NCBI GenBank assembly: GCA_026625185.1
Contig: CP113000.1
Location: forward strand, 2,682,651 to 2,714,650
Source: Thermodesulfobacteriota bacterium
Lineage (GTDB): Bacteria > Desulfobacterota > WTBG01 > JAGOGO01
Direction of reading: 5' to 3'
Length of the DNA: 32,000 bases
The notes beneath the pieces are model-generated. The model made no database searches and was not told the DNA's origin. It saw only the letters and a list, made by a program, of their open reading frames with translations. A program made the position numbers and the translations under genes. This document shows, one piece after another, positions 1 to 32,000 of this stretch. How positions within the stretch are numbered: position 1 is the first letter of the stretch; every line of letters starts with the position of its first letter.

Positions 1-858
1 AATTGCCCGCATCTGCGCAACGTCTTTTTGGGCTTCAGTTATAGCGGCGATCCCCGCCCACTGAACAAAGGCATTAGCGCTGATAAAAAAATTTTGCTGT
101 ATCTTCTGTATTGGCCGCACGAATTCTTTGGGGACAATCAGGTATCCTAAGCGCCATCCGGTCATGGCGTATTGCTTTGAAAATGACCCGACCACAAATG
201 CCTTATCAGTGAATTCTATAATTGAATGCTCCGGCGAGTCATAAACCAGGCCATGATAAGTTTCATCCGCGATCAGGTAATATCCGAGGCCAGCTAAGGC
301 GTTCATCGCTTCAGGCGAAAGGATACTTCCAGTTGGATTAGCCGGGGAATTTATAAGAATAGCTTTCGTACTCGGAGTCAGGTGGCGGGACACTTCTTCC
401 GGTTGGTACCGGAAGCCATCTTCCTCATGGACATTGACAAAGTTTACCGTTCCTCCCAAAAATCGGATAATATTTGGATAACAAGCGTAGTAAGGATTGG
501 TAAGGATGATCTCAGCACTGTTTTCCAGTATCGTGGAGAAAAGAAGAAAAAGAGCAGAAGAAGAACCAATTGTGATTATAATTTGATGCGGGCTGACTTC
601 TTTTCCGTATTTTGTTGCGTAGTATCCTGCCAGAGCTTCCCGGAGTTCAAATAATCCCAGGCTATGGGTGTATTTGGTCTTTCCTTCTCGGATTGCTTTT
701 ATGCAGGCATTTTTTATGCATTGCGGGGTTTCAAAATCAGGTTCACCCACTTCCAAATGGATTACTCTTTTCCCCGTTCTTTCCATCTCGTAAGCTTTTT
801 CTAAAACATCCATCACCAGGAATGGAGGAATATCGAGAGATTTTTTGGAGATTTTCAA
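1..858 (-). CDS. Class I/II PLP-dependent aminotransferase (AspC/AlaT-like); 3' end runs off the window
   Basis: Absent from the supplied ORF track because no stop lies inside the window. My own reverse-strand translation is open for 286 codons from TTG at 858, with GAGG 6 nt upstream. It reads MKISKKSLDIPPFLVMDVLEKAYEMERTGKRVIHLEVGEPDFETP...LINSPANPTGS...GSFSKQYAMTGWRLGY. The NPxNPTG and SxSK (PLP lysine) motifs are typical of fold-type I aminotransferases. Confidence 0.85.
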   Translation of the reverse strand, partial: MKISKKSLDIPPFLVMDVLEKAYEMERTGKRVIHLEVGEPDFETPQCIKNACIKAIREGKTKYTHSLGLFELREALAGYYATKYGKEVSPHQIIITIGSSSALFLLFSTILENSAEIILTNPYYACYPNIIRFLGGTVNFVNVHEEDGFRYQPEEVSRHLTPSTKAILINSPANPTGSILSPEAMNALAGLGYYLIADETYHGLVYDSPEHSIIEFTDKAFVVGSFSKQYAMTGWRLGYLIVPKEFVRPIQKIQQNFFISANAFVQWAGIAAITEAQKDVAQMRAI

Positions 859-1163
859 ATGAAACCTCGTTTTTTATTTTTCACAATAAAGAAAGGAATC
901 GTAATTTCGAATTTTTTTCTTATTATAACAAAGGTGAACTAAAAATCCATTTATTGATCAGTAAAAAGAATAAATGTCGGCATGAAAAAAATATTGGGCG
1001 GGATCCTATTTGGTGGTCGTTTAAATACGTCTCATGAGGTTAAATCTTTTGATTCAATAATTCCTTAATTGATTGAAAGCATTAAATTAAAATTTAAAAA
1101 AGAAGGTTTATTTTTTTAAATTAGAAAGCGTCATAGTTTTCATGCGATAATATAAGCTGTTTC

Positions 1164-1192
1164 TTGACTGAAAATCATTTTTTTTCTATAAT
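1164..1192 (+). promoter_or_regulatory. Putative sigma70-type promoter upstream of htrA
   Basis: TTGACT (1164-1169), a 17-nt spacer, then TATAAT (1187-1192), 147 nt upstream of the htrA ATG in an AT-rich intergenic region. Sequence match only. Confidence 0.4.
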
Positions 1193-1338
1193 TTTGATAA
1201 CAAATGGAAATTTAAAAATGCTCAATTCCTAAATGAGAGTAATTAGGGGGCGGTAAAATTTACTGGGGCGATTATTATTGTTACGGTTTATTGGTTTTTG
1301 CTTTTTAAGGTTAACTTTTTTGATGAAAGGAGTACGGA

Positions 1339-2820
1339 ATGAGAAATAGGTTACGAAAGATATCCCAACCGCTCGAATTAATTAAAACGGAATTTTTGCT
1401 TGGGCTGTGTTTATGTTTGGCAATTCTGATAATAATACCTCCGGCAACTAAAGGTTTTGCTTCAGAAAAAGATTTAGGTCTTAGTTCAGACCGTCCGTCT
1501 TTTGTTGAAATCGCCAAAAAAATTAACCCGGCAGTGGTAAATATCAGCACGGAAAAAATGGTAAAGGGATCTGATAACGTATTTCGTCATTATTTTGGGC
1601 CAGGGGGTCCGTCTCCCCGGGATTTTTTTGGTGATGATTTTTTTGATCGTTTTTTCGGAGAACAACCTGAAAAAGAGCATAAGGAAAAAAGTCTCGGTTC
1701 CGGATTCATTATCAGTAGAGATGGCTATATCTTAACAAACAATCATGTGGTAGAAGGGGCCGACAAAATAAAAATTCGTCTTGGAAATGAAAAGGAATAC
1801 GTGGGTAAGATTATTGGAAAAGACGAAAAAACTGATGTGGCCGTGATTAAAGTGGATACCAAGGAGAACCTTCCTTTTGTGACTTTAGGAGACTCTGATT
1901 TGTTGGAAGTCGGGGAATGGGTTATGGCTATCGGTAACCCATTTGGCTTAGAACACACGGTGACCGTAGGAGTGGTTAGTGCAAAAGGCCGAGTCATCGG
2001 AGCGGGCCCGTACGATAATTTTATTCAAACGGACGCCTCGATTAACCCAGGAAACAGCGGAGGTCCGCTTGTTAATACCAAAGGAGAAGTTATTGGTATA
2101 AACACCGCCATTGTTGCTCAGGCTAATGGTATTGGCTTTGCGATCCCGTCAAATATGGCAAAAGAAATACTTCCCCAGCTTAAAGAAAAAGGGCGGGTAA
2201 TACGTGGGTGGCTTGGCGTTATGGTTCAAAAGGTTACGCCTGAACTCGCCCAATCTTTTGGTCTGGCCGAGGGGCGAGGCGCCTTGGTTGCTCAGGTTCA
2301 GGAAAGCAGTCCGGCGGCCAAAGCCGGAATCAAAAAAGGTGATATTATAGTTAAATTTGATGGGAAAGAAATTAAGGAAATGGACGAGTTGCCGCGGATG
2401 GTAGCAGGAACACCAATAGGAAAAAATGTAGGAATTGTTATTTTCCGTGAGGGAAAAGAAATTACGGTGACGCTTACTATTGGGGAGATGCCCGAGGGAG
2501 AAAAAGAAGTTAACCTGTCGAAGAAAACTGAAAACAATTTAGGGCTGACGGTTAAAAATATTACTCCCGAACTGGCAAATCAACTTGGGCTTGCCGAGAA
2601 GGAAGGCGTGCTGGTGATCAGCATTGAACCAGGTGGACCGGCGGAAGACGTTGGAATAATGAAAGGGGATATTATTAAAGAAGTAAACCGGAAACCAGTA
2701 AAAAATGTGCGAGAATATTCAGAAGCGATCGGGAAAGTAAAGCCGGGTGAGAATATTCTTTTCTTTATTAAGCGGGGTGACGATTCTCTTTATGTGGTGT
2801 TAAATGCTGTTAAAAAGTAA
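1339..2820 (+). CDS. htrA: HtrA/DegP-family periplasmic serine protease with two PDZ domains
   Basis: 493-aa ORF with AAAGGAG 6 nt upstream. It has an N-terminal hydrophobic anchor and the trypsin-like triad motifs TNNHVV, DVAVIK and GNSGGPL, followed by two PDZ-like segments. Confidence 0.9.
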   Translation: MRNRLRKISQPLELIKTEFLLGLCLCLAILIIIPPATKGFASEKDLGLSSDRPSFVEIAKKINPAVVNISTEKMVKGSDNVFRHYFGPGGPSPRDFFGDDFFDRFFGEQPEKEHKEKSLGSGFIISRDGYILTNNHVVEGADKIKIRLGNEKEYVGKIIGKDEKTDVAVIKVDTKENLPFVTLGDSDLLEVGEWVMAIGNPFGLEHTVTVGVVSAKGRVIGAGPYDNFIQTDASINPGNSGGPLVNTKGEVIGINTAIVAQANGIGFAIPSNMAKEILPQLKEKGRVIRGWLGVMVQKVTPELAQSFGLAEGRGALVAQVQESSPAAKAGIKKGDIIVKFDGKEIKEMDELPRMVAGTPIGKNVGIVIFREGKEITVTLTIGEMPEGEKEVNLSKKTENNLGLTVKNITPELANQLGLAEKEGVLVISIEPGGPAEDVGIMKGDIIKEVNRKPVKNVREYSEAIGKVKPGENILFFIKRGDDSLYVVLNAVKK

Positions 2821-2830
2821 ATCTTAATAA

Positions 2831-4135
<1,305 letters not shown>

Positions 4136-4175
4136 CGTGACCAATAAATACAGCACTTTAATATATTAAAAAAAT

Positions 4176-4496
4176 ATGGAAACTCTTATTTCGCAACCAT
4201 CAAAATTAATTACTCTGGCGGACTATCAGGATGGTTCGGTAGTGAGCCGAACGATTATAAATAAGAAGACCGGAACAGTAACTTTCTTTGCTTTTGATGA
4301 AGGCCAGGGCTTGAGTGAGCACACCGCTCCCTTCGATGCTCTGGTTTATATTCTGGATGGGGAGGCAGAAATTACTATTTCCGGAAAGCCGGTTAAGGTG
4401 TTTGAGGGTGAGATGCTGATAATGCCCGCTCATCAACCCCATGCTTTGAAAGCAATAAAAAGGTTCAAAATGCTTTTAACCATGATAAGGGAATAA
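4176..4496 (+). CDS. Small cupin-domain protein
   Basis: 106 aa. Two cupin-like motifs are present (GQGLSEHTAPFDALVYILDGE and GEMLIMPAHQPHAL). Specific function unknown. Confidence 0.7.
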   Translation: METLISQPSKLITLADYQDGSVVSRTIINKKTGTVTFFAFDEGQGLSEHTAPFDALVYILDGEAEITISGKPVKVFEGEMLIMPAHQPHALKAIKRFKMLLTMIRE

Positions 4497-4499
4497 ACA

Positions 4500-5657
4500 A
4501 TGTTTCATGTCGCCACCGACGAAGAGATAAAATCCGGGAAGGTTACGGATGTATATTTTGTGCGAACCCTGGAGATACTTAAAGCTCGGGGAATAAACAA
4601 ACGGGTTGCGGCTGAGGTGTGGACCAAAGATTTACCCCTTGAATGGAGATGGGCGGTCTTTGCGGGTATTGAAGAAGGGGTTGAACTTCTTGCGGGTAAA
4701 CCGGTTACGGTTAATGGGTTACCAGAAGGAACCATCTTTCAATCCTATGAACCGGTTTTAGAGATTGAATGCTATTATCAGGATTTTGCTATTTTTGAAA
4801 CCGCTTTGCTCGGTTTTATCTGCCAGGCAAGCGGCATTGCAACTGCCGCCGCCCGATGTCGAAAGGCGGCCGGTGATAAACCGATGACCAGTTTCGGCGC
4901 TCGGCGGATGCATCCGGCAATTGCGCCGATGGTTGAACGTAGCGCATTTATCGGTGGTTGTGATGGGGTAGCGGTTGTAAAAAGCGCAGAATTTATCGGT
5001 GAAGAACCGGTCGGCACAATGCCTCATGCCTTGATTTTAGTTATGGGGGATACGGTGGAAGCTACCAAGGCTTTTCATGATGTTATTTCCAAAAAAGTGC
5101 CCCGAGTTTCTCTCATTGACACCTTTCACGATGAAAAGTTTGCGGCGTTGGAGGCGGCGGACGCTTTGGGAAAGGACCTCTTTGCCGTTCGTTTAGACAC
5201 GCCATCATCTCGTCGGGGTAATTTTTTAAAGATTATTGAAGAGGTGCGATGGGAGCTTGATTTACATGGTTTTGATCAGGTTAAAATTTTTGTAAGCGGA
5301 AATATTAATGAAAAAGCCATTCAAGAACTCTATCACCAGGTAGATGCCTTTGGAGTGGGAACGAGCATTTCTAATGCTCCGGTAGTTGATTTTTCTCTCG
5401 ACATAGTTGAAGTTGAAGGGAAGCCTCTATCAAAAAGGGGAAAACCCTCGGGGAGGAAAAAGCTCATAAGATGTCCTCACTGTTTTCAAACGAAAGTTAT
5501 TTCGCGACAAAATGTTCCCCCTCCATGTGAATGCGGCGCAGCAATGGAATCCTTAAATTCTCCCCTTATTGCTGATGGGGAGGTGGTGGGGAATCGTTCT
5601 CGACCTCAAAAAATAAGAGAATATGTTTTAAATCAATTACCCCATTTTTCTTTATAG
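4500..5657 (+). CDS. Nicotinate phosphoribosyltransferase, archaeal/Thermoplasma-type with C-terminal zinc-knuckle
   Basis: 385 aa with type II PRTase barrel-like sequence (GARRMHP, GTMPHALI, VRLDTPSSRRG, VSGNI, FGVGT). The C-terminal Cys cluster is CPHC...CECG. The solved Thermoplasma-type NAPRT has such a zinc-knuckle domain, as I recall it. Confidence 0.75.
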   Translation: MFHVATDEEIKSGKVTDVYFVRTLEILKARGINKRVAAEVWTKDLPLEWRWAVFAGIEEGVELLAGKPVTVNGLPEGTIFQSYEPVLEIECYYQDFAIFETALLGFICQASGIATAAARCRKAAGDKPMTSFGARRMHPAIAPMVERSAFIGGCDGVAVVKSAEFIGEEPVGTMPHALILVMGDTVEATKAFHDVISKKVPRVSLIDTFHDEKFAALEAADALGKDLFAVRLDTPSSRRGNFLKIIEEVRWELDLHGFDQVKIFVSGNINEKAIQELYHQVDAFGVGTSISNAPVVDFSLDIVEVEGKPLSKRGKPSGRKKLIRCPHCFQTKVISRQNVPPPCECGAAMESLNSPLIADGEVVGNRSRPQKIREYVLNQLPHFSL

Positions 5658-5686
5658 TTTATTTTTTTTCTTAGGGAAGGATAAAG

Positions 5687-6331
5687 ATGAATTGGAGGGA
5701 GCAACGTGAACAGATGGTTAAGCATCAACTTGTTTTGCGGGGGATTAAAGACCAGCGAGTTTTGGAAGCCATGCGGAAAGTCCCTCGGCATTTTTTTGTA
5801 CCGGAAAAGTTGAGCGAAAGCGCTTACCATGATGGGCCTCTTTCCATCGGGGAAGGACAAACGATTTCTCAACCGTATATGGTTGCTCTCATGACCGAAT
5901 GTTTGGGTTTAAAAGGCGGTGAGAAAGTGTTGGAGATCGGGACCGGATCCGGTTATCAGACCGCAGTTTTGGCTGAACTGGCGGAGCACATTTATACTAT
6001 TGAGCGGATCCCGATTTTATTGAAAAAGGCTCAACAGGTCCTTACCCGCTTGGGATACACGACGATCACATTTAAAGGAGGGGATGGTACGTGCGGGTGG
6101 GAGGAGGAAAGTCCGTTTGATGGGATTATTGTGACTGCCGGAGCTCCGGATATTTCTCCGGTGTTGGTTGAACAGCTCGATGAGGGAGGCGTATTAGTTA
6201 TTCCGGTGGGAACTCGGTTCTCGCAGAGCCTTTTTAAAGTGACTAAAAAAGGAGACAGGATCGAAAAGGAAAATTATACTCTTTGTGTTTTTGTCCCGTT
6301 GATTGGAATGCATGGTTGGAAAGAAAATTAA
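5687..6331 (+). CDS. pcm: Protein-L-isoaspartate O-methyltransferase
   Basis: 214 aa. It has the SAM-binding motif VLEIGTGSGYQTAVLA and the TISQPYMVA motif characteristic of Pcm. Confidence 0.9.
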   Translation: MNWREQREQMVKHQLVLRGIKDQRVLEAMRKVPRHFFVPEKLSESAYHDGPLSIGEGQTISQPYMVALMTECLGLKGGEKVLEIGTGSGYQTAVLAELAEHIYTIERIPILLKKAQQVLTRLGYTTITFKGGDGTCGWEEESPFDGIIVTAGAPDISPVLVEQLDEGGVLVIPVGTRFSQSLFKVTKKGDRIEKENYTLCVFVPLIGMHGWKEN

Positions 6332-6358
6332 TAACTAACGTTAATTTTTATTTTGTCT

Positions 6359-7338
6359 ATGAAAATTGATGCCGCTATTCTTATTGGAGACCGAGGAAAA
6401 TTTTTTCCGGTTCAAGGAGGGAATAAAAATTTTTTGGACTTGCATGGATTGCCCCTGTTTTTTTATTCCATAAAAGCTTTGGAGGAATCTCCGTATATCA
6501 ATAGAATTTTCATTGTGGGAGATCAGGCGCGAATTAAAAATACCATAGCCGGTCACAGTCGCGCTTTGAAGACCCCCGACAAGATTATTGCTTTGGAGCA
6601 GAAAAGGAATCTATTTGAAAACGTTTTTGTCGCTTTTGAGGAAGCCCTATCCGTAGAAAGAAAAAATAATCGGAGTGCGGAGTGGACGGGTGAAGAAAAG
6701 GCCATGCTTTATATGCCGGGAGACACTCCTCTGATTGCCGCGCAGGAAATTGATGAGTTCATCGAACAATGTGACGTAAATTCTATTGATTATTTTTTGG
6801 GTATGAGCACTGAAGAAGGTCTGAAGCCATTTTATCCCACGAAGAAAGAGCGGGGAATTAAAATGGCTTATTTTTATGTTAAAGGTAAAAAGTATCGTCA
6901 AAATAACCTTCATCTGATTAAGCCGTTTAAAATTCAAAACCGTCACTGCATTCAGAGGATGTATGACTATCGGTATCAGAAACAGGTTATATATTTTCTG
7001 AAACTACTTTTGGCGTTTTATCGTGCGCATTTACAAAGACGAGGGATATATTATTTTCTTATCCTCCACTGGAACCTTTTCCTTGCACGCATCGGCTTGG
7101 AAAGCTTAACCCCTCCTTTTCGGAGAATGATAAGTTTGGAAGGCATTGAAGAGGTGATAAGAAATTTTCTTGGTTGTCGGTTTAAAATAGTGGAAACTAA
7201 GCTTCCTGGCGCGGCTCTGGATATTGATAATGAAAAAGATTATGAAACCATGAAAATTCAATTTCATTTTTGGAGAGATTATCAGTCTGATCTTATCGAT
7301 GCCTTTCTGAAATCACGACTACCGATAGAGTCTGCCCA

Positions 7339-7342
<4 letters not shown>
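6359..7342 (+). CDS. MobA-like NTP-transferase domain protein with an uncharacterised C-terminal half
   Basis: The N-terminus (AAILIGDRGKFFPV...LHGLPLFFYSIKAL...MPGDTPLI) resembles the NTP_transf_3/MobA-like fold. The start is uncertain (track uses TTG 6353, ATG is at 6359). Its stop overlaps the next start as ATGA. Confidence 0.55.
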
Positions 7343-10259
<2,917 letters not shown>

Positions 10260-10366
10260 ACCGGTGATATTATATTTTTTATGGCGCTTGTTTTTTTACA
10301 AAAAAAAATGTTAAAAGACACTTATAAAAATAGAGCTGCGACTTAGATCACGAATCTGGAGATATC

Positions 10367-11095
10367 ATGAAAGGGATCATACTTGCCGGGGGGTTGGGAA
10401 CACGTCTTTTCCCTCTCACCAAAGTAACCAATAAACATCTTCTGCCGGTTTACGATAAACCCATGATCTATTATCCGATTCAAACCTTGGTGAACGCAGG
10501 GATTACTGATGTATTACTGGTAACCGGTGGAAACAGCGCGGGTGATTTTCTCCGGCTCATCGGAAACGGAAAAGAGCTTAAGCTTAAACACATTGAATAT
10601 ACCTATCAGGAAGGAGAAGGTGGGATTGCTCAAGCTTTAAGCCTGGCGGAAGAATTTGCGGATAACGGAAAAATTTGCATTATTTTGGGTGATAATATTA
10701 TTGAAAAAAATATCAACCGCGCGGTAGAAAATTTTAAAAAACAGGCAAAGGGGGCAAAAATTATATTGAAAGAGGTTTCGGATCCGGAGCGCTTTGGAGT
10801 CCCGGTTTTAGATGAAGATAGGATAATAGCGGTTGAGGAAAAACCGGAGGTTCCCAAGTCGAAGTTTGCGGTTATCGGGATTTATATGTTTGATAATACC
10901 GTATTCGATATTATCCGAACGCTCAAACCCTCTGAGCGTGGTGAACTGGAGATTACCGACGTAAACAATGCTTATATAAAGAGAGGGGATATGACGTATG
11001 AAATATTAGACGGCTGGTGGACGGACGCCGGAACTTTTGATTCGTTGCGAATTGCCACCAATTTAGTGGCCGAAACCGGTGCTAATAAAGTCTAA
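10367..11095 (+). CDS. rmlA: Glucose-1-phosphate thymidylyltransferase, short form
   Basis: 242 aa. It has the N-terminal GGLGTRLFPLT nucleotidyltransferase motif and sits first in an rmlACBD-like cluster. Confidence 0.75.
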   Translation: MKGIILAGGLGTRLFPLTKVTNKHLLPVYDKPMIYYPIQTLVNAGITDVLLVTGGNSAGDFLRLIGNGKELKLKHIEYTYQEGEGGIAQALSLAEEFADNGKICIILGDNIIEKNINRAVENFKKQAKGAKIILKEVSDPERFGVPVLDEDRIIAVEEKPEVPKSKFAVIGIYMFDNTVFDIIRTLKPSERGELEITDVNNAYIKRGDMTYEILDGWWTDAGTFDSLRIATNLVAETGANKV

Positions 11096-11111
11096 AAAGA
11101 GGATAAGCGCT

Positions 11112-11567
11112 ATGATCATGGGCGTCAAAACCAAACTGTTGAAGGTGTTCCCGGATGAACGCGGGCGTTTGATGGAAATGCTTCGGTCGGACGATGAAAT
11201 TTTTATGAAGTTTGGGCAGGTATATATGACCACCGCCTTTCCTGGGGTCGTGAAAGGATGGCATTATCATAAAGTGCAGTATGACAACATGGTAGTGGTC
11301 AAAGGCATGATGAAGATAGTTCTATATGACAGCCGCAATGATTCACCAACCCATAAAGAAGTAAATGAATTTTTTCTCGGTGATTACAACCCGCAGCTTC
11401 TGCAGATTCCTCCCTTGGTTTTTCACGGATTTAAATGTGTAAGTGAAAGTGAAGCGCTGGTTATCAACATACCTACCGAGGCATATAACTATTCTCTTCC
11501 TGATGAATACCGGGTCTCTCCCGATGATAATGATATTCCTTATGATTGGAATCGCAAGGACGGTTAA
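11112..11567 (+). CDS. rmlC: dTDP-4-dehydrorhamnose 3,5-epimerase family protein (short cupin form)
   Basis: The track ORF is 11079..11567. I prefer ATG 11112, 8 nt after AAGAGGA. It has an RmlC-like core (FPDERG...GWHYHK...DN) and lies between rmlA and rmlB. Confidence 0.7.
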   Translation: MIMGVKTKLLKVFPDERGRLMEMLRSDDEIFMKFGQVYMTTAFPGVVKGWHYHKVQYDNMVVVKGMMKIVLYDSRNDSPTHKEVNEFFLGDYNPQLLQIPPLVFHGFKCVSESEALVINIPTEAYNYSLPDEYRVSPDDNDIPYDWNRKDG

Positions 11568-11596
11568 CAATCATCCCTTTTGGCGGGAGAATGATG

Positions 11597-12625
11597 ATGA
11601 AAATTTTAGTAACCGGCGGCGCCGGTTTTATCGGGTCTAATTATATCCTTTTCATGCTGCAAACCTTTCCGGACGTTCAGATAACAAATGTGGACAAATT
11701 AACCTATGCGGGAAATCTGGAAAATCTTTCGGCAATTGAATGCAAGGATTCCTATTGTTCACGGTACCGGTTTATTAAAGGTGACATTGTTGATCGTATA
11801 TTGATTGATAATCTTTTATCGCAGGGGTTTGATGCGGTCATTAACTTTGCCGCGGAGTCGCATGTTGATCGCAGTATTGAAGAAGCGGGGATTTTTATCC
11901 GGACTAATGTTTTGGGCACTCAAATTTTATTAGAAGGAATCAAAAAATATAAGGTAGGCCGATTTATTCAGATTTCAACCGATGAAGTTTATGGCTCTTT
12001 AGGTCCCGAAGGAAAATTTACGGAAGAGTCGTATCTTAAACCGAACAGCCCCTATTCGGCAAGTAAAGCCGGCGCCGACTTGATCTGCCGGGCGTATTTC
12101 AAGACTTTTAGCCTTCCCGTCATTATTACTCGTTGCTCGAATAATTATGGCCCTTATCAATTTCCCGAAAAGGTTATTCCGTTATTTATTACTAATGCTA
12201 TCGAAAATATACCGTTACCGCTTTATGGTGATGGTCTTAATATCCGCGACTGGATTTATGTGGAAGACCACTGCCGAGCAATCGATCTGGTTTTGCGCAA
12301 AGGTAAAGTCGGTGAAATATATAATATCGGGGGAAATTGTGAAAGGACCAATATCACCATCACCCAAATGATTCTCGAAAAATTAAATAAACCAAAAACG
12401 CTCATTACGTTCGTGAAAGATCGTCCGGGACATGATCGCCGGTATGCAATTGCGGCCGATAAAATAGAAAAAGAAATAGGGTGGAAGCCGGCACACTCTT
12501 TTGAAACCGGAATAGATAAAACCATCACCTGGTATCTGAACAATAAATCGTGGTGGGAAAAAATTAAAAGCGGGGAATACCGAAACTATTATCACCAAAT
12601 GTATGGTAACCGCTCATCGTTGTAG
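11597..12625 (+). CDS. rmlB: dTDP-glucose 4,6-dehydratase
   Basis: It has the Rossmann motif MKILVTGGAGFIGS, the catalytic YSASKAG and DEVYG. The start is chosen 6 nt after GGGAGA; the track starts at 11546, and ATGs at 11591/11594 are also possible. Confidence 0.9.
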   Translation: MKILVTGGAGFIGSNYILFMLQTFPDVQITNVDKLTYAGNLENLSAIECKDSYCSRYRFIKGDIVDRILIDNLLSQGFDAVINFAAESHVDRSIEEAGIFIRTNVLGTQILLEGIKKYKVGRFIQISTDEVYGSLGPEGKFTEESYLKPNSPYSASKAGADLICRAYFKTFSLPVIITRCSNNYGPYQFPEKVIPLFITNAIENIPLPLYGDGLNIRDWIYVEDHCRAIDLVLRKGKVGEIYNIGGNCERTNITITQMILEKLNKPKTLITFVKDRPGHDRRYAIAADKIEKEIGWKPAHSFETGIDKTITWYLNNKSWWEKIKSGEYRNYYHQMYGNRSSL

Positions 12626-12669
12626 GGGCAGGGCAGGCTCTGCCCGACTTAATTTGATATAAATAAATT

Positions 12670-13515
12670 ATGAAAAAAATATTGATCATCGGCGCGGATG
12701 GCATGCTGGGGAGTGAGCTTTGTCGAACCCTCAAGGGAGAAAAGGTATGTATCGGCAGCACCATACAAGAACTGGATATCACGGATTATGACCGGACCAT
12801 CGAGACCATAAAAAGGCTTGAGCCTCAGGTGGTGATTAATGCGGCTGCCTTTACCATGGTTGATCTCTGTGAACAGGAAAAAGAAAAAGCTTTTGCCGTA
12901 AATGCGTTGGGAGCAAGAAACGTTGCCGTGGGATGTCGAGAAACAGGAGCACGGTGTGTTTACCTAAGTACGGATTACGTGTTCGACGGTAAAAAGGATA
13001 GACCGTATGCTGAAGCCGATCTTCCTAATCCCCTTTCCGTTTATGGATTATCAAAGTTTCAGGGAGAGAAGCATGTTGAAAAAAATTTAGACGATTATCT
13101 TATCATTCGGTCATCGTGGCTGTTCGGAAAACAAGGATCAAATTTTGTAAACACGGTTATAAAACTTTCCCGGGAAAAAACCGAACTAACGATGGTGAAT
13201 GATCAAAAAGGATCCCCCACTTATACTGCTGATTTGAGTCAGGCCATTTCGTTATTAATTGAAAAGGATTTGAAAGGGATTTTTCATGTAACTAATCGTG
13301 GCTGCTGTACCTGGTTTGAATTTGCGCAAAAAATCCTTGACCTCATCGGCAGTCCTATGAAGCTCATCCCCATCTCTTCCTCGCAATCTGGCCGAGCAGC
13401 GCAAAGGCCTTACAATTCAGTTTTAAATTCTGAAAAATTTATAAGGAAAACCGGCTTCATTATGTCTCATTGGCATGATGCCTTGGTTCGCTGTATCAAA
13501 ACTATGGATTTGTAA
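12670..13515 (+). CDS. rmlD: dTDP-4-dehydrorhamnose reductase
   Basis: 281 aa. It has GADGMLGSEL and YGLSKFQGE (YxxxK) and is the last gene of the rml cluster. Confidence 0.9.
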   Translation: MKKILIIGADGMLGSELCRTLKGEKVCIGSTIQELDITDYDRTIETIKRLEPQVVINAAAFTMVDLCEQEKEKAFAVNALGARNVAVGCRETGARCVYLSTDYVFDGKKDRPYAEADLPNPLSVYGLSKFQGEKHVEKNLDDYLIIRSSWLFGKQGSNFVNTVIKLSREKTELTMVNDQKGSPTYTADLSQAISLLIEKDLKGIFHVTNRGCCTWFEFAQKILDLIGSPMKLIPISSSQSGRAAQRPYNSVLNSEKFIRKTGFIMSHWHDALVRCIKTMDL

Positions 13516-13566
13516 TTTTTCCGAAGTCGGCTCGTGTACTGATTCAAAAATATCTTAACTTTATTT

Positions 13567-13615
13567 GTCATTCCGGGCTTGACCCGGAATCCAATGTTTT
13601 TTCTTGACGTTTTCA
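13567..13615 (+). repeat. Palindromic REP/MITE-like element, truncated copy
   Basis: The 27-nt core GTCATTCCGGGCTTGACCCGGAATCCA (13567-13593) differs from the copy at 30665 at a single position. It contains the hairpin ATTCCGGG/CCCGGAAT. The downstream part (to about 13615) is degraded relative to the 30665 copy. Confidence 0.7.
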
Positions 13616-13736
13616 TAGCTTAATATTAAAAAACAGAAAAAAATATCAACACCAAAAAAGATAAGGGACTGAAATGAACAGGGAGTCTTTAATGGAAAGA
13701 ATTTTCACAACTGATAAGAAGATACTATAATGCCGA

Positions 13737-13768
13737 ATCGCCTGATTGAAAGGCGATGGGCCTTTTTT
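13737..13768 (+). terminator. Putative rho-independent terminator
   Basis: Stem ATCGCCT (13737-43), 7-nt loop, AGGCGAT (13751-57), then GGGCCTTTTTT. A second imperfect AT-rich palindrome follows directly. It lies about 220 nt after rmlD. Confidence 0.4.
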
Positions 13769-14049
13769 CAATTTTGAAAAAGCCCATCACATTATAAAAT
13801 ATCAGTTTCGCTAATAAGGGCCCGGCAGGGGTGAGAAGCCCGGCAGATAATCTCTGATAAAAAAGTTGTCTTATATTGATCTGTATACGACGGTCGTTGT
13901 AACTACAGTTTTTTTTGTTGATTAACCGTAAATAATAAATAGGTGACATTAAATTCTAAAGTTAATTATAATTGTCTTATATCGCAATTCTTGCGTTGTT
14001 TAGAGTTTTAGTCGGGATACATATAATCCATGTTCGGCTTGAGAAAAAA

Positions 14050-14280
14050 ATGAAAATATTGATGGGCATCATAATCCTCCTATGTGGCATATATTCCGCT
14101 TATAGCGCCATCAAAAGTCTTACTGCTGGCAAAACAGAAGATCTCGAAGACGAGTTTCCACCTATCAAAAAGAGGAAGAATCCTATTAAATTCTATTTGT
14201 ATACATTGCCTTGCATGGCCGGAGGAATAGCAATGATAATATTTAGTATCATTATGCTGTGGGTTCAGATTGTTAACTAG
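14050..14280 (+). CDS. Hypothetical small two-helix membrane protein
   Basis: MKILMGIIILLCGIYSAYSAI...YTLPCMAGGIAMIIFSIIMLWVQIV has two hydrophobic stretches flanking a charged loop. There is no clear RBS and no family recognised. Confidence 0.3.
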   Translation: MKILMGIIILLCGIYSAYSAIKSLTAGKTEDLEDEFPPIKKRKNPIKFYLYTLPCMAGGIAMIIFSIIMLWVQIVN

Positions 14281-14412
14281 TAGCGAGGTTGCGACTCGAA
14301 AAATGATGGAAGCGAGATAAGCCGAACCGGCAAATGAAGCAGATGGCTCCGCCACGCGCTTATTTGCGACGTTGGGCGTTACAAAATATTCACAAGCAAA
14401 GGGGTAAATTAA

Positions 14413-14661
14413 ATGTCAGAGCGAACAAGAAAGCGGAAACGAGATGTGGAGAAGAATTATCCTGTAAAGCAATTTATAATAAAGCTGAGGCGACTTGCGG
14501 ACTGCATAGAAAATGGCAATCGCTTTCGGATACAAATTGCGGGAGAGCGGGTAGTTATTCCACCTTCTGCCAGCATCAATATTGAACATGAACGTAGCAA
14601 GTCAGAAGAAGAGATAGAATTTCAGATTAAGTGGCAACTTGACCGAAAATCTTCAAAATAA
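14413..14661 (+). CDS. amphi-Trp domain-like small protein
   Basis: 82 aa. It has a basic N-terminus, then ...RFRIQIAGERVVIPPSASINIEHERSKSEEEIEFQIKWQL. The alternating acidic/hydrophobic strand ending in KW resembles my recollection of the amphi-Trp domain family. Confidence 0.5.
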   Translation: MSERTRKRKRDVEKNYPVKQFIIKLRRLADCIENGNRFRIQIAGERVVIPPSASINIEHERSKSEEEIEFQIKWQLDRKSSK

Positions 14662-14861
14662 TTAGTGAGGTAGGGGGTGATGTTGGGGGTTGGGACAAGG
14701 TAAGCCATTAAAATTACGAATGATAATTTCCAAAATTCGAGAGAGTTTGTCTCTATATTGATTTTTTTAAGGGGAAATAACGTAATATACGGTGATTAAT
14801 GGCACGGGCTAAATGAAATTATGTTCCCGGGCATATACTTGAATTGTTCAACCTTTCTTTT

Positions 14862-14908
14862 CAGCCGATTCGTGCCAAAAACCGCACGAACCGGCTGAGC
14901 TTTTATTT
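14862..14908 (+). terminator. Terminator-like hairpin upstream of the decarboxylase locus
   Basis: CAGCCGATTCGTGC, loop CAAAAACC, GCACGAACCGGCTG (14862-14897, one bulge), followed by AGCTTTTATTT. It could terminate upstream transcription or be a leader structure. Confidence 0.45.
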
Positions 14909-14952
14909 CGGCTATTATAGATCAACAAACCATCGAAAGGAAAGATACAGAA

Positions 14953-16356
14953 ATGACCTATCGAAGATTGCTTGAGTCTATTCTCGCACATGCCTTGAGC
15001 TTTATTGAGAGCCTTGACGAAGGTCCCGTATCGGCAACCGCAAGTCTCGCTGACTTACGCCGACGTTTAGGCCACCCGCTTGCCGACAAGGGTATGGACG
15101 CAACTCATGTTATTGATGAATTAGTTGCTGATGTGAAAGGTGGGGTGTTAGGTACTTCAGGAGGACGGTTCTTCGGTTTTGTAGTCGGCGGCTCAGTGCC
15201 TGCCGCTCTCGCTGCTGATTGGCTTACGTCTACTTGGGACCAGCCCGCCGCTTTGTTCGCTTCCGGACCGGCAGTAGCCGTCATTGAAGAAATTTGTGGA
15301 CAATGAGTGAAAGAGCTGCTGAGTTTACCTCAGCAAGCAAGTTTTTCTCTGGTAACGGGTTGTTCAATGGCTCATGTGACCTGTCTTGCAGCTGCCCGAA
15401 ATGCTTTGTTGACCAAACATAGCTGGGATGTGGAGCGAAAGGGATTGAACGGCGCCCCTCCAATCCGCATCTTGAGTAATAACCAACGACACGGCTGGAT
15501 TGAGCGTACTGTCCGTTTATTGGGGATTGGTAACGACAACGTTTTTGATTCACCCGTAAATAAACAGGGGCATTTAGACTCAGAAGACCTACTGAGGGGA
15601 CTCCAAGAACATGCCGGCAAGCCAACCATCGTATTGTTACAGGCTGGCGAAATCAACACCGGGGTATTTGAGCCTTTTGAGGAGCTTATCCCAATCGCGC
15701 ACGAGCATGGTGCTTGGGTTCATATTGATGGGGCTTTTGGGCTATGGGCAGCGGCAAGCTCCAAATATAAACATTTGCTAAAGGGAGTAGATCAAGCCGA
15801 TTCGTGGATAGTTGATGGGCATAAATGGCTTAATGTGCCCTATGATTGCGGCTATGCCTTTGTTAAAGATTCAAGAGCTCCTCAAGCGGCCATGTCTCAC
15901 CGAGCGAGTTATTTAACCCACGATGCGGTTGCCCGTGACCAAATCGACTGGACTCCGGAATGGTCTCACCGTGGACGCGGCATCGCTACCTATGCCGCTA
16001 TCCGGCAACCAGGTAAACAGGGAGTGGCTGAACTAATCGAAAGCACTTGTCAATATGCGCATCGCCTGGTAACACGCATTAGTGCATTACCCTATGCTGA
16101 ATTGATTTGGGAACCACAAATAAACCAGGGGTTAGTACGTTTTCTCAGCGCGAAACTCAATTCGACGGATGCTGATCATGATCTGCGCACAGACAGCGTT
16201 ATTGCAAATGTTCTTGAATCCGGTGAAGCTTTTTTTTCTGGTACTACGTGGCAAGGTAAACGCTGTATGCGCGTTTCGGTGTGTAATTGGAAAACAAATG
16301 ATTTGGATGTTGAGGGAGCCATCAATGCCGTTCAACTTGCTTTATCAAAGCAGTAA
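14953..16356 (+). pseudogene. Group II PLP-dependent decarboxylase interrupted by one in-frame TGA (15304-15306)
   Basis: Track ORFs 14953..15306 and 15307..16356 are in the same frame and abut at a single TGA. The combined 467 codons match the family: GGRFFGFVVGGSVPAALAADWL, VTGCSMAHVTCLAAAR and the PLP lysine motif DGHKWLNVPYDCG. GC is visibly higher than in neighbouring genes. Confidence 0.8.
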
Positions 16357-16480
16357 AAATCATCGCATTCAATGTTTCGGGGCTTTGTTGCTCACTGATC
16401 AAGGCTAAACTAAGATGCGATTTTATTAGCATGACACTTTGCATCTCTTATGTTTCAACAGCCGGTTAGAGATCACGAAA

Positions 16481-16702
16481 CTATTCTAATGCTTTTACCT
16501 CAGACCGGAGGGTTTTGAGGCGGGTTTCCATAACCTTAAGTACAGCTTTAATATTTATTTCCAATGATCTTAAATCATTGCCTTTATTTAGTACTTGTTC
16601 TATTCTTTCTTTCCAGGTTTTTATCGTTTCGTCTTCTATTTTTAGTTTTTCCAGGCTTATTTTTTTTATTAAAAGGGCTTCTAATTTTTTATCGAATTCC
16701 AT
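16481..16702 (-). CDS. Hypothetical small coiled-coil protein
   Basis: The start is chosen at ATG 16702 (MEFDKKLEALL...), 8 nt after GGAGG; the track starts at 16741. The sequence is heptad-like and Lys/Glu/Leu-rich. No family recognised. Confidence 0.4.
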   Translation of the reverse strand: MEFDKKLEALLIKKISLEKLKIEDETIKTWKERIEQVLNKGNDLRSLEINIKAVLKVMETRLKTLRSEVKALE

Positions 16703-16763
16703 TATCATATCCTCCAAACGTTTTATTCCTGTGCTTTGCAAACGTCAAAAAACAATGTGTCAT

Positions 16764-16917
16764 GTCAGGCTGAACCCTGCTCTGGTCGTTCTGAACCTGG
16801 TGCTGAACCTGTTTCAGTAATGGCTCAGAATCTTACGGGCATCTTAAAAAATCAACATATTTTGAGACCCTGAAATCGTAACCCCTGAACTTGATTCAGG
16901 GCCTGGTTTAGGGTGAC
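16764..16917. repeat. Cluster of nested palindromic REP-like elements between pfp and the next gene
   Basis: Outer stem GTTCTGAACC (16788-97) / GGCTCAGAATC (16822-32) encloses CTGAA-CCTGT-TTCAG (16803-17). A second unit, GTAACCCCTGAACTTGATTCAGGGCC...GGGTGAC (16878-16917), has the hairpin CCCTGAA-CTTGA-TTCAGGG. Confidence 0.65.
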
Positions 16918-16941
16918 CAAAAAATAATTTTGCAAAGGTCT

Positions 16942-18180
16942 TTATTCATGGGTTATCCGATTTTCAGGGAGTTGGTATTCTAAAGAACGGGCAAGTTGGT
17001 AAAAATCAGAATTCTTATGAATATAGCGGATTTTTGCGAGTAAGGTTTTTGGATCAATTAACTCATGAAAAGGTACATATTTAATTTGCATTTGGTCCTC
17101 AACGCTTACCATTACTCCTGAAAAACCTTTTTGACAAATGGCTCGAAAGGCTCCGACCCCCAATTGGCTTCCCAGCATAACATCAAAAGCAGCCGGTTCC
17201 GCACACCGTGTCTCATAACCAATCTGCTTTGCTCGAACCTTTAATGCTTCTTTGGGAAAAATTTCCTTATAGCGTGTTTCCAGCTCGTTTGCTATAACCT
17301 TTCCAACTTCAGCGTCTCCGAGGACAACATTTCCGTGCCGGTCAACCCTTGTTGGTCTTAAATTTTCAGGAAGGAGTTCGGCTAAGCCTTCACTGACACA
17401 AATCACCCCGTATTTTTTCCCCTCGTTTGTTCTTGCTACCATTAGAGCCAGGAGGTCAGCCACAAGTCTATCAAGATTAAAATCACCCTTGATATTTTCC
17501 ACACTTATCATGCGGACCGCCTCGCCGGCAATGCCTGCCGCATAAGTAAGCCAGCCTGTTTTCCTGCCCATAATTTCTAAGATAAACCAGCTATTCGTGG
17601 ATGCAGCATCTGCTCCCAGATTTCTGATTTCATGAGCGGCAAAATTTGCGGCCGAGGTATATCCAAAAGTCCAATCAATCCCCAGGTAGTCGTTATCAAT
17701 GGTTTTCGGGATATGAACAATACGCATTGGTCTGATATCAGGAACGTGATATTGCATCAAATAAAGATAATTTACCGTTTTTAGGGTATCGTCGCCACCG
17801 ATAGTAATAAGACCGTCAATTTCAAAATGGTCCATCCATTTATAAACATTTAATAATCGATGATTTTTTTCGGGGTTGGTTAAATCGTGGATTGAAGAAA
17901 TCCCTTTTCCCGGGTTCGCTCGAGAAGTTTTAATAATAATCGACTTAATATTGCGAATGCCGCTTACATCCGGTAACGTCAATATTTTATAATGCTCGTT
18001 GGGAGCTAAAGTCTTTCCCTCCTCGTATTCCTGTAAAAATTCAAAGCCTTGTAAAAAACCATATACTTCGACCCCGGCATTCACCAGATTCATAACTGTT
18101 GCTGAAATAACTGCGTTTGCGGCTGGAGCTGGTCCACCAGAAAAAAGAATTCCAATATGTTTAATTTTTGGCACTTCCAT
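16942..18180 (-). CDS. pfp: Pyrophosphate-dependent 6-phosphofructokinase
   Basis: 412 aa in the PFK family (FSGGPAPAANAV, EIMGRKTGW). The motifs GGDDT and PKTIDND (Asp and Lys where ATP-PFKs have GGDGS and GTIDND) indicate PPi rather than ATP specificity. Confidence 0.85.
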   Translation of the reverse strand: MEVPKIKHIGILFSGGPAPAANAVISATVMNLVNAGVEVYGFLQGFEFLQEYEEGKTLAPNEHYKILTLPDVSGIRNIKSIIIKTSRANPGKGISSIHDLTNPEKNHRLLNVYKWMDHFEIDGLITIGGDDTLKTVNYLYLMQYHVPDIRPMRIVHIPKTIDNDYLGIDWTFGYTSAANFAAHEIRNLGADAASTNSWFILEIMGRKTGWLTYAAGIAGEAVRMISVENIKGDFNLDRLVADLLALMVARTNEGKKYGVICVSEGLAELLPENLRPTRVDRHGNVVLGDAEVGKVIANELETRYKEIFPKEALKVRAKQIGYETRCAEPAAFDVMLGSQLGVGAFRAICQKGFSGVMVSVEDQMQIKYVPFHELIDPKTLLAKIRYIHKNSDFYQLARSLEYQLPENRITHE

Positions 18181-18791
18181 ATTTAAATACCTTTCATGGA
18201 AACATTTTGTTTATAACCATTAATTACCGACAAAATTTTCTCAAAAATTTTGCAGAAAAATATTATTTAAATAAAATAAATCGGGCTCCTATGCTTAAAA
18301 TTTAAAAAATATATTAACTTATTTTAAAAAAAAGTCAAACGGTGTATATCATTCTTGTCAAAGGCTACGCAAAAAGGGGACATTAATATCAATGTCATTC
18401 GAGTTTCCAGCAAAATTGAAATTCGGAAATCTTTACCTAAAAATACATATGAAACCAAAGAGGAAACCGTTAGGTATTGTTTCAATTTAGGAAGGCAAAT
18501 CATTTACGGTGAGGTTTAATAGTGCCCGGTGAAGGAGTAGTAGCCTCATCTCTTATGTAAATCATTAAGAATTTTTTCTCGTAATGTTTTGATTTGCTAT
18601 TAATTGAATTTTAATCTCTTTAGCTTTATATTATAAATAAGTACAAGATGCTTATCAACTTTTTAATAAAAAAATAATATCACGAGAATGACCGTGGAGG
18701 GAAATGTATCCATGGTTTAGTTAGGTGATATAGGCCATATTGTCTAACGAGTGGTTCGGCCTTTTTTATTGGTGATGGTTTTAATTAATTT

Positions 18792-18920
18792 AATTACGAA
18801 CAAGGACACAATGTCAAATATATTCAGAATGAGTTAGGCTATACTCTATCCAAGCTGCATGGATAGATATATAGACACCTGTTTAGTAATGTCGGCCCAG
18901 AATAAGCCAAGAAGTTAGAT
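18792..18920 (+). pseudogene. Decayed C-terminal fragment of a tyrosine recombinase/integrase
   Basis: My translation is NYEQGHNVKYIQNELGYTLSKLHG*IYRHLFSNVGPE*AKKLD. It mirrors the C-terminal integrase pattern (...G.nikyIQe.LGH.s...T.d.Y.HLf....e.a.kLd, including the catalytic Tyr) but has two in-frame stops and no upstream ORF. Confidence 0.4.
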
Positions 18921-19238
18921 TGCATAGTTTTTTTGAGTTTGGTTTTAGCTCTGCCTTAATATAAACATCTTCAGAAGTTGTTTCAGTGAAGTTTATGTGT
19001 AATTCTTTGTGTTTCATAGGAAACATATTGTATTTTGAAAAGGTTTCCTCGAACAAAATTAAGTGCGTATCTTCAGTGTCAAATGGACAAATTTCCCAAA
19101 TCTAAGTTTGCAAACCCATGGTGGTACACCACTTACTGAAGATTCACACCCTATGCGCAGTCTCTTTTCCAAAGTTATTATTTCTATAAGTAAGCCATTT
19201 GGATTCAATAAGAAAAAAATATCCAAGGAGTGAATTCA

Positions 19239-19628
19239 ATGAAGAAAATCGCTTTACTTATCGGTTGTGCTCTTATTTGGTTTTTTTCCAGCACGGAAAC
19301 TGTTTTGGCAAATAAGACTTCGGTTTTCATCGAAGGACCTTCAACTGCTGGAAAAGGCTCCGAAGTCACCCTTTGTCTGACAGTTACCCATAACGCCAAT
19401 TCTTTTTTTCATTACACCAAACTGGTTACGGTCCAGGTGAATGGTCAACCTTTCATACAGTGGGTTTTCACCAGCGGCAAAAGGCCTGAGGGGGCCGTCT
19501 TTAAGAGAGAGGTAAAGATCAGGATTACCGGAAACACCGAGGTTGTTGCCGAAGCATATTGCAATATCCACGGTAGCGAGGGGCCTGCAAAGGTAACGAT
19601 TGTCCCCAGTGAGTCAGGAGCACCTTGA
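19239..19628 (+). CDS. Secreted superoxide-reductase-like (neelaredoxin/desulfoferrodoxin iron-centre domain) protein
   Basis: ATG 19239 lies 8 nt after GGAG. The signal-peptide-like N-terminus is MKKIALLIGCALIWFFSSTETVLA. The domain motifs THNANSFFHY and AEAYCNIHG match the His...His and C-N-x-H-G iron ligand motifs of 1Fe-SORs. Confidence 0.55.
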   Translation: MKKIALLIGCALIWFFSSTETVLANKTSVFIEGPSTAGKGSEVTLCLTVTHNANSFFHYTKLVTVQVNGQPFIQWVFTSGKRPEGAVFKREVKIRITGNTEVVAEAYCNIHGSEGPAKVTIVPSESGAP

Positions 19629-19699
19629 GCGAAATAACCACCATCCGGATTGTATCACAACCACATAACAAGTAAAAGGTGTGGTCTATTCTTTTAAGT

Positions 19700-19974
19700 T
19701 TTGCCCTTCATACACCGCCAGGTCTATCCCCCAGGAATTGATTCGGCAGAGCAACTACATGGGGCATATTCGACAACCGGGGAGAGATGGCGTCCAAGAA
19801 AAGAAATTCTCGTTACCGTGCTCGCCGAGGGGGGTTGAGCGAACCCATTCTTGGCCGAATCGGTTTTGGAAATTGTTGGTTGGCTTTAAAAAAACAACTG
19901 CCGCTTACCAGGGGTTATTGGAATTAGCAGGTGCATTAATTGCTTTTCGTCAAATGATTGTTATTTACGGATAA
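19700..19974 (+). pseudogene. 5'-truncated IS5/IS4-type DDE transposase fragment (C-terminal ~90 codons only)
   Basis: ...GHIRQPGRDGVQEKK...RGVERTHSWPNRFWKLLVGFKKTTAAYQGLLELAGALIAFRQM matches the conserved C-terminus of IS5-family transposases (RWVVERT.sWlNrfRrL...yEk....y......lA.a.i.fR). No upstream catalytic region is present. Confidence 0.6.
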
Positions 19975-20374
19975 GTTCTAAATCTAAATGTGGTACCTCT
20001 TTTGGGGGAGCAGGTCACCCTGCTTAGGGGGTTTATTAATTTCAAAGTTACTTGGTTTCATCCCTATCTCCCGGTGTGGGTTAGGATAAAAACATTCAGC
20101 AAAACCAATTTCGACTCCCTCCCCAGTCCCCAAACTCATTAAAAACACTGTAGATTTTAGTAGTTGTACGATTATAGGCAAACAAAAATAGGTTGTTAAA
20201 AAGAACAGACTATCTTTTAGTTCTGACTTTGAGCTCACATAAAAAATTTTTCCCTGAGCTTATTTCCTGTAAACTAAATTAGAAGTCGTGCGTCATTATT
20301 GTTAATGTTTTACGAGCGTTCAAACTTTGTTTTAAACGTAGCTTTTATCTGAAAACAAGAAGGAGAATAAAAAG

Positions 20375-21052
20375 GTGATAAAAATATCAAACCTAGTTCG
20401 ATCACTTATCGTAATGGGCTGCCTAGTGTTTTTCTCTGGCTGTGCGCATGTGATTTCGAAGGATCTCAGAAATCAGGTAGATTCCTCGCTAACCTTTGAA
20501 AAGGTATTCCAAAACCCAATGGCCTATAAGGGAAAAACTGTTGTCTGGGGTGGGGAGATCGTCGATACCCTCAACCAAAAAAATGGCACATCCGAAATCG
20601 AGGTCTTCCAAATACCTTTGGACTCGTGGACTGATGCACCAAAAGCATCAAATGTTTCAGAGGGCAGATTTTTAATTAAGGTCAATAAATATTTAGACCC
20701 GTACCTCTACCATGAAGGAATGAGAATTACAGTGGGGGGTGAAATTTCAGGGGAACAGATTAAACCTCTCGGAGAGATTGATTATCGGTATCCGGTTGTT
20801 TCGAGCAAACAAATTTATCTCTGGGACGATTACTATTATTATCCTTATCCTTATCCCTATTCTTATTATTACCCATGGGGGTATTATGATCCATGGTGGT
20901 GGGGATATCCTTATTGGTGGGGAGGGCTGGGCTATAGCGGTTACTATTGGGGACATCATGATGGGCACCATGGCGGTGGACATGGTGGTGGAGGAAGCCC
21001 TGGCGGTGGACATGGTGGTGGAGGAAGCCCTGGCGGTGGACATGGGAGATAG
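20375..21052 (+). CDS. Slp-family outer-membrane lipoprotein with an aromatic-rich and His/Gly-rich C-terminal extension
   Basis: GTG start lies 9 nt after AAGGAG, with a lipobox-like FFSGC. The core matches Slp (YKGKTVVWGGEIV...EIEVFQIPLD...GRFLIKV..YLDP..Y.G..ITVGGEI.G...KPLGEIDYRYPVV....IYLW). The 75-aa tail is DDYYYYPYPYPYSYYYPWGYYDPWWWGYPYWWGG...HGGGGSPGGGHGGGGSPGGGHGR. Confidence 0.75.
   Translation: MIKISNLVRSLIVMGCLVFFSGCAHVISKDLRNQVDSSLTFEKVFQNPMAYKGKTVVWGGEIVDTLNQKNGTSEIEVFQIPLDSWTDAPKASNVSEGRFLIKVNKYLDPYLYHEGMRITVGGEISGEQIKPLGEIDYRYPVVSSKQIYLWDDYYYYPYPYPYSYYYPWGYYDPWWWGYPYWWGGLGYSGYYWGHHDGHHGGGHGGGGSPGGGHGGGGSPGGGHGR
20981..21040 (+). repeat. Perfect 30-bp tandem duplication inside the lipoprotein tail
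   Basis: CATGGTGGTGGAGGAAGCCCTGGCGGTGGA occurs twice in tandem (20981-21010 and 21011-21040), flanked by partial copies. It encodes HGGGGSPGGG x2. Confidence 0.9.
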
Positions 21053-21086
21053 CTGAGTTTTAAACTATAATATAAGATGATTGTTT

Positions 21087-21130
21087 AAACGGCTAACAGT
21101 GAGCAAAATATCGGTTAGCCGTTTTTTTTT
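21087..21130 (+). terminator. Rho-independent terminator after the Slp-like gene
   Basis: Stem AAACGGCTAAC (21087-97) pairs with GTTAGCCGTTT and is followed by a run of 9 T (21122-21130). Confidence 0.75.
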
Positions 21131-21162
21131 TAAGGGTAAAAATAGGGTAGTATAACAATATG

Positions 21163-22534
21163 GGGGTACAATTAAAAAGTGTGTAAATAGATAAAAAGGC
21201 GGTGTATCCTTTTAAATTGAGGCCAATCAACTATAAAGAATGGAGACACCCCCATGAAAAAAAGTATCACAGAGACGGCAAGGCCGTCAAGCGGGACATA
21301 TTAGGTATTGGAGGAAATGGTTCGGCTGAAGGTGCAGGAATACATTCAGGAAATTCTGGAGAACGAAGTTGAGGTCTTTTTGGGTAGGAAGAAATCTGAA
21401 CGGATCAAGCCCATCGATGGCACACCGGGGTATTGGAACGGACACGGGAATCGGAAGAAGTTCACCGTGATGAACGGAACCATCACCATTCGTCGTACAC
21501 GTGTAAGGGGGAGCGAAGAACGATTCAAGAGCACGGTAATTCCTTTTTTCAAGCGCCGGTCGAAAGAAGTGGGGCAGTTGCTGCCGGAGCTATATTTACA
21601 CGGGTTGGCCAAAGGGGATTTTGAGATGGCACTGGGGGTTTATTGGGATAGGGAGTGTCGCTGTCGGCTTCGGCGATAGAGCGGCTGAAGGCGAAGTGGC
21701 ATTTTGAGTATGAGGAGTGGAAGTGTTAGGATCTCTCATCTTTTGAGGTGGTCTATCAGTGGGCAGATGGTATTTATGTGAAAGCCGGGCTGGAAAAAGA
21801 CAAGGCTGCGCTTTTTTTAGTGATTATCGGGGCTCTCAGCAACGGAAGGAAAGTTTTTCTTGCCTGTGAGAGCGGATATCGGGAGAGCAAGGAATCCTGG
21901 AACGGAGTTCTGAGGGGACTGATAAATCGTGGCCTGAGGCTCGGCAGGTTAACGATTGCCGATGGTCATCTGGGAATATGGTCTGCGCTCGGAGAGCTTC
22001 ATGCTGAAGGAAAAGAGGAGCGGCGCTGGAATCATAAGATCAGGAATGTCCTTGACTGTTTTCCCAAGAGGCTGCGTTCCGAGGCGGCAGAAAAGCTCAA
22101 ACCGGTTCCCTATGCGGAAACGCTCGTGGAGTGTGAGCGTCGTCGGGATGCGTTCATTGGGCATTACCGGAAAGACTTTCCCAAGGCGACAGAGAAACTT
22201 CTCTCGGATTGAGACAGAATGATTACATTCTACTCATTCCCGAAGTAACACTGGCCGCACCTGCGGACAACGAATGTGGTTGAGTCCTCCTTCAGCTCGG
22301 TAAGACTGAGGACGGATGCAGCGAAGCGGTTCAAGAAGGTTCAAAATGCCACAGCAATGATCTGGAAACTGCTGCGGGTCGCGGAGAAGAACTTCCGTAC
22401 GTTAAAAGGTCATTGGTTGTTGCCTGACGTTCACGCAGAAAAAACGTTTGTCGATGGCGTCGCGAAACGGGAGTCAAAAGGACCGGAAAGGATGGCCGCC
22501 TAAATGCTTTTTACACACTTATTTAAAAGACCCC
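21163..22534 (+). mobile_element. Degenerate IS256-family insertion sequence (~1.37 kb) with imperfect terminal inverted repeats
   Basis: The left end is GGGGTACAATTAAAAAGTGTGTAAATAG. The reverse complement of the right end is GGGGTCTTTTAAATAAGTGTGTAAAAAG. They match at 21 of 30 positions, including the terminal GGGGT and an 11-nt core AAGTGTGTAAA. They enclose the broken transposase. I see no target-site duplication. Confidence 0.7.
21308..22503 (+). pseudogene. IS256-family (mutator-type) transposase pseudogene
   Basis: There are three track ORFs (21308..21679, 21748..22212, 22276..22503), plus my reading of the gaps. Family-typical segments are LPELYLHGLAKGDFEMAL, SASAIERLKAKW..EYEEW, VYQWADGIYVKAG, LVIIGA, ADGHLGIW, RRWNHKIRNVL and TTNVVESSFSSVR. 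They are interrupted by at least one frameshift (~21640) and several in-frame stops. Confidence 0.85.
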
Positions 22535-22685
22535 GGTTAACCTTTTTATGTTATAAGTAGTTTTTGAGTCTAACTTCCTTTATCTACATTTTTTTTGTGA
22601 TGCCTTTTTTGTTACAAAAAAATAATATACAAAATAAAATTTTCAAGAAAAATTTTTTTTGAAATCATTTGATAACTACCTAAAA

Positions 22686-22713
22686 TTGACAGCTTATTAA
22701 AAGGAGTCATAAC
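22686..22713 (+). promoter_or_regulatory. Possible sigma70-type promoter for the aspS operon
   Basis: TTGACA (22686-91), a 16-nt spacer, then CATAAC (22708-13, 4 of 6 to TATAAT), about 140 nt upstream of the aspS ATG. Weak, sequence match only. Confidence 0.25.
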
Positions 22714-22854
22714 TAGAAAAAAGTATTAAATAGAGCGAACTTCTGCAAATCGGAAGAAACCGAGTTTTTTCAGTTGGTTAAGATTTAACACTTTGAAAAA
22801 TCAGAACCGTTTTGTTATGATCCTTTAATATTGAAAATAGAAAGGAGTTTTCTC

Positions 22855-24975
22855 ATGCTTTTTTCCCAACGTGTCTTTTGCGGACAAATTACTCCGGATG
22901 ATGTCGGACGCAAGGTGCTTCTTGGCGGCTGGGTGGATGCTTTTCGAGATCACGGGGGCTTGCTGTTCATCCATTTGCGCGATCGCAGCGGTATCATGCA
23001 GATTGTTTTCAGCCCGGAAGTGGCCTCGGCAGACCTCTGCCAGAGGGCAGCATCCTTACACGCCGAATATTGCATTGCGGTTACGGGTGAAGTCAAAAAG
23101 CGGCTCGCGGGTACGGAAAACCCCAACATAGAAACAGGAAATATTGAACTAATGGCCACTGAACTGACTGTGCTTTCTGAATCGGACACTCTTCCCTTTA
23201 CCGTTTCCGAAAAGGCTATGGTACCGGCCACGGTAGACAGAAGCGCAGACAAGGTGGCTGAGGATTTGCGTCTCCAGTACCGGTATCTGGACATCCGTCG
23301 TCCTTCTATGCGGGACAATCTAATGGCCCGACACCGCATCTTTCAGTGTGTTCGAGAATTTCTCGACTCAAAGGGCTTTCTGGAAATAGAAACCCCGGTG
23401 TTGACGTCAAGCACTCCTGAGGGGGCCCGGGATTATCTGGTACCCAGTCGCCTCCACCCGCATAATTTTTACGCCCTGCCCCAGTCCCCGCAGCTCTTCA
23501 AACAACTGCTGATGATCGGAGGAATGGAACGCTACTTTCAAATAGCACGCTGCTTCCGCGATGAAGATCTGCGGCCCAACCGACAGCCGGAATTTACTCA
23601 GCTTGATATTGAAGCCTCTTTCATTGATGAAGAATTTATATATGAACTGGTTGAAGAACTTACCGTCAAGATGTTCGCTGTCGTCGGCATTAAGCTTTCC
23701 AGACCTTTTGCTCGCATCACCTATGCAGACGCGATGGATACAACCGGTTCCGATCGTCCCGATTTGCGCTTCGGCCTGCGCTTTGTCGATGTGACGGATG
23801 TGTTTTATCAAACCAATTATTCGATCTTCCGACAGATTCTGCAGCGTGGTGGCTACATCAAGGGCATTAACATTAAAGGCCAGTCCGAGATGCTCAGCAA
23901 GAATGTACTGCAAAATGAATACGCCAAGGAAATCGCCCCTTCGTTTGGCGCCAAGGGTATGACCTGGATGCGCTCCGAAGGGGGGAAACTCGAATCCAAT
24001 ATCGTCCAGTTTTTCAGCAACCAGGAACTGGAAGCGTTACGTAAAAAATTCGACGTTGCCGACGGAGACGTCCTTATTATGATCGCCGATCCTTCGTATG
24101 CCATTGTAACATCGGCTCTCGGCCAGTTGCGCCTGCATTTGGCGAATCGTCTCAGTCTTATTCCCGCAAATAGCTTTTTTCCGGTCTGGATCACGGAGTT
24201 CCCGCTGTTTGAGGCTACCGATGAAGGAGCCGTCACATCCAGCCACCATCCCTTTACTGCGCCGGATCGGATCGATTTTGATCCTAAAAATATTGAAGAA
24301 CTGCTGATGCTGCGTTCACGTGCCTACGACTTAGTCATGAACGGCGAAGAACTGGGTGGCGGTAGCATCCGTATCAACGATCGCAACCTACAACGCAAAA
24401 TATTTGCAGCGCTTGGATTGACCGAAGAGGAAACAAGGGAAAAATTTGGCTTTTTTCTGCGGGCTTTCGATTTCGGAGCGCCTCCGCACGGCGGTTTGGC
24501 GCTGGGCATGGACCGCACCGTGTCGATGATTCTCCAAACTCCGTCTATCCGCGAGGTAATCGCGTTTCCCAAAAACCGTAGCGCCGCCTGTCCTCTGACC
24601 GGCGCGCCTTCTGCGGTTAAACGTGAACAACTGGCCGAGCTGAGGCTGTTGAATCTGGGCGCTCAGGATTTGTTGCTCGGAACAGCCCAAAAAGGAAATA
24701 GGATAGATCATTTGTCCTGGGTATCGCGCATTGGTATTTCAGCTAAGGAGCGTCCAGTAATGGAACAAATTCTTACCCAGGCCGAGGAACTGGTTTTGCT
24801 TGCCACCCAAAAGGCAGGCAAAGAAGAGCCCATCCGCAACGTCGCTCCGGTCACAAATCACACCCGCCCGGGGACGGAAGAAAAACGCTCAGCCCTCTCG
24901 CAAACAGGTCAACTACTTAAGAGCGCGCCCGCGGTTAAAGGCAATTACTATAAGGTCGCCAGCATTCTGGAATAA
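22855..24975 (+). CDS. aspS: Aspartyl-tRNA synthetase (bacterial type with GAD insertion) fused in frame to a C-terminal GatC-like domain
   Basis: ATG 22855 lies 7 nt after AAAGGAG; the track starts at TTG 22831. The OB anticodon domain is GWVDAFRDHGGLLFIHLRDRSG. Class II motifs are FLEIETPVLT, FRDEDLRPNRQPEFTQLDIE and GGLALGMDRTVSMIL. The ORF continues about 100 codons past the normal AspRS end into a GatC-like sequence. Confidence 0.9.
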   Translation: MLFSQRVFCGQITPDDVGRKVLLGGWVDAFRDHGGLLFIHLRDRSGIMQIVFSPEVASADLCQRAASLHAEYCIAVTGEVKKRLAGTENPNIETGNIELMATELTVLSESDTLPFTVSEKAMVPATVDRSADKVAEDLRLQYRYLDIRRPSMRDNLMARHRIFQCVREFLDSKGFLEIETPVLTSSTPEGARDYLVPSRLHPHNFYALPQSPQLFKQLLMIGGMERYFQIARCFRDEDLRPNRQPEFTQLDIEASFIDEEFIYELVEELTVKMFAVVGIKLSRPFARITYADAMDTTGSDRPDLRFGLRFVDVTDVFYQTNYSIFRQILQRGGYIKGINIKGQSEMLSKNVLQNEYAKEIAPSFGAKGMTWMRSEGGKLESNIVQFFSNQELEALRKKFDVADGDVLIMIADPSYAIVTSALGQLRLHLANRLSLIPANSFFPVWITEFPLFEATDEGAVTSSHHPFTAPDRIDFDPKNIEELLMLRSRAYDLVMNGEELGGGSIRINDRNLQRKIFAALGLTEEETREKFGFFLRAFDFGAPPHGGLALGMDRTVSMILQTPSIREVIAFPKNRSAACPLTGAPSAVKREQLAELRLLNLGAQDLLLGTAQKGNRIDHLSWVSRIGISAKERPVMEQILTQAEELVLLATQKAGKEEPIRNVAPVTNHTRPGTEEKRSALSQTGQLLKSAPAVKGNYYKVASILE
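24697..24972 (+). other. gatC: GatC-like domain (last 92 codons of the aspS ORF)
   Basis: NRIDHLSWVSRIGISAKERPVMEQILTQAEEL...LKSAPAVKGNYYKVASILE aligns by eye, without gaps at either end, to Bacillus GatC as I recall it ([36 protein letters not shown]...MKNAPDHKDGYIRVPSILD). No separate gatC ORF precedes the gatA-like gene. Confidence 0.8.
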
Positions 24976-24989
24976 AGGGAGAAATCTTC

Positions 24990-26189
24990 ATGGATTCAAT
25001 CTTTTTCTACCGCAATCTTGAAATCGTCGCTCCCAAGGACGGTCATTTACAAGGGGTGAAGATTGCGATTCAACCCAACATCTCAGTGGCGGGCTGGCCG
25101 ACAGAGGCCGGTTCAAAAGCACTCCTCAATTTTAAAGCGATAGAAGACGCAACCATTGTGCAGCGACTTCGTCAAGCTGGAGCCTTCGTGTGCGGCTCAA
25201 CCCACATGAGTGAATTCGGTTTCGGTCTGGCCGGCAGCAAGGCAGGCGAGGCGCTTCGGCGACAGGCAGCCGATGTTGAACTGGTTTTAGACTTGATGGG
25301 CGAGAGCCGTCTGGCTGCTTTGCATGCGGCGGCTTGCGGTTTCAAACCCAGTTACGGTTTGGTGTCGCAATTTGGTCTCATCGGATTGATTCCGTCAATG
25401 GAGTGTTGCGGCCTGCTATCCAGAAATTTGAAAAATATTCGTGAAATTTTGCAAACCATTGCCGGTCCGGATGAACTGGATTTTTCAATTCCCGATGAAG
25501 AGATCCCGAATTTTTCCCCGCAGGAAATTGACCCGCAAAAAACAACCATCGGTTTTATTACGGAACCGCAAAACGAATTGTCTAACGATAAGGAAGCAAT
25601 ATTTCGTTATTCTGTTGATGAACTTAAAAAAGCCGGCTTTTCCTTACGCGAAATGTCGCTGCCTGACTTTTCGCTTTTCTCTCTCGTCCATAAAATCGTG
25701 GGCTCCGTGGAGGCCTCATCCTGCGCCGGACGCTATGATTCGGTGCGTTACGGTCCGCGCGCACTGGGAACCAAAAACTGGAACGATATGTATCTTCTCT
25801 CGCGCGGCGCAGCCTTTGGGTTGCTCTTGAAAAGCTATCTGTTTCAAGGCGCATTTTTCCAGTTTGAAAACTACGGCGCGTATGAAAATGCCTGCCGAAT
25901 TCGTGCGCGTCTGCTCACGGATATGCAGTTGCTCCTTTCGCAGGCCGACTTTCTGGTTTTTCCGATAGATAACGGCGCCACCTCAGGAGCATCTGAGTTG
26001 CTTGCGGACACGTATAATCAATTCGCCTCAACCGTTTTTGCCAATGTTACTGGTCAGCCTGCATTGTACCTGCCGCCGGTGTCGGGGGCGGCGCATTTAG
26101 GATTTCAACTGGCGGGGCCGAGGCTTAGTGATGCACGGTTGCTTGCGGTTGGTGAATATCTTCTGAATATGCGCAACGGAGGTAAATAG
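24990..26189 (+). CDS. GatA-like amidase-signature protein, shortened and with degenerate catalytic motifs (probable pseudo-glutaminase)
   Basis: 399 aa against about 485 for GatA. It is collinear with GatA from the IKDNI region to the C-terminus (GFKPSYGLVSQFGL, SVEASSCAGRYDSVRYG, NVTGQPALYLP). However, IKDNI reads IQPNI, GGSSGGS reads AGSKAGE and DTGGSIR reads DLMGESR. About 18 residues before the Gly/Ser loop and the N-terminal ~65 residues are missing. The RBS AGGGAG is present. Confidence 0.75.
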   Translation: MDSIFFYRNLEIVAPKDGHLQGVKIAIQPNISVAGWPTEAGSKALLNFKAIEDATIVQRLRQAGAFVCGSTHMSEFGFGLAGSKAGEALRRQAADVELVLDLMGESRLAALHAAACGFKPSYGLVSQFGLIGLIPSMECCGLLSRNLKNIREILQTIAGPDELDFSIPDEEIPNFSPQEIDPQKTTIGFITEPQNELSNDKEAIFRYSVDELKKAGFSLREMSLPDFSLFSLVHKIVGSVEASSCAGRYDSVRYGPRALGTKNWNDMYLLSRGAAFGLLLKSYLFQGAFFQFENYGAYENACRIRARLLTDMQLLLSQADFLVFPIDNGATSGASELLADTYNQFASTVFANVTGQPALYLPPVSGAAHLGFQLAGPRLSDARLLAVGEYLLNMRNGGK

Positions 26190-26191
26190 TT

Positions 26192-27628
26192 ATGGAATTT
26201 GAAGCGGTCATAGGATTAGAAATTCATGTCGAACTCAATTGCACCACTAAGATGTTTTGCGATTGTCCCAACCGTCCCGGCGACGACCCCAATGTCAATA
26301 CCTGTCCGACTTGCCTGTGGTTTCCGGGCGCTATGCCCCGATTTAGTCAGGAGGCACTTGAGAAGGCATCGATTTTATGTCTGGGGCTGAGCGCCGAACT
26401 TCAGCCCTTGAGCGCCTTCGACCAGAAGGTTTATTACTATCCGGATCTGCCGAAGGGCTTTCAATTATCGCAAGCCCATTTTCCCCTTGCGTGCGGCGGC
26501 GGAATCGACATTACAAACGAAGACGGTAAAACCAAAAGACTCCGCCTTCATCATATCCACATGGAAGAAGACGTCGCCAAACTTGTGCATGAAATGGAAG
26601 GACGCTTGCCGATCAGCCTGGTGGACTTCAACCGTGCCGGCTCGCCGCTGGTGGAAATAGTCACAGAGCCGGATTTCCGAACGCCCTATGAGGCTATGGA
26701 ATTTCTAAAGGCGCTACGCACGCAGGTCCGTTATGTAGGGTCCTCTGAGTGCAGCATGGAAAACGGGACGATGCGCGTCGACGCCAATATTTCCATACGC
26801 CCCAGTGGCACCAATCAGATGAACACCAAGGTTGAAGTAAAAAACATGAATTCCATCCGTCACGTTGGTGACGCCATCGCCCACGAAATCAGCCGCCAAA
26901 GCGCATGCATGCAAGCGGGTGAAACGATTATTCTGCATACACGCCTTTGGGACCCGGACAAAAAACTCACGCTCCCGATGCGCACCAAGTTTGAAGGCCC
27001 TTGTGTTCCCGATCCCAAAGTTCCGGTTATTAAATTATCACCCGACTGGATCGAAAAGATGCGTTCGCGTCTTCCGGAAATGCCCGCCGCAAGGGCAGAG
27101 CGCTTTGTCAAACAGCACGGACTGACTGATGAGGAAGCAAACTTTTTGAGTTCTGATCCGGAAGTCGCAAGGTTCTTTGAGGCGCTGATTGGCCAAGGAA
27201 TCGCGCCGCGCACAGCCATGCATTGGCTCATCACGCAGTTGATCCCGGCTGTTAAAGACCGGCAGCTGGACCTGAGCAGCTCACCTGTTACCCCAGCACG
27301 CTTCGCCAGTCTGCTTAGAATGCTTTCGCAGGACGAGATCAACGCCAATGCAGCGCGCGAGGTGCTTGTGTACCTGTTTGATAGTGACGAATCCCCGAAA
27401 AAAATCGTTGTTGCTCGTGGATTTCAGCAGGTTTCTGATCCCAAGGCTCTCGATGGGTTGATCGACAAGGTGCTAACAGCTCAACCGGAGACTGTAGCCA
27501 AGGTCCGGGGCGGCCAGGATAAAGCCATGGGCTTTCTAATCGGCCAGGTTATGAAAGCAGCAGGCGGTAAAGCCAATCCGAAAATAATACGGGAATTGCT
27601 TGTCAAAAAATTAAGCGAAATTTTATAG
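26192..27628 (+). CDS. gatB: Asp/Glu-tRNA amidotransferase subunit B
   Basis: 478 aa, starting 2 nt after the gatA-like stop. It has VIGLEIHVEL, FDQKVYYYPDLPKGFQLSQ, HIHMEEDVAKL, VDFNRAGSPLVEIVTEPD, MENGTMRVDANIS, VEVKNMNS and a C-terminal YqeY-like tail (GFLIGQVMKAAGGKANP). It is divergent but full length. Confidence 0.9.
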   Translation: MEFEAVIGLEIHVELNCTTKMFCDCPNRPGDDPNVNTCPTCLWFPGAMPRFSQEALEKASILCLGLSAELQPLSAFDQKVYYYPDLPKGFQLSQAHFPLACGGGIDITNEDGKTKRLRLHHIHMEEDVAKLVHEMEGRLPISLVDFNRAGSPLVEIVTEPDFRTPYEAMEFLKALRTQVRYVGSSECSMENGTMRVDANISIRPSGTNQMNTKVEVKNMNSIRHVGDAIAHEISRQSACMQAGETIILHTRLWDPDKKLTLPMRTKFEGPCVPDPKVPVIKLSPDWIEKMRSRLPEMPAARAERFVKQHGLTDEEANFLSSDPEVARFFEALIGQGIAPRTAMHWLITQLIPAVKDRQLDLSSSPVTPARFASLLRMLSQDEINANAAREVLVYLFDSDESPKKIVVARGFQQVSDPKALDGLIDKVLTAQPETVAKVRGGQDKAMGFLIGQVMKAAGGKANPKIIRELLVKKLSEIL

Positions 27629-27800
27629 ACAGGAAGAAGGGTATGTTTTCAAAAGTTCTATAATGCCAACCGGTTAGCAAACATTTTTTAAGTGAAAGAT
27701 AGGCTGATTACTAATATGGTTTTCATAGCACTGGCTGGGCGTTAAATTTCCCAGATCCTGGTTTGGATAATCGGTGTAGTGTGGGGAAATTTTATTTGTG

Positions 27801-27834
27801 AAAAAAAAGGCCTTAAAATTTCTTCTAAGGCCTT
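27801..27834 (-). terminator. Rho-independent terminator of the tRNA gene (possibly bidirectional, also closing gatB)
   Basis: AAGGCCTTA (27807-15) pairs with TAAGGCCTT (27826-34). On the minus strand the stem is followed by 8 T (complement of the A-run 27801-08). On the plus strand it is followed by GATTTTATT. Confidence 0.8.
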
Positions 27835-27846
27835 GATTTTATTAAG

Positions 27847-27920
27847 TAGCGGGGTCTGGATTTGAACCAGAGACCTTTGGGTTATGAGCCCAACGAGCTT
27901 CCAGACTGCTCCACCCCGCA
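27847..27920 (-). tRNA. Initiator tRNA-Met (anticodon CAT)
   Basis: The hand-folded cloverleaf is TGCGGGG-TG-GAGC-AGTCTGGAA-GCTC-G-TTGGG-CTCATAA-CCCAA-AGGTC-TCTGG-TTCAAAT-CCAGA-CCCCGCT-A. Initiator hallmarks are three G:C pairs closing the anticodon stem, A11:U24 and an unpaired 1:72 position. The CCA is not encoded. Confidence 0.9.
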
Positions 27921-27983
27921 TCAAGTAAAATATATAAATATTTCCTTTTTTGCGATTTGTCAATACCCTAGTTGAATTGTTTT

Positions 27984-29198
27984 TTATTCACGCATTCCTA
28001 AAATAAAATAATCCATTAATTTATGACCTTGGGGGAAAAAAAGGCCTGTGTTAGCTGCTGATTCTTCATCAAAAGACGGGGAAAGTTTTTGTTGCACCAC
28101 GTCCTCTGGAGACGGATAAATTACAAAAGGCACTGGATCAGATGCATGGGTCTTCAATTGAATTGGGGTGGCGTGATCCGGGAGGACTAAAACGCGATAC
28201 GAGGAGAATTGTTTAATTTTCGTCAATACCGTTCCTACCACTTTTTCATCAAAATCCTCGATGGCTTTTATTTTATCCCTGATATTTCCATTATGAGCAG
28301 CCTCATCAGGTGCCTCTACATGCACAAACACAAAATCTTTTTCATGCAAGGCATTGATAGCGTATTCTGCCTTGCCGTAATAATTAGTATCCAAAAATCC
28401 GGTTGCTCCAGGAACATCAATAGGTTCGAGTCCGGCCGATAGCCCGATTCCTTTAATAAGGTCAACGGCGGAAATGACAGCGCCTGAACAATCGTATTTT
28501 TTCTTAAATGAAGGGATGGTTATTGACTTTCCTTGACCCCAGAGCCAGATTGAGGAAACTTCTTTATCACCTTTTTGTTTTCGGCGTTCATTAACTGAAG
28601 CGTTCAAGAGAATCTTTTTGGATTTTGCCATTAAATCTTTTAATATTTCTGATCCATTTCCTTGAGGAAGATAAGGTCCAATTTCTTTTCCGGTAATATC
28701 GTGCGGAGGGGTGGTCTTAAGCCCGGAGTTCCCGCTTTTCCAAATCATAAGATGCCGGTAACTAACGCCCGGATAAAATGAAAACTGCTCATCGCTTAAT
28801 GCGTCATTTAATATTTTAATTATGGCATGCGCGTCCTTGTTGGCGATGTGTCCCGCGCTGTAATCCTCCATAAACAATTGTCCATTTTTATCCGTGAGGG
28901 TTACTAAGTTACAGCGGAAAGCGACATCATTAGCGCCAAGCGGAATTTTCATGCTTGCGGCTTCCAGAGGCGCGCGTCCAGGATAAAAGACAGCAGGGTC
29001 ATATCCCATGACCGAAAGATTCGCAACATCGCTTCCTGGTGTTAAGCCTTTGGGAACAGTTTGAACTCTCCCCAAAACTCCCTTTTGGGCCAGAAAATCC
29101 ATAAAGGGAGTTTTGGCCACCATGAGGGGAGTTTTCTCTCCTAATTCGGGTAAAGGATAGTCAGCCATACCATCACCGAGGAGTACAATGTATTTCAT
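27984..29198 (-). CDS. Cofactor-independent phosphoglycerate mutase (ApgM) family protein; by context possibly the alternative homoserine kinase
   Basis: 404 aa. It has MKYIVLLGDGMADYP...PGSDVANLS...HVEAPDEAAHNG...LPDHATP, the alkaline-phosphatase-superfamily metal motifs of the ApgM family. It lies immediately downstream of hom in the same operon. Confidence 0.8.
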   Translation of the reverse strand: MKYIVLLGDGMADYPLPELGEKTPLMVAKTPFMDFLAQKGVLGRVQTVPKGLTPGSDVANLSVMGYDPAVFYPGRAPLEAASMKIPLGANDVAFRCNLVTLTDKNGQLFMEDYSAGHIANKDAHAIIKILNDALSDEQFSFYPGVSYRHLMIWKSGNSGLKTTPPHDITGKEIGPYLPQGNGSEILKDLMAKSKKILLNASVNERRKQKGDKEVSSIWLWGQGKSITIPSFKKKYDCSGAVISAVDLIKGIGLSAGLEPIDVPGATGFLDTNYYGKAEYAINALHEKDFVFVHVEAPDEAAHNGNIRDKIKAIEDFDEKVVGTVLTKIKQFSSYRVLVLPDHATPIQLKTHASDPVPFVIYPSPEDVVQQKLSPSFDEESAANTGLFFPQGHKLMDYFILGMRE

Positions 29199-29232
29199 GA
29201 AAACAAGTCCTTAAATTTTTTATTCACCGCAA

Positions 29233-30540
29233 CTAATCAATCAGATGATCTTCGATCCGAATGAGCATGGTTTGATCAAGGACAACGGGGAGCGCGTCAA
29301 TTTCCTGAAGAGCTTTAGCAACGTATTCTTCTCGTGCTTTGTGGATCAACATAAAAATTGGAACCGCCCCATCTTCTTGCTGGCCTCTTTGAATTACGGA
29401 AGCGATACTGATATTAAATTTGCCGAGTATTCCTGAAATCTGTGAAAGAACCCCCGGACGGTCTTGAGCAGAAAAACGGAGATAATATCTGCTGAAAAAT
29501 TGATTTTTTGCTTTAACCGTGATGGTGTTTTTATTCTCAGGGAAAAAAGGAACCATGGTTCCACAGTTGCCTTTCAAAATATTTCTACTGATTTCAATAA
29601 GATCGCTTACCACCGCACTGCCAGTGGGCATCATTCCGGCGCCTTGCCCGTAAAACAATGTTGAGCCCACAGCATCCCCATAAATAAAAACAGCATTGTT
29701 AACCCCTTTGACATGGGATAAAAGACTATCCGCAGGAATAAGCGTTGGGTGGACTCGCGCTTCAATCTCCCCGTTTTCATCCTTAAAGATGGCAAGTAGC
29801 TTGATTCGATAACCCAATTGCACGGCAAACTCAATATCAAGTGGATGAATCCGTGTTATTCCTTCGGTATAGATATCCTCCGGGCTGATCTTTTTGCCGT
29901 AAACCAGGGAAAGAAGAATCGAAAGTTTATGCGTGGTGTCGGTACCATGTACATCCAAGGAAGGATCGGCTTCAGCGTATCCCAGCTTTTTTGCTTCCTC
30001 CAATACCGCCTGAAACCCTTTACCTTCCTCCGTCATGCGGGTAAGGATATAATTTGCGGTTCCATTTAAGATACCAAAAATGGTAGTGATTTTATTGGCT
30101 GACAAACCTTCTTTAATAGCGCGGATGATAGGAATCCCGCCGCAGACACTTCCCTCAAAACCGATATCTACCTGACGTTCAAATGCGGATTTAAAAATTT
30201 CCTCACCCCGCGTAGAAAGGAGAGCTTTATTGGCGGTTACTACGTGTTTTCCGTTTTGAATCGCTTTTAATAAAAAAGAAGCAGCCGGCTCTTCCCCACC
30301 CATAAGTTCCACTACGATGGGAATTTGGGGGTCATTAATCACTTCCAGCGCATCCTGAGTAAGAGGGAGATGGTTGAGAGAAATTCCTCGGTCATAAGTA
30401 AAATCCAAATCCGCAACTTTAGCGATCTCAATGATCGCGCCAAGACGATTCTGAATGAGGTCCTGGTTTTGCTGCAGAATTTTAACCACTCCGGTACCAA
30501 CCGTTCCCAAACCAATAATGCCGATCTTTATCGTTTTCAT
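29233..30540 (-). CDS. hom: Homoserine dehydrogenase with C-terminal ACT domain
   Basis: The start is preferred at ATG 30540 (MKTIKIGIIGLGTVGTGV, NAD-binding); the track ORF extends to 30591. It has the central catalytic domain and the ACT-like tail YYLRFSAQDRPGVLSQISGILGKFNISI. Confidence 0.9.
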   Translation of the reverse strand: MKTIKIGIIGLGTVGTGVVKILQQNQDLIQNRLGAIIEIAKVADLDFTYDRGISLNHLPLTQDALEVINDPQIPIVVELMGGEEPAASFLLKAIQNGKHVVTANKALLSTRGEEIFKSAFERQVDIGFEGSVCGGIPIIRAIKEGLSANKITTIFGILNGTANYILTRMTEEGKGFQAVLEEAKKLGYAEADPSLDVHGTDTTHKLSILLSLVYGKKISPEDIYTEGITRIHPLDIEFAVQLGYRIKLLAIFKDENGEIEARVHPTLIPADSLLSHVKGVNNAVFIYGDAVGSTLFYGQGAGMMPTGSAVVSDLIEISRNILKGNCGTMVPFFPENKNTITVKAKNQFFSRYYLRFSAQDRPGVLSQISGILGKFNISIASVIQRGQQEDGAVPIFMLIHKAREEYVAKALQEIDALPVVLDQTMLIRIEDHLID

Positions 30541-30664
30541 AGGACTTATAGTAAGCACTTTATGACAAAAAATGAAACTTCGTTGGGCCACGCAACCGGT
30601 TATGTACTATGGTACTATCGACAACAAGGGTTTTATATAAAATGACAGAAGTCTTACACAGATT

Positions 30665-30726
30665 GTCATTCCGGGCCTGACCCGGAATCCAGTATTTTTC
30701 TGGATTCCCGTTTTCGCGGGAATGAC
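30665..30726 (+). repeat. Palindromic REP/MITE-like element, full copy with nested hairpins
   Basis: GTCATTCCGGGCCTGACCCGGAATCCAGTATTTTTCTGGATTCCCGTTTTCGCGGGAATGAC. The outer inverted repeat is GTCATTCC/GGAATGAC (GTCATTCCG vs CGGGAATGAC: one extra G on the right arm). Internal hairpins are ATTCCGGG/CCCGGAAT, GGAATCCAG/CTGGATTCC and CCCG/CGGG. It lies between hom and the aminotransferase gene. Confidence 0.8.
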
Positions 30727-30760
30727 GTGTTATGTTGTATTTAATGACGCTGTATACAGA

Positions 30761-31933
30761 TTAACTTCTCAGCAAATTTCGGATGCCACGAACCGCCTGG
30801 TTTATTCGGTGTTCATTTTCTACCAAAGCAAACCTTACACAGTCATCTCCATGTTCTCCAAAACCGATTCCCGGAGCCACTGCTACTTTAGCCTTATCCA
30901 AAAGAAGCTTGGAAAACTCAAAAGAACCCATCTTGCGAAACCTTTCAGGAATCTGAGCCCAAACAAACATGGTCGCCTTTGGTTTTTCCAGTTCCCAACC
31001 TGCGCGGTTTAAACCATTAACAAGCTGATCTCTTCTTTTCTGATACGTAGATACAATCTCCTTGACATGCTTTGGACTGCCGTTGAGAGCAATAATAGAA
31101 GCGATTTGAATCGGTTGAAAGATCCCATAATCAAAGTAGCTTTTTAACCGTGCCAAAGAGCCAATGATATTTTCATTGCCAACCACAAATCCTACTCTCC
31201 ATCCCGGCATATTGTAACTTTTTGAAAGGGTGAAAAGTTCAACCCCAACCTCACGGGATCCTTTTGCCTGTAAAAAGCTGGGAGCTTCATAACCGTCAAA
31301 AACTAAATCAGCATACGCGAAATCGTGGATTACGATCAGGTTATTTTCTTGGGCAAAATCCACCACCTTTTTAAAAAACTCACTATCAACCACCATAGTC
31401 GTTGGATTGTGGGGAAAAGAAAGGATGAGGATTTTAGGCTTGGGCCAAGACCTTTTTGTGGCTTCAACCAATTCTTCAAAAAATTCCTCCGGACTTCTCA
31501 TGGGGAGGTTAATTAAATCGCCTCCTGCAATAATAACCGAATAAGCATGAATAGGGTAGGTGGGGTTCGGAACCAGCACCGTGGTTCCGGGCGTCACCAT
31601 AGTCAAAATGAGGTGGGATAATCCCTCTTTACTCCCTATGGTTACCACGGCTTCTTTATCAGCGTTCAAATCGACATTAAATCTTCGTTTATACCAATCA
31701 CAGATCGCAAGCCTGAGCTTATAGATGCCCCGCGAAGCTGAATAACGATGATTACGAGGATTGATAGTTGCTTTGTTCATTTTTTCGACAATATGGGGTG
31801 GGGTTGGGAGATCCGGATTACCCATTCCCAAATCAATGACATCATCACCACGTTTGCGAGCTTGATGTTTTAATTCATTGACCGCTCCCAGGACATAGGG
31901 AGGCAAACGTTTAATTCGGGGGAACTCTTCCAT
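30761..31933 (-). CDS. Class I/II PLP-dependent aminotransferase (alanine/aspartate transaminase-like)
   Basis: 390 aa. It has [19 protein letters not shown] and the PLP lysine motif [14 protein letters not shown]. It is the first gene of the aminotransferase-hom-apgM-like cluster. Confidence 0.85.
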
Positions 31934-32000
31934 TAAAAAATCCTTATTATAAAGTTACTAATTTTATGTTACTGAATAAAAAAACCATTATGAAAAACAT

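Follow-up and report, generated by a model that had tools for sequence, protein, structure and literature searches.

A fused AspRS-GatC, a degenerate GatA and a canonical GatB: a candidate covalently tethered asparagine transamidosome in anaerobic bacteria

In current descriptions of the tRNA-dependent amidotransferases, an ammonia tunnel obligatorily couples a glutaminase (GatA or GatD) to a tRNA kinase/amidase, which is GatB or GatE, and transamidosomes are portrayed as assemblies held together non-covalently. In vitro, GatCAB can accept ammonium as amide donor. AtzE, an amidase-signature protein of s-triazine catabolism, is an active amidase that is not known to have a GatB or AspRS partner. 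It forms with AtzG a complex called 'vestigial' (PDB 6c6g), and the two, going by the title of the entry, descend from GatA and GatC. Folding of GatA, like the complex of GatA with GatB, depends on GatC (PMC2330236, a review). In the asparagine transamidosome of P. aeruginosa (PDB 4WJ3), a non-discriminating AspRS of bacterial type, GatCAB and tRNA(Asn) are brought together, and the Thermus transamidosome (PDB 3KFU) and the two-AspRS systems of Thermus and Deinococcus likewise use a dedicated non-discriminating AspRS and an amidotransferase for tRNA-dependent asparagine formation. As for fusions, a polypeptide joining gatC to gatA, obtained by selection in Mycobacterium smegmatis, provides a precedent for linking GatC to a partner, but going by the title of that report it is a forward-genetics isolate causing mistranslation and not a conserved natural design (PMC7541841), while the GlnRS-YqeY fusion of Deinococcus shows that an aminoacyl-tRNA synthetase can be fused to an amidotransferase-derived domain (PMC1865053).

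Here we report a three-gene operon from a Thermodesulfobacteriota genome, analysed in a window by which we mean the whole stretch of 32,000 nucleotides (GCA_026625185.1, CP113000.1:2682651-2714650). It carries the same four protein modules as the P. aeruginosa transamidosome; in 4WJ3 the AspRS chains are as many as those of GatCAB, which is compatible with a 1:1 fusion. However, the P. aeruginosa complex is non-covalent and its GatA is an active glutaminase, whereas in the window GatC lies inside the AspRS polypeptide and GatA is without Lys79 and Ser178. The gatC-gatA-gatB order, the GatB motifs, the GatA fold and the GatC domain are shared with canonical GatCAB (S. aureus 2DF4, Aquifex 3H0L, T. 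maritima 3AL0), which differs in possessing a free-standing GatC and a GatA with a Ser-cisSer-Lys triad and full length. According to PMC4206432, the second AspRS of Thermus and Deinococcus is an unfused enzyme of archaeal type whose GatA is active, and the window differs on each of these points; the fusions of M. smegmatis and Deinococcus involve other partners than AspRS and GatC. Compared with AtzE/AtzG the pattern is reversed, with the amidase predicted to be inactive and the tRNA machinery kept.

The features of the locus are collected in Table 1. The three genes lie in three different reading frames, each with a Shine-Dalgarno-like motif before its start (AAAGGAG, AGGGAG and GGAGG, in gene order), and are separated by 14 nt (24976-24989) and 2 nt (26190-26191), so that the packing of intact reading frames, and the want of a separate gatC in the operon, are as a preliminary description of the DNA had stated. 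The promoter-like site ends 34 nt before the ATG of aspS::gatC, for which a TTG at 22831 is an alternative start giving 714 aa. The insertion sequence upstream, described earlier as full of stops, is indeed broken into three ORF fragments of 123, 154 and 75 aa; its GC content of 0.51 resembles that of the operon and not that of the host.

Table 1. Features of the operon and its surroundings, in window coordinates
Feature	Position	Strand	Basis or remark
Degraded IS256-family (Transposase_mut) transposase, upstream of operon	21308..22503	+	Pfam PF00872 on two fragments
Promoter-like site TTGAAA-17-TATGAT with TG extension	22793..22821	+	consensus match only
aspS::gatC fusion gene, 706 aa	22855..24975	+	ATG at 22855, AAAGGAG before
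AspRS anticodon-binding OB domain, residues 21-107	22915..23175	+	Pfam tRNA_anti-codon
Class II AspRS catalytic core, residues 136-575	23260..24579	+	Pfam/NCBIfam
Bacterial GAD insertion within AspRS core, residues 325-421	23827-24117	+	Pfam GAD
AspRS core-GatC linker, short, poorly conserved, ~residues 599-612	24649..24690	+	
GatC domain, ~residues 613-706 of fusion	24691..24972	+	profile matches
GatA-like pseudo-amidase, 399 aa	24990..26189	+	Pfam Amidase, alignments, predicted fold
Canonical gatB, 478 aa, GatB_N and YqeY tail domains	26192..27628	+	Pfam/NCBIfam
tRNA-Met (CAU), directly downstream of gatB	27846..27920	-	right edge of GC-rich block

The profile matches identify the product of gene 1 as an entire AspRS of bacterial type that ends in a GatC domain. 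The Pfam families tRNA_anti-codon, tRNA-synt_2 and GAD all score above gathering, the scores against TIGR00459 aspS_bact (690.8 bits, cut-off 373.85) and NF001750 (754.3 bits, cut-off 443) are far above threshold, and the core has the AspRS motifs QSPQ, FRDEDLR..RQPEF and GGLALGMDR. In the OB domain, the His of 'RDHGG' and a loop Gly are present as in P. aeruginosa AspRS, where E. coli has Leu and Lys; these are the residues reported for the non-discriminating AspRS of P. aeruginosa. They occur in all fusions, but also in the tail-less aspS of two Smithella-like loci (L005 and L006). The best match of the anticodon-binding domain, 4wj3_M, shares this signature. Against a gathering score of 23, the Pfam GatC (PF02686) match of the tail reaches 13.4 bits when the whole protein is scanned and 17.4 bits (E 0.005) when the tail is taken alone. 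All 14 aligned fusion tails, though, match GatC as the sole consistent family (best E 1.1e-5), and a profile built from the tails finds S. aureus GatC 2df4_C with E 3.7e-5 over chain residues 5-95 of 100, as well as 4wj3_C with E 0.009. The GatC-like C-terminus that had been noticed earlier is thus full-length; its end, ...NAP/SAPxVKGNYYKVASILE, resembles that of free-standing GatC, and precomputed GatC matches exist for the Syntrophus and P0143 orthologues. The whole ORF is exactly 706 codons in 10 of the 10 orthologues read.

The preliminary description was not aware of any characterisation of this arrangement. The fusion is, however, not new to the databases, where a curated model already describes it: NF009460 / CDD PRK12820, 'bifunctional aspartyl-tRNA synthetase/aspartyl/glutamyl-tRNA amidotransferase subunit C', aligns end to end (residues 1-706 to model 18-723) with 1315.6 bits, about 5% below the cut-off of 1379. 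Because of this slight shortfall, the protein goes under the plain name 'aspartate--tRNA ligase' in PGAP. The model is silent on the degenerate GatA partner, and as to the literature the earlier impression stands: our search found no paper on an AspRS-GatC fusion or on a dead GatA, nor an experimental one behind NF009460 / PRK12820.

Gene 3 encodes a canonical GatB with catalytic and tunnel motifs retained, in agreement with the view that it looked complete. It scores 559.5 bits against the NF004012 equivalog (cut-off 338) and 475.8 bits against TIGR00133 (cut-off 314.8), aligns over its full length with five solved GatBs, and keeps E10, H12, K79, Y81, K88, Q91, EED, VEIVTEPD and the Cys4 Zn site in every orthologue.

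The picture for gene 2 is different in that its product is predicted to have lost the glutamine-splitting active site. The protein matches Pfam Amidase with 168 bits (gathering 27), but its 215.8 bits against the TIGR00132 gatA equivalog fall in two stretches and do not reach the cut-off of 481.1. In alignment with S. aureus GatA, K79 becomes Q28, the nucleophile S178 becomes E105 and T175 becomes L102; the GGSSGGS loop falls in a deletion of 24-25 residues (from 125 to 150 of Aquifex GatA, some 24 residues are gone), and some 45-60 residues are missing from the N-terminus. R358 and D425 of GatA, which reportedly have roles in glutamine binding (Nakamura et al. 2006), are in the window protein replaced by Y283 and lost within a 3-residue deletion, respectively. 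S83 can be aligned with cis-Ser154 in the window's subclade only, the wider members having D, G or N. The tunnel acid D211 is kept as E138. Among 18 family members, K79 is replaced by Q, R, E or P, S178 by Glu in 17, and the 25-residue deletion removing GGSSGGS is found in all 18. A motif D-x-x-G-E-x-R is also conserved; the shortened amidase-signature protein with altered motifs is accordingly a family-wide feature, and the catalytic triad is not intact. The AF2 model, of moderate confidence (pLDDT 68, with several conserved segments low), nonetheless has the GatA (amidase-signature) fold: the best 8 Foldseek matches are all GatA chains, with TM 0.65-0.71 normalised to the query. Both this fold and the window's GatB also match the P. 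aeruginosa chains of 4WJ3. AtzE (PDB 6c6g) likewise occurs among the structural matches of the GatA-like protein.

By their scores, the short GatA proteins form a family of their own. It comprises more than 120 clusters of ~399 aa. Members of ~390-412 aa score from 491 down to ~250 bits in one aligned stretch, whereas canonical GatAs reach at most 155 bits, mostly in two stretches, and the lesions are unchanged down to 38-44% identity. The three-gene operon is intact in 12 of the 12 distinct loci examined, including those of the cultured Syntrophus buswellii and Desulfosalsimonas propionicica, with different flanks in every genome, and at locus L008 the synteny holds at 40% identity. All three genes are under purifying selection: dN/dS lies at 0.08-0.09 in the fusion gene and at 0.08-0.11 in gatB, and the gene of the GatA-like protein has 0.18-0.26. 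Within the fusion the values are 0.07-0.09 for the core, 0.11-0.35 for the linker (codons 599-617) and ~0.11 for the GatC domain (codons 618-706). That the GatA-like gene is constrained and yet 2-3 times more relaxed than its partners is what would be expected of a scaffold without catalysis. Moreover, the GatA-like protein recurs without a change on 7 contigs of the NCBI, JGI and Logan assemblies, among which is one of 3.30 Mb, and therefore it is no assembly artefact.

On balance we favour reading the operon as a self-contained, dedicated and covalently tethered asparagine transamidosome whose GatB is fed by free ammonia. The AspRS moiety, bacterial in type and with anticodon-domain residues typical of non-discriminating enzymes, would charge tRNA(Asn), and presumably tRNA(Asp) too, with aspartate. 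As free-standing GatC does with GatA, the fused GatC domain would wrap the GatA-like protein, and the latter, unable to hydrolyse glutamine, would serve as a structural adaptor joining GatC and GatB. GatB would then phosphorylate Asp-tRNA(Asn) and amidate it with ammonia drawn from solution, not from a glutaminase in the complex. The Leu in place of T175, at the entrance of the ammonia tunnel, counts against this reading. To judge from the residues lost and kept, the hosts of the operon probably make asparaginyl-tRNA on a hard-wired complex unable to take nitrogen from glutamine. If so, a conserved system with a synthetase-GatC fusion and an inactive GatA shell would mean that the glutaminase is dispensable in vivo and that substrate channelling can be hard-wired.

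The operon is apparently a widespread, mobile cassette and not a one-off, passed horizontally between anaerobes that include Syntrophus, Smithella and Desulfobacterales as well as MAGs labelled as other phyla. In the low-GC hosts (the window, L005, L006 and L008) it lies 6-13 GC points above its surroundings, a dead IS256-family transposase adjoins it in the window, and phage integrases too are found next to it; the neighbouring transposase and the GC contrast suggest horizontal spread. Fusion proteins of MAGs that carry different phylum labels share 79-88% identity. A bolder reading, somewhat less likely than not, is that in Syntrophus, Smithella and relatives the operon, having spread between phyla as a portable cassette, supplies the sole AspRS and the sole tRNA amidotransferase, making Asn-tRNA(Asn) in vivo from free ammonia with no glutaminase. 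It would then be a natural, obligately ammonia-dependent, covalently channelled transamidosome, and would spare its hosts the ATP cost of glutamine synthesis in anaerobic habitats that are poor in energy and rich in ammonia. According to Table S1 of PMC4206432, Syntrophus aciditrophicus has one aspS, one gatCAB, no asnS and one glnS, and if its operon is like that of S. buswellii, it would there be the sole AspRS and amidotransferase, needed only for asparagine. As S. aciditrophicus itself could not be recognised within the 120 best fusion matches, the census argument rests on its congener S. buswellii.

The foreign GC in low-GC hosts also suggests that the operon can supplement a translation apparatus that is complete without it, and canonical gatA or a whole gatCAB may be present elsewhere in genomes that carry it. 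The host would then retain canonical GatCAB, often with its AspRS, and the cassette would be a second tRNA-dependent asparagine system, used for example under glutamine limitation or high ammonia, or borrowing canonical GatA in trans; we consider this rather unlikely. The adjoining mobile elements and the high identity across phylum labels speak for it, and at L005 and L006 a tail-less aspS of host-like GC lies directly upstream of the fusion and next to hisS, and therefore the fusion is not the sole AspRS there; these two loci have two aspS genes as the Thermus/Deinococcus systems do. Second AspRS/GatCAB sets are known as well in Clostridium acetobutylicum and others (PMC4206432). Nevertheless, a canonical gatA or gatC turned up nowhere within 10 kb of the loci examined, the same census gives S. 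aciditrophicus single sets and no delta-proteobacterium with two aspS, and a fused GatC wrapping a co-evolved dead GatA would leave canonical GatA scant room.

It is improbable, in our view, that the kinase chemistry of GatB on Asp-tRNA has been turned to another product, with another nucleophile admitted via the disabled GatA, or that the module sequesters or regulates mischarged Asp-tRNA(Asn). The normal nitrogen source would be gone with the glutaminase, the nearly invariant Glu for the nucleophile Ser and the conserved D-x-x-G-E-x-R hint at a retained, altered site, and GatA/GatC pairs were earlier recruited to other chemistry, going by the title of PDB 6c6g. But the score of GatB is that of a normal equivalog and none of its catalytic and tRNA-binding domains is missing, the very low dN/dS of AspRS and GatB is typical of core translation proteins, and no recurring biosynthetic genes were found in the operon neighbourhoods, whose flanks are unrelated housekeeping genes. 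Even less credence goes to a GatA-like protein that still releases nitrogen, by a non-canonical mechanism or from a different amide donor: the same Glu, E138 and the alignable S83 might serve it, but the position of the catalytic Lys is variable, S83 is confined to one subclade, the oxyanion loop GGSSGGS and, in the window protein, the probable glutamine-binding residues are gone, and selection is more relaxed than on the partners. That the gene is a functionless, decaying gatCAB remnant, as its shortening and lost motifs might imply, is scarcely conceivable and effectively ruled out by the many clusters of fixed length, a dN/dS of ~0.2, the distant synteny and the recurrence of the same sequence in independent assemblies, which bears out the earlier argument for selection over decay.

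The tethered-transamidosome reading can be taken up directly, since the cultured S. buswellii and D. propionicica that carry the operon make it a testable system. In the databases, the GatA-like proteins are labelled 'amidotransferase subunit A' in IMG and 'amidase family protein' in PGAP, and metabolic reconstructions of syntrophs will therefore over-call or miss the pathway.

The operon consists of three ORFs in the same direction, namely an aspS::gatC fusion (gene 1), a gene for a GatA-like protein (gene 2) and gatB (gene 3), with intergenic spacings of 14 nt and 2 nt in the window. A Shine-Dalgarno-like motif stands before all three ATGs, and the promoter-like TTGAAA-17-TATGAT is found 34 nt 5' of the ATG of gene 1; no upstream riboswitch or T-box was seen, the tRNA being the sole Rfam match at gathering threshold in the whole window.

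Coordinates of the operon genes in the window and of the tail-less aspS genes at two Smithella-like loci
Feature	Sequence	Position	Strand	Basis or remark
gene 1, aspS::gatC fusion, 706 aa	window	22855-24975	+	ORF call
gene 2, GatA-like protein, 399 aa	window	24990-26189	+	ORF call
gene 3, gatB	window	26192-27628	+	ORF call
tail-less aspS	L005	5002-6774		two tandem aspS with fusion gene
tail-less aspS	L006	about 5827-7563		two tandem aspS with fusion gene

Gene 1 encodes a complete bacterial-type AspRS, with the Pfam domains tRNA_anti-codon, tRNA-synt_2 and GAD and with NCBIfam aspS equivalog scores (690.8 and 754.3 bits) far over the cut-offs, and its product ends in a GatC domain of ~95 residues. 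With Pfam GatC this sequence stays under threshold (13.4 bits with the whole protein, 17.4 bits with the tail alone), and GatC is the sole consistent family matched by all 14 aligned orthologous tails (best E 1.1e-5); the tail profile also matches the S. aureus GatC 2df4_C (E 3.7e-5, residues 5-95 of 100) and the P. aeruginosa GatC (E 0.009). The whole protein aligns end-to-end with NCBIfam NF009460 (PRK12820), entitled 'bifunctional aspartyl-tRNA synthetase/aspartyl/glutamyl-tRNA amidotransferase subunit C', hence the fusion architecture is already catalogued; since its 1315.6 bits are just under the cut-off of 1379, PGAP gives the plain name 'aspartate--tRNA ligase'. Each of the ten fusion orthologues with a full ORF read has exactly 706 codons, and a search for homologues with the tail only matched short contig-end fragments and no full fusions.

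The AspRS part has the P. aeruginosa non-discriminating AspRS as its best PDB match and, like that enzyme, carries the His of RDHGG and the loop Gly. This signature was rejected as a marker of the fusion AspRS and is a weak indicator of a non-discriminating enzyme, because the tail-less AspRS paralogues of the two Smithella-like loci carry both residues too. At these loci a normal 590-aa tail-less aspS (874 bits, NF001750), 45% identical to the AspRS part of the fusion, stands immediately upstream of the fusion gene, adjoins hisS and is at host GC, so the operon may be an accessory system in its host. No canonical gatA or gatC occurs in any flank within 10 kb around the loci. The census of Alperstein et al. 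gives asnA 0, asnB 1, gatCAB 1, aspS 1, asnS 0 and glnS 1 for S. aciditrophicus SB, and two aspS in no delta-proteobacterium (PMC4206432 Tables S1 and S2). If S. aciditrophicus resembles Syntrophus buswellii, the operon would be its only AspRS and its only amidotransferase and, as GlnRS is present, would be needed only for Asn, which would explain how an amidotransferase could come to be tied to AspRS. The census bears on the operon indirectly, since S. aciditrophicus could not be recognised in the 120 best fusion matches; the Syntrophus proteome supplements searched make no mention of the operon products, and the supplements of PMC3927822 yielded species lists only.

Gene 3 scores 559.5 vs 338 bits on NF004012, aligns over its full length with five solved GatBs, and keeps E10, H12, K79, Y81, K88, Q91, the EED and VEIVTEPD motifs and the four-Cys Zn site; Y90F was discarded as a family marker, the orthologues having Y or F. 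Gene 2 encodes an amidase-signature protein (Pfam 168 bits) that fails the GatA equivalog (215.8 vs 481.1 bits). Its residues were mapped, in S. aureus numbering, by alignment to solved GatAs and by a 30-sequence alignment: the catalytic Lys79 is replaced by Gln28 and the nucleophile Ser178 by Glu105, a deletion of 24-25 residues takes out the region with GGSSGGS and cis-Ser154, and ~45-60 N-terminal residues are absent. Further, Thr175 is replaced by Leu102, Arg358 by Tyr283, and Asp425 falls on a deleted position, the latter two being probable glutamine-binding residues, and Glu138 conserves the acid of the tunnel Asp211. HMMER can place Ser83 opposite Ser154, but wider family members have D, G or N there, so Ser83 is no conserved catalytic residue. 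The eight PDB chains that best match the AlphaFold2 model (pLDDT 68, pTM 0.77) are all GatA (TM 0.65-0.71). The preliminary description had read three tightly packed ORFs, a GatC-like C-terminus on an otherwise complete AspRS, a shortened protein with altered catalytic motifs in the GatA slot and a complete GatB; the ORF coordinates, the profile matches and the residue mapping support this structural reading on every point, and the observation as a whole is confirmed.

The GatA-like proteins form a family: clustering at 90% identity gives more than 120 clusters, whose identity to the query is 65-99% and whose length is 395-406 aa in nearly every case, the exceptions being a few fragmentary or longer calls. 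When the 50%-identity representatives were searched exhaustively with the GatA-like query, there was a sharp score step, from family members at 491 to ~250 bits in a single aligned stretch to canonical GatAs at 155 bits or less, mostly in two stretches. The lesions are common to members down to 38-44% identity, and in the alignment all of them but one have the Glu (motif D-x-x-G-E-x-R) in place of the nucleophile. By the Nei-Gojobori method on unsaturated pairs, dN/dS is 0.08-0.09 in the fusion (~0.11 in the GatC tail, higher in the linker of some 15 residues), 0.08-0.11 in GatB and 0.18-0.26 in the GatA-like gene. Together with the lengths and the common lesions, this pattern fits a protein without catalysis kept for its structure. 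A pseudogene is ruled out by the family of more than 120 clusters together with dN/dS, and an assembly error by the identical GatA-like sequence on seven contigs of the independent NCBI, JGI and Logan assemblies, one of which belongs to a MAG labelled Thermodesulfobacteriota bacterium and is 3.30 Mb long (WAC07102-WAC07105). The earlier proposal of selection rather than decay thus holds, given also the shared lesions and the fixed 706 codons of the fusion.

As for naming, the 399-aa protein is 'amidotransferase subunit A' in IMG, 'amidase family protein' in PGAP and 'Glutamyl-tRNA(Gln) amidotransferase subunit A' in one MAG submission. Degenerate GatA-like proteins also occur outside the 399-aa family: P0179 (439 aa) shares the 25-residue deletion but retains both Lys and nucleophile Ser, P0181 (478 aa) retains the Lys alongside a Glu for the nucleophile and a scrambled GGSSGGS loop, and P0183 (444 aa) has neither Lys nor Ser; these three sequences may be intermediates or independent losses.

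GatCAB takes ammonium in vitro. No glutaminase is predicted in the putative complex and none recurs in the operon neighbourhoods, so free ammonia would be the simplest candidate for the nitrogen source of GatB, and an ammonia-dependent function is plausible but unproven. Both the folding of GatA and its complex with GatB require GatC (review PMC2330236), from which it would follow that a GatC fused to AspRS could hold GatB only via a GatA-shaped adaptor, and that the dead GatA would be under selection as this adaptor. We infer all three of complex formation, tRNA(Asn) charging and nitrogen donor identity.

Each of the 12 distinct loci examined has the three genes adjacent; eight of these loci are from GTDB species genomes and were found by a contig scan for the GatA-like protein with exact 8-residue patterns. 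These eight are Smithella MAGs, a Desulfobacterales MAG with the three proteins at 62%, 40% and 54% identity, and MAGs labelled Acidobacteria, Dehalococcoidales and Pirellulaceae; the operon also occurs on Syntrophales and 'Dehalococcoidia' contigs and in two cultured species, Syntrophus buswellii (closed 3.25-Mb chromosome; WP_367360460, WP_367360459, WP_408999271) and Desulfosalsimonas propionicica. The flanking genes are different in every locus, while the fusion proteins are 79-88% identical across MAGs labelled as different phyla. GC within the window is 0.514 for the operon (GC3 0.52-0.57), against 0.42 for the flanks (GC3 0.36-0.44); the operon is bounded by a tRNA-Met gene on one side and on the other by an IS256-family transposase in three ORF fragments (GC 0.51), the adjacent IS being degraded as was described before. 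The operon is likewise 6-13 GC points over its flanks at the Smithella-like loci and at L008, the locus with the GatA-like protein at 40% identity, and equals them in three higher-GC loci (L002, L007, L013); tblastn found no match to the IS remnant in L001-L008. Taken together, the differing flanks, the GC contrast, the IS and integrase neighbours and the identity across phylum labels indicate that the operon is a compact cassette that has apparently moved horizontally. Directly downstream of the operon on L015, whose 291-kb contig bears the label Dehalococcoidia, are two genes for phage-type integrases and one for an HTH_17 protein (13788-17277), consistent with an operon that borders a mobile region.

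As a functional analogue, the P. aeruginosa asparagine transamidosome (4WJ3) comes closest, though its assembly is non-covalent and its GatA active; among catalogued entities the nearest is NF009460/PRK12820, limited to the fusion. The GatB and GatC domains agree with GatCAB, but the defining catalytic triad of GatA is missing, so the system is classed as a variant of the transamidosome/GatCAB and not a canonical member. The arrangement had not been known to be characterised: this stands in so far as no publication that describes AspRS fused to GatC, or a GatA without catalysis, was found in the full-text literature searched, which lies mostly outside subscription journals, and does not stand for the fusion as a catalogued entry.

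Elsewhere in the window, a Slp-family lipoprotein gene (20375-21052, +) has a Tyr/Trp/Pro/Gly/His-rich low-complexity tail (…YYYYPYPYPYSYYYPWGYYDPWWWGYPYWW…GGGHGGGGSPGGGHGGGGSPGGGHGR), partly from a perfect 30-bp tandem repeat of 2.5 copies (20971-21045). The AT-rich stretch 18001-19000 (GC 0.32), between a PFK gene (16942-18180, -) and a 132-aa ORF, contains no ORF of at least 60 aa and no Rfam match. At 4500-5657 (+) a 385-aa quinolinate-phosphoribosyltransferase-like protein, longer than its two matched Pfam domains, is followed by a PCMT gene and two poorly annotated ORFs (6353-8256, +) with a faint cytidylyltransferase match and a Zn-dependent phospholipase C-like match, all surrounded by the housekeeping genes htrA, eno, ligA and rmlABD.

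Follow-up and report, generated by a model that had tools for sequence, protein, structure and literature searches.

An aspartyl-tRNA synthetase with an in-frame C-terminal GatC domain, encoded beside a GatA-derived protein that has lost catalytic residues

The aspS-gatC gene and its operon

We begin by considering the plus strand of the window, a 32,000-nucleotide stretch of DNA from a Thermodesulfobacteriota bacterium, in which one open reading frame encodes a complete bacterial-type aspartyl-tRNA synthetase (AspRS), a 16-residue linker and a divergent GatC tail of 92 residues. The frame gives 706 amino acids when it is read from the ATG at 22855 and 714 when it is read from an alternative TTG start at 22831, and it closes with a TAA at 24973-24975. 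The 706-residue product is identical to GenBank entry WAC07102.1, which is deposited under the plain name "aspartate--tRNA ligase". It is followed by a gene for a GatA-derived protein (gatA') and by gatB. The features of the locus, all on the plus strand, are as follows.

22793-22821, +: possible sigma-70-like promoter 5' of the operon, TTGAAA-17-TATGAT with TG (consensus scan alone, weak evidence)
22855-24975, +: aspS-gatC fusion gene, 706 amino acids (list of open reading frames)
22915-23175, +: AspRS anticodon-binding OB fold with 'RDHGG' (Pfam PF01336; alignment to 4wj3_M and 1efw_A)
23260-24579, +: class II AspRS catalytic core (Pfam PF00152, E 8.6e-117)
23827-24117, +: GAD insertion within the catalytic core (Pfam PF02938)
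24649-24696, +: linker of about 16 residues, NLGAQDLLLGTAQKG, separating the AspRS match from the GatC match
24697-24972, +: divergent GatC domain, 92 amino acids (hhalign, tail profile, tail match to NF009460)
24976-24981, +: Shine-Dalgarno sequence AGGGAG for gatA', read from the sequence, 8 nt 5' of the ATG
24990-26189, +: gatA', GatA-derived, 399 amino acids (TIGR00132, PDB alignments, survey of 63 sequences)
26192-27628, +: gatB, canonical, 478 amino acids (NF004012, 559.5 bits; cut-off 338)

The initial annotation followed the same frame past the AspRS core, through NLGAQDLLLGTAQKG and the 92 codons at 24697-24972, and proposed an in-frame GatC at the C-terminus of AspRS. The frame is as described, and the proposal is borne out by hhalign, by the matches of the tail profile and by the position of the tail in the operon. 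It also placed a downstream gene 14 nt away, at the position of gatA. The spacing and the order hold (the gap is 14 nt and gatA' starts with the ATG at 24990), but the gene is not an ordinary gatA, its product lacking the Lys and the nucleophilic Ser of the amidase triad. The third gene encodes a GatB in which both GatB_N (PF02934) and GatB_Yqey (PF02637) are matched. The order of fused gatC, gatA' and gatB is common to about 62 loci. We looked beside the operon for a fourth gene that is conserved, for instance one coding for a separate glutaminase, and found none in 68 loci and none in the window. A tRNA(Asn) gene was not found near the operon, where the only tRNA gene is a tRNA-Met, downstream and on the other strand, and Rfam gives no match to an RNA leader near the operon.

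Known AspRS structures align with the AspRS part as far as residue 598 or so ('...AELRLL'). This part scores 754.3 bits on the aspartate--tRNA ligase model NF001750 (cut-off 443) and 690.7 bits on TIGR00459 (cut-off 373.85), and the alignment to 1efw and 4wj3_M shows its class II motifs FRDED and GGLALGMDR preserved. It matches the non-discriminating (ND) AspRS of P. aeruginosa (4wj3_M, E 1e-153); the two share RDHGG and the Gly of the '...GtENPN' loop, whereas the D-type T. thermophilus AspRS1 (1efw_A) has RDLGG. Mutagenesis work links the His of 'RDHGG' and the L1-loop Gly to non-discriminating specificity, the charging of tRNA(Asn) as well as tRNA(Asp), which the AspRS part may share. In at least two loci (L025 and L040) an ordinary hisS-aspS AspRS is retained beside the fusion, and this standalone neighbour carries the same RDHGG and loop Gly residues, so that the motif does not tell the two paralogues apart. 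The retention of an ordinary AspRS fits a role of the fusion as a dedicated, specialised paralogue.

Homology and conservation of the GatC tail

Does the tail belong to the GatC family? By family models the match is below threshold: the window tail scores 17.7 bits on Pfam GatC (PF02686), under the gathering score of 23, and 15.2 bits on TIGR00135, under the cut-off of 47.1. All ten tails tested match GatC, which is the sole Pfam family common to them (best E 1.1e-4), each with a score under the Pfam gathering score, while the divergent tail P0170 clears it with 23.2 bits. A GatC-profile check on the tail, as the initial annotation had proposed, thus falls short of the Pfam and TIGRFAM cut-offs, yet hhalign aligns the tail alignment to five GatC sequences of the PDB with a probability of 95.4% and an E-value of 1.8e-8 over 86 aligned columns. 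The match is full-length and colinear, with tail residues 12-103 against GatC residues 7-96, and this is the register in which both ends of the tail had been aligned to GatC by eye. The conserved motifs of the tail are SWVSRIG and LLKSAPAVKGNYFKVASILE. A HMMER profile of the tails, searched against 1.84 billion representatives, retrieves two standalone proteins, P0191 (E 2.5e-6) and P0194 (E 7.4e-5), which are bona fide GatC with 58.5 and 66.8 bits, respectively, on the Pfam model.

Searches of the PDB with the tail sequence and with the HMMER tail profile give no significant match (GatC chain 4wj3_C has E 0.46). The homology is accordingly shown by the profile-profile comparison and the large-library search. 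Could the tail instead be an extension of the C-terminus with no relation to GatC, such as a helical appendage for dimerisation or tRNA binding? The scores under the Pfam and TIGRFAM cut-offs would agree with such a reading, as would the coiled-coil and other helical proteins of the PDB that score on par with 4wj3_C, and the AlphaFold2 model of the tail alone, which is of low confidence (pLDDT 56) and too poor for a fold search. An unrelated appendage, however, would not be expected to give a full-length, colinear hhalign match, to bring up canonical GatC from a whole library, to include a member that passes the Pfam gathering score, or to sit in the gene order gatC-gatA-gatB, and we regard this reading as highly improbable. 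The comparisons support the tail as a GatC homologue, joined in frame to a complete synthetase.

The fusion is not particular to this assembly. Of 68 independent genome loci, 52 have a full-length fusion free of stops and followed by gatA' and gatB, at 64-87% identity. These 52 genomes are mostly those of Smithella, Syntrophus and Syntrophobacteraceae and include the complete isolate genome of S. buswellii DM-2 (L017). The contigs of L002, L004, L018 and L023 are binned as Dehalococcoidia, Acidobacteria, Verrucomicrobia or Pirellulaceae, which may reflect wrong binning or horizontal transfer. Homologues thus share the fusion in one open frame, a point that the initial annotation had left to be checked. 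The linker is kept as 'LPGTAEK' among relatives in two alignments, and the dN/dS of the tail is 0.14-0.34. Every part of the fusion operon is under purifying selection.

These observations bear on the concern that the stop codon of aspS was lost through an assembly or sequencing artefact and that aspS and gatC are truly separate genes. Apart from its prior probability, the only points in favour of an artefact are the frameshifts in two loci (L031 and L048). Against it stand the same single frame in the 52 independent assemblies, the conservation of the linker at the protein level, the selection on the tail, the lack of a conserved start codon where the GatC part begins, and a curated NCBI model that already describes the fusion. 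The sequencing error that had been raised as an alternative is excluded by the stop-free frames and by the dN/dS of the tail, and we consider the artefact effectively refuted, with next to no chance of being correct.

We also considered and rejected the release of a free GatC by internal initiation. Among 65 loci, no internal start codon that could yield one is conserved: the codon preceding SWVSRIG is a non-start codon in 40, mostly GTC, CTC or CTT, and an SD-like sequence is present in 22 of the loci only.

The AspRS-GatC architecture itself is already known as the curated NCBIfam model NF009460 (PRK12820), titled 'bifunctional aspartyl-tRNA synthetase/aspartyl/glutamyl-tRNA amidotransferase subunit C'. 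Residues 5-714 of the 714-residue form of the window protein match positions 14-723 of the 723 in this model (E = 0), and the tail alone covers positions 623-723 (E 7.2e-31). The score of the window protein, 1321.8 bits, is short of the curated cut-off of 1379, and four other clear fusions, including those of S. buswellii, Desulforhabdus and a Smithella MAG, score 1297.5-1315.9 bits, so the cut-off excludes most of the clade. This is why GenBank gives the fusions the plain name of an aspartate--tRNA ligase. The name of the model is silent on the partner GatA'. Full-text searches of the literature turned up no description of either an AspRS-GatC fusion or a GatA without catalytic activity, and a 2008 review (PMC2330236) mentions no fusions.

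An A subunit without catalytic residues

We turn to the product of gatA', which is identical to WAC07103.1 and bears the NCBI name 'amidase family protein'. It scores 215.8 bits on TIGR00132, against a cut-off of 481.1, and the N-terminal 55 or so residues are missing. In sequence, all of its best PDB matches are GatA chains, with 3h0l_A first (E 1.7e-42). The AlphaFold2 model (pTM 0.75) has 3kfu_H, 3h0l_A, 4wj3_A and 2df4_A as its top Foldseek matches, with E-values of 1.8e-15 to 2.4e-18 and TMq values of 0.65-0.69 against the GatA chains.

The amidase triad Ser-cisSer-Lys corresponds in S. aureus GatA to Lys79, Ser154 and Ser178, with Ser178 as the nucleophile (PMC2330236). Lys79 is replaced in GatA' by Gln28 (25071-25073), which is Gln in 61 of 63 GatA' sequences, and Ser178 by Glu105 (25302-25304), which is Glu in all 63. 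A block of about 22 residues before or within the GGSSGGS motif is absent from every one of the 63. The region of Ser154 is deleted or ambiguous, the alignments around GGSSGGS disagreeing with each other; Ser83 of the window protein could be a remnant of the cis-Ser154, and its position is Ser in 47 of the 63 sequences, the other 16 having Asp, Asn or Glu. We rejected the description that GGSSGGS is simply deleted, since the alignments conflict on this point and 'GSKAGE' (residues 82-87) is a possible remnant of it. Rejected as well was Ser106 as a retained nucleophile, since an alignment to five GatA structures places Glu105 at the nucleophile position and Ser106 at an Ile. The equivalents of Lys79 and Ser178 are thus lost in GatA' of the relatives examined, and the GatA fold is retained.

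GatA' is still under purifying selection (dN/dS 0.16-0.32, against 0.06-0.20 for GatB), and clustering at 90% identity divides the family into at least 750 clusters. Asp101, Gly104 and Arg107 are also invariant in the 63-sequence survey. The conservation of Gln28 and Glu105 points to a new role for the former active site and speaks against a merely inert scaffold.

A proposed covalently tethered Asn-transamidosome

Combining the fused gene with its two neighbours, we propose that aspS-gatC, gatA' and gatB probably form an operon for a covalently tethered Asn-transamidosome in which the A subunit is only a scaffold. The AspRS part, with its bacterial-type sequence, GAD insertion and ND-like features, would charge tRNA(Asn) with aspartate. 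The fused GatC, on its conserved linker of about 16 residues, would then act as a belt for the folding and association of the A and B subunits, in keeping with the requirement of GatC for GatA folding and for GatA-GatB association (PMC2330236). Each AspRS protomer would carry one amidotransferase; a fixed 1:1 complex of synthetase and amidotransferase is a reasonable reading of the fusion, and, as AspRS is dimeric, a 2:2:2 complex would result. A physical Asn-transamidosome that would channel Asp-tRNA(Asn) is inferred from the fusion and the operon; the stoichiometry of the complex, the charging of tRNA(Asn) and the nitrogen donor are inferred as well. GatA' is most likely a structural partner. 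Having lost the Lys and the nucleophilic Ser of the triad, it would be unable to hydrolyse glutamine by the amidase-signature mechanism, and the nitrogen would have to come from elsewhere. As the simplest guess we name free ammonia or ammonium, which may enter through the remodelled former active site.

The Asn-transamidosomes of P. aeruginosa (4WJ3) and T. thermophilus (3KFU), composed of ND-AspRS and GatCAB together with tRNA(Asn), have the same protein parts and presumably the same purpose, the channelling of Asp-tRNA(Asn), and their GatA chains (3kfu_H and 4wj3_A) are among the best structural matches to GatA'. They are, however, non-covalent, and their GatA subunits are active glutaminases, whereas in the window system GatC is part of the AspRS polypeptide and GatA' is without the equivalents of Lys79 and Ser178. 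Assembly of the T. thermophilus complex needs tRNA(Asn) (PMC2330236). In the T. maritima Gln-transamidosome (3AL0), chain C, named 'GatC, Linker, Glutamate--tRNA ligase 2' by its depositors, likewise has GatC tethered covalently to a non-discriminating synthetase; that chain is engineered, with GatC at the N-terminus of a class I GluRS, while the fusion described here is natural, with GatC at the C-terminus of a class II AspRS. Another natural fusion of a synthetase with an amidotransferase module is the Deinococcus radiodurans GlnRS with its C-terminal YqeY/GatB-tail domain, which is a tRNA-binding domain, with no GatC belt and no amidotransferase recruited (PMC1865053). Lineage-specific remodelling of the small belt subunit is also seen in the yeast mitochondrial GatFAB (4N0H/4N0I), where GatF replaces GatC as a separate polypeptide and GatA is catalytically active (PMC4027206).

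The role of GatA' can be read in other ways. All characterised GatCAB enzymes have a glutaminase subunit (PMC2330236), and the tethered complex might be glutamine-dependent as well, with a canonical GatA from elsewhere in the genome binding the fused GatC and GatB and supplying the ammonia, and with GatA' as an accessory or regulatory paralogue such as a competitor or an assembly factor. The somewhat faster evolution of GatA' relative to GatB would be in line with this, and our survey covered the surroundings of the operon, within 6 kb. Within these 6 kb, however, there is no canonical gatA at any of about 62 loci, GatA' occupies the gatA position beside the fused gatC and gatB in all of them, and the family is large and held by purifying selection. 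We therefore judge a glutamine-dependent complex unlikely, while still giving it some weight.

GatA' may alternatively have acquired a new function, Gln28, Asp101, Glu105 and Arg107 forming a new catalytic or ligand site (for capture of ammonium or for another nitrogen donor) and the product of the operon being something other than, or besides, Asn-tRNA(Asn). In favour of this, the replaced positions are invariant rather than drifting. The AspRS and GatB parts, on the other hand, look entirely canonical, with no hint of a different substrate, and a capture of ammonium is compatible with the tethered transamidosome and so is no true alternative to it. We consider this reading of GatA' improbable.

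Returning to the tethered Asn-transamidosome, its boldest form is one that we put forward tentatively and with some doubt: Syntrophales and Syntrophobacterales may make Asn-tRNA(Asn) by a single covalently assembled, glutamine-independent machine, an AspRS-GatC polypeptide bearing GatB and the glutaminase-dead GatA' (which would be the sole A subunit of these genomes), in which the Gln28/Asp101/Glu105/Arg107 site would admit or capture ammonium for the tunnel.

Transamidosomes are the accepted way in which cells keep mischarged Asp-tRNA(Asn) from translation, and the ones known to us are non-covalent, some of them transient. A natural AspRS-GatC fusion would be evolution's "AsnRS made in cis" and would provide structural and kinetic studies with a complex that is stable. 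Because the members are mostly filed as aspartate--tRNA ligase or "amidase family protein", pathway reconstructions of syntrophic Thermodesulfobacteriota miss GatC and mis-score GatA. The clade-wide loss of GatA catalytic residues raises the question of whether tRNA-dependent amidation can run without a glutaminase, and from where the nitrogen would come. If the glutamine-independent machine is real, it would be the first tRNA-dependent amidotransferase in nature to depend on ammonia, and it would spare the ATP cost of glutamine synthetase for each amide in organisms that live close to the thermodynamic limit, in anaerobic habitats rich in ammonium.

The aspS-gatC gene and its operon

The gene considered here encodes a complete AspRS that is covalently joined to a GatC homologue, and it is followed in the same operon by the genes of GatA' (a 399-aa GatA-derived product) and a canonical GatB; the parts are conserved and constrained. 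The layout of the initial annotation (tail coordinates, 92 codons, 14-nt gap) matches the reading of the ORFs in all details:

22831 (TTG) or 22855 (ATG) to 24973-24975 (TAA), + strand: aspS-gatC ORF
24649-24696, + strand: 16-residue linker between the AspRS match and the tail
24697-24972, + strand: GatC tail, 92 codons in the same frame as AspRS
24976-24981, + strand: Shine-Dalgarno AGGGAG for the GatA' gene
24990-26189, + strand: GatA' gene, starting 14 nt past the fusion stop
26192-27628, + strand: gatB, beginning two bases after the GatA' gene

The ATG form of the fusion (706 aa) is identical to GenBank WAC07102.1, which is deposited as "aspartate--tRNA ligase". It has the bacterial-type AspRS trio by Pfam (anticodon-binding OB fold, class II core, GAD insertion), and the solved-structure alignment of the AspRS part stops at about residue 598 ('...AELRLL').

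Directly upstream of the operon is a degraded IS element, a Mutator-family transposase (21308-22503, + strand) in three ORF fragments (21308-21679, 21748-22212 and 22276-22503). Between gatB and a convergent phosphoglycerate mutase gene there is a tRNA-Met (CAT; 27846-27920, - strand) with a terminator-like hairpin (27834-27807). Elsewhere in the window, the frame of a PLP-dependent group II decarboxylase (14953-16356, + strand) contains a single in-frame TGA at 15304-15306 ('...EEICGQ*VKELL...'), a stop that probably reflects a nonsense mutation, a pseudogene or an error in sequencing.

Identity of the tail and conservation of the fusion

The initial annotation had proposed that the tail is a GatC domain, with a GatC profile as the check. 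With the family models the recognition stays below the cut-offs: Pfam GatC scores 17.7 bits (gathering score 23), as a sub-threshold fourth match in the fusion protein, and TIGR00135 scores 15.2 bits (cut-off 47.1). This GatC match, colinear across the whole model, is the sole family match for the tail, and 10 of 10 complete metagenome tails match GatC and no other family. The profile-profile and library-wide comparisons, on the other hand, are significant. When the tail alignment is compared by hhalign with an alignment of five GatCs taken from PDB alignments (2df4_C, 3h0l_C, 3al0_C, 4wj3_C, 3kfu_G), the match has 95.4% probability (E 1.8e-8, 86 aligned columns), and tail residues 12-103 correspond to GatC 7-96. 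A HMMER profile of the tail, searched against 1.84 billion representative proteins, retrieves two standalone proteins, P0191 (E 2.5e-6) and P0194 (E 7.4e-5), which at 96 and 101 aa and with Pfam GatC scores of 58.5 and 66.8 bits are bona fide GatC. Because of these two results the tail is, judged by sequence, a divergent GatC homologue fused in frame to AspRS. The AF2 model of the isolated tail is poor (pLDDT 56), which is to be expected of a subunit whose folding depends on its partners, and it is left out of the evidence.

A fusion of this kind could also be created by an assembly or sequencing error reading through the end of aspS, a concern raised with the original claim. A scan covering a single genome for each species gave 68 loci; at 52 of them AspRS and tail form one stop-free frame that aligns over its full length to the window protein (64-87% identity), so homologues do share the fusion. 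Nei-Gojobori dN/dS values for 11 close pairs are 0.05-0.17 for the whole fusion and 0.14-0.34 for the tail alone. The 52 stop-free loci and the dN/dS values together rule out the artefact. The other loci are mostly truncated by contig ends; L068 (Saccharibacteria), with an ordinary gatCAB, serves as the outgroup. Frameshifts split the fusion gene at locus L031 and all three genes at L048, where the breaks look like indels introduced by assembly rather than true pseudogenes. Among the loci, no start codon is conserved where the GatC part begins, which makes independent initiation of GatC unlikely.

The carriers are mainly Smithella, Syntrophus (including the complete S. buswellii DM-2 genome), other Syntrophaceae, Syntrophobacteraceae and Desulforhabdus. 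Nine contigs (L002, L004, L005, L007, L018, L019, L023, L027, L033) whose bins are labelled Dehalococcoidia, Chloroflexota, Acidobacteria, Verrucomicrobia, Pirellulaceae or Anammoximicrobium also have fusion operons; the identity of these operons to the Smithella/Syntrophus type is 79-85%, which suggests mis-binning or recent horizontal transfer.

The architecture is already catalogued: NF009460 (PRK12820; 'bifunctional aspartyl-tRNA synthetase/aspartyl/glutamyl-tRNA amidotransferase subunit C'), the one NCBIfam model that names it, matches the window protein end to end (1321.8 bits) and the tail alone (E 7e-31). The curated cut-off of 1379 is narrowly missed, hence the GenBank name, and the fusions of S. 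buswellii (L017), Desulforhabdus and a Smithella MAG score 1297-1316 bits. Since the cut-off excludes all the fusions tested (window, L017, L025, L055; 1297-1322 bits), the model seldom reports a hit, and the database entries for these proteins read simply aspartate--tRNA ligase. The GatC-fusion interpretation is upheld for an architecture already in NCBIfam, but unstudied and usually misnamed: a full-text literature search finds no paper describing it, and a 2008 review on the tRNA-dependent synthesis of amino acids (PMC2330236) makes no mention of it.

GatA', the co-operonic GatA derivative

GatA' is deposited as "amidase family protein". Its best family is TIGR00132, although its 215.8 bits fall short of the 481-bit cut-off; its best PDB matches are GatA only, and with its AF2 model (pTM 0.75) Foldseek ranks GatA chains first (3kfu_H, E 2.4e-18, TMq 0.69). 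By sequence and predicted structure, GatA' is closest to GatA. It lacks the first ~55 residues of canonical GatA and a block of ~22 residues running into the GGSSGGS signature. The GatA mechanism relies on a Ser-cisSer-Lys triad in which Ser178 is the nucleophile (PMC2330236). In S. aureus numbering, Gln28 of GatA' takes the position of the catalytic Lys79 (residues 15-80 aligned to 2df4_A 66-131), and Glu105 that of Ser178 ('DLMGESR' versus 'DTGGS(I/V)R'), a register that is the same in five GatA alignments and a MAFFT alignment.

Among 63 GatA' sequences, the Lys79 position is Gln in 61, while in all 63 the Ser178 position is Glu, the 22-residue block is absent, and Asp101, Gly104 and Arg107 of the window protein are invariant. 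Which residue corresponds to cis-Ser154 is ambiguous; a candidate remnant is window Ser83, a position occupied by Asp, Asn or Glu in 16 of the 63. Because the Lys79 and Ser178 equivalents are replaced, GatA' is predicted to be incapable of acting as a glutaminase by the amidase triad mechanism. The gene is not decaying, given its dN/dS of 0.16-0.32 and a large family of uniform length (750 clusters or more at 90% identity, almost all of them ~399 aa).

A possible asparaginyl-tRNA machine and its nitrogen source

GatA needs GatC both to fold and to associate with GatB (PMC2330236). The fusion would nucleate one GatA'-GatB pair per AspRS protomer, and a permanent 2:2:2 machine of this kind would act as an asparaginyl-tRNA synthetase in cis. 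The NF009460 family has the same architecture, whereas the bacterial Asn-transamidosomes (4WJ3, 3KFU) are non-covalent, and the GatC-linker-GluRS chain of the T. maritima Gln-transamidosome crystal (3AL0 chain C) was engineered for crystallisation. The D. radiodurans GlnRS-YqeY fusion and yeast GatFAB are also among the nearest known systems.

At least part of the clade has a housekeeping AspRS besides the fused paralogue: at two Smithella-type loci (L025, 2134-3906; L040, 1324-3096) the fusion is directly preceded by a hisS-aspS pair, and the AspRS encoded there is an ordinary enzyme of 590 aa that shares 46% identity with the fused AspRS. Its orthologues are common in Smithellaceae, and one other genome has the hisS-aspS pair without an adjoining fusion. 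The pairing is reminiscent of organisms with two AspRS, one for tRNA-dependent asparagine synthesis. Both paralogues have 'RDHGG', as in P. aeruginosa ND-AspRS, and T. thermophilus AspRS1 has 'RDLGG'; we take the His of 'RDHGG' only as a hint of relaxed tRNA specificity.

Since GatA' should not release ammonia from glutamine, the nitrogen would have to come from another source. The main rival explanation is that a canonical GatA encoded elsewhere in the genome supplies the ammonia; within 6 kb there is no canonical gatA at any locus with a fused GatC. Our preferred guess, a tentative one, is that free ammonium may be the donor, gaining access by way of the remodelled A' site. No other conserved gene adjoins the fusion operon among the loci, and we find no description in the literature of a catalytically dead GatA accompanying the fusion. 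GatA' is present at every locus with a fused GatC, and it is this clade-wide, predicted glutaminase-dead GatA', always beside the fusion, that lifts the finding above routine.

Follow-up and report, generated by a model that had tools for sequence, protein, structure and literature searches.

A short GatA homologue with a predicted loss of glutamine hydrolysis, encoded between an AspRS-GatC fusion and GatB in a Thermodesulfobacteriota bacterium

The window analyzed in this study was a 32,000-nucleotide stretch of a Thermodesulfobacteriota contig, in which an operon of three genes was found; all of the features described below are located on the forward (+) strand. Just 5' of the operon, a consensus scan revealed a putative promoter (TTGAAA-17-TATGAT with an upstream TG; positions 22793 to 22821) that matched the consensus at 10 of 12 positions and was assigned by pattern only. 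The first gene (22831 to 24975) encodes a 714-residue fusion of aspartyl-tRNA synthetase and a GatC-like domain (AspRS-GatC). It is followed by a gene (24990 to 26189) for a short, 399-residue homologue of GatA, termed GatA' herein, and by the gene for a 478-residue GatB (26192 to 27628). The open reading frame at 24990 to 26189 is a real gene. By sequence reading, its strong Shine-Dalgarno element (AGGGAG; 24976 to 24981) abuts the TAA stop codon of the fusion and lies 8 nt 5' of the ATG, which is itself 14 nt past the stop of the upstream gene. The Shine-Dalgarno element of gatB (GGAGG; 26178 to 26182) was likewise read within the 3' end of the GatA' gene, and a 2-nt spacer separates the TAG stop of the latter (26187 to 26189) from the gatB ATG.

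The synthetase portion of the fusion is of the bacterial type, with an OB anticodon domain, a class II core, and a GAD insertion; the Pfam domains tRNA-synt_2, GAD, and tRNA_anti-codon were all detected. The NCBIfam model PRK12820 ("bifunctional AspRS/GatC") aligned with residues 5–714 at 1321.8 bits (cutoff 1379), and PRK00476 (aspartate-tRNA ligase) scored 754 bits. The C-terminal tail of about 110 residues (approximately residues 601–714; 24631 to 24975) was matched by Pfam GatC at 17.3 bits (E = 0.0056), below the cutoff of 23. A pairwise search of the PDB with this tail returned no GatC, only a chance match to ApoE. A profile constructed from 26 tails was collinear with S. aureus GatC (2df4_C; E = 8.9e-4, residues 5–95 of 100) and with P. 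aeruginosa GatC (4wj3_C; E = 0.07, residues 12–103 of 104). These weak scores are consistent with a tail that is a full-length GatC homologue. The His of RDHGG and the Gly of AGTENPN mark non-discriminating AspRS enzymes. Both are present in the fused AspRS and also in the unfused housekeeping AspRS of one related locus (L005), so that the signature cannot tell these two copies apart and was rejected as an indicator of specificity here.

Judged from its profile scores and motifs, the GatB of this operon, its kinase/transamidase subunit, is intact and canonical. It scored 559.5 bits against the equivalog PRK05477.1-2 (cutoff 338), contained the Pfam domains GatB_N and GatB_Yqey, and matched Aquifex GatB (3h0l_B) over its full length at 421 bits, with the GLEIHV, HMEEDVAK, and VEIVTEPD motifs kept. 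The operon has a GC content of 0.513, against 0.422 in the remainder of the window, and lies downstream of transposase fragments. Recent horizontal transfer was considered and rejected: in most of the 37 loci compared, the GC content of the operon exceeded that of the flanking sequence (+5 points on average), and the excess is therefore a general property that constitutes no evidence of recent transfer in the window.

GatA' is a clear homologue of GatA, with similarity far beyond chance. Pfam Amidase (PF01425) matched it at 168.2 bits (cutoff 27; E = 4.4e-49), and the GatA chains of Aquifex (3h0l_A) and S. aureus (2df4_A) were matched with E-values of 1.7e-42 and 1.4e-34, respectively. The score against the NCBIfam GatA equivalog (TIGR00132) was 215.8 bits, under the cutoff of 481.1; GatA was nonetheless the top-scoring family. 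Public labels for the protein vary: annotation pipelines give "amidase family protein" (the NCBI label) or "hypothetical protein", and KEGG-style pipelines (JGI annotations) give functional GatA. Because these labels differ, metabolic reconstructions of Smithella and other Syntrophales are inconsistent at the Asn-tRNA step. An AlphaFold2 (AF2) model of GatA' calculated from a diverse alignment had a pLDDT of 89.4 and a pTM of 0.91. In Foldseek, the top matches of this model were the GatA chains 3kfu_H/E, 3h0l_A, 3al0_A, 2df4_A, and 4wj3_A (TMq 0.84–0.87), the best being a transamidosome GatA (TM 0.87), and a probability of 1.00 was returned for many amidase-signature enzymes. The model shows the GatA fold to be kept. 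A shallow alignment (66–80% identity) had yielded a pLDDT of 67 with low confidence in conserved segments; the notion that interface regions are ordered only within the complex was discarded, as the value of 89.4 from the diverse alignment marks this as an artefact of alignment depth.

The Ser-cisSer-Lys triad of amidases has been defined previously (PMC2330236), and it is absent from GatA'. In profile and pairwise alignments, the column of the catalytic Lys was occupied by Gln28 (IAIQPNI vs. the canonical IAVKDNI), such that the codons of Q28-P29 (25071 to 25076) stand in place of those for the Lys-Asp of the "KDN" motif. Among 250 family members, this column contained Gln (220), Arg (13), His (8), or Pro (5), and never Lys; in canonical GatA it is Lys in 72 of 80 sequences. 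In a set of 97 non-redundant members, Gln was found in 81. The same alignments placed the remnant of DTGGSIR at D101-L-M-G-E105-S-R107 (25290 to 25310), with Glu at the column of the nucleophilic Ser in 248 of the 250 members and in 96 of the 97. Finally, the signature loop GGSS[GS]GS is missing at a junction located at S83-G86 (25236 to 25247). There, 24 nodes of the canonical HMM (135–158) were reduced to two residues in the profile alignment, a net deletion of ca. 22 residues that corresponds to Aquifex GatA residues 126–149, and the same gap appeared in a MAFFT alignment of 50%-cluster representatives.

The register of the cis-Ser at this junction depended on the method. Pairwise HMMER alignments to S. 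aureus and Thermotoga GatA put S83 on the cis-Ser, whereas the profile alignment and the family alignment put the whole loop, including the cis-Ser, inside the deletion. Column 83 was variable (Ser in 119, Asp in 109, and Glu in 13 of the 250 members); therefore, no cis-Ser is conserved under either register. Two residues were evaluated as migrated catalytic groups and rejected: K84, beside S83, whose column holds Arg, Gln, Lys, or Ser in close relatives, and S106, one residue downstream of the nucleophile column, which is Ala (G-E-A-R) in the wider family. The N-terminus of GatA' is short by ca. 45–51 residues, with query positions 15–16 aligning with residue 59 of the Aquifex protein, residue 66 of the S. 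aureus protein, and HMM node 67. Since the ATG closely follows the stop of the upstream gene, no 5' coding sequence is left for the missing segment.

These results bear on an earlier, sequence-only reading of the gene, whose claims of homology to GatA, of Gln in place of the triad Lys, and of a DLMGESR remnant with Glu at the Ser column were all borne out. Its equation of AGSKAGE with the GGSSGGS loop represents one possible register, that of the pairwise alignments, and is contradicted by the profile and multiple alignments. It also recognized an internal deletion, which it placed before the loop, and a truncated N-terminus; the sizes that it assigned (about 18 and about 65 residues, respectively) required revision to those given above.

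The residues that bind glutamine in canonical enzymes have also been replaced in GatA', a feature absent from the sequence-only reading. In the structure of yeast GatFAB, R334 (equivalent to S. aureus R358), with its Glu partner E330, binds the glutamine carboxylate, and D418 (equivalent to S. aureus D425) binds the amino group (PMC4027206). The functions assigned here to the glutamine-binding residues also draw on PMC2330236. By alignment, L279-L-K-S-Y283 (25824 to 25838) of GatA' stands in place of E-V-K-R-R (S. aureus E354...R358), so that E354 has become L279 and R358 has become Y283 (Tyr in 220 and Phe in 23 of the 250 members). The column of the canonical Asp is occupied by F345 (26022 to 26024), which was Phe in 227 of the 250 members; it is Asp in 69 of 80 canonical sequences. 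Hence, neither the Arg nor the Asp that binds glutamine is found in GatA'. At the column of another canonical residue, a Tyr (S. aureus Y309; frequency 0.94 in canonical GatA), GatA' has H234 (25689 to 25691). H234, Q291, W264, and N265 were invariant in the 97 non-redundant members, and E105 was nearly so, against a median column entropy of 1.8 bits. That E105, H234, and Q291 are among the most conserved residues of the family suggests that the remodelled pocket still does something, and a purely structural role for GatA' is accordingly less certain.

These changes are shared by a family of over 1000 clusters, found in metagenome-assembled genomes of Syntrophales, Smithella, and Desulfobacterales type; all members were from metagenome bins, with no cultured organism identified among them. 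A reading frame of 390–415 residues was intact in hundreds of independent assemblies, and 19 columns were invariant across the 97 members, which share less than 70% identity. In a neighbor-joining tree, the short GatA family was monophyletic with a long stem, and a gap in score separated it from canonical GatA. The canonical GatA nearest to the family (P0150), which has a shorter N-terminus, was examined as an evolutionary intermediate and found to be uninformative, its relatives being ordinary GatAs of unrelated phyla. Six further GatA lineages (P0154, P0156, P0158, P0166, P0167, and P0186) also looked degenerate. Nei-Gojobori (NG86) omega values, calculated with unsaturated pairs (dS 0.2–0.5) included, were 0.14–0.26 for GatA', 0.06–0.09 for AspRS-GatC, and 0.08–0.12 for GatB. 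GatA' is under purifying selection and is not decaying; its omega is roughly double the values of the two partners.

The gene order is fixed. The AspRS-GatC fusion was found upstream of GatA' in 70 of 70 loci, and GatB was found downstream in 74 of 74, the denominators being the loci with room to see the neighbor in question; the gaps were 4–30 nt in almost all cases. GatA' is thus encoded, like GatA, with a gatC (here fused and upstream) and a gatB. Among the 49 loci whose flanks extended for 3 kb or more, no further gene, for instance one for a second glutaminase, was conserved beside the operon. A GlnRS gene was present within 8 kb of the operon in four loci (L052, L053, L062, and L064); the amidotransferase is not needed for Gln-tRNA there, which fits a dedicated role in Asn-tRNA formation.

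A pseudoenzyme is taken here to be a protein that has lost its catalytic residues and is maintained by purifying selection, and both features were found in GatA'. Its designation as a pseudoenzyme for glutamine hydrolysis is well supported at the sequence level because of the profile alignment, the agreement among 250 members, the purifying selection, and the locked operon. The suggestion of a candidate pseudoenzyme in the sequence-only reading was supported: the profile alignment, which that reading had named as a possible refutation, placed Gln, a deletion, and Glu at the columns of the triad Lys, the cis-Ser, and the nucleophilic Ser and did not refute the claim. Of the checks that it proposed, dN/dS among homologues gave the omega values described above, and the question of whether short GatA-like genes always accompany AspRS-GatC fusions is answered in the affirmative by the gene order.

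We consider it somewhat more likely than not that GatA' acts as the A subunit in a tRNA-dependent amidotransferase of altered type, one that does not hydrolyze glutamine and that functions as a tethered Asn-transamidosome supplied with ammonia from a source other than glutamine. AspRS-GatC, GatA', and GatB would assemble as a covalently tethered asparagine transamidosome, in which the AspRS part would charge tRNA-Asn with Asp, GatB would phosphorylate and amidate the product, and GatA' would serve as the scaffold that GatB and GatC require for assembly. Because GatA' is predicted to be unable to free ammonia from glutamine, GatB would have to obtain it elsewhere, most likely from free cellular NH3/NH4+. 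The ammonia may enter via the former glutaminase pocket, which would have been opened by the loop deletion and would now be lined by the near-invariant Glu105/His234 pair and aromatic residues. There is experimental precedent for such a reaction, as GatFAB amidates with NH4Cl when its glutaminase is bypassed or weakened (PMC4027206). These anaerobes, then, probably make Asn-tRNA without glutamine. In this way, the ATP that glutamine synthetase consumes would be spared, a plausible advantage for energy-limited syntrophs of ammonium-rich anoxic habitats. A bolder version of this proposal is put forward tentatively: the former glutaminase pocket could be an ammonium-capture site in which E105, H234, and the aromatic lining (W36, Y283, and F345) bind and deprotonate NH4+, and the opened pocket could feed NH3 down the tunnel to GatB. 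This would be the first glutamine-independent, ammonia-dependent route to Asn-tRNA, and it would save energy in syntrophic and sulfate-reducing Desulfobacterota.

The principal alternative, which we regard as unlikely, is that the hosts also carry a canonical gatA, and perhaps a gatC, with the operon encoding a second, specialized isoform. The isoform might operate under abundant ammonium, or its task might be to sequester or channel Asp-tRNA-Asn, with glutamine-dependent amidation being left to an ordinary enzyme or to canonical GatA paired with the same GatB. Some hosts do duplicate parts of the pathway, as evidenced by the hisS-aspS housekeeping pair beside the operon in four loci (L005, L006, L065, and L083), and the twofold faster evolution of GatA' relative to its partners is as expected of a less constrained paralogue. 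Against this, the GatB of the operon is a full-scoring canonical subunit, the only GatC seen is the fused one, and a search of the window together with 830 kb of fetched loci turned up no second amidase gene. Moreover, a dead A subunit in competition with a live one for the same GatB and GatC would do harm; GatA' has nonetheless been strictly retained, with its translation coupled to that of gatB. A canonical gatA (with gatC) elsewhere in the hosts, if present, could supply the glutaminase, and this consideration was counted against the preferred assignment of GatA' to a glutamine-independent transamidosome.

Somewhat less likely again is the idea that GatA' is not inert and that its pocket is a new active or binding site, be it for the capture and deprotonation of ammonium feeding the tunnel or for a Glu105/His234 hydrolase acting on another nitrogen donor. 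We know of no amidase-signature enzyme that is active without the Ser nucleophile. The residues that replaced the canonical ones do not resemble random drift, given their near invariance; the charged or polar glutamine ligands have consistently given way to aromatic residues (Y283, F345, and W36), and by homology all of these columns map to the lining of what was the glutamine pocket, at the tunnel mouth. This conservation may instead reflect packing that stabilizes the fold after loop loss, and Q28 is less well conserved than the rest. The near invariance of E105, H234, Q291, W264, and N265 was also counted against the preferred assignment, as it exceeds the needs of a passive scaffold; the pocket may catalyze or bind.

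It is very improbable that the complex has left tRNA amidation for other chemistry, as AtzE-AtzG did after its derivation from GatA-GatC. Complexes derived from GatA and GatC with new functions do exist, and 6c62_A (a "vestigial protein complex" of the s-triazine pathway) was among the fold matches of GatA'. Both partners encoded here (an AspRS and a highly conserved GatB whose YqeY tail binds tRNA) are intact and are sensible only for tRNA-linked amidation, and AtzE retains the catalytic triad that GatA' has lost. That GatA' is a decaying pseudogene or an artefact of assembly or annotation, as its sub-cutoff GatA score and noncommittal database labels might imply, is refuted by the intact reading frames, the low omega values, the invariant columns, and the confident AF2 model.

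To our knowledge, every tRNA-dependent amidotransferase described so far has GatB or GatE as its kinase/transamidase and, alongside it, GatA or GatD as an active amide hydrolase. In the textbook view, the indirect route to Asn-tRNA takes its nitrogen from glutamine (PMC2330236). The present operon represents a widespread, strictly conserved variant in which the A subunit is predicted to be unable to bind or cleave glutamine and the C subunit is welded to AspRS. Were it the sole amidotransferase in its hosts, Asn-tRNA synthesis would no longer draw on the glutamine pool, the operon would offer a natural test case for the entry of ammonia into the GatCAB tunnel, and GatA' would be a new bacterial pseudoenzyme kept as an obligate subunit. 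In the literature searched, we came across neither a catalytically dead GatA nor an AspRS-GatC fusion, and no report of an ammonia-using GatCAB variant with a lost glutaminase.

GatA' shares its fold with canonical bacterial GatA (S. aureus 2DF4/2F2A, Aquifex 3H0L, and Thermotoga 3AL0; TMq 0.84–0.87), which is the glutaminase subunit in GatCAB. Its gene likewise lies between gatC and gatB, its C-terminal 300 residues are collinear, and the EASS...RYDGVRYG and KP.YG..SR.G segments are kept. It differs in having lost about 50 N-terminal residues, the Gly/Ser loop with its cis-Ser, the Lys (to Gln) and Ser (to Glu) of the triad, and the Arg, Asp, and Glu ligands (to Tyr, Phe, and Leu). The operon has the same set of components (AspRS, GatC, a GatA-like protein, and GatB) as the Asn transamidosomes of T. 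thermophilus (3KFU) and P. aeruginosa (4WJ3), which comprise a non-discriminating AspRS, GatCAB, and tRNA-Asn, and whose GatA chains are the best structural matches to GatA'. In those assemblies, the partners are separate and held together by tRNA, and GatA is active; in the operon, AspRS carries GatC as a covalent C-terminal extension, and GatA' is predicted to be non-hydrolytic.

Yeast mitochondrial GatFAB (4N0H/4N0I; PMC4027206) is also a non-canonical amidotransferase in which the small subunit has been remodelled. When its glutaminase site was weakened, transamidation with NH4Cl was kept or even improved, which is a precedent for the use of ammonia by the B subunit (PMC4027206). In yeast GatA, unlike in GatA', the S154-cisS130-K52 triad is intact and glutamine still has its R334 and D418 ligands, and GatF is not fused to a synthetase. 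Mammalian carbamoyl-phosphate synthetase I is an amidotransferase whose glutaminase module is absent or inactive and that uses free ammonia. In NH3-dependent NAD synthetases, the glutaminase module is absent or inactive, and free ammonia is used (PMC3376133). Both of these enzymes follow the evolutionary logic proposed here, in which glutamine hydrolysis disappears, the synthetase half stays, and dissolved ammonia is used instead; they belong to unrelated protein families. AtzE-AtzG (6C62), a 1-carboxybiuret hydrolase, is a case of a GatA-family protein that requires a GatC-like partner outside the classical role, and it was recovered among the fold matches. Unlike GatA', AtzE is an active amidase whose triad is intact, and neither GatB nor AspRS is among its partners. 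Tse8, a GatA-like type VI effector of P. aeruginosa, is reportedly a toxin that is injected into competitors and encoded with an immunity gene, and as such it differs from an operon-encoded housekeeping subunit. Like the role proposed for GatA', its action is reported (bioRxiv 10.1101/733030) to be that of a GatA homologue that binds an amidotransferase rather than one that performs catalysis.

The operon comprises three tightly packed genes, identified by ORF reading at 22831-27628 on the forward strand. The first (22831-24975) encodes a 714-residue AspRS with a C-terminal extension; it matched NCBIfam PRK12820 with 1321.8 bits over residues 5-714, and an OB anticodon domain, a class II core, and a GAD insertion were delineated with Pfam. 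The second (24990-26189) encodes GatA', a 399-residue GatA homologue, and the third (26192-27628) a canonical GatB (NCBIfam, 559.5 bits v. a cutoff of 338) that matched Aquifex GatB over its full length (421 bits) and keeps the GLEIHV, HMEEDVAK, and VEIVTEPD motifs. GatA' starts 14 nt past the fusion stop, with AGGGAG ahead of it as the ribosome-binding site; gatB begins at an ATG 2 nt past the GatA' stop, with a GGAGG located within the GatA' 3' end. No coding sequence able to supply a longer GatA' N-terminus was present upstream in the window sequence. The tail of the fusion scored 17.3 bits against Pfam GatC, and a pairwise search of the PDB returned no match to it. A profile of 26 fusion tails matched the GatC proteins of S. 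aureus (E=8.9e-4) and P. aeruginosa (E=0.07), both collinear from end to end; by profile comparison, the tail is probably a divergent yet full-length GatC.

GatA' matched Pfam Amidase with E=4.4e-49, and its best NCBIfam family was GatA (TIGR00132), at 215.8 bits v. a cutoff of 481.1. The top phmmer matches were solved GatA chains (Aquifex 3h0l_A, E=1.7e-42; Thermus 3kfu_E; Thermotoga 3al0_A; S. aureus 2df4_A). An AlphaFold2 model calculated from a diverse alignment had a pLDDT of 89.4 and a pTM of 0.91, and the top Foldseek ranks were occupied by GatA of the Thermus transamidosome, Aquifex, Thermotoga, S. aureus, and P. aeruginosa (TM 0.84-0.87 on the query). The GatA likeness proposed in the sequence-only reading was thus well beyond chance. 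Its fold, ancestry, and gene position make GatA' a homologue of GatA, yet it falls outside both the active amidase-signature enzymes and the GatA equivalog.

In the phmmer alignments, IAVKDNI of the GatA chains was paired with IAIQPNI of GatA', and LGSDTGGSIRQPA with LVLDLMGESRLAA. The catalytic Lys is accordingly Gln28 and the nucleophile Ser is Glu105, the same replacements that had been read from the sequence alone. GatA' was also aligned to a profile built from 84 canonical GatA representatives; nodes 67-134 corresponded to residues 16-83, and nodes 159-475 to residues 86-393. Because this match opens at node 67 (residue 16), about 51 N-terminal positions are absent, and the Gly/Ser loop with the cis-Ser is reduced from 24 nodes to 2 residues. 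An N-terminal truncation and an internal deletion, the latter placed before the loop, had been read earlier, with sizes (about 65 and about 18 residues, respectively) that were somewhat off. The register proposed for the loop, in which GGSSGGS reads AGSKAGE, was also obtained with pairwise HMMER against S. aureus and Thermotoga and would put S83 on the cis-Ser; the profile instead deletes the loop. Since column 83 varies among 250 relatives (Ser in 119, Asp in 109, Glu in 13), there is no conserved cis-Ser in either register. Judged from the alignments, the claim of a dismantled amidase signature is right in substance.

In yeast GatFAB with glutamine, R334 grips the carboxylate and D418 the amino group, while E330 braces R334 (PMC4027206); the covalent intermediate of S. 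aureus GatA is formed by Ser178 (PMC2330236). Counted along the S. aureus alignment, R358, E354, and Y309 are replaced by Y283, L279, and H234 in GatA', and the D425 column is F345 in the family alignment. Columns were counted in 250 members of the short family (GatA' and its short relatives) and in 80 canonical GatAs. Column 28 was Gln in 220 short-family members, Arg in 13, His in 8, Pro in 5, and never Lys (canonical Lys, 72/80), and column 105 was Glu in 248 (canonical Ser, 71/80). Tyr (220) or Phe (23) occupied column 283, where 75 of the 80 canonical proteins have Arg, and Phe (227) occupied column 345, where 69 have Asp; columns 279 and 234 were Leu and His v. canonical Glu and Tyr. With the catalytic and glutamine-ligand columns substituted in this way, the classical site would be unable to bind or attack glutamine.

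A search of 5.8 billion proteins with GatA' yielded 750 relatives at E<=1e-10, the best 120 of which were 65-99% identical and 395-430 aa long; a second search, seeded with a 40%-identical Desulfobacterales member, yielded 1274 more. When 50% clusters were searched exhaustively, about 25 of them, at >180 bits, made up the short family, with a clear gap to canonical GatA at about 150 bits; a neighbour-joining tree recovered the family as monophyletic, with a long stem. Its source labels were Smithella, Syntrophus sp., Syntrophales, Syntrophaceae, Desulfosalsimonadaceae, and Thermodesulfobacteriota bins, and no cultured organism was seen among them. The dN/dS comparison suggested in the sequence-only reading was carried out on homologous pairs by the Nei-Gojobori method, unsaturated-dS pairs included, and gave omega values of 0.14-0.26 for GatA', 0.06-0.09 for the fusion, and 0.08-0.12 for GatB. 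For one pair of loci (L004/L005; dS 0.26), the values were 0.26 for GatA' v. 0.09 and 0.11 for the fusion and GatB. Selection on GatA' is purifying, about twofold relaxed, and GatA' represents a living gene family, not decay.

Other GatA-like lineages (P0154, P0156, P0158, P0166, P0167, P0186; 436-478 aa) scored 310-477 bits against TIGR00132, under its cutoff. Their catalytic columns are degenerate as well: P0156 keeps Lys and has Glu in place of the nucleophile, P0158 has Gln in each of the two columns, P0166 has Gly and Asp, and P0154 keeps Lys and Ser without the cis-Ser loop. From these sequences, the GatA glutaminase may have been lost several times.

Operon loci were collected from 8 GTDB genomes, a 470-kb contig (one locus), and metagenomes (80 loci), 89 in all. 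The AspRS fusion, with its tail through the last residue, was directly 5' of GatA' in 70/70 loci having >=400 nt upstream, which answers the earlier question of whether the short GatA always accompanies it; gatB was 3' of GatA' in all 74 loci with room downstream. Intergenic gaps were 4-30 nt in nearly all loci. The flanks were otherwise unrelated: since the commonest flanking family occurred in only 7/49 loci, no conserved fourth gene (e.g. a separate glutaminase) accompanies the operon in the 49 loci compared. No second amidase gene was found in 830 kb of fetched loci and the window. Host genomes could also carry a canonical gatA elsewhere, GatA' then being a second isoform. This is improbable, as a live and a dead GatA competing for the same GatB and GatC seem unlikely to be retained, and the sole GatC seen in the fetched loci and the window was the fused one.

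GlnRS was encoded <8 kb from the operon in four loci (L052, L053, L062, L064; 803 bits v. a cutoff of 426), and a housekeeping hisS-aspS pair was located within a few kb in four others (L005, 1002-2774; L006, 488-3563; L065 and L083, ca. 11.5-14.8 kb), whose unfused AspRS shares 45-46% identity with the fused enzyme. Direct synthesis of Gln-tRNA and a second, unfused AspRS are therefore features of at least some hosts, which fits an asparagine-dedicated amidotransferase. MAG labels of Dehalococcoidia, Chloroflexota, Acidobacteria, Verrucomicrobia, Pirellulaceae, Anammoximicrobium, and Omnitrophota were attached to proteins 65-75% identical to Smithella/Syntrophales ones (P0020, P0021, P0085, P0086, P0107, P0359; loci L002, L003, L007); binning contamination is the most likely explanation, the alternative being transfer between phyla. 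The GC content of the operon was 0.513 v. 0.422 for the rest of the window, and the operon was GC-richer than its flanks (0.45 to 0.66 GC) in most of 37 other loci, by a mean of 5 points; constraint on codons or amino acids could account for this excess, as could repeated transfer.

About 330 nt 5' of the operon is a broken insertion sequence, a Mutator/IS256-family transposase in three forward-strand fragments (21308-21679, 21748-22212, 22276-22503), two of which matched Pfam Transposase_mut (profile positions 24-118 and 165-311). A tRNA-Met (CAT) gene is just 3' of gatB on the opposite strand (27846-27920), followed by a terminator-like hairpin (27834-27807). An in-frame TGA (15304-15306) divides a PLP-dependent decarboxylase-like gene (14953-16356, forward) into same-frame ORFs of 117 aa (14953-15303) and 349 aa (15307-16356), the second matching Pfam Pyridoxal_deC only from profile position 90; the TGA could reflect a pseudogene, a recoded (Sec) codon, or a sequencing error. 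A dTDP-rhamnose cluster (10367-13515, forward) contains an rmlA-like gene, a 162-aa ORF (11079-11567), rmlB, and rmlD. The remaining genes of the window are ordinary housekeeping ones, for a DegP-type protease, enolase, nicotinate phosphoribosyltransferase, PIMT, LigA, PFK, phosphoglycerate mutase, and homoserine dehydrogenase, and the window is therefore chromosomal.

GatA' is a GatA-fold protein that lacks the residues of glutamine hydrolysis, is conserved, and is obligatorily co-encoded with AspRS-GatC and GatB. The three products would form a covalently tethered Asn-transamidosome in which GatA' would act as the scaffold required by GatB and GatC; GatA and GatC are mutually dependent for folding and GatB binding (PMC2330236). 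GatB would amidate phosphoryl-Asp-tRNA-Asn with ammonia of non-glutamine origin. Free ammonia would be the simplest source; NH4Cl supports GatFAB transamidation if the glutaminase is bypassed, and does so better still with a truncated glutaminase scaffold (PMC4027206). Bypassing glutamine would spare the ATP of glutamine synthetase. The habitats of the operon's hosts were judged to be anoxic and ammonium-rich from bioreactor and activated-sludge contig titles and from the ecology of Smithella and Syntrophales. Among non-redundant short-family members, E105 was present in 96/97, and H234, Q291, W264, and N265 in 97/97 (median column entropy, 1.8 bits). The replacement residues rank with the best-conserved positions of the family, which argues against GatA' serving as inert packing alone. 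Speculatively, a carboxylate, a His, and aromatics at the tunnel mouth, left exposed where the loop is deleted, would be well suited to capturing ammonium.

At the level of sequence, the finding on GatA' is solid and would surprise specialists of this field. The proposed physiology, in which Asn-tRNA synthesis depends on ammonia and not on glutamine, would be directly testable by standard assays. A full-text literature search located no paper on an AspRS-GatC fusion or on a triad-less GatA, and no report of a switch to free ammonia in tRNA-dependent amidotransferases was found in the literature searched. Among other amidotransferase families, carbamoyl-phosphate synthetase I has lost its glutaminase half and uses free ammonia instead. 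The same course was taken by NAD synthetases (PMC3376133). NCBIfam already lists the fusion by name, as PRK12820 ([quoted passage not shown]). Of known systems, the bacterial Asn-transamidosome (3KFU, 4WJ3) comes closest; it has the same components as the operon, but as individual proteins and with a GatA that is active, whereas the operon encodes a fusion and a GatA' lacking the triad.
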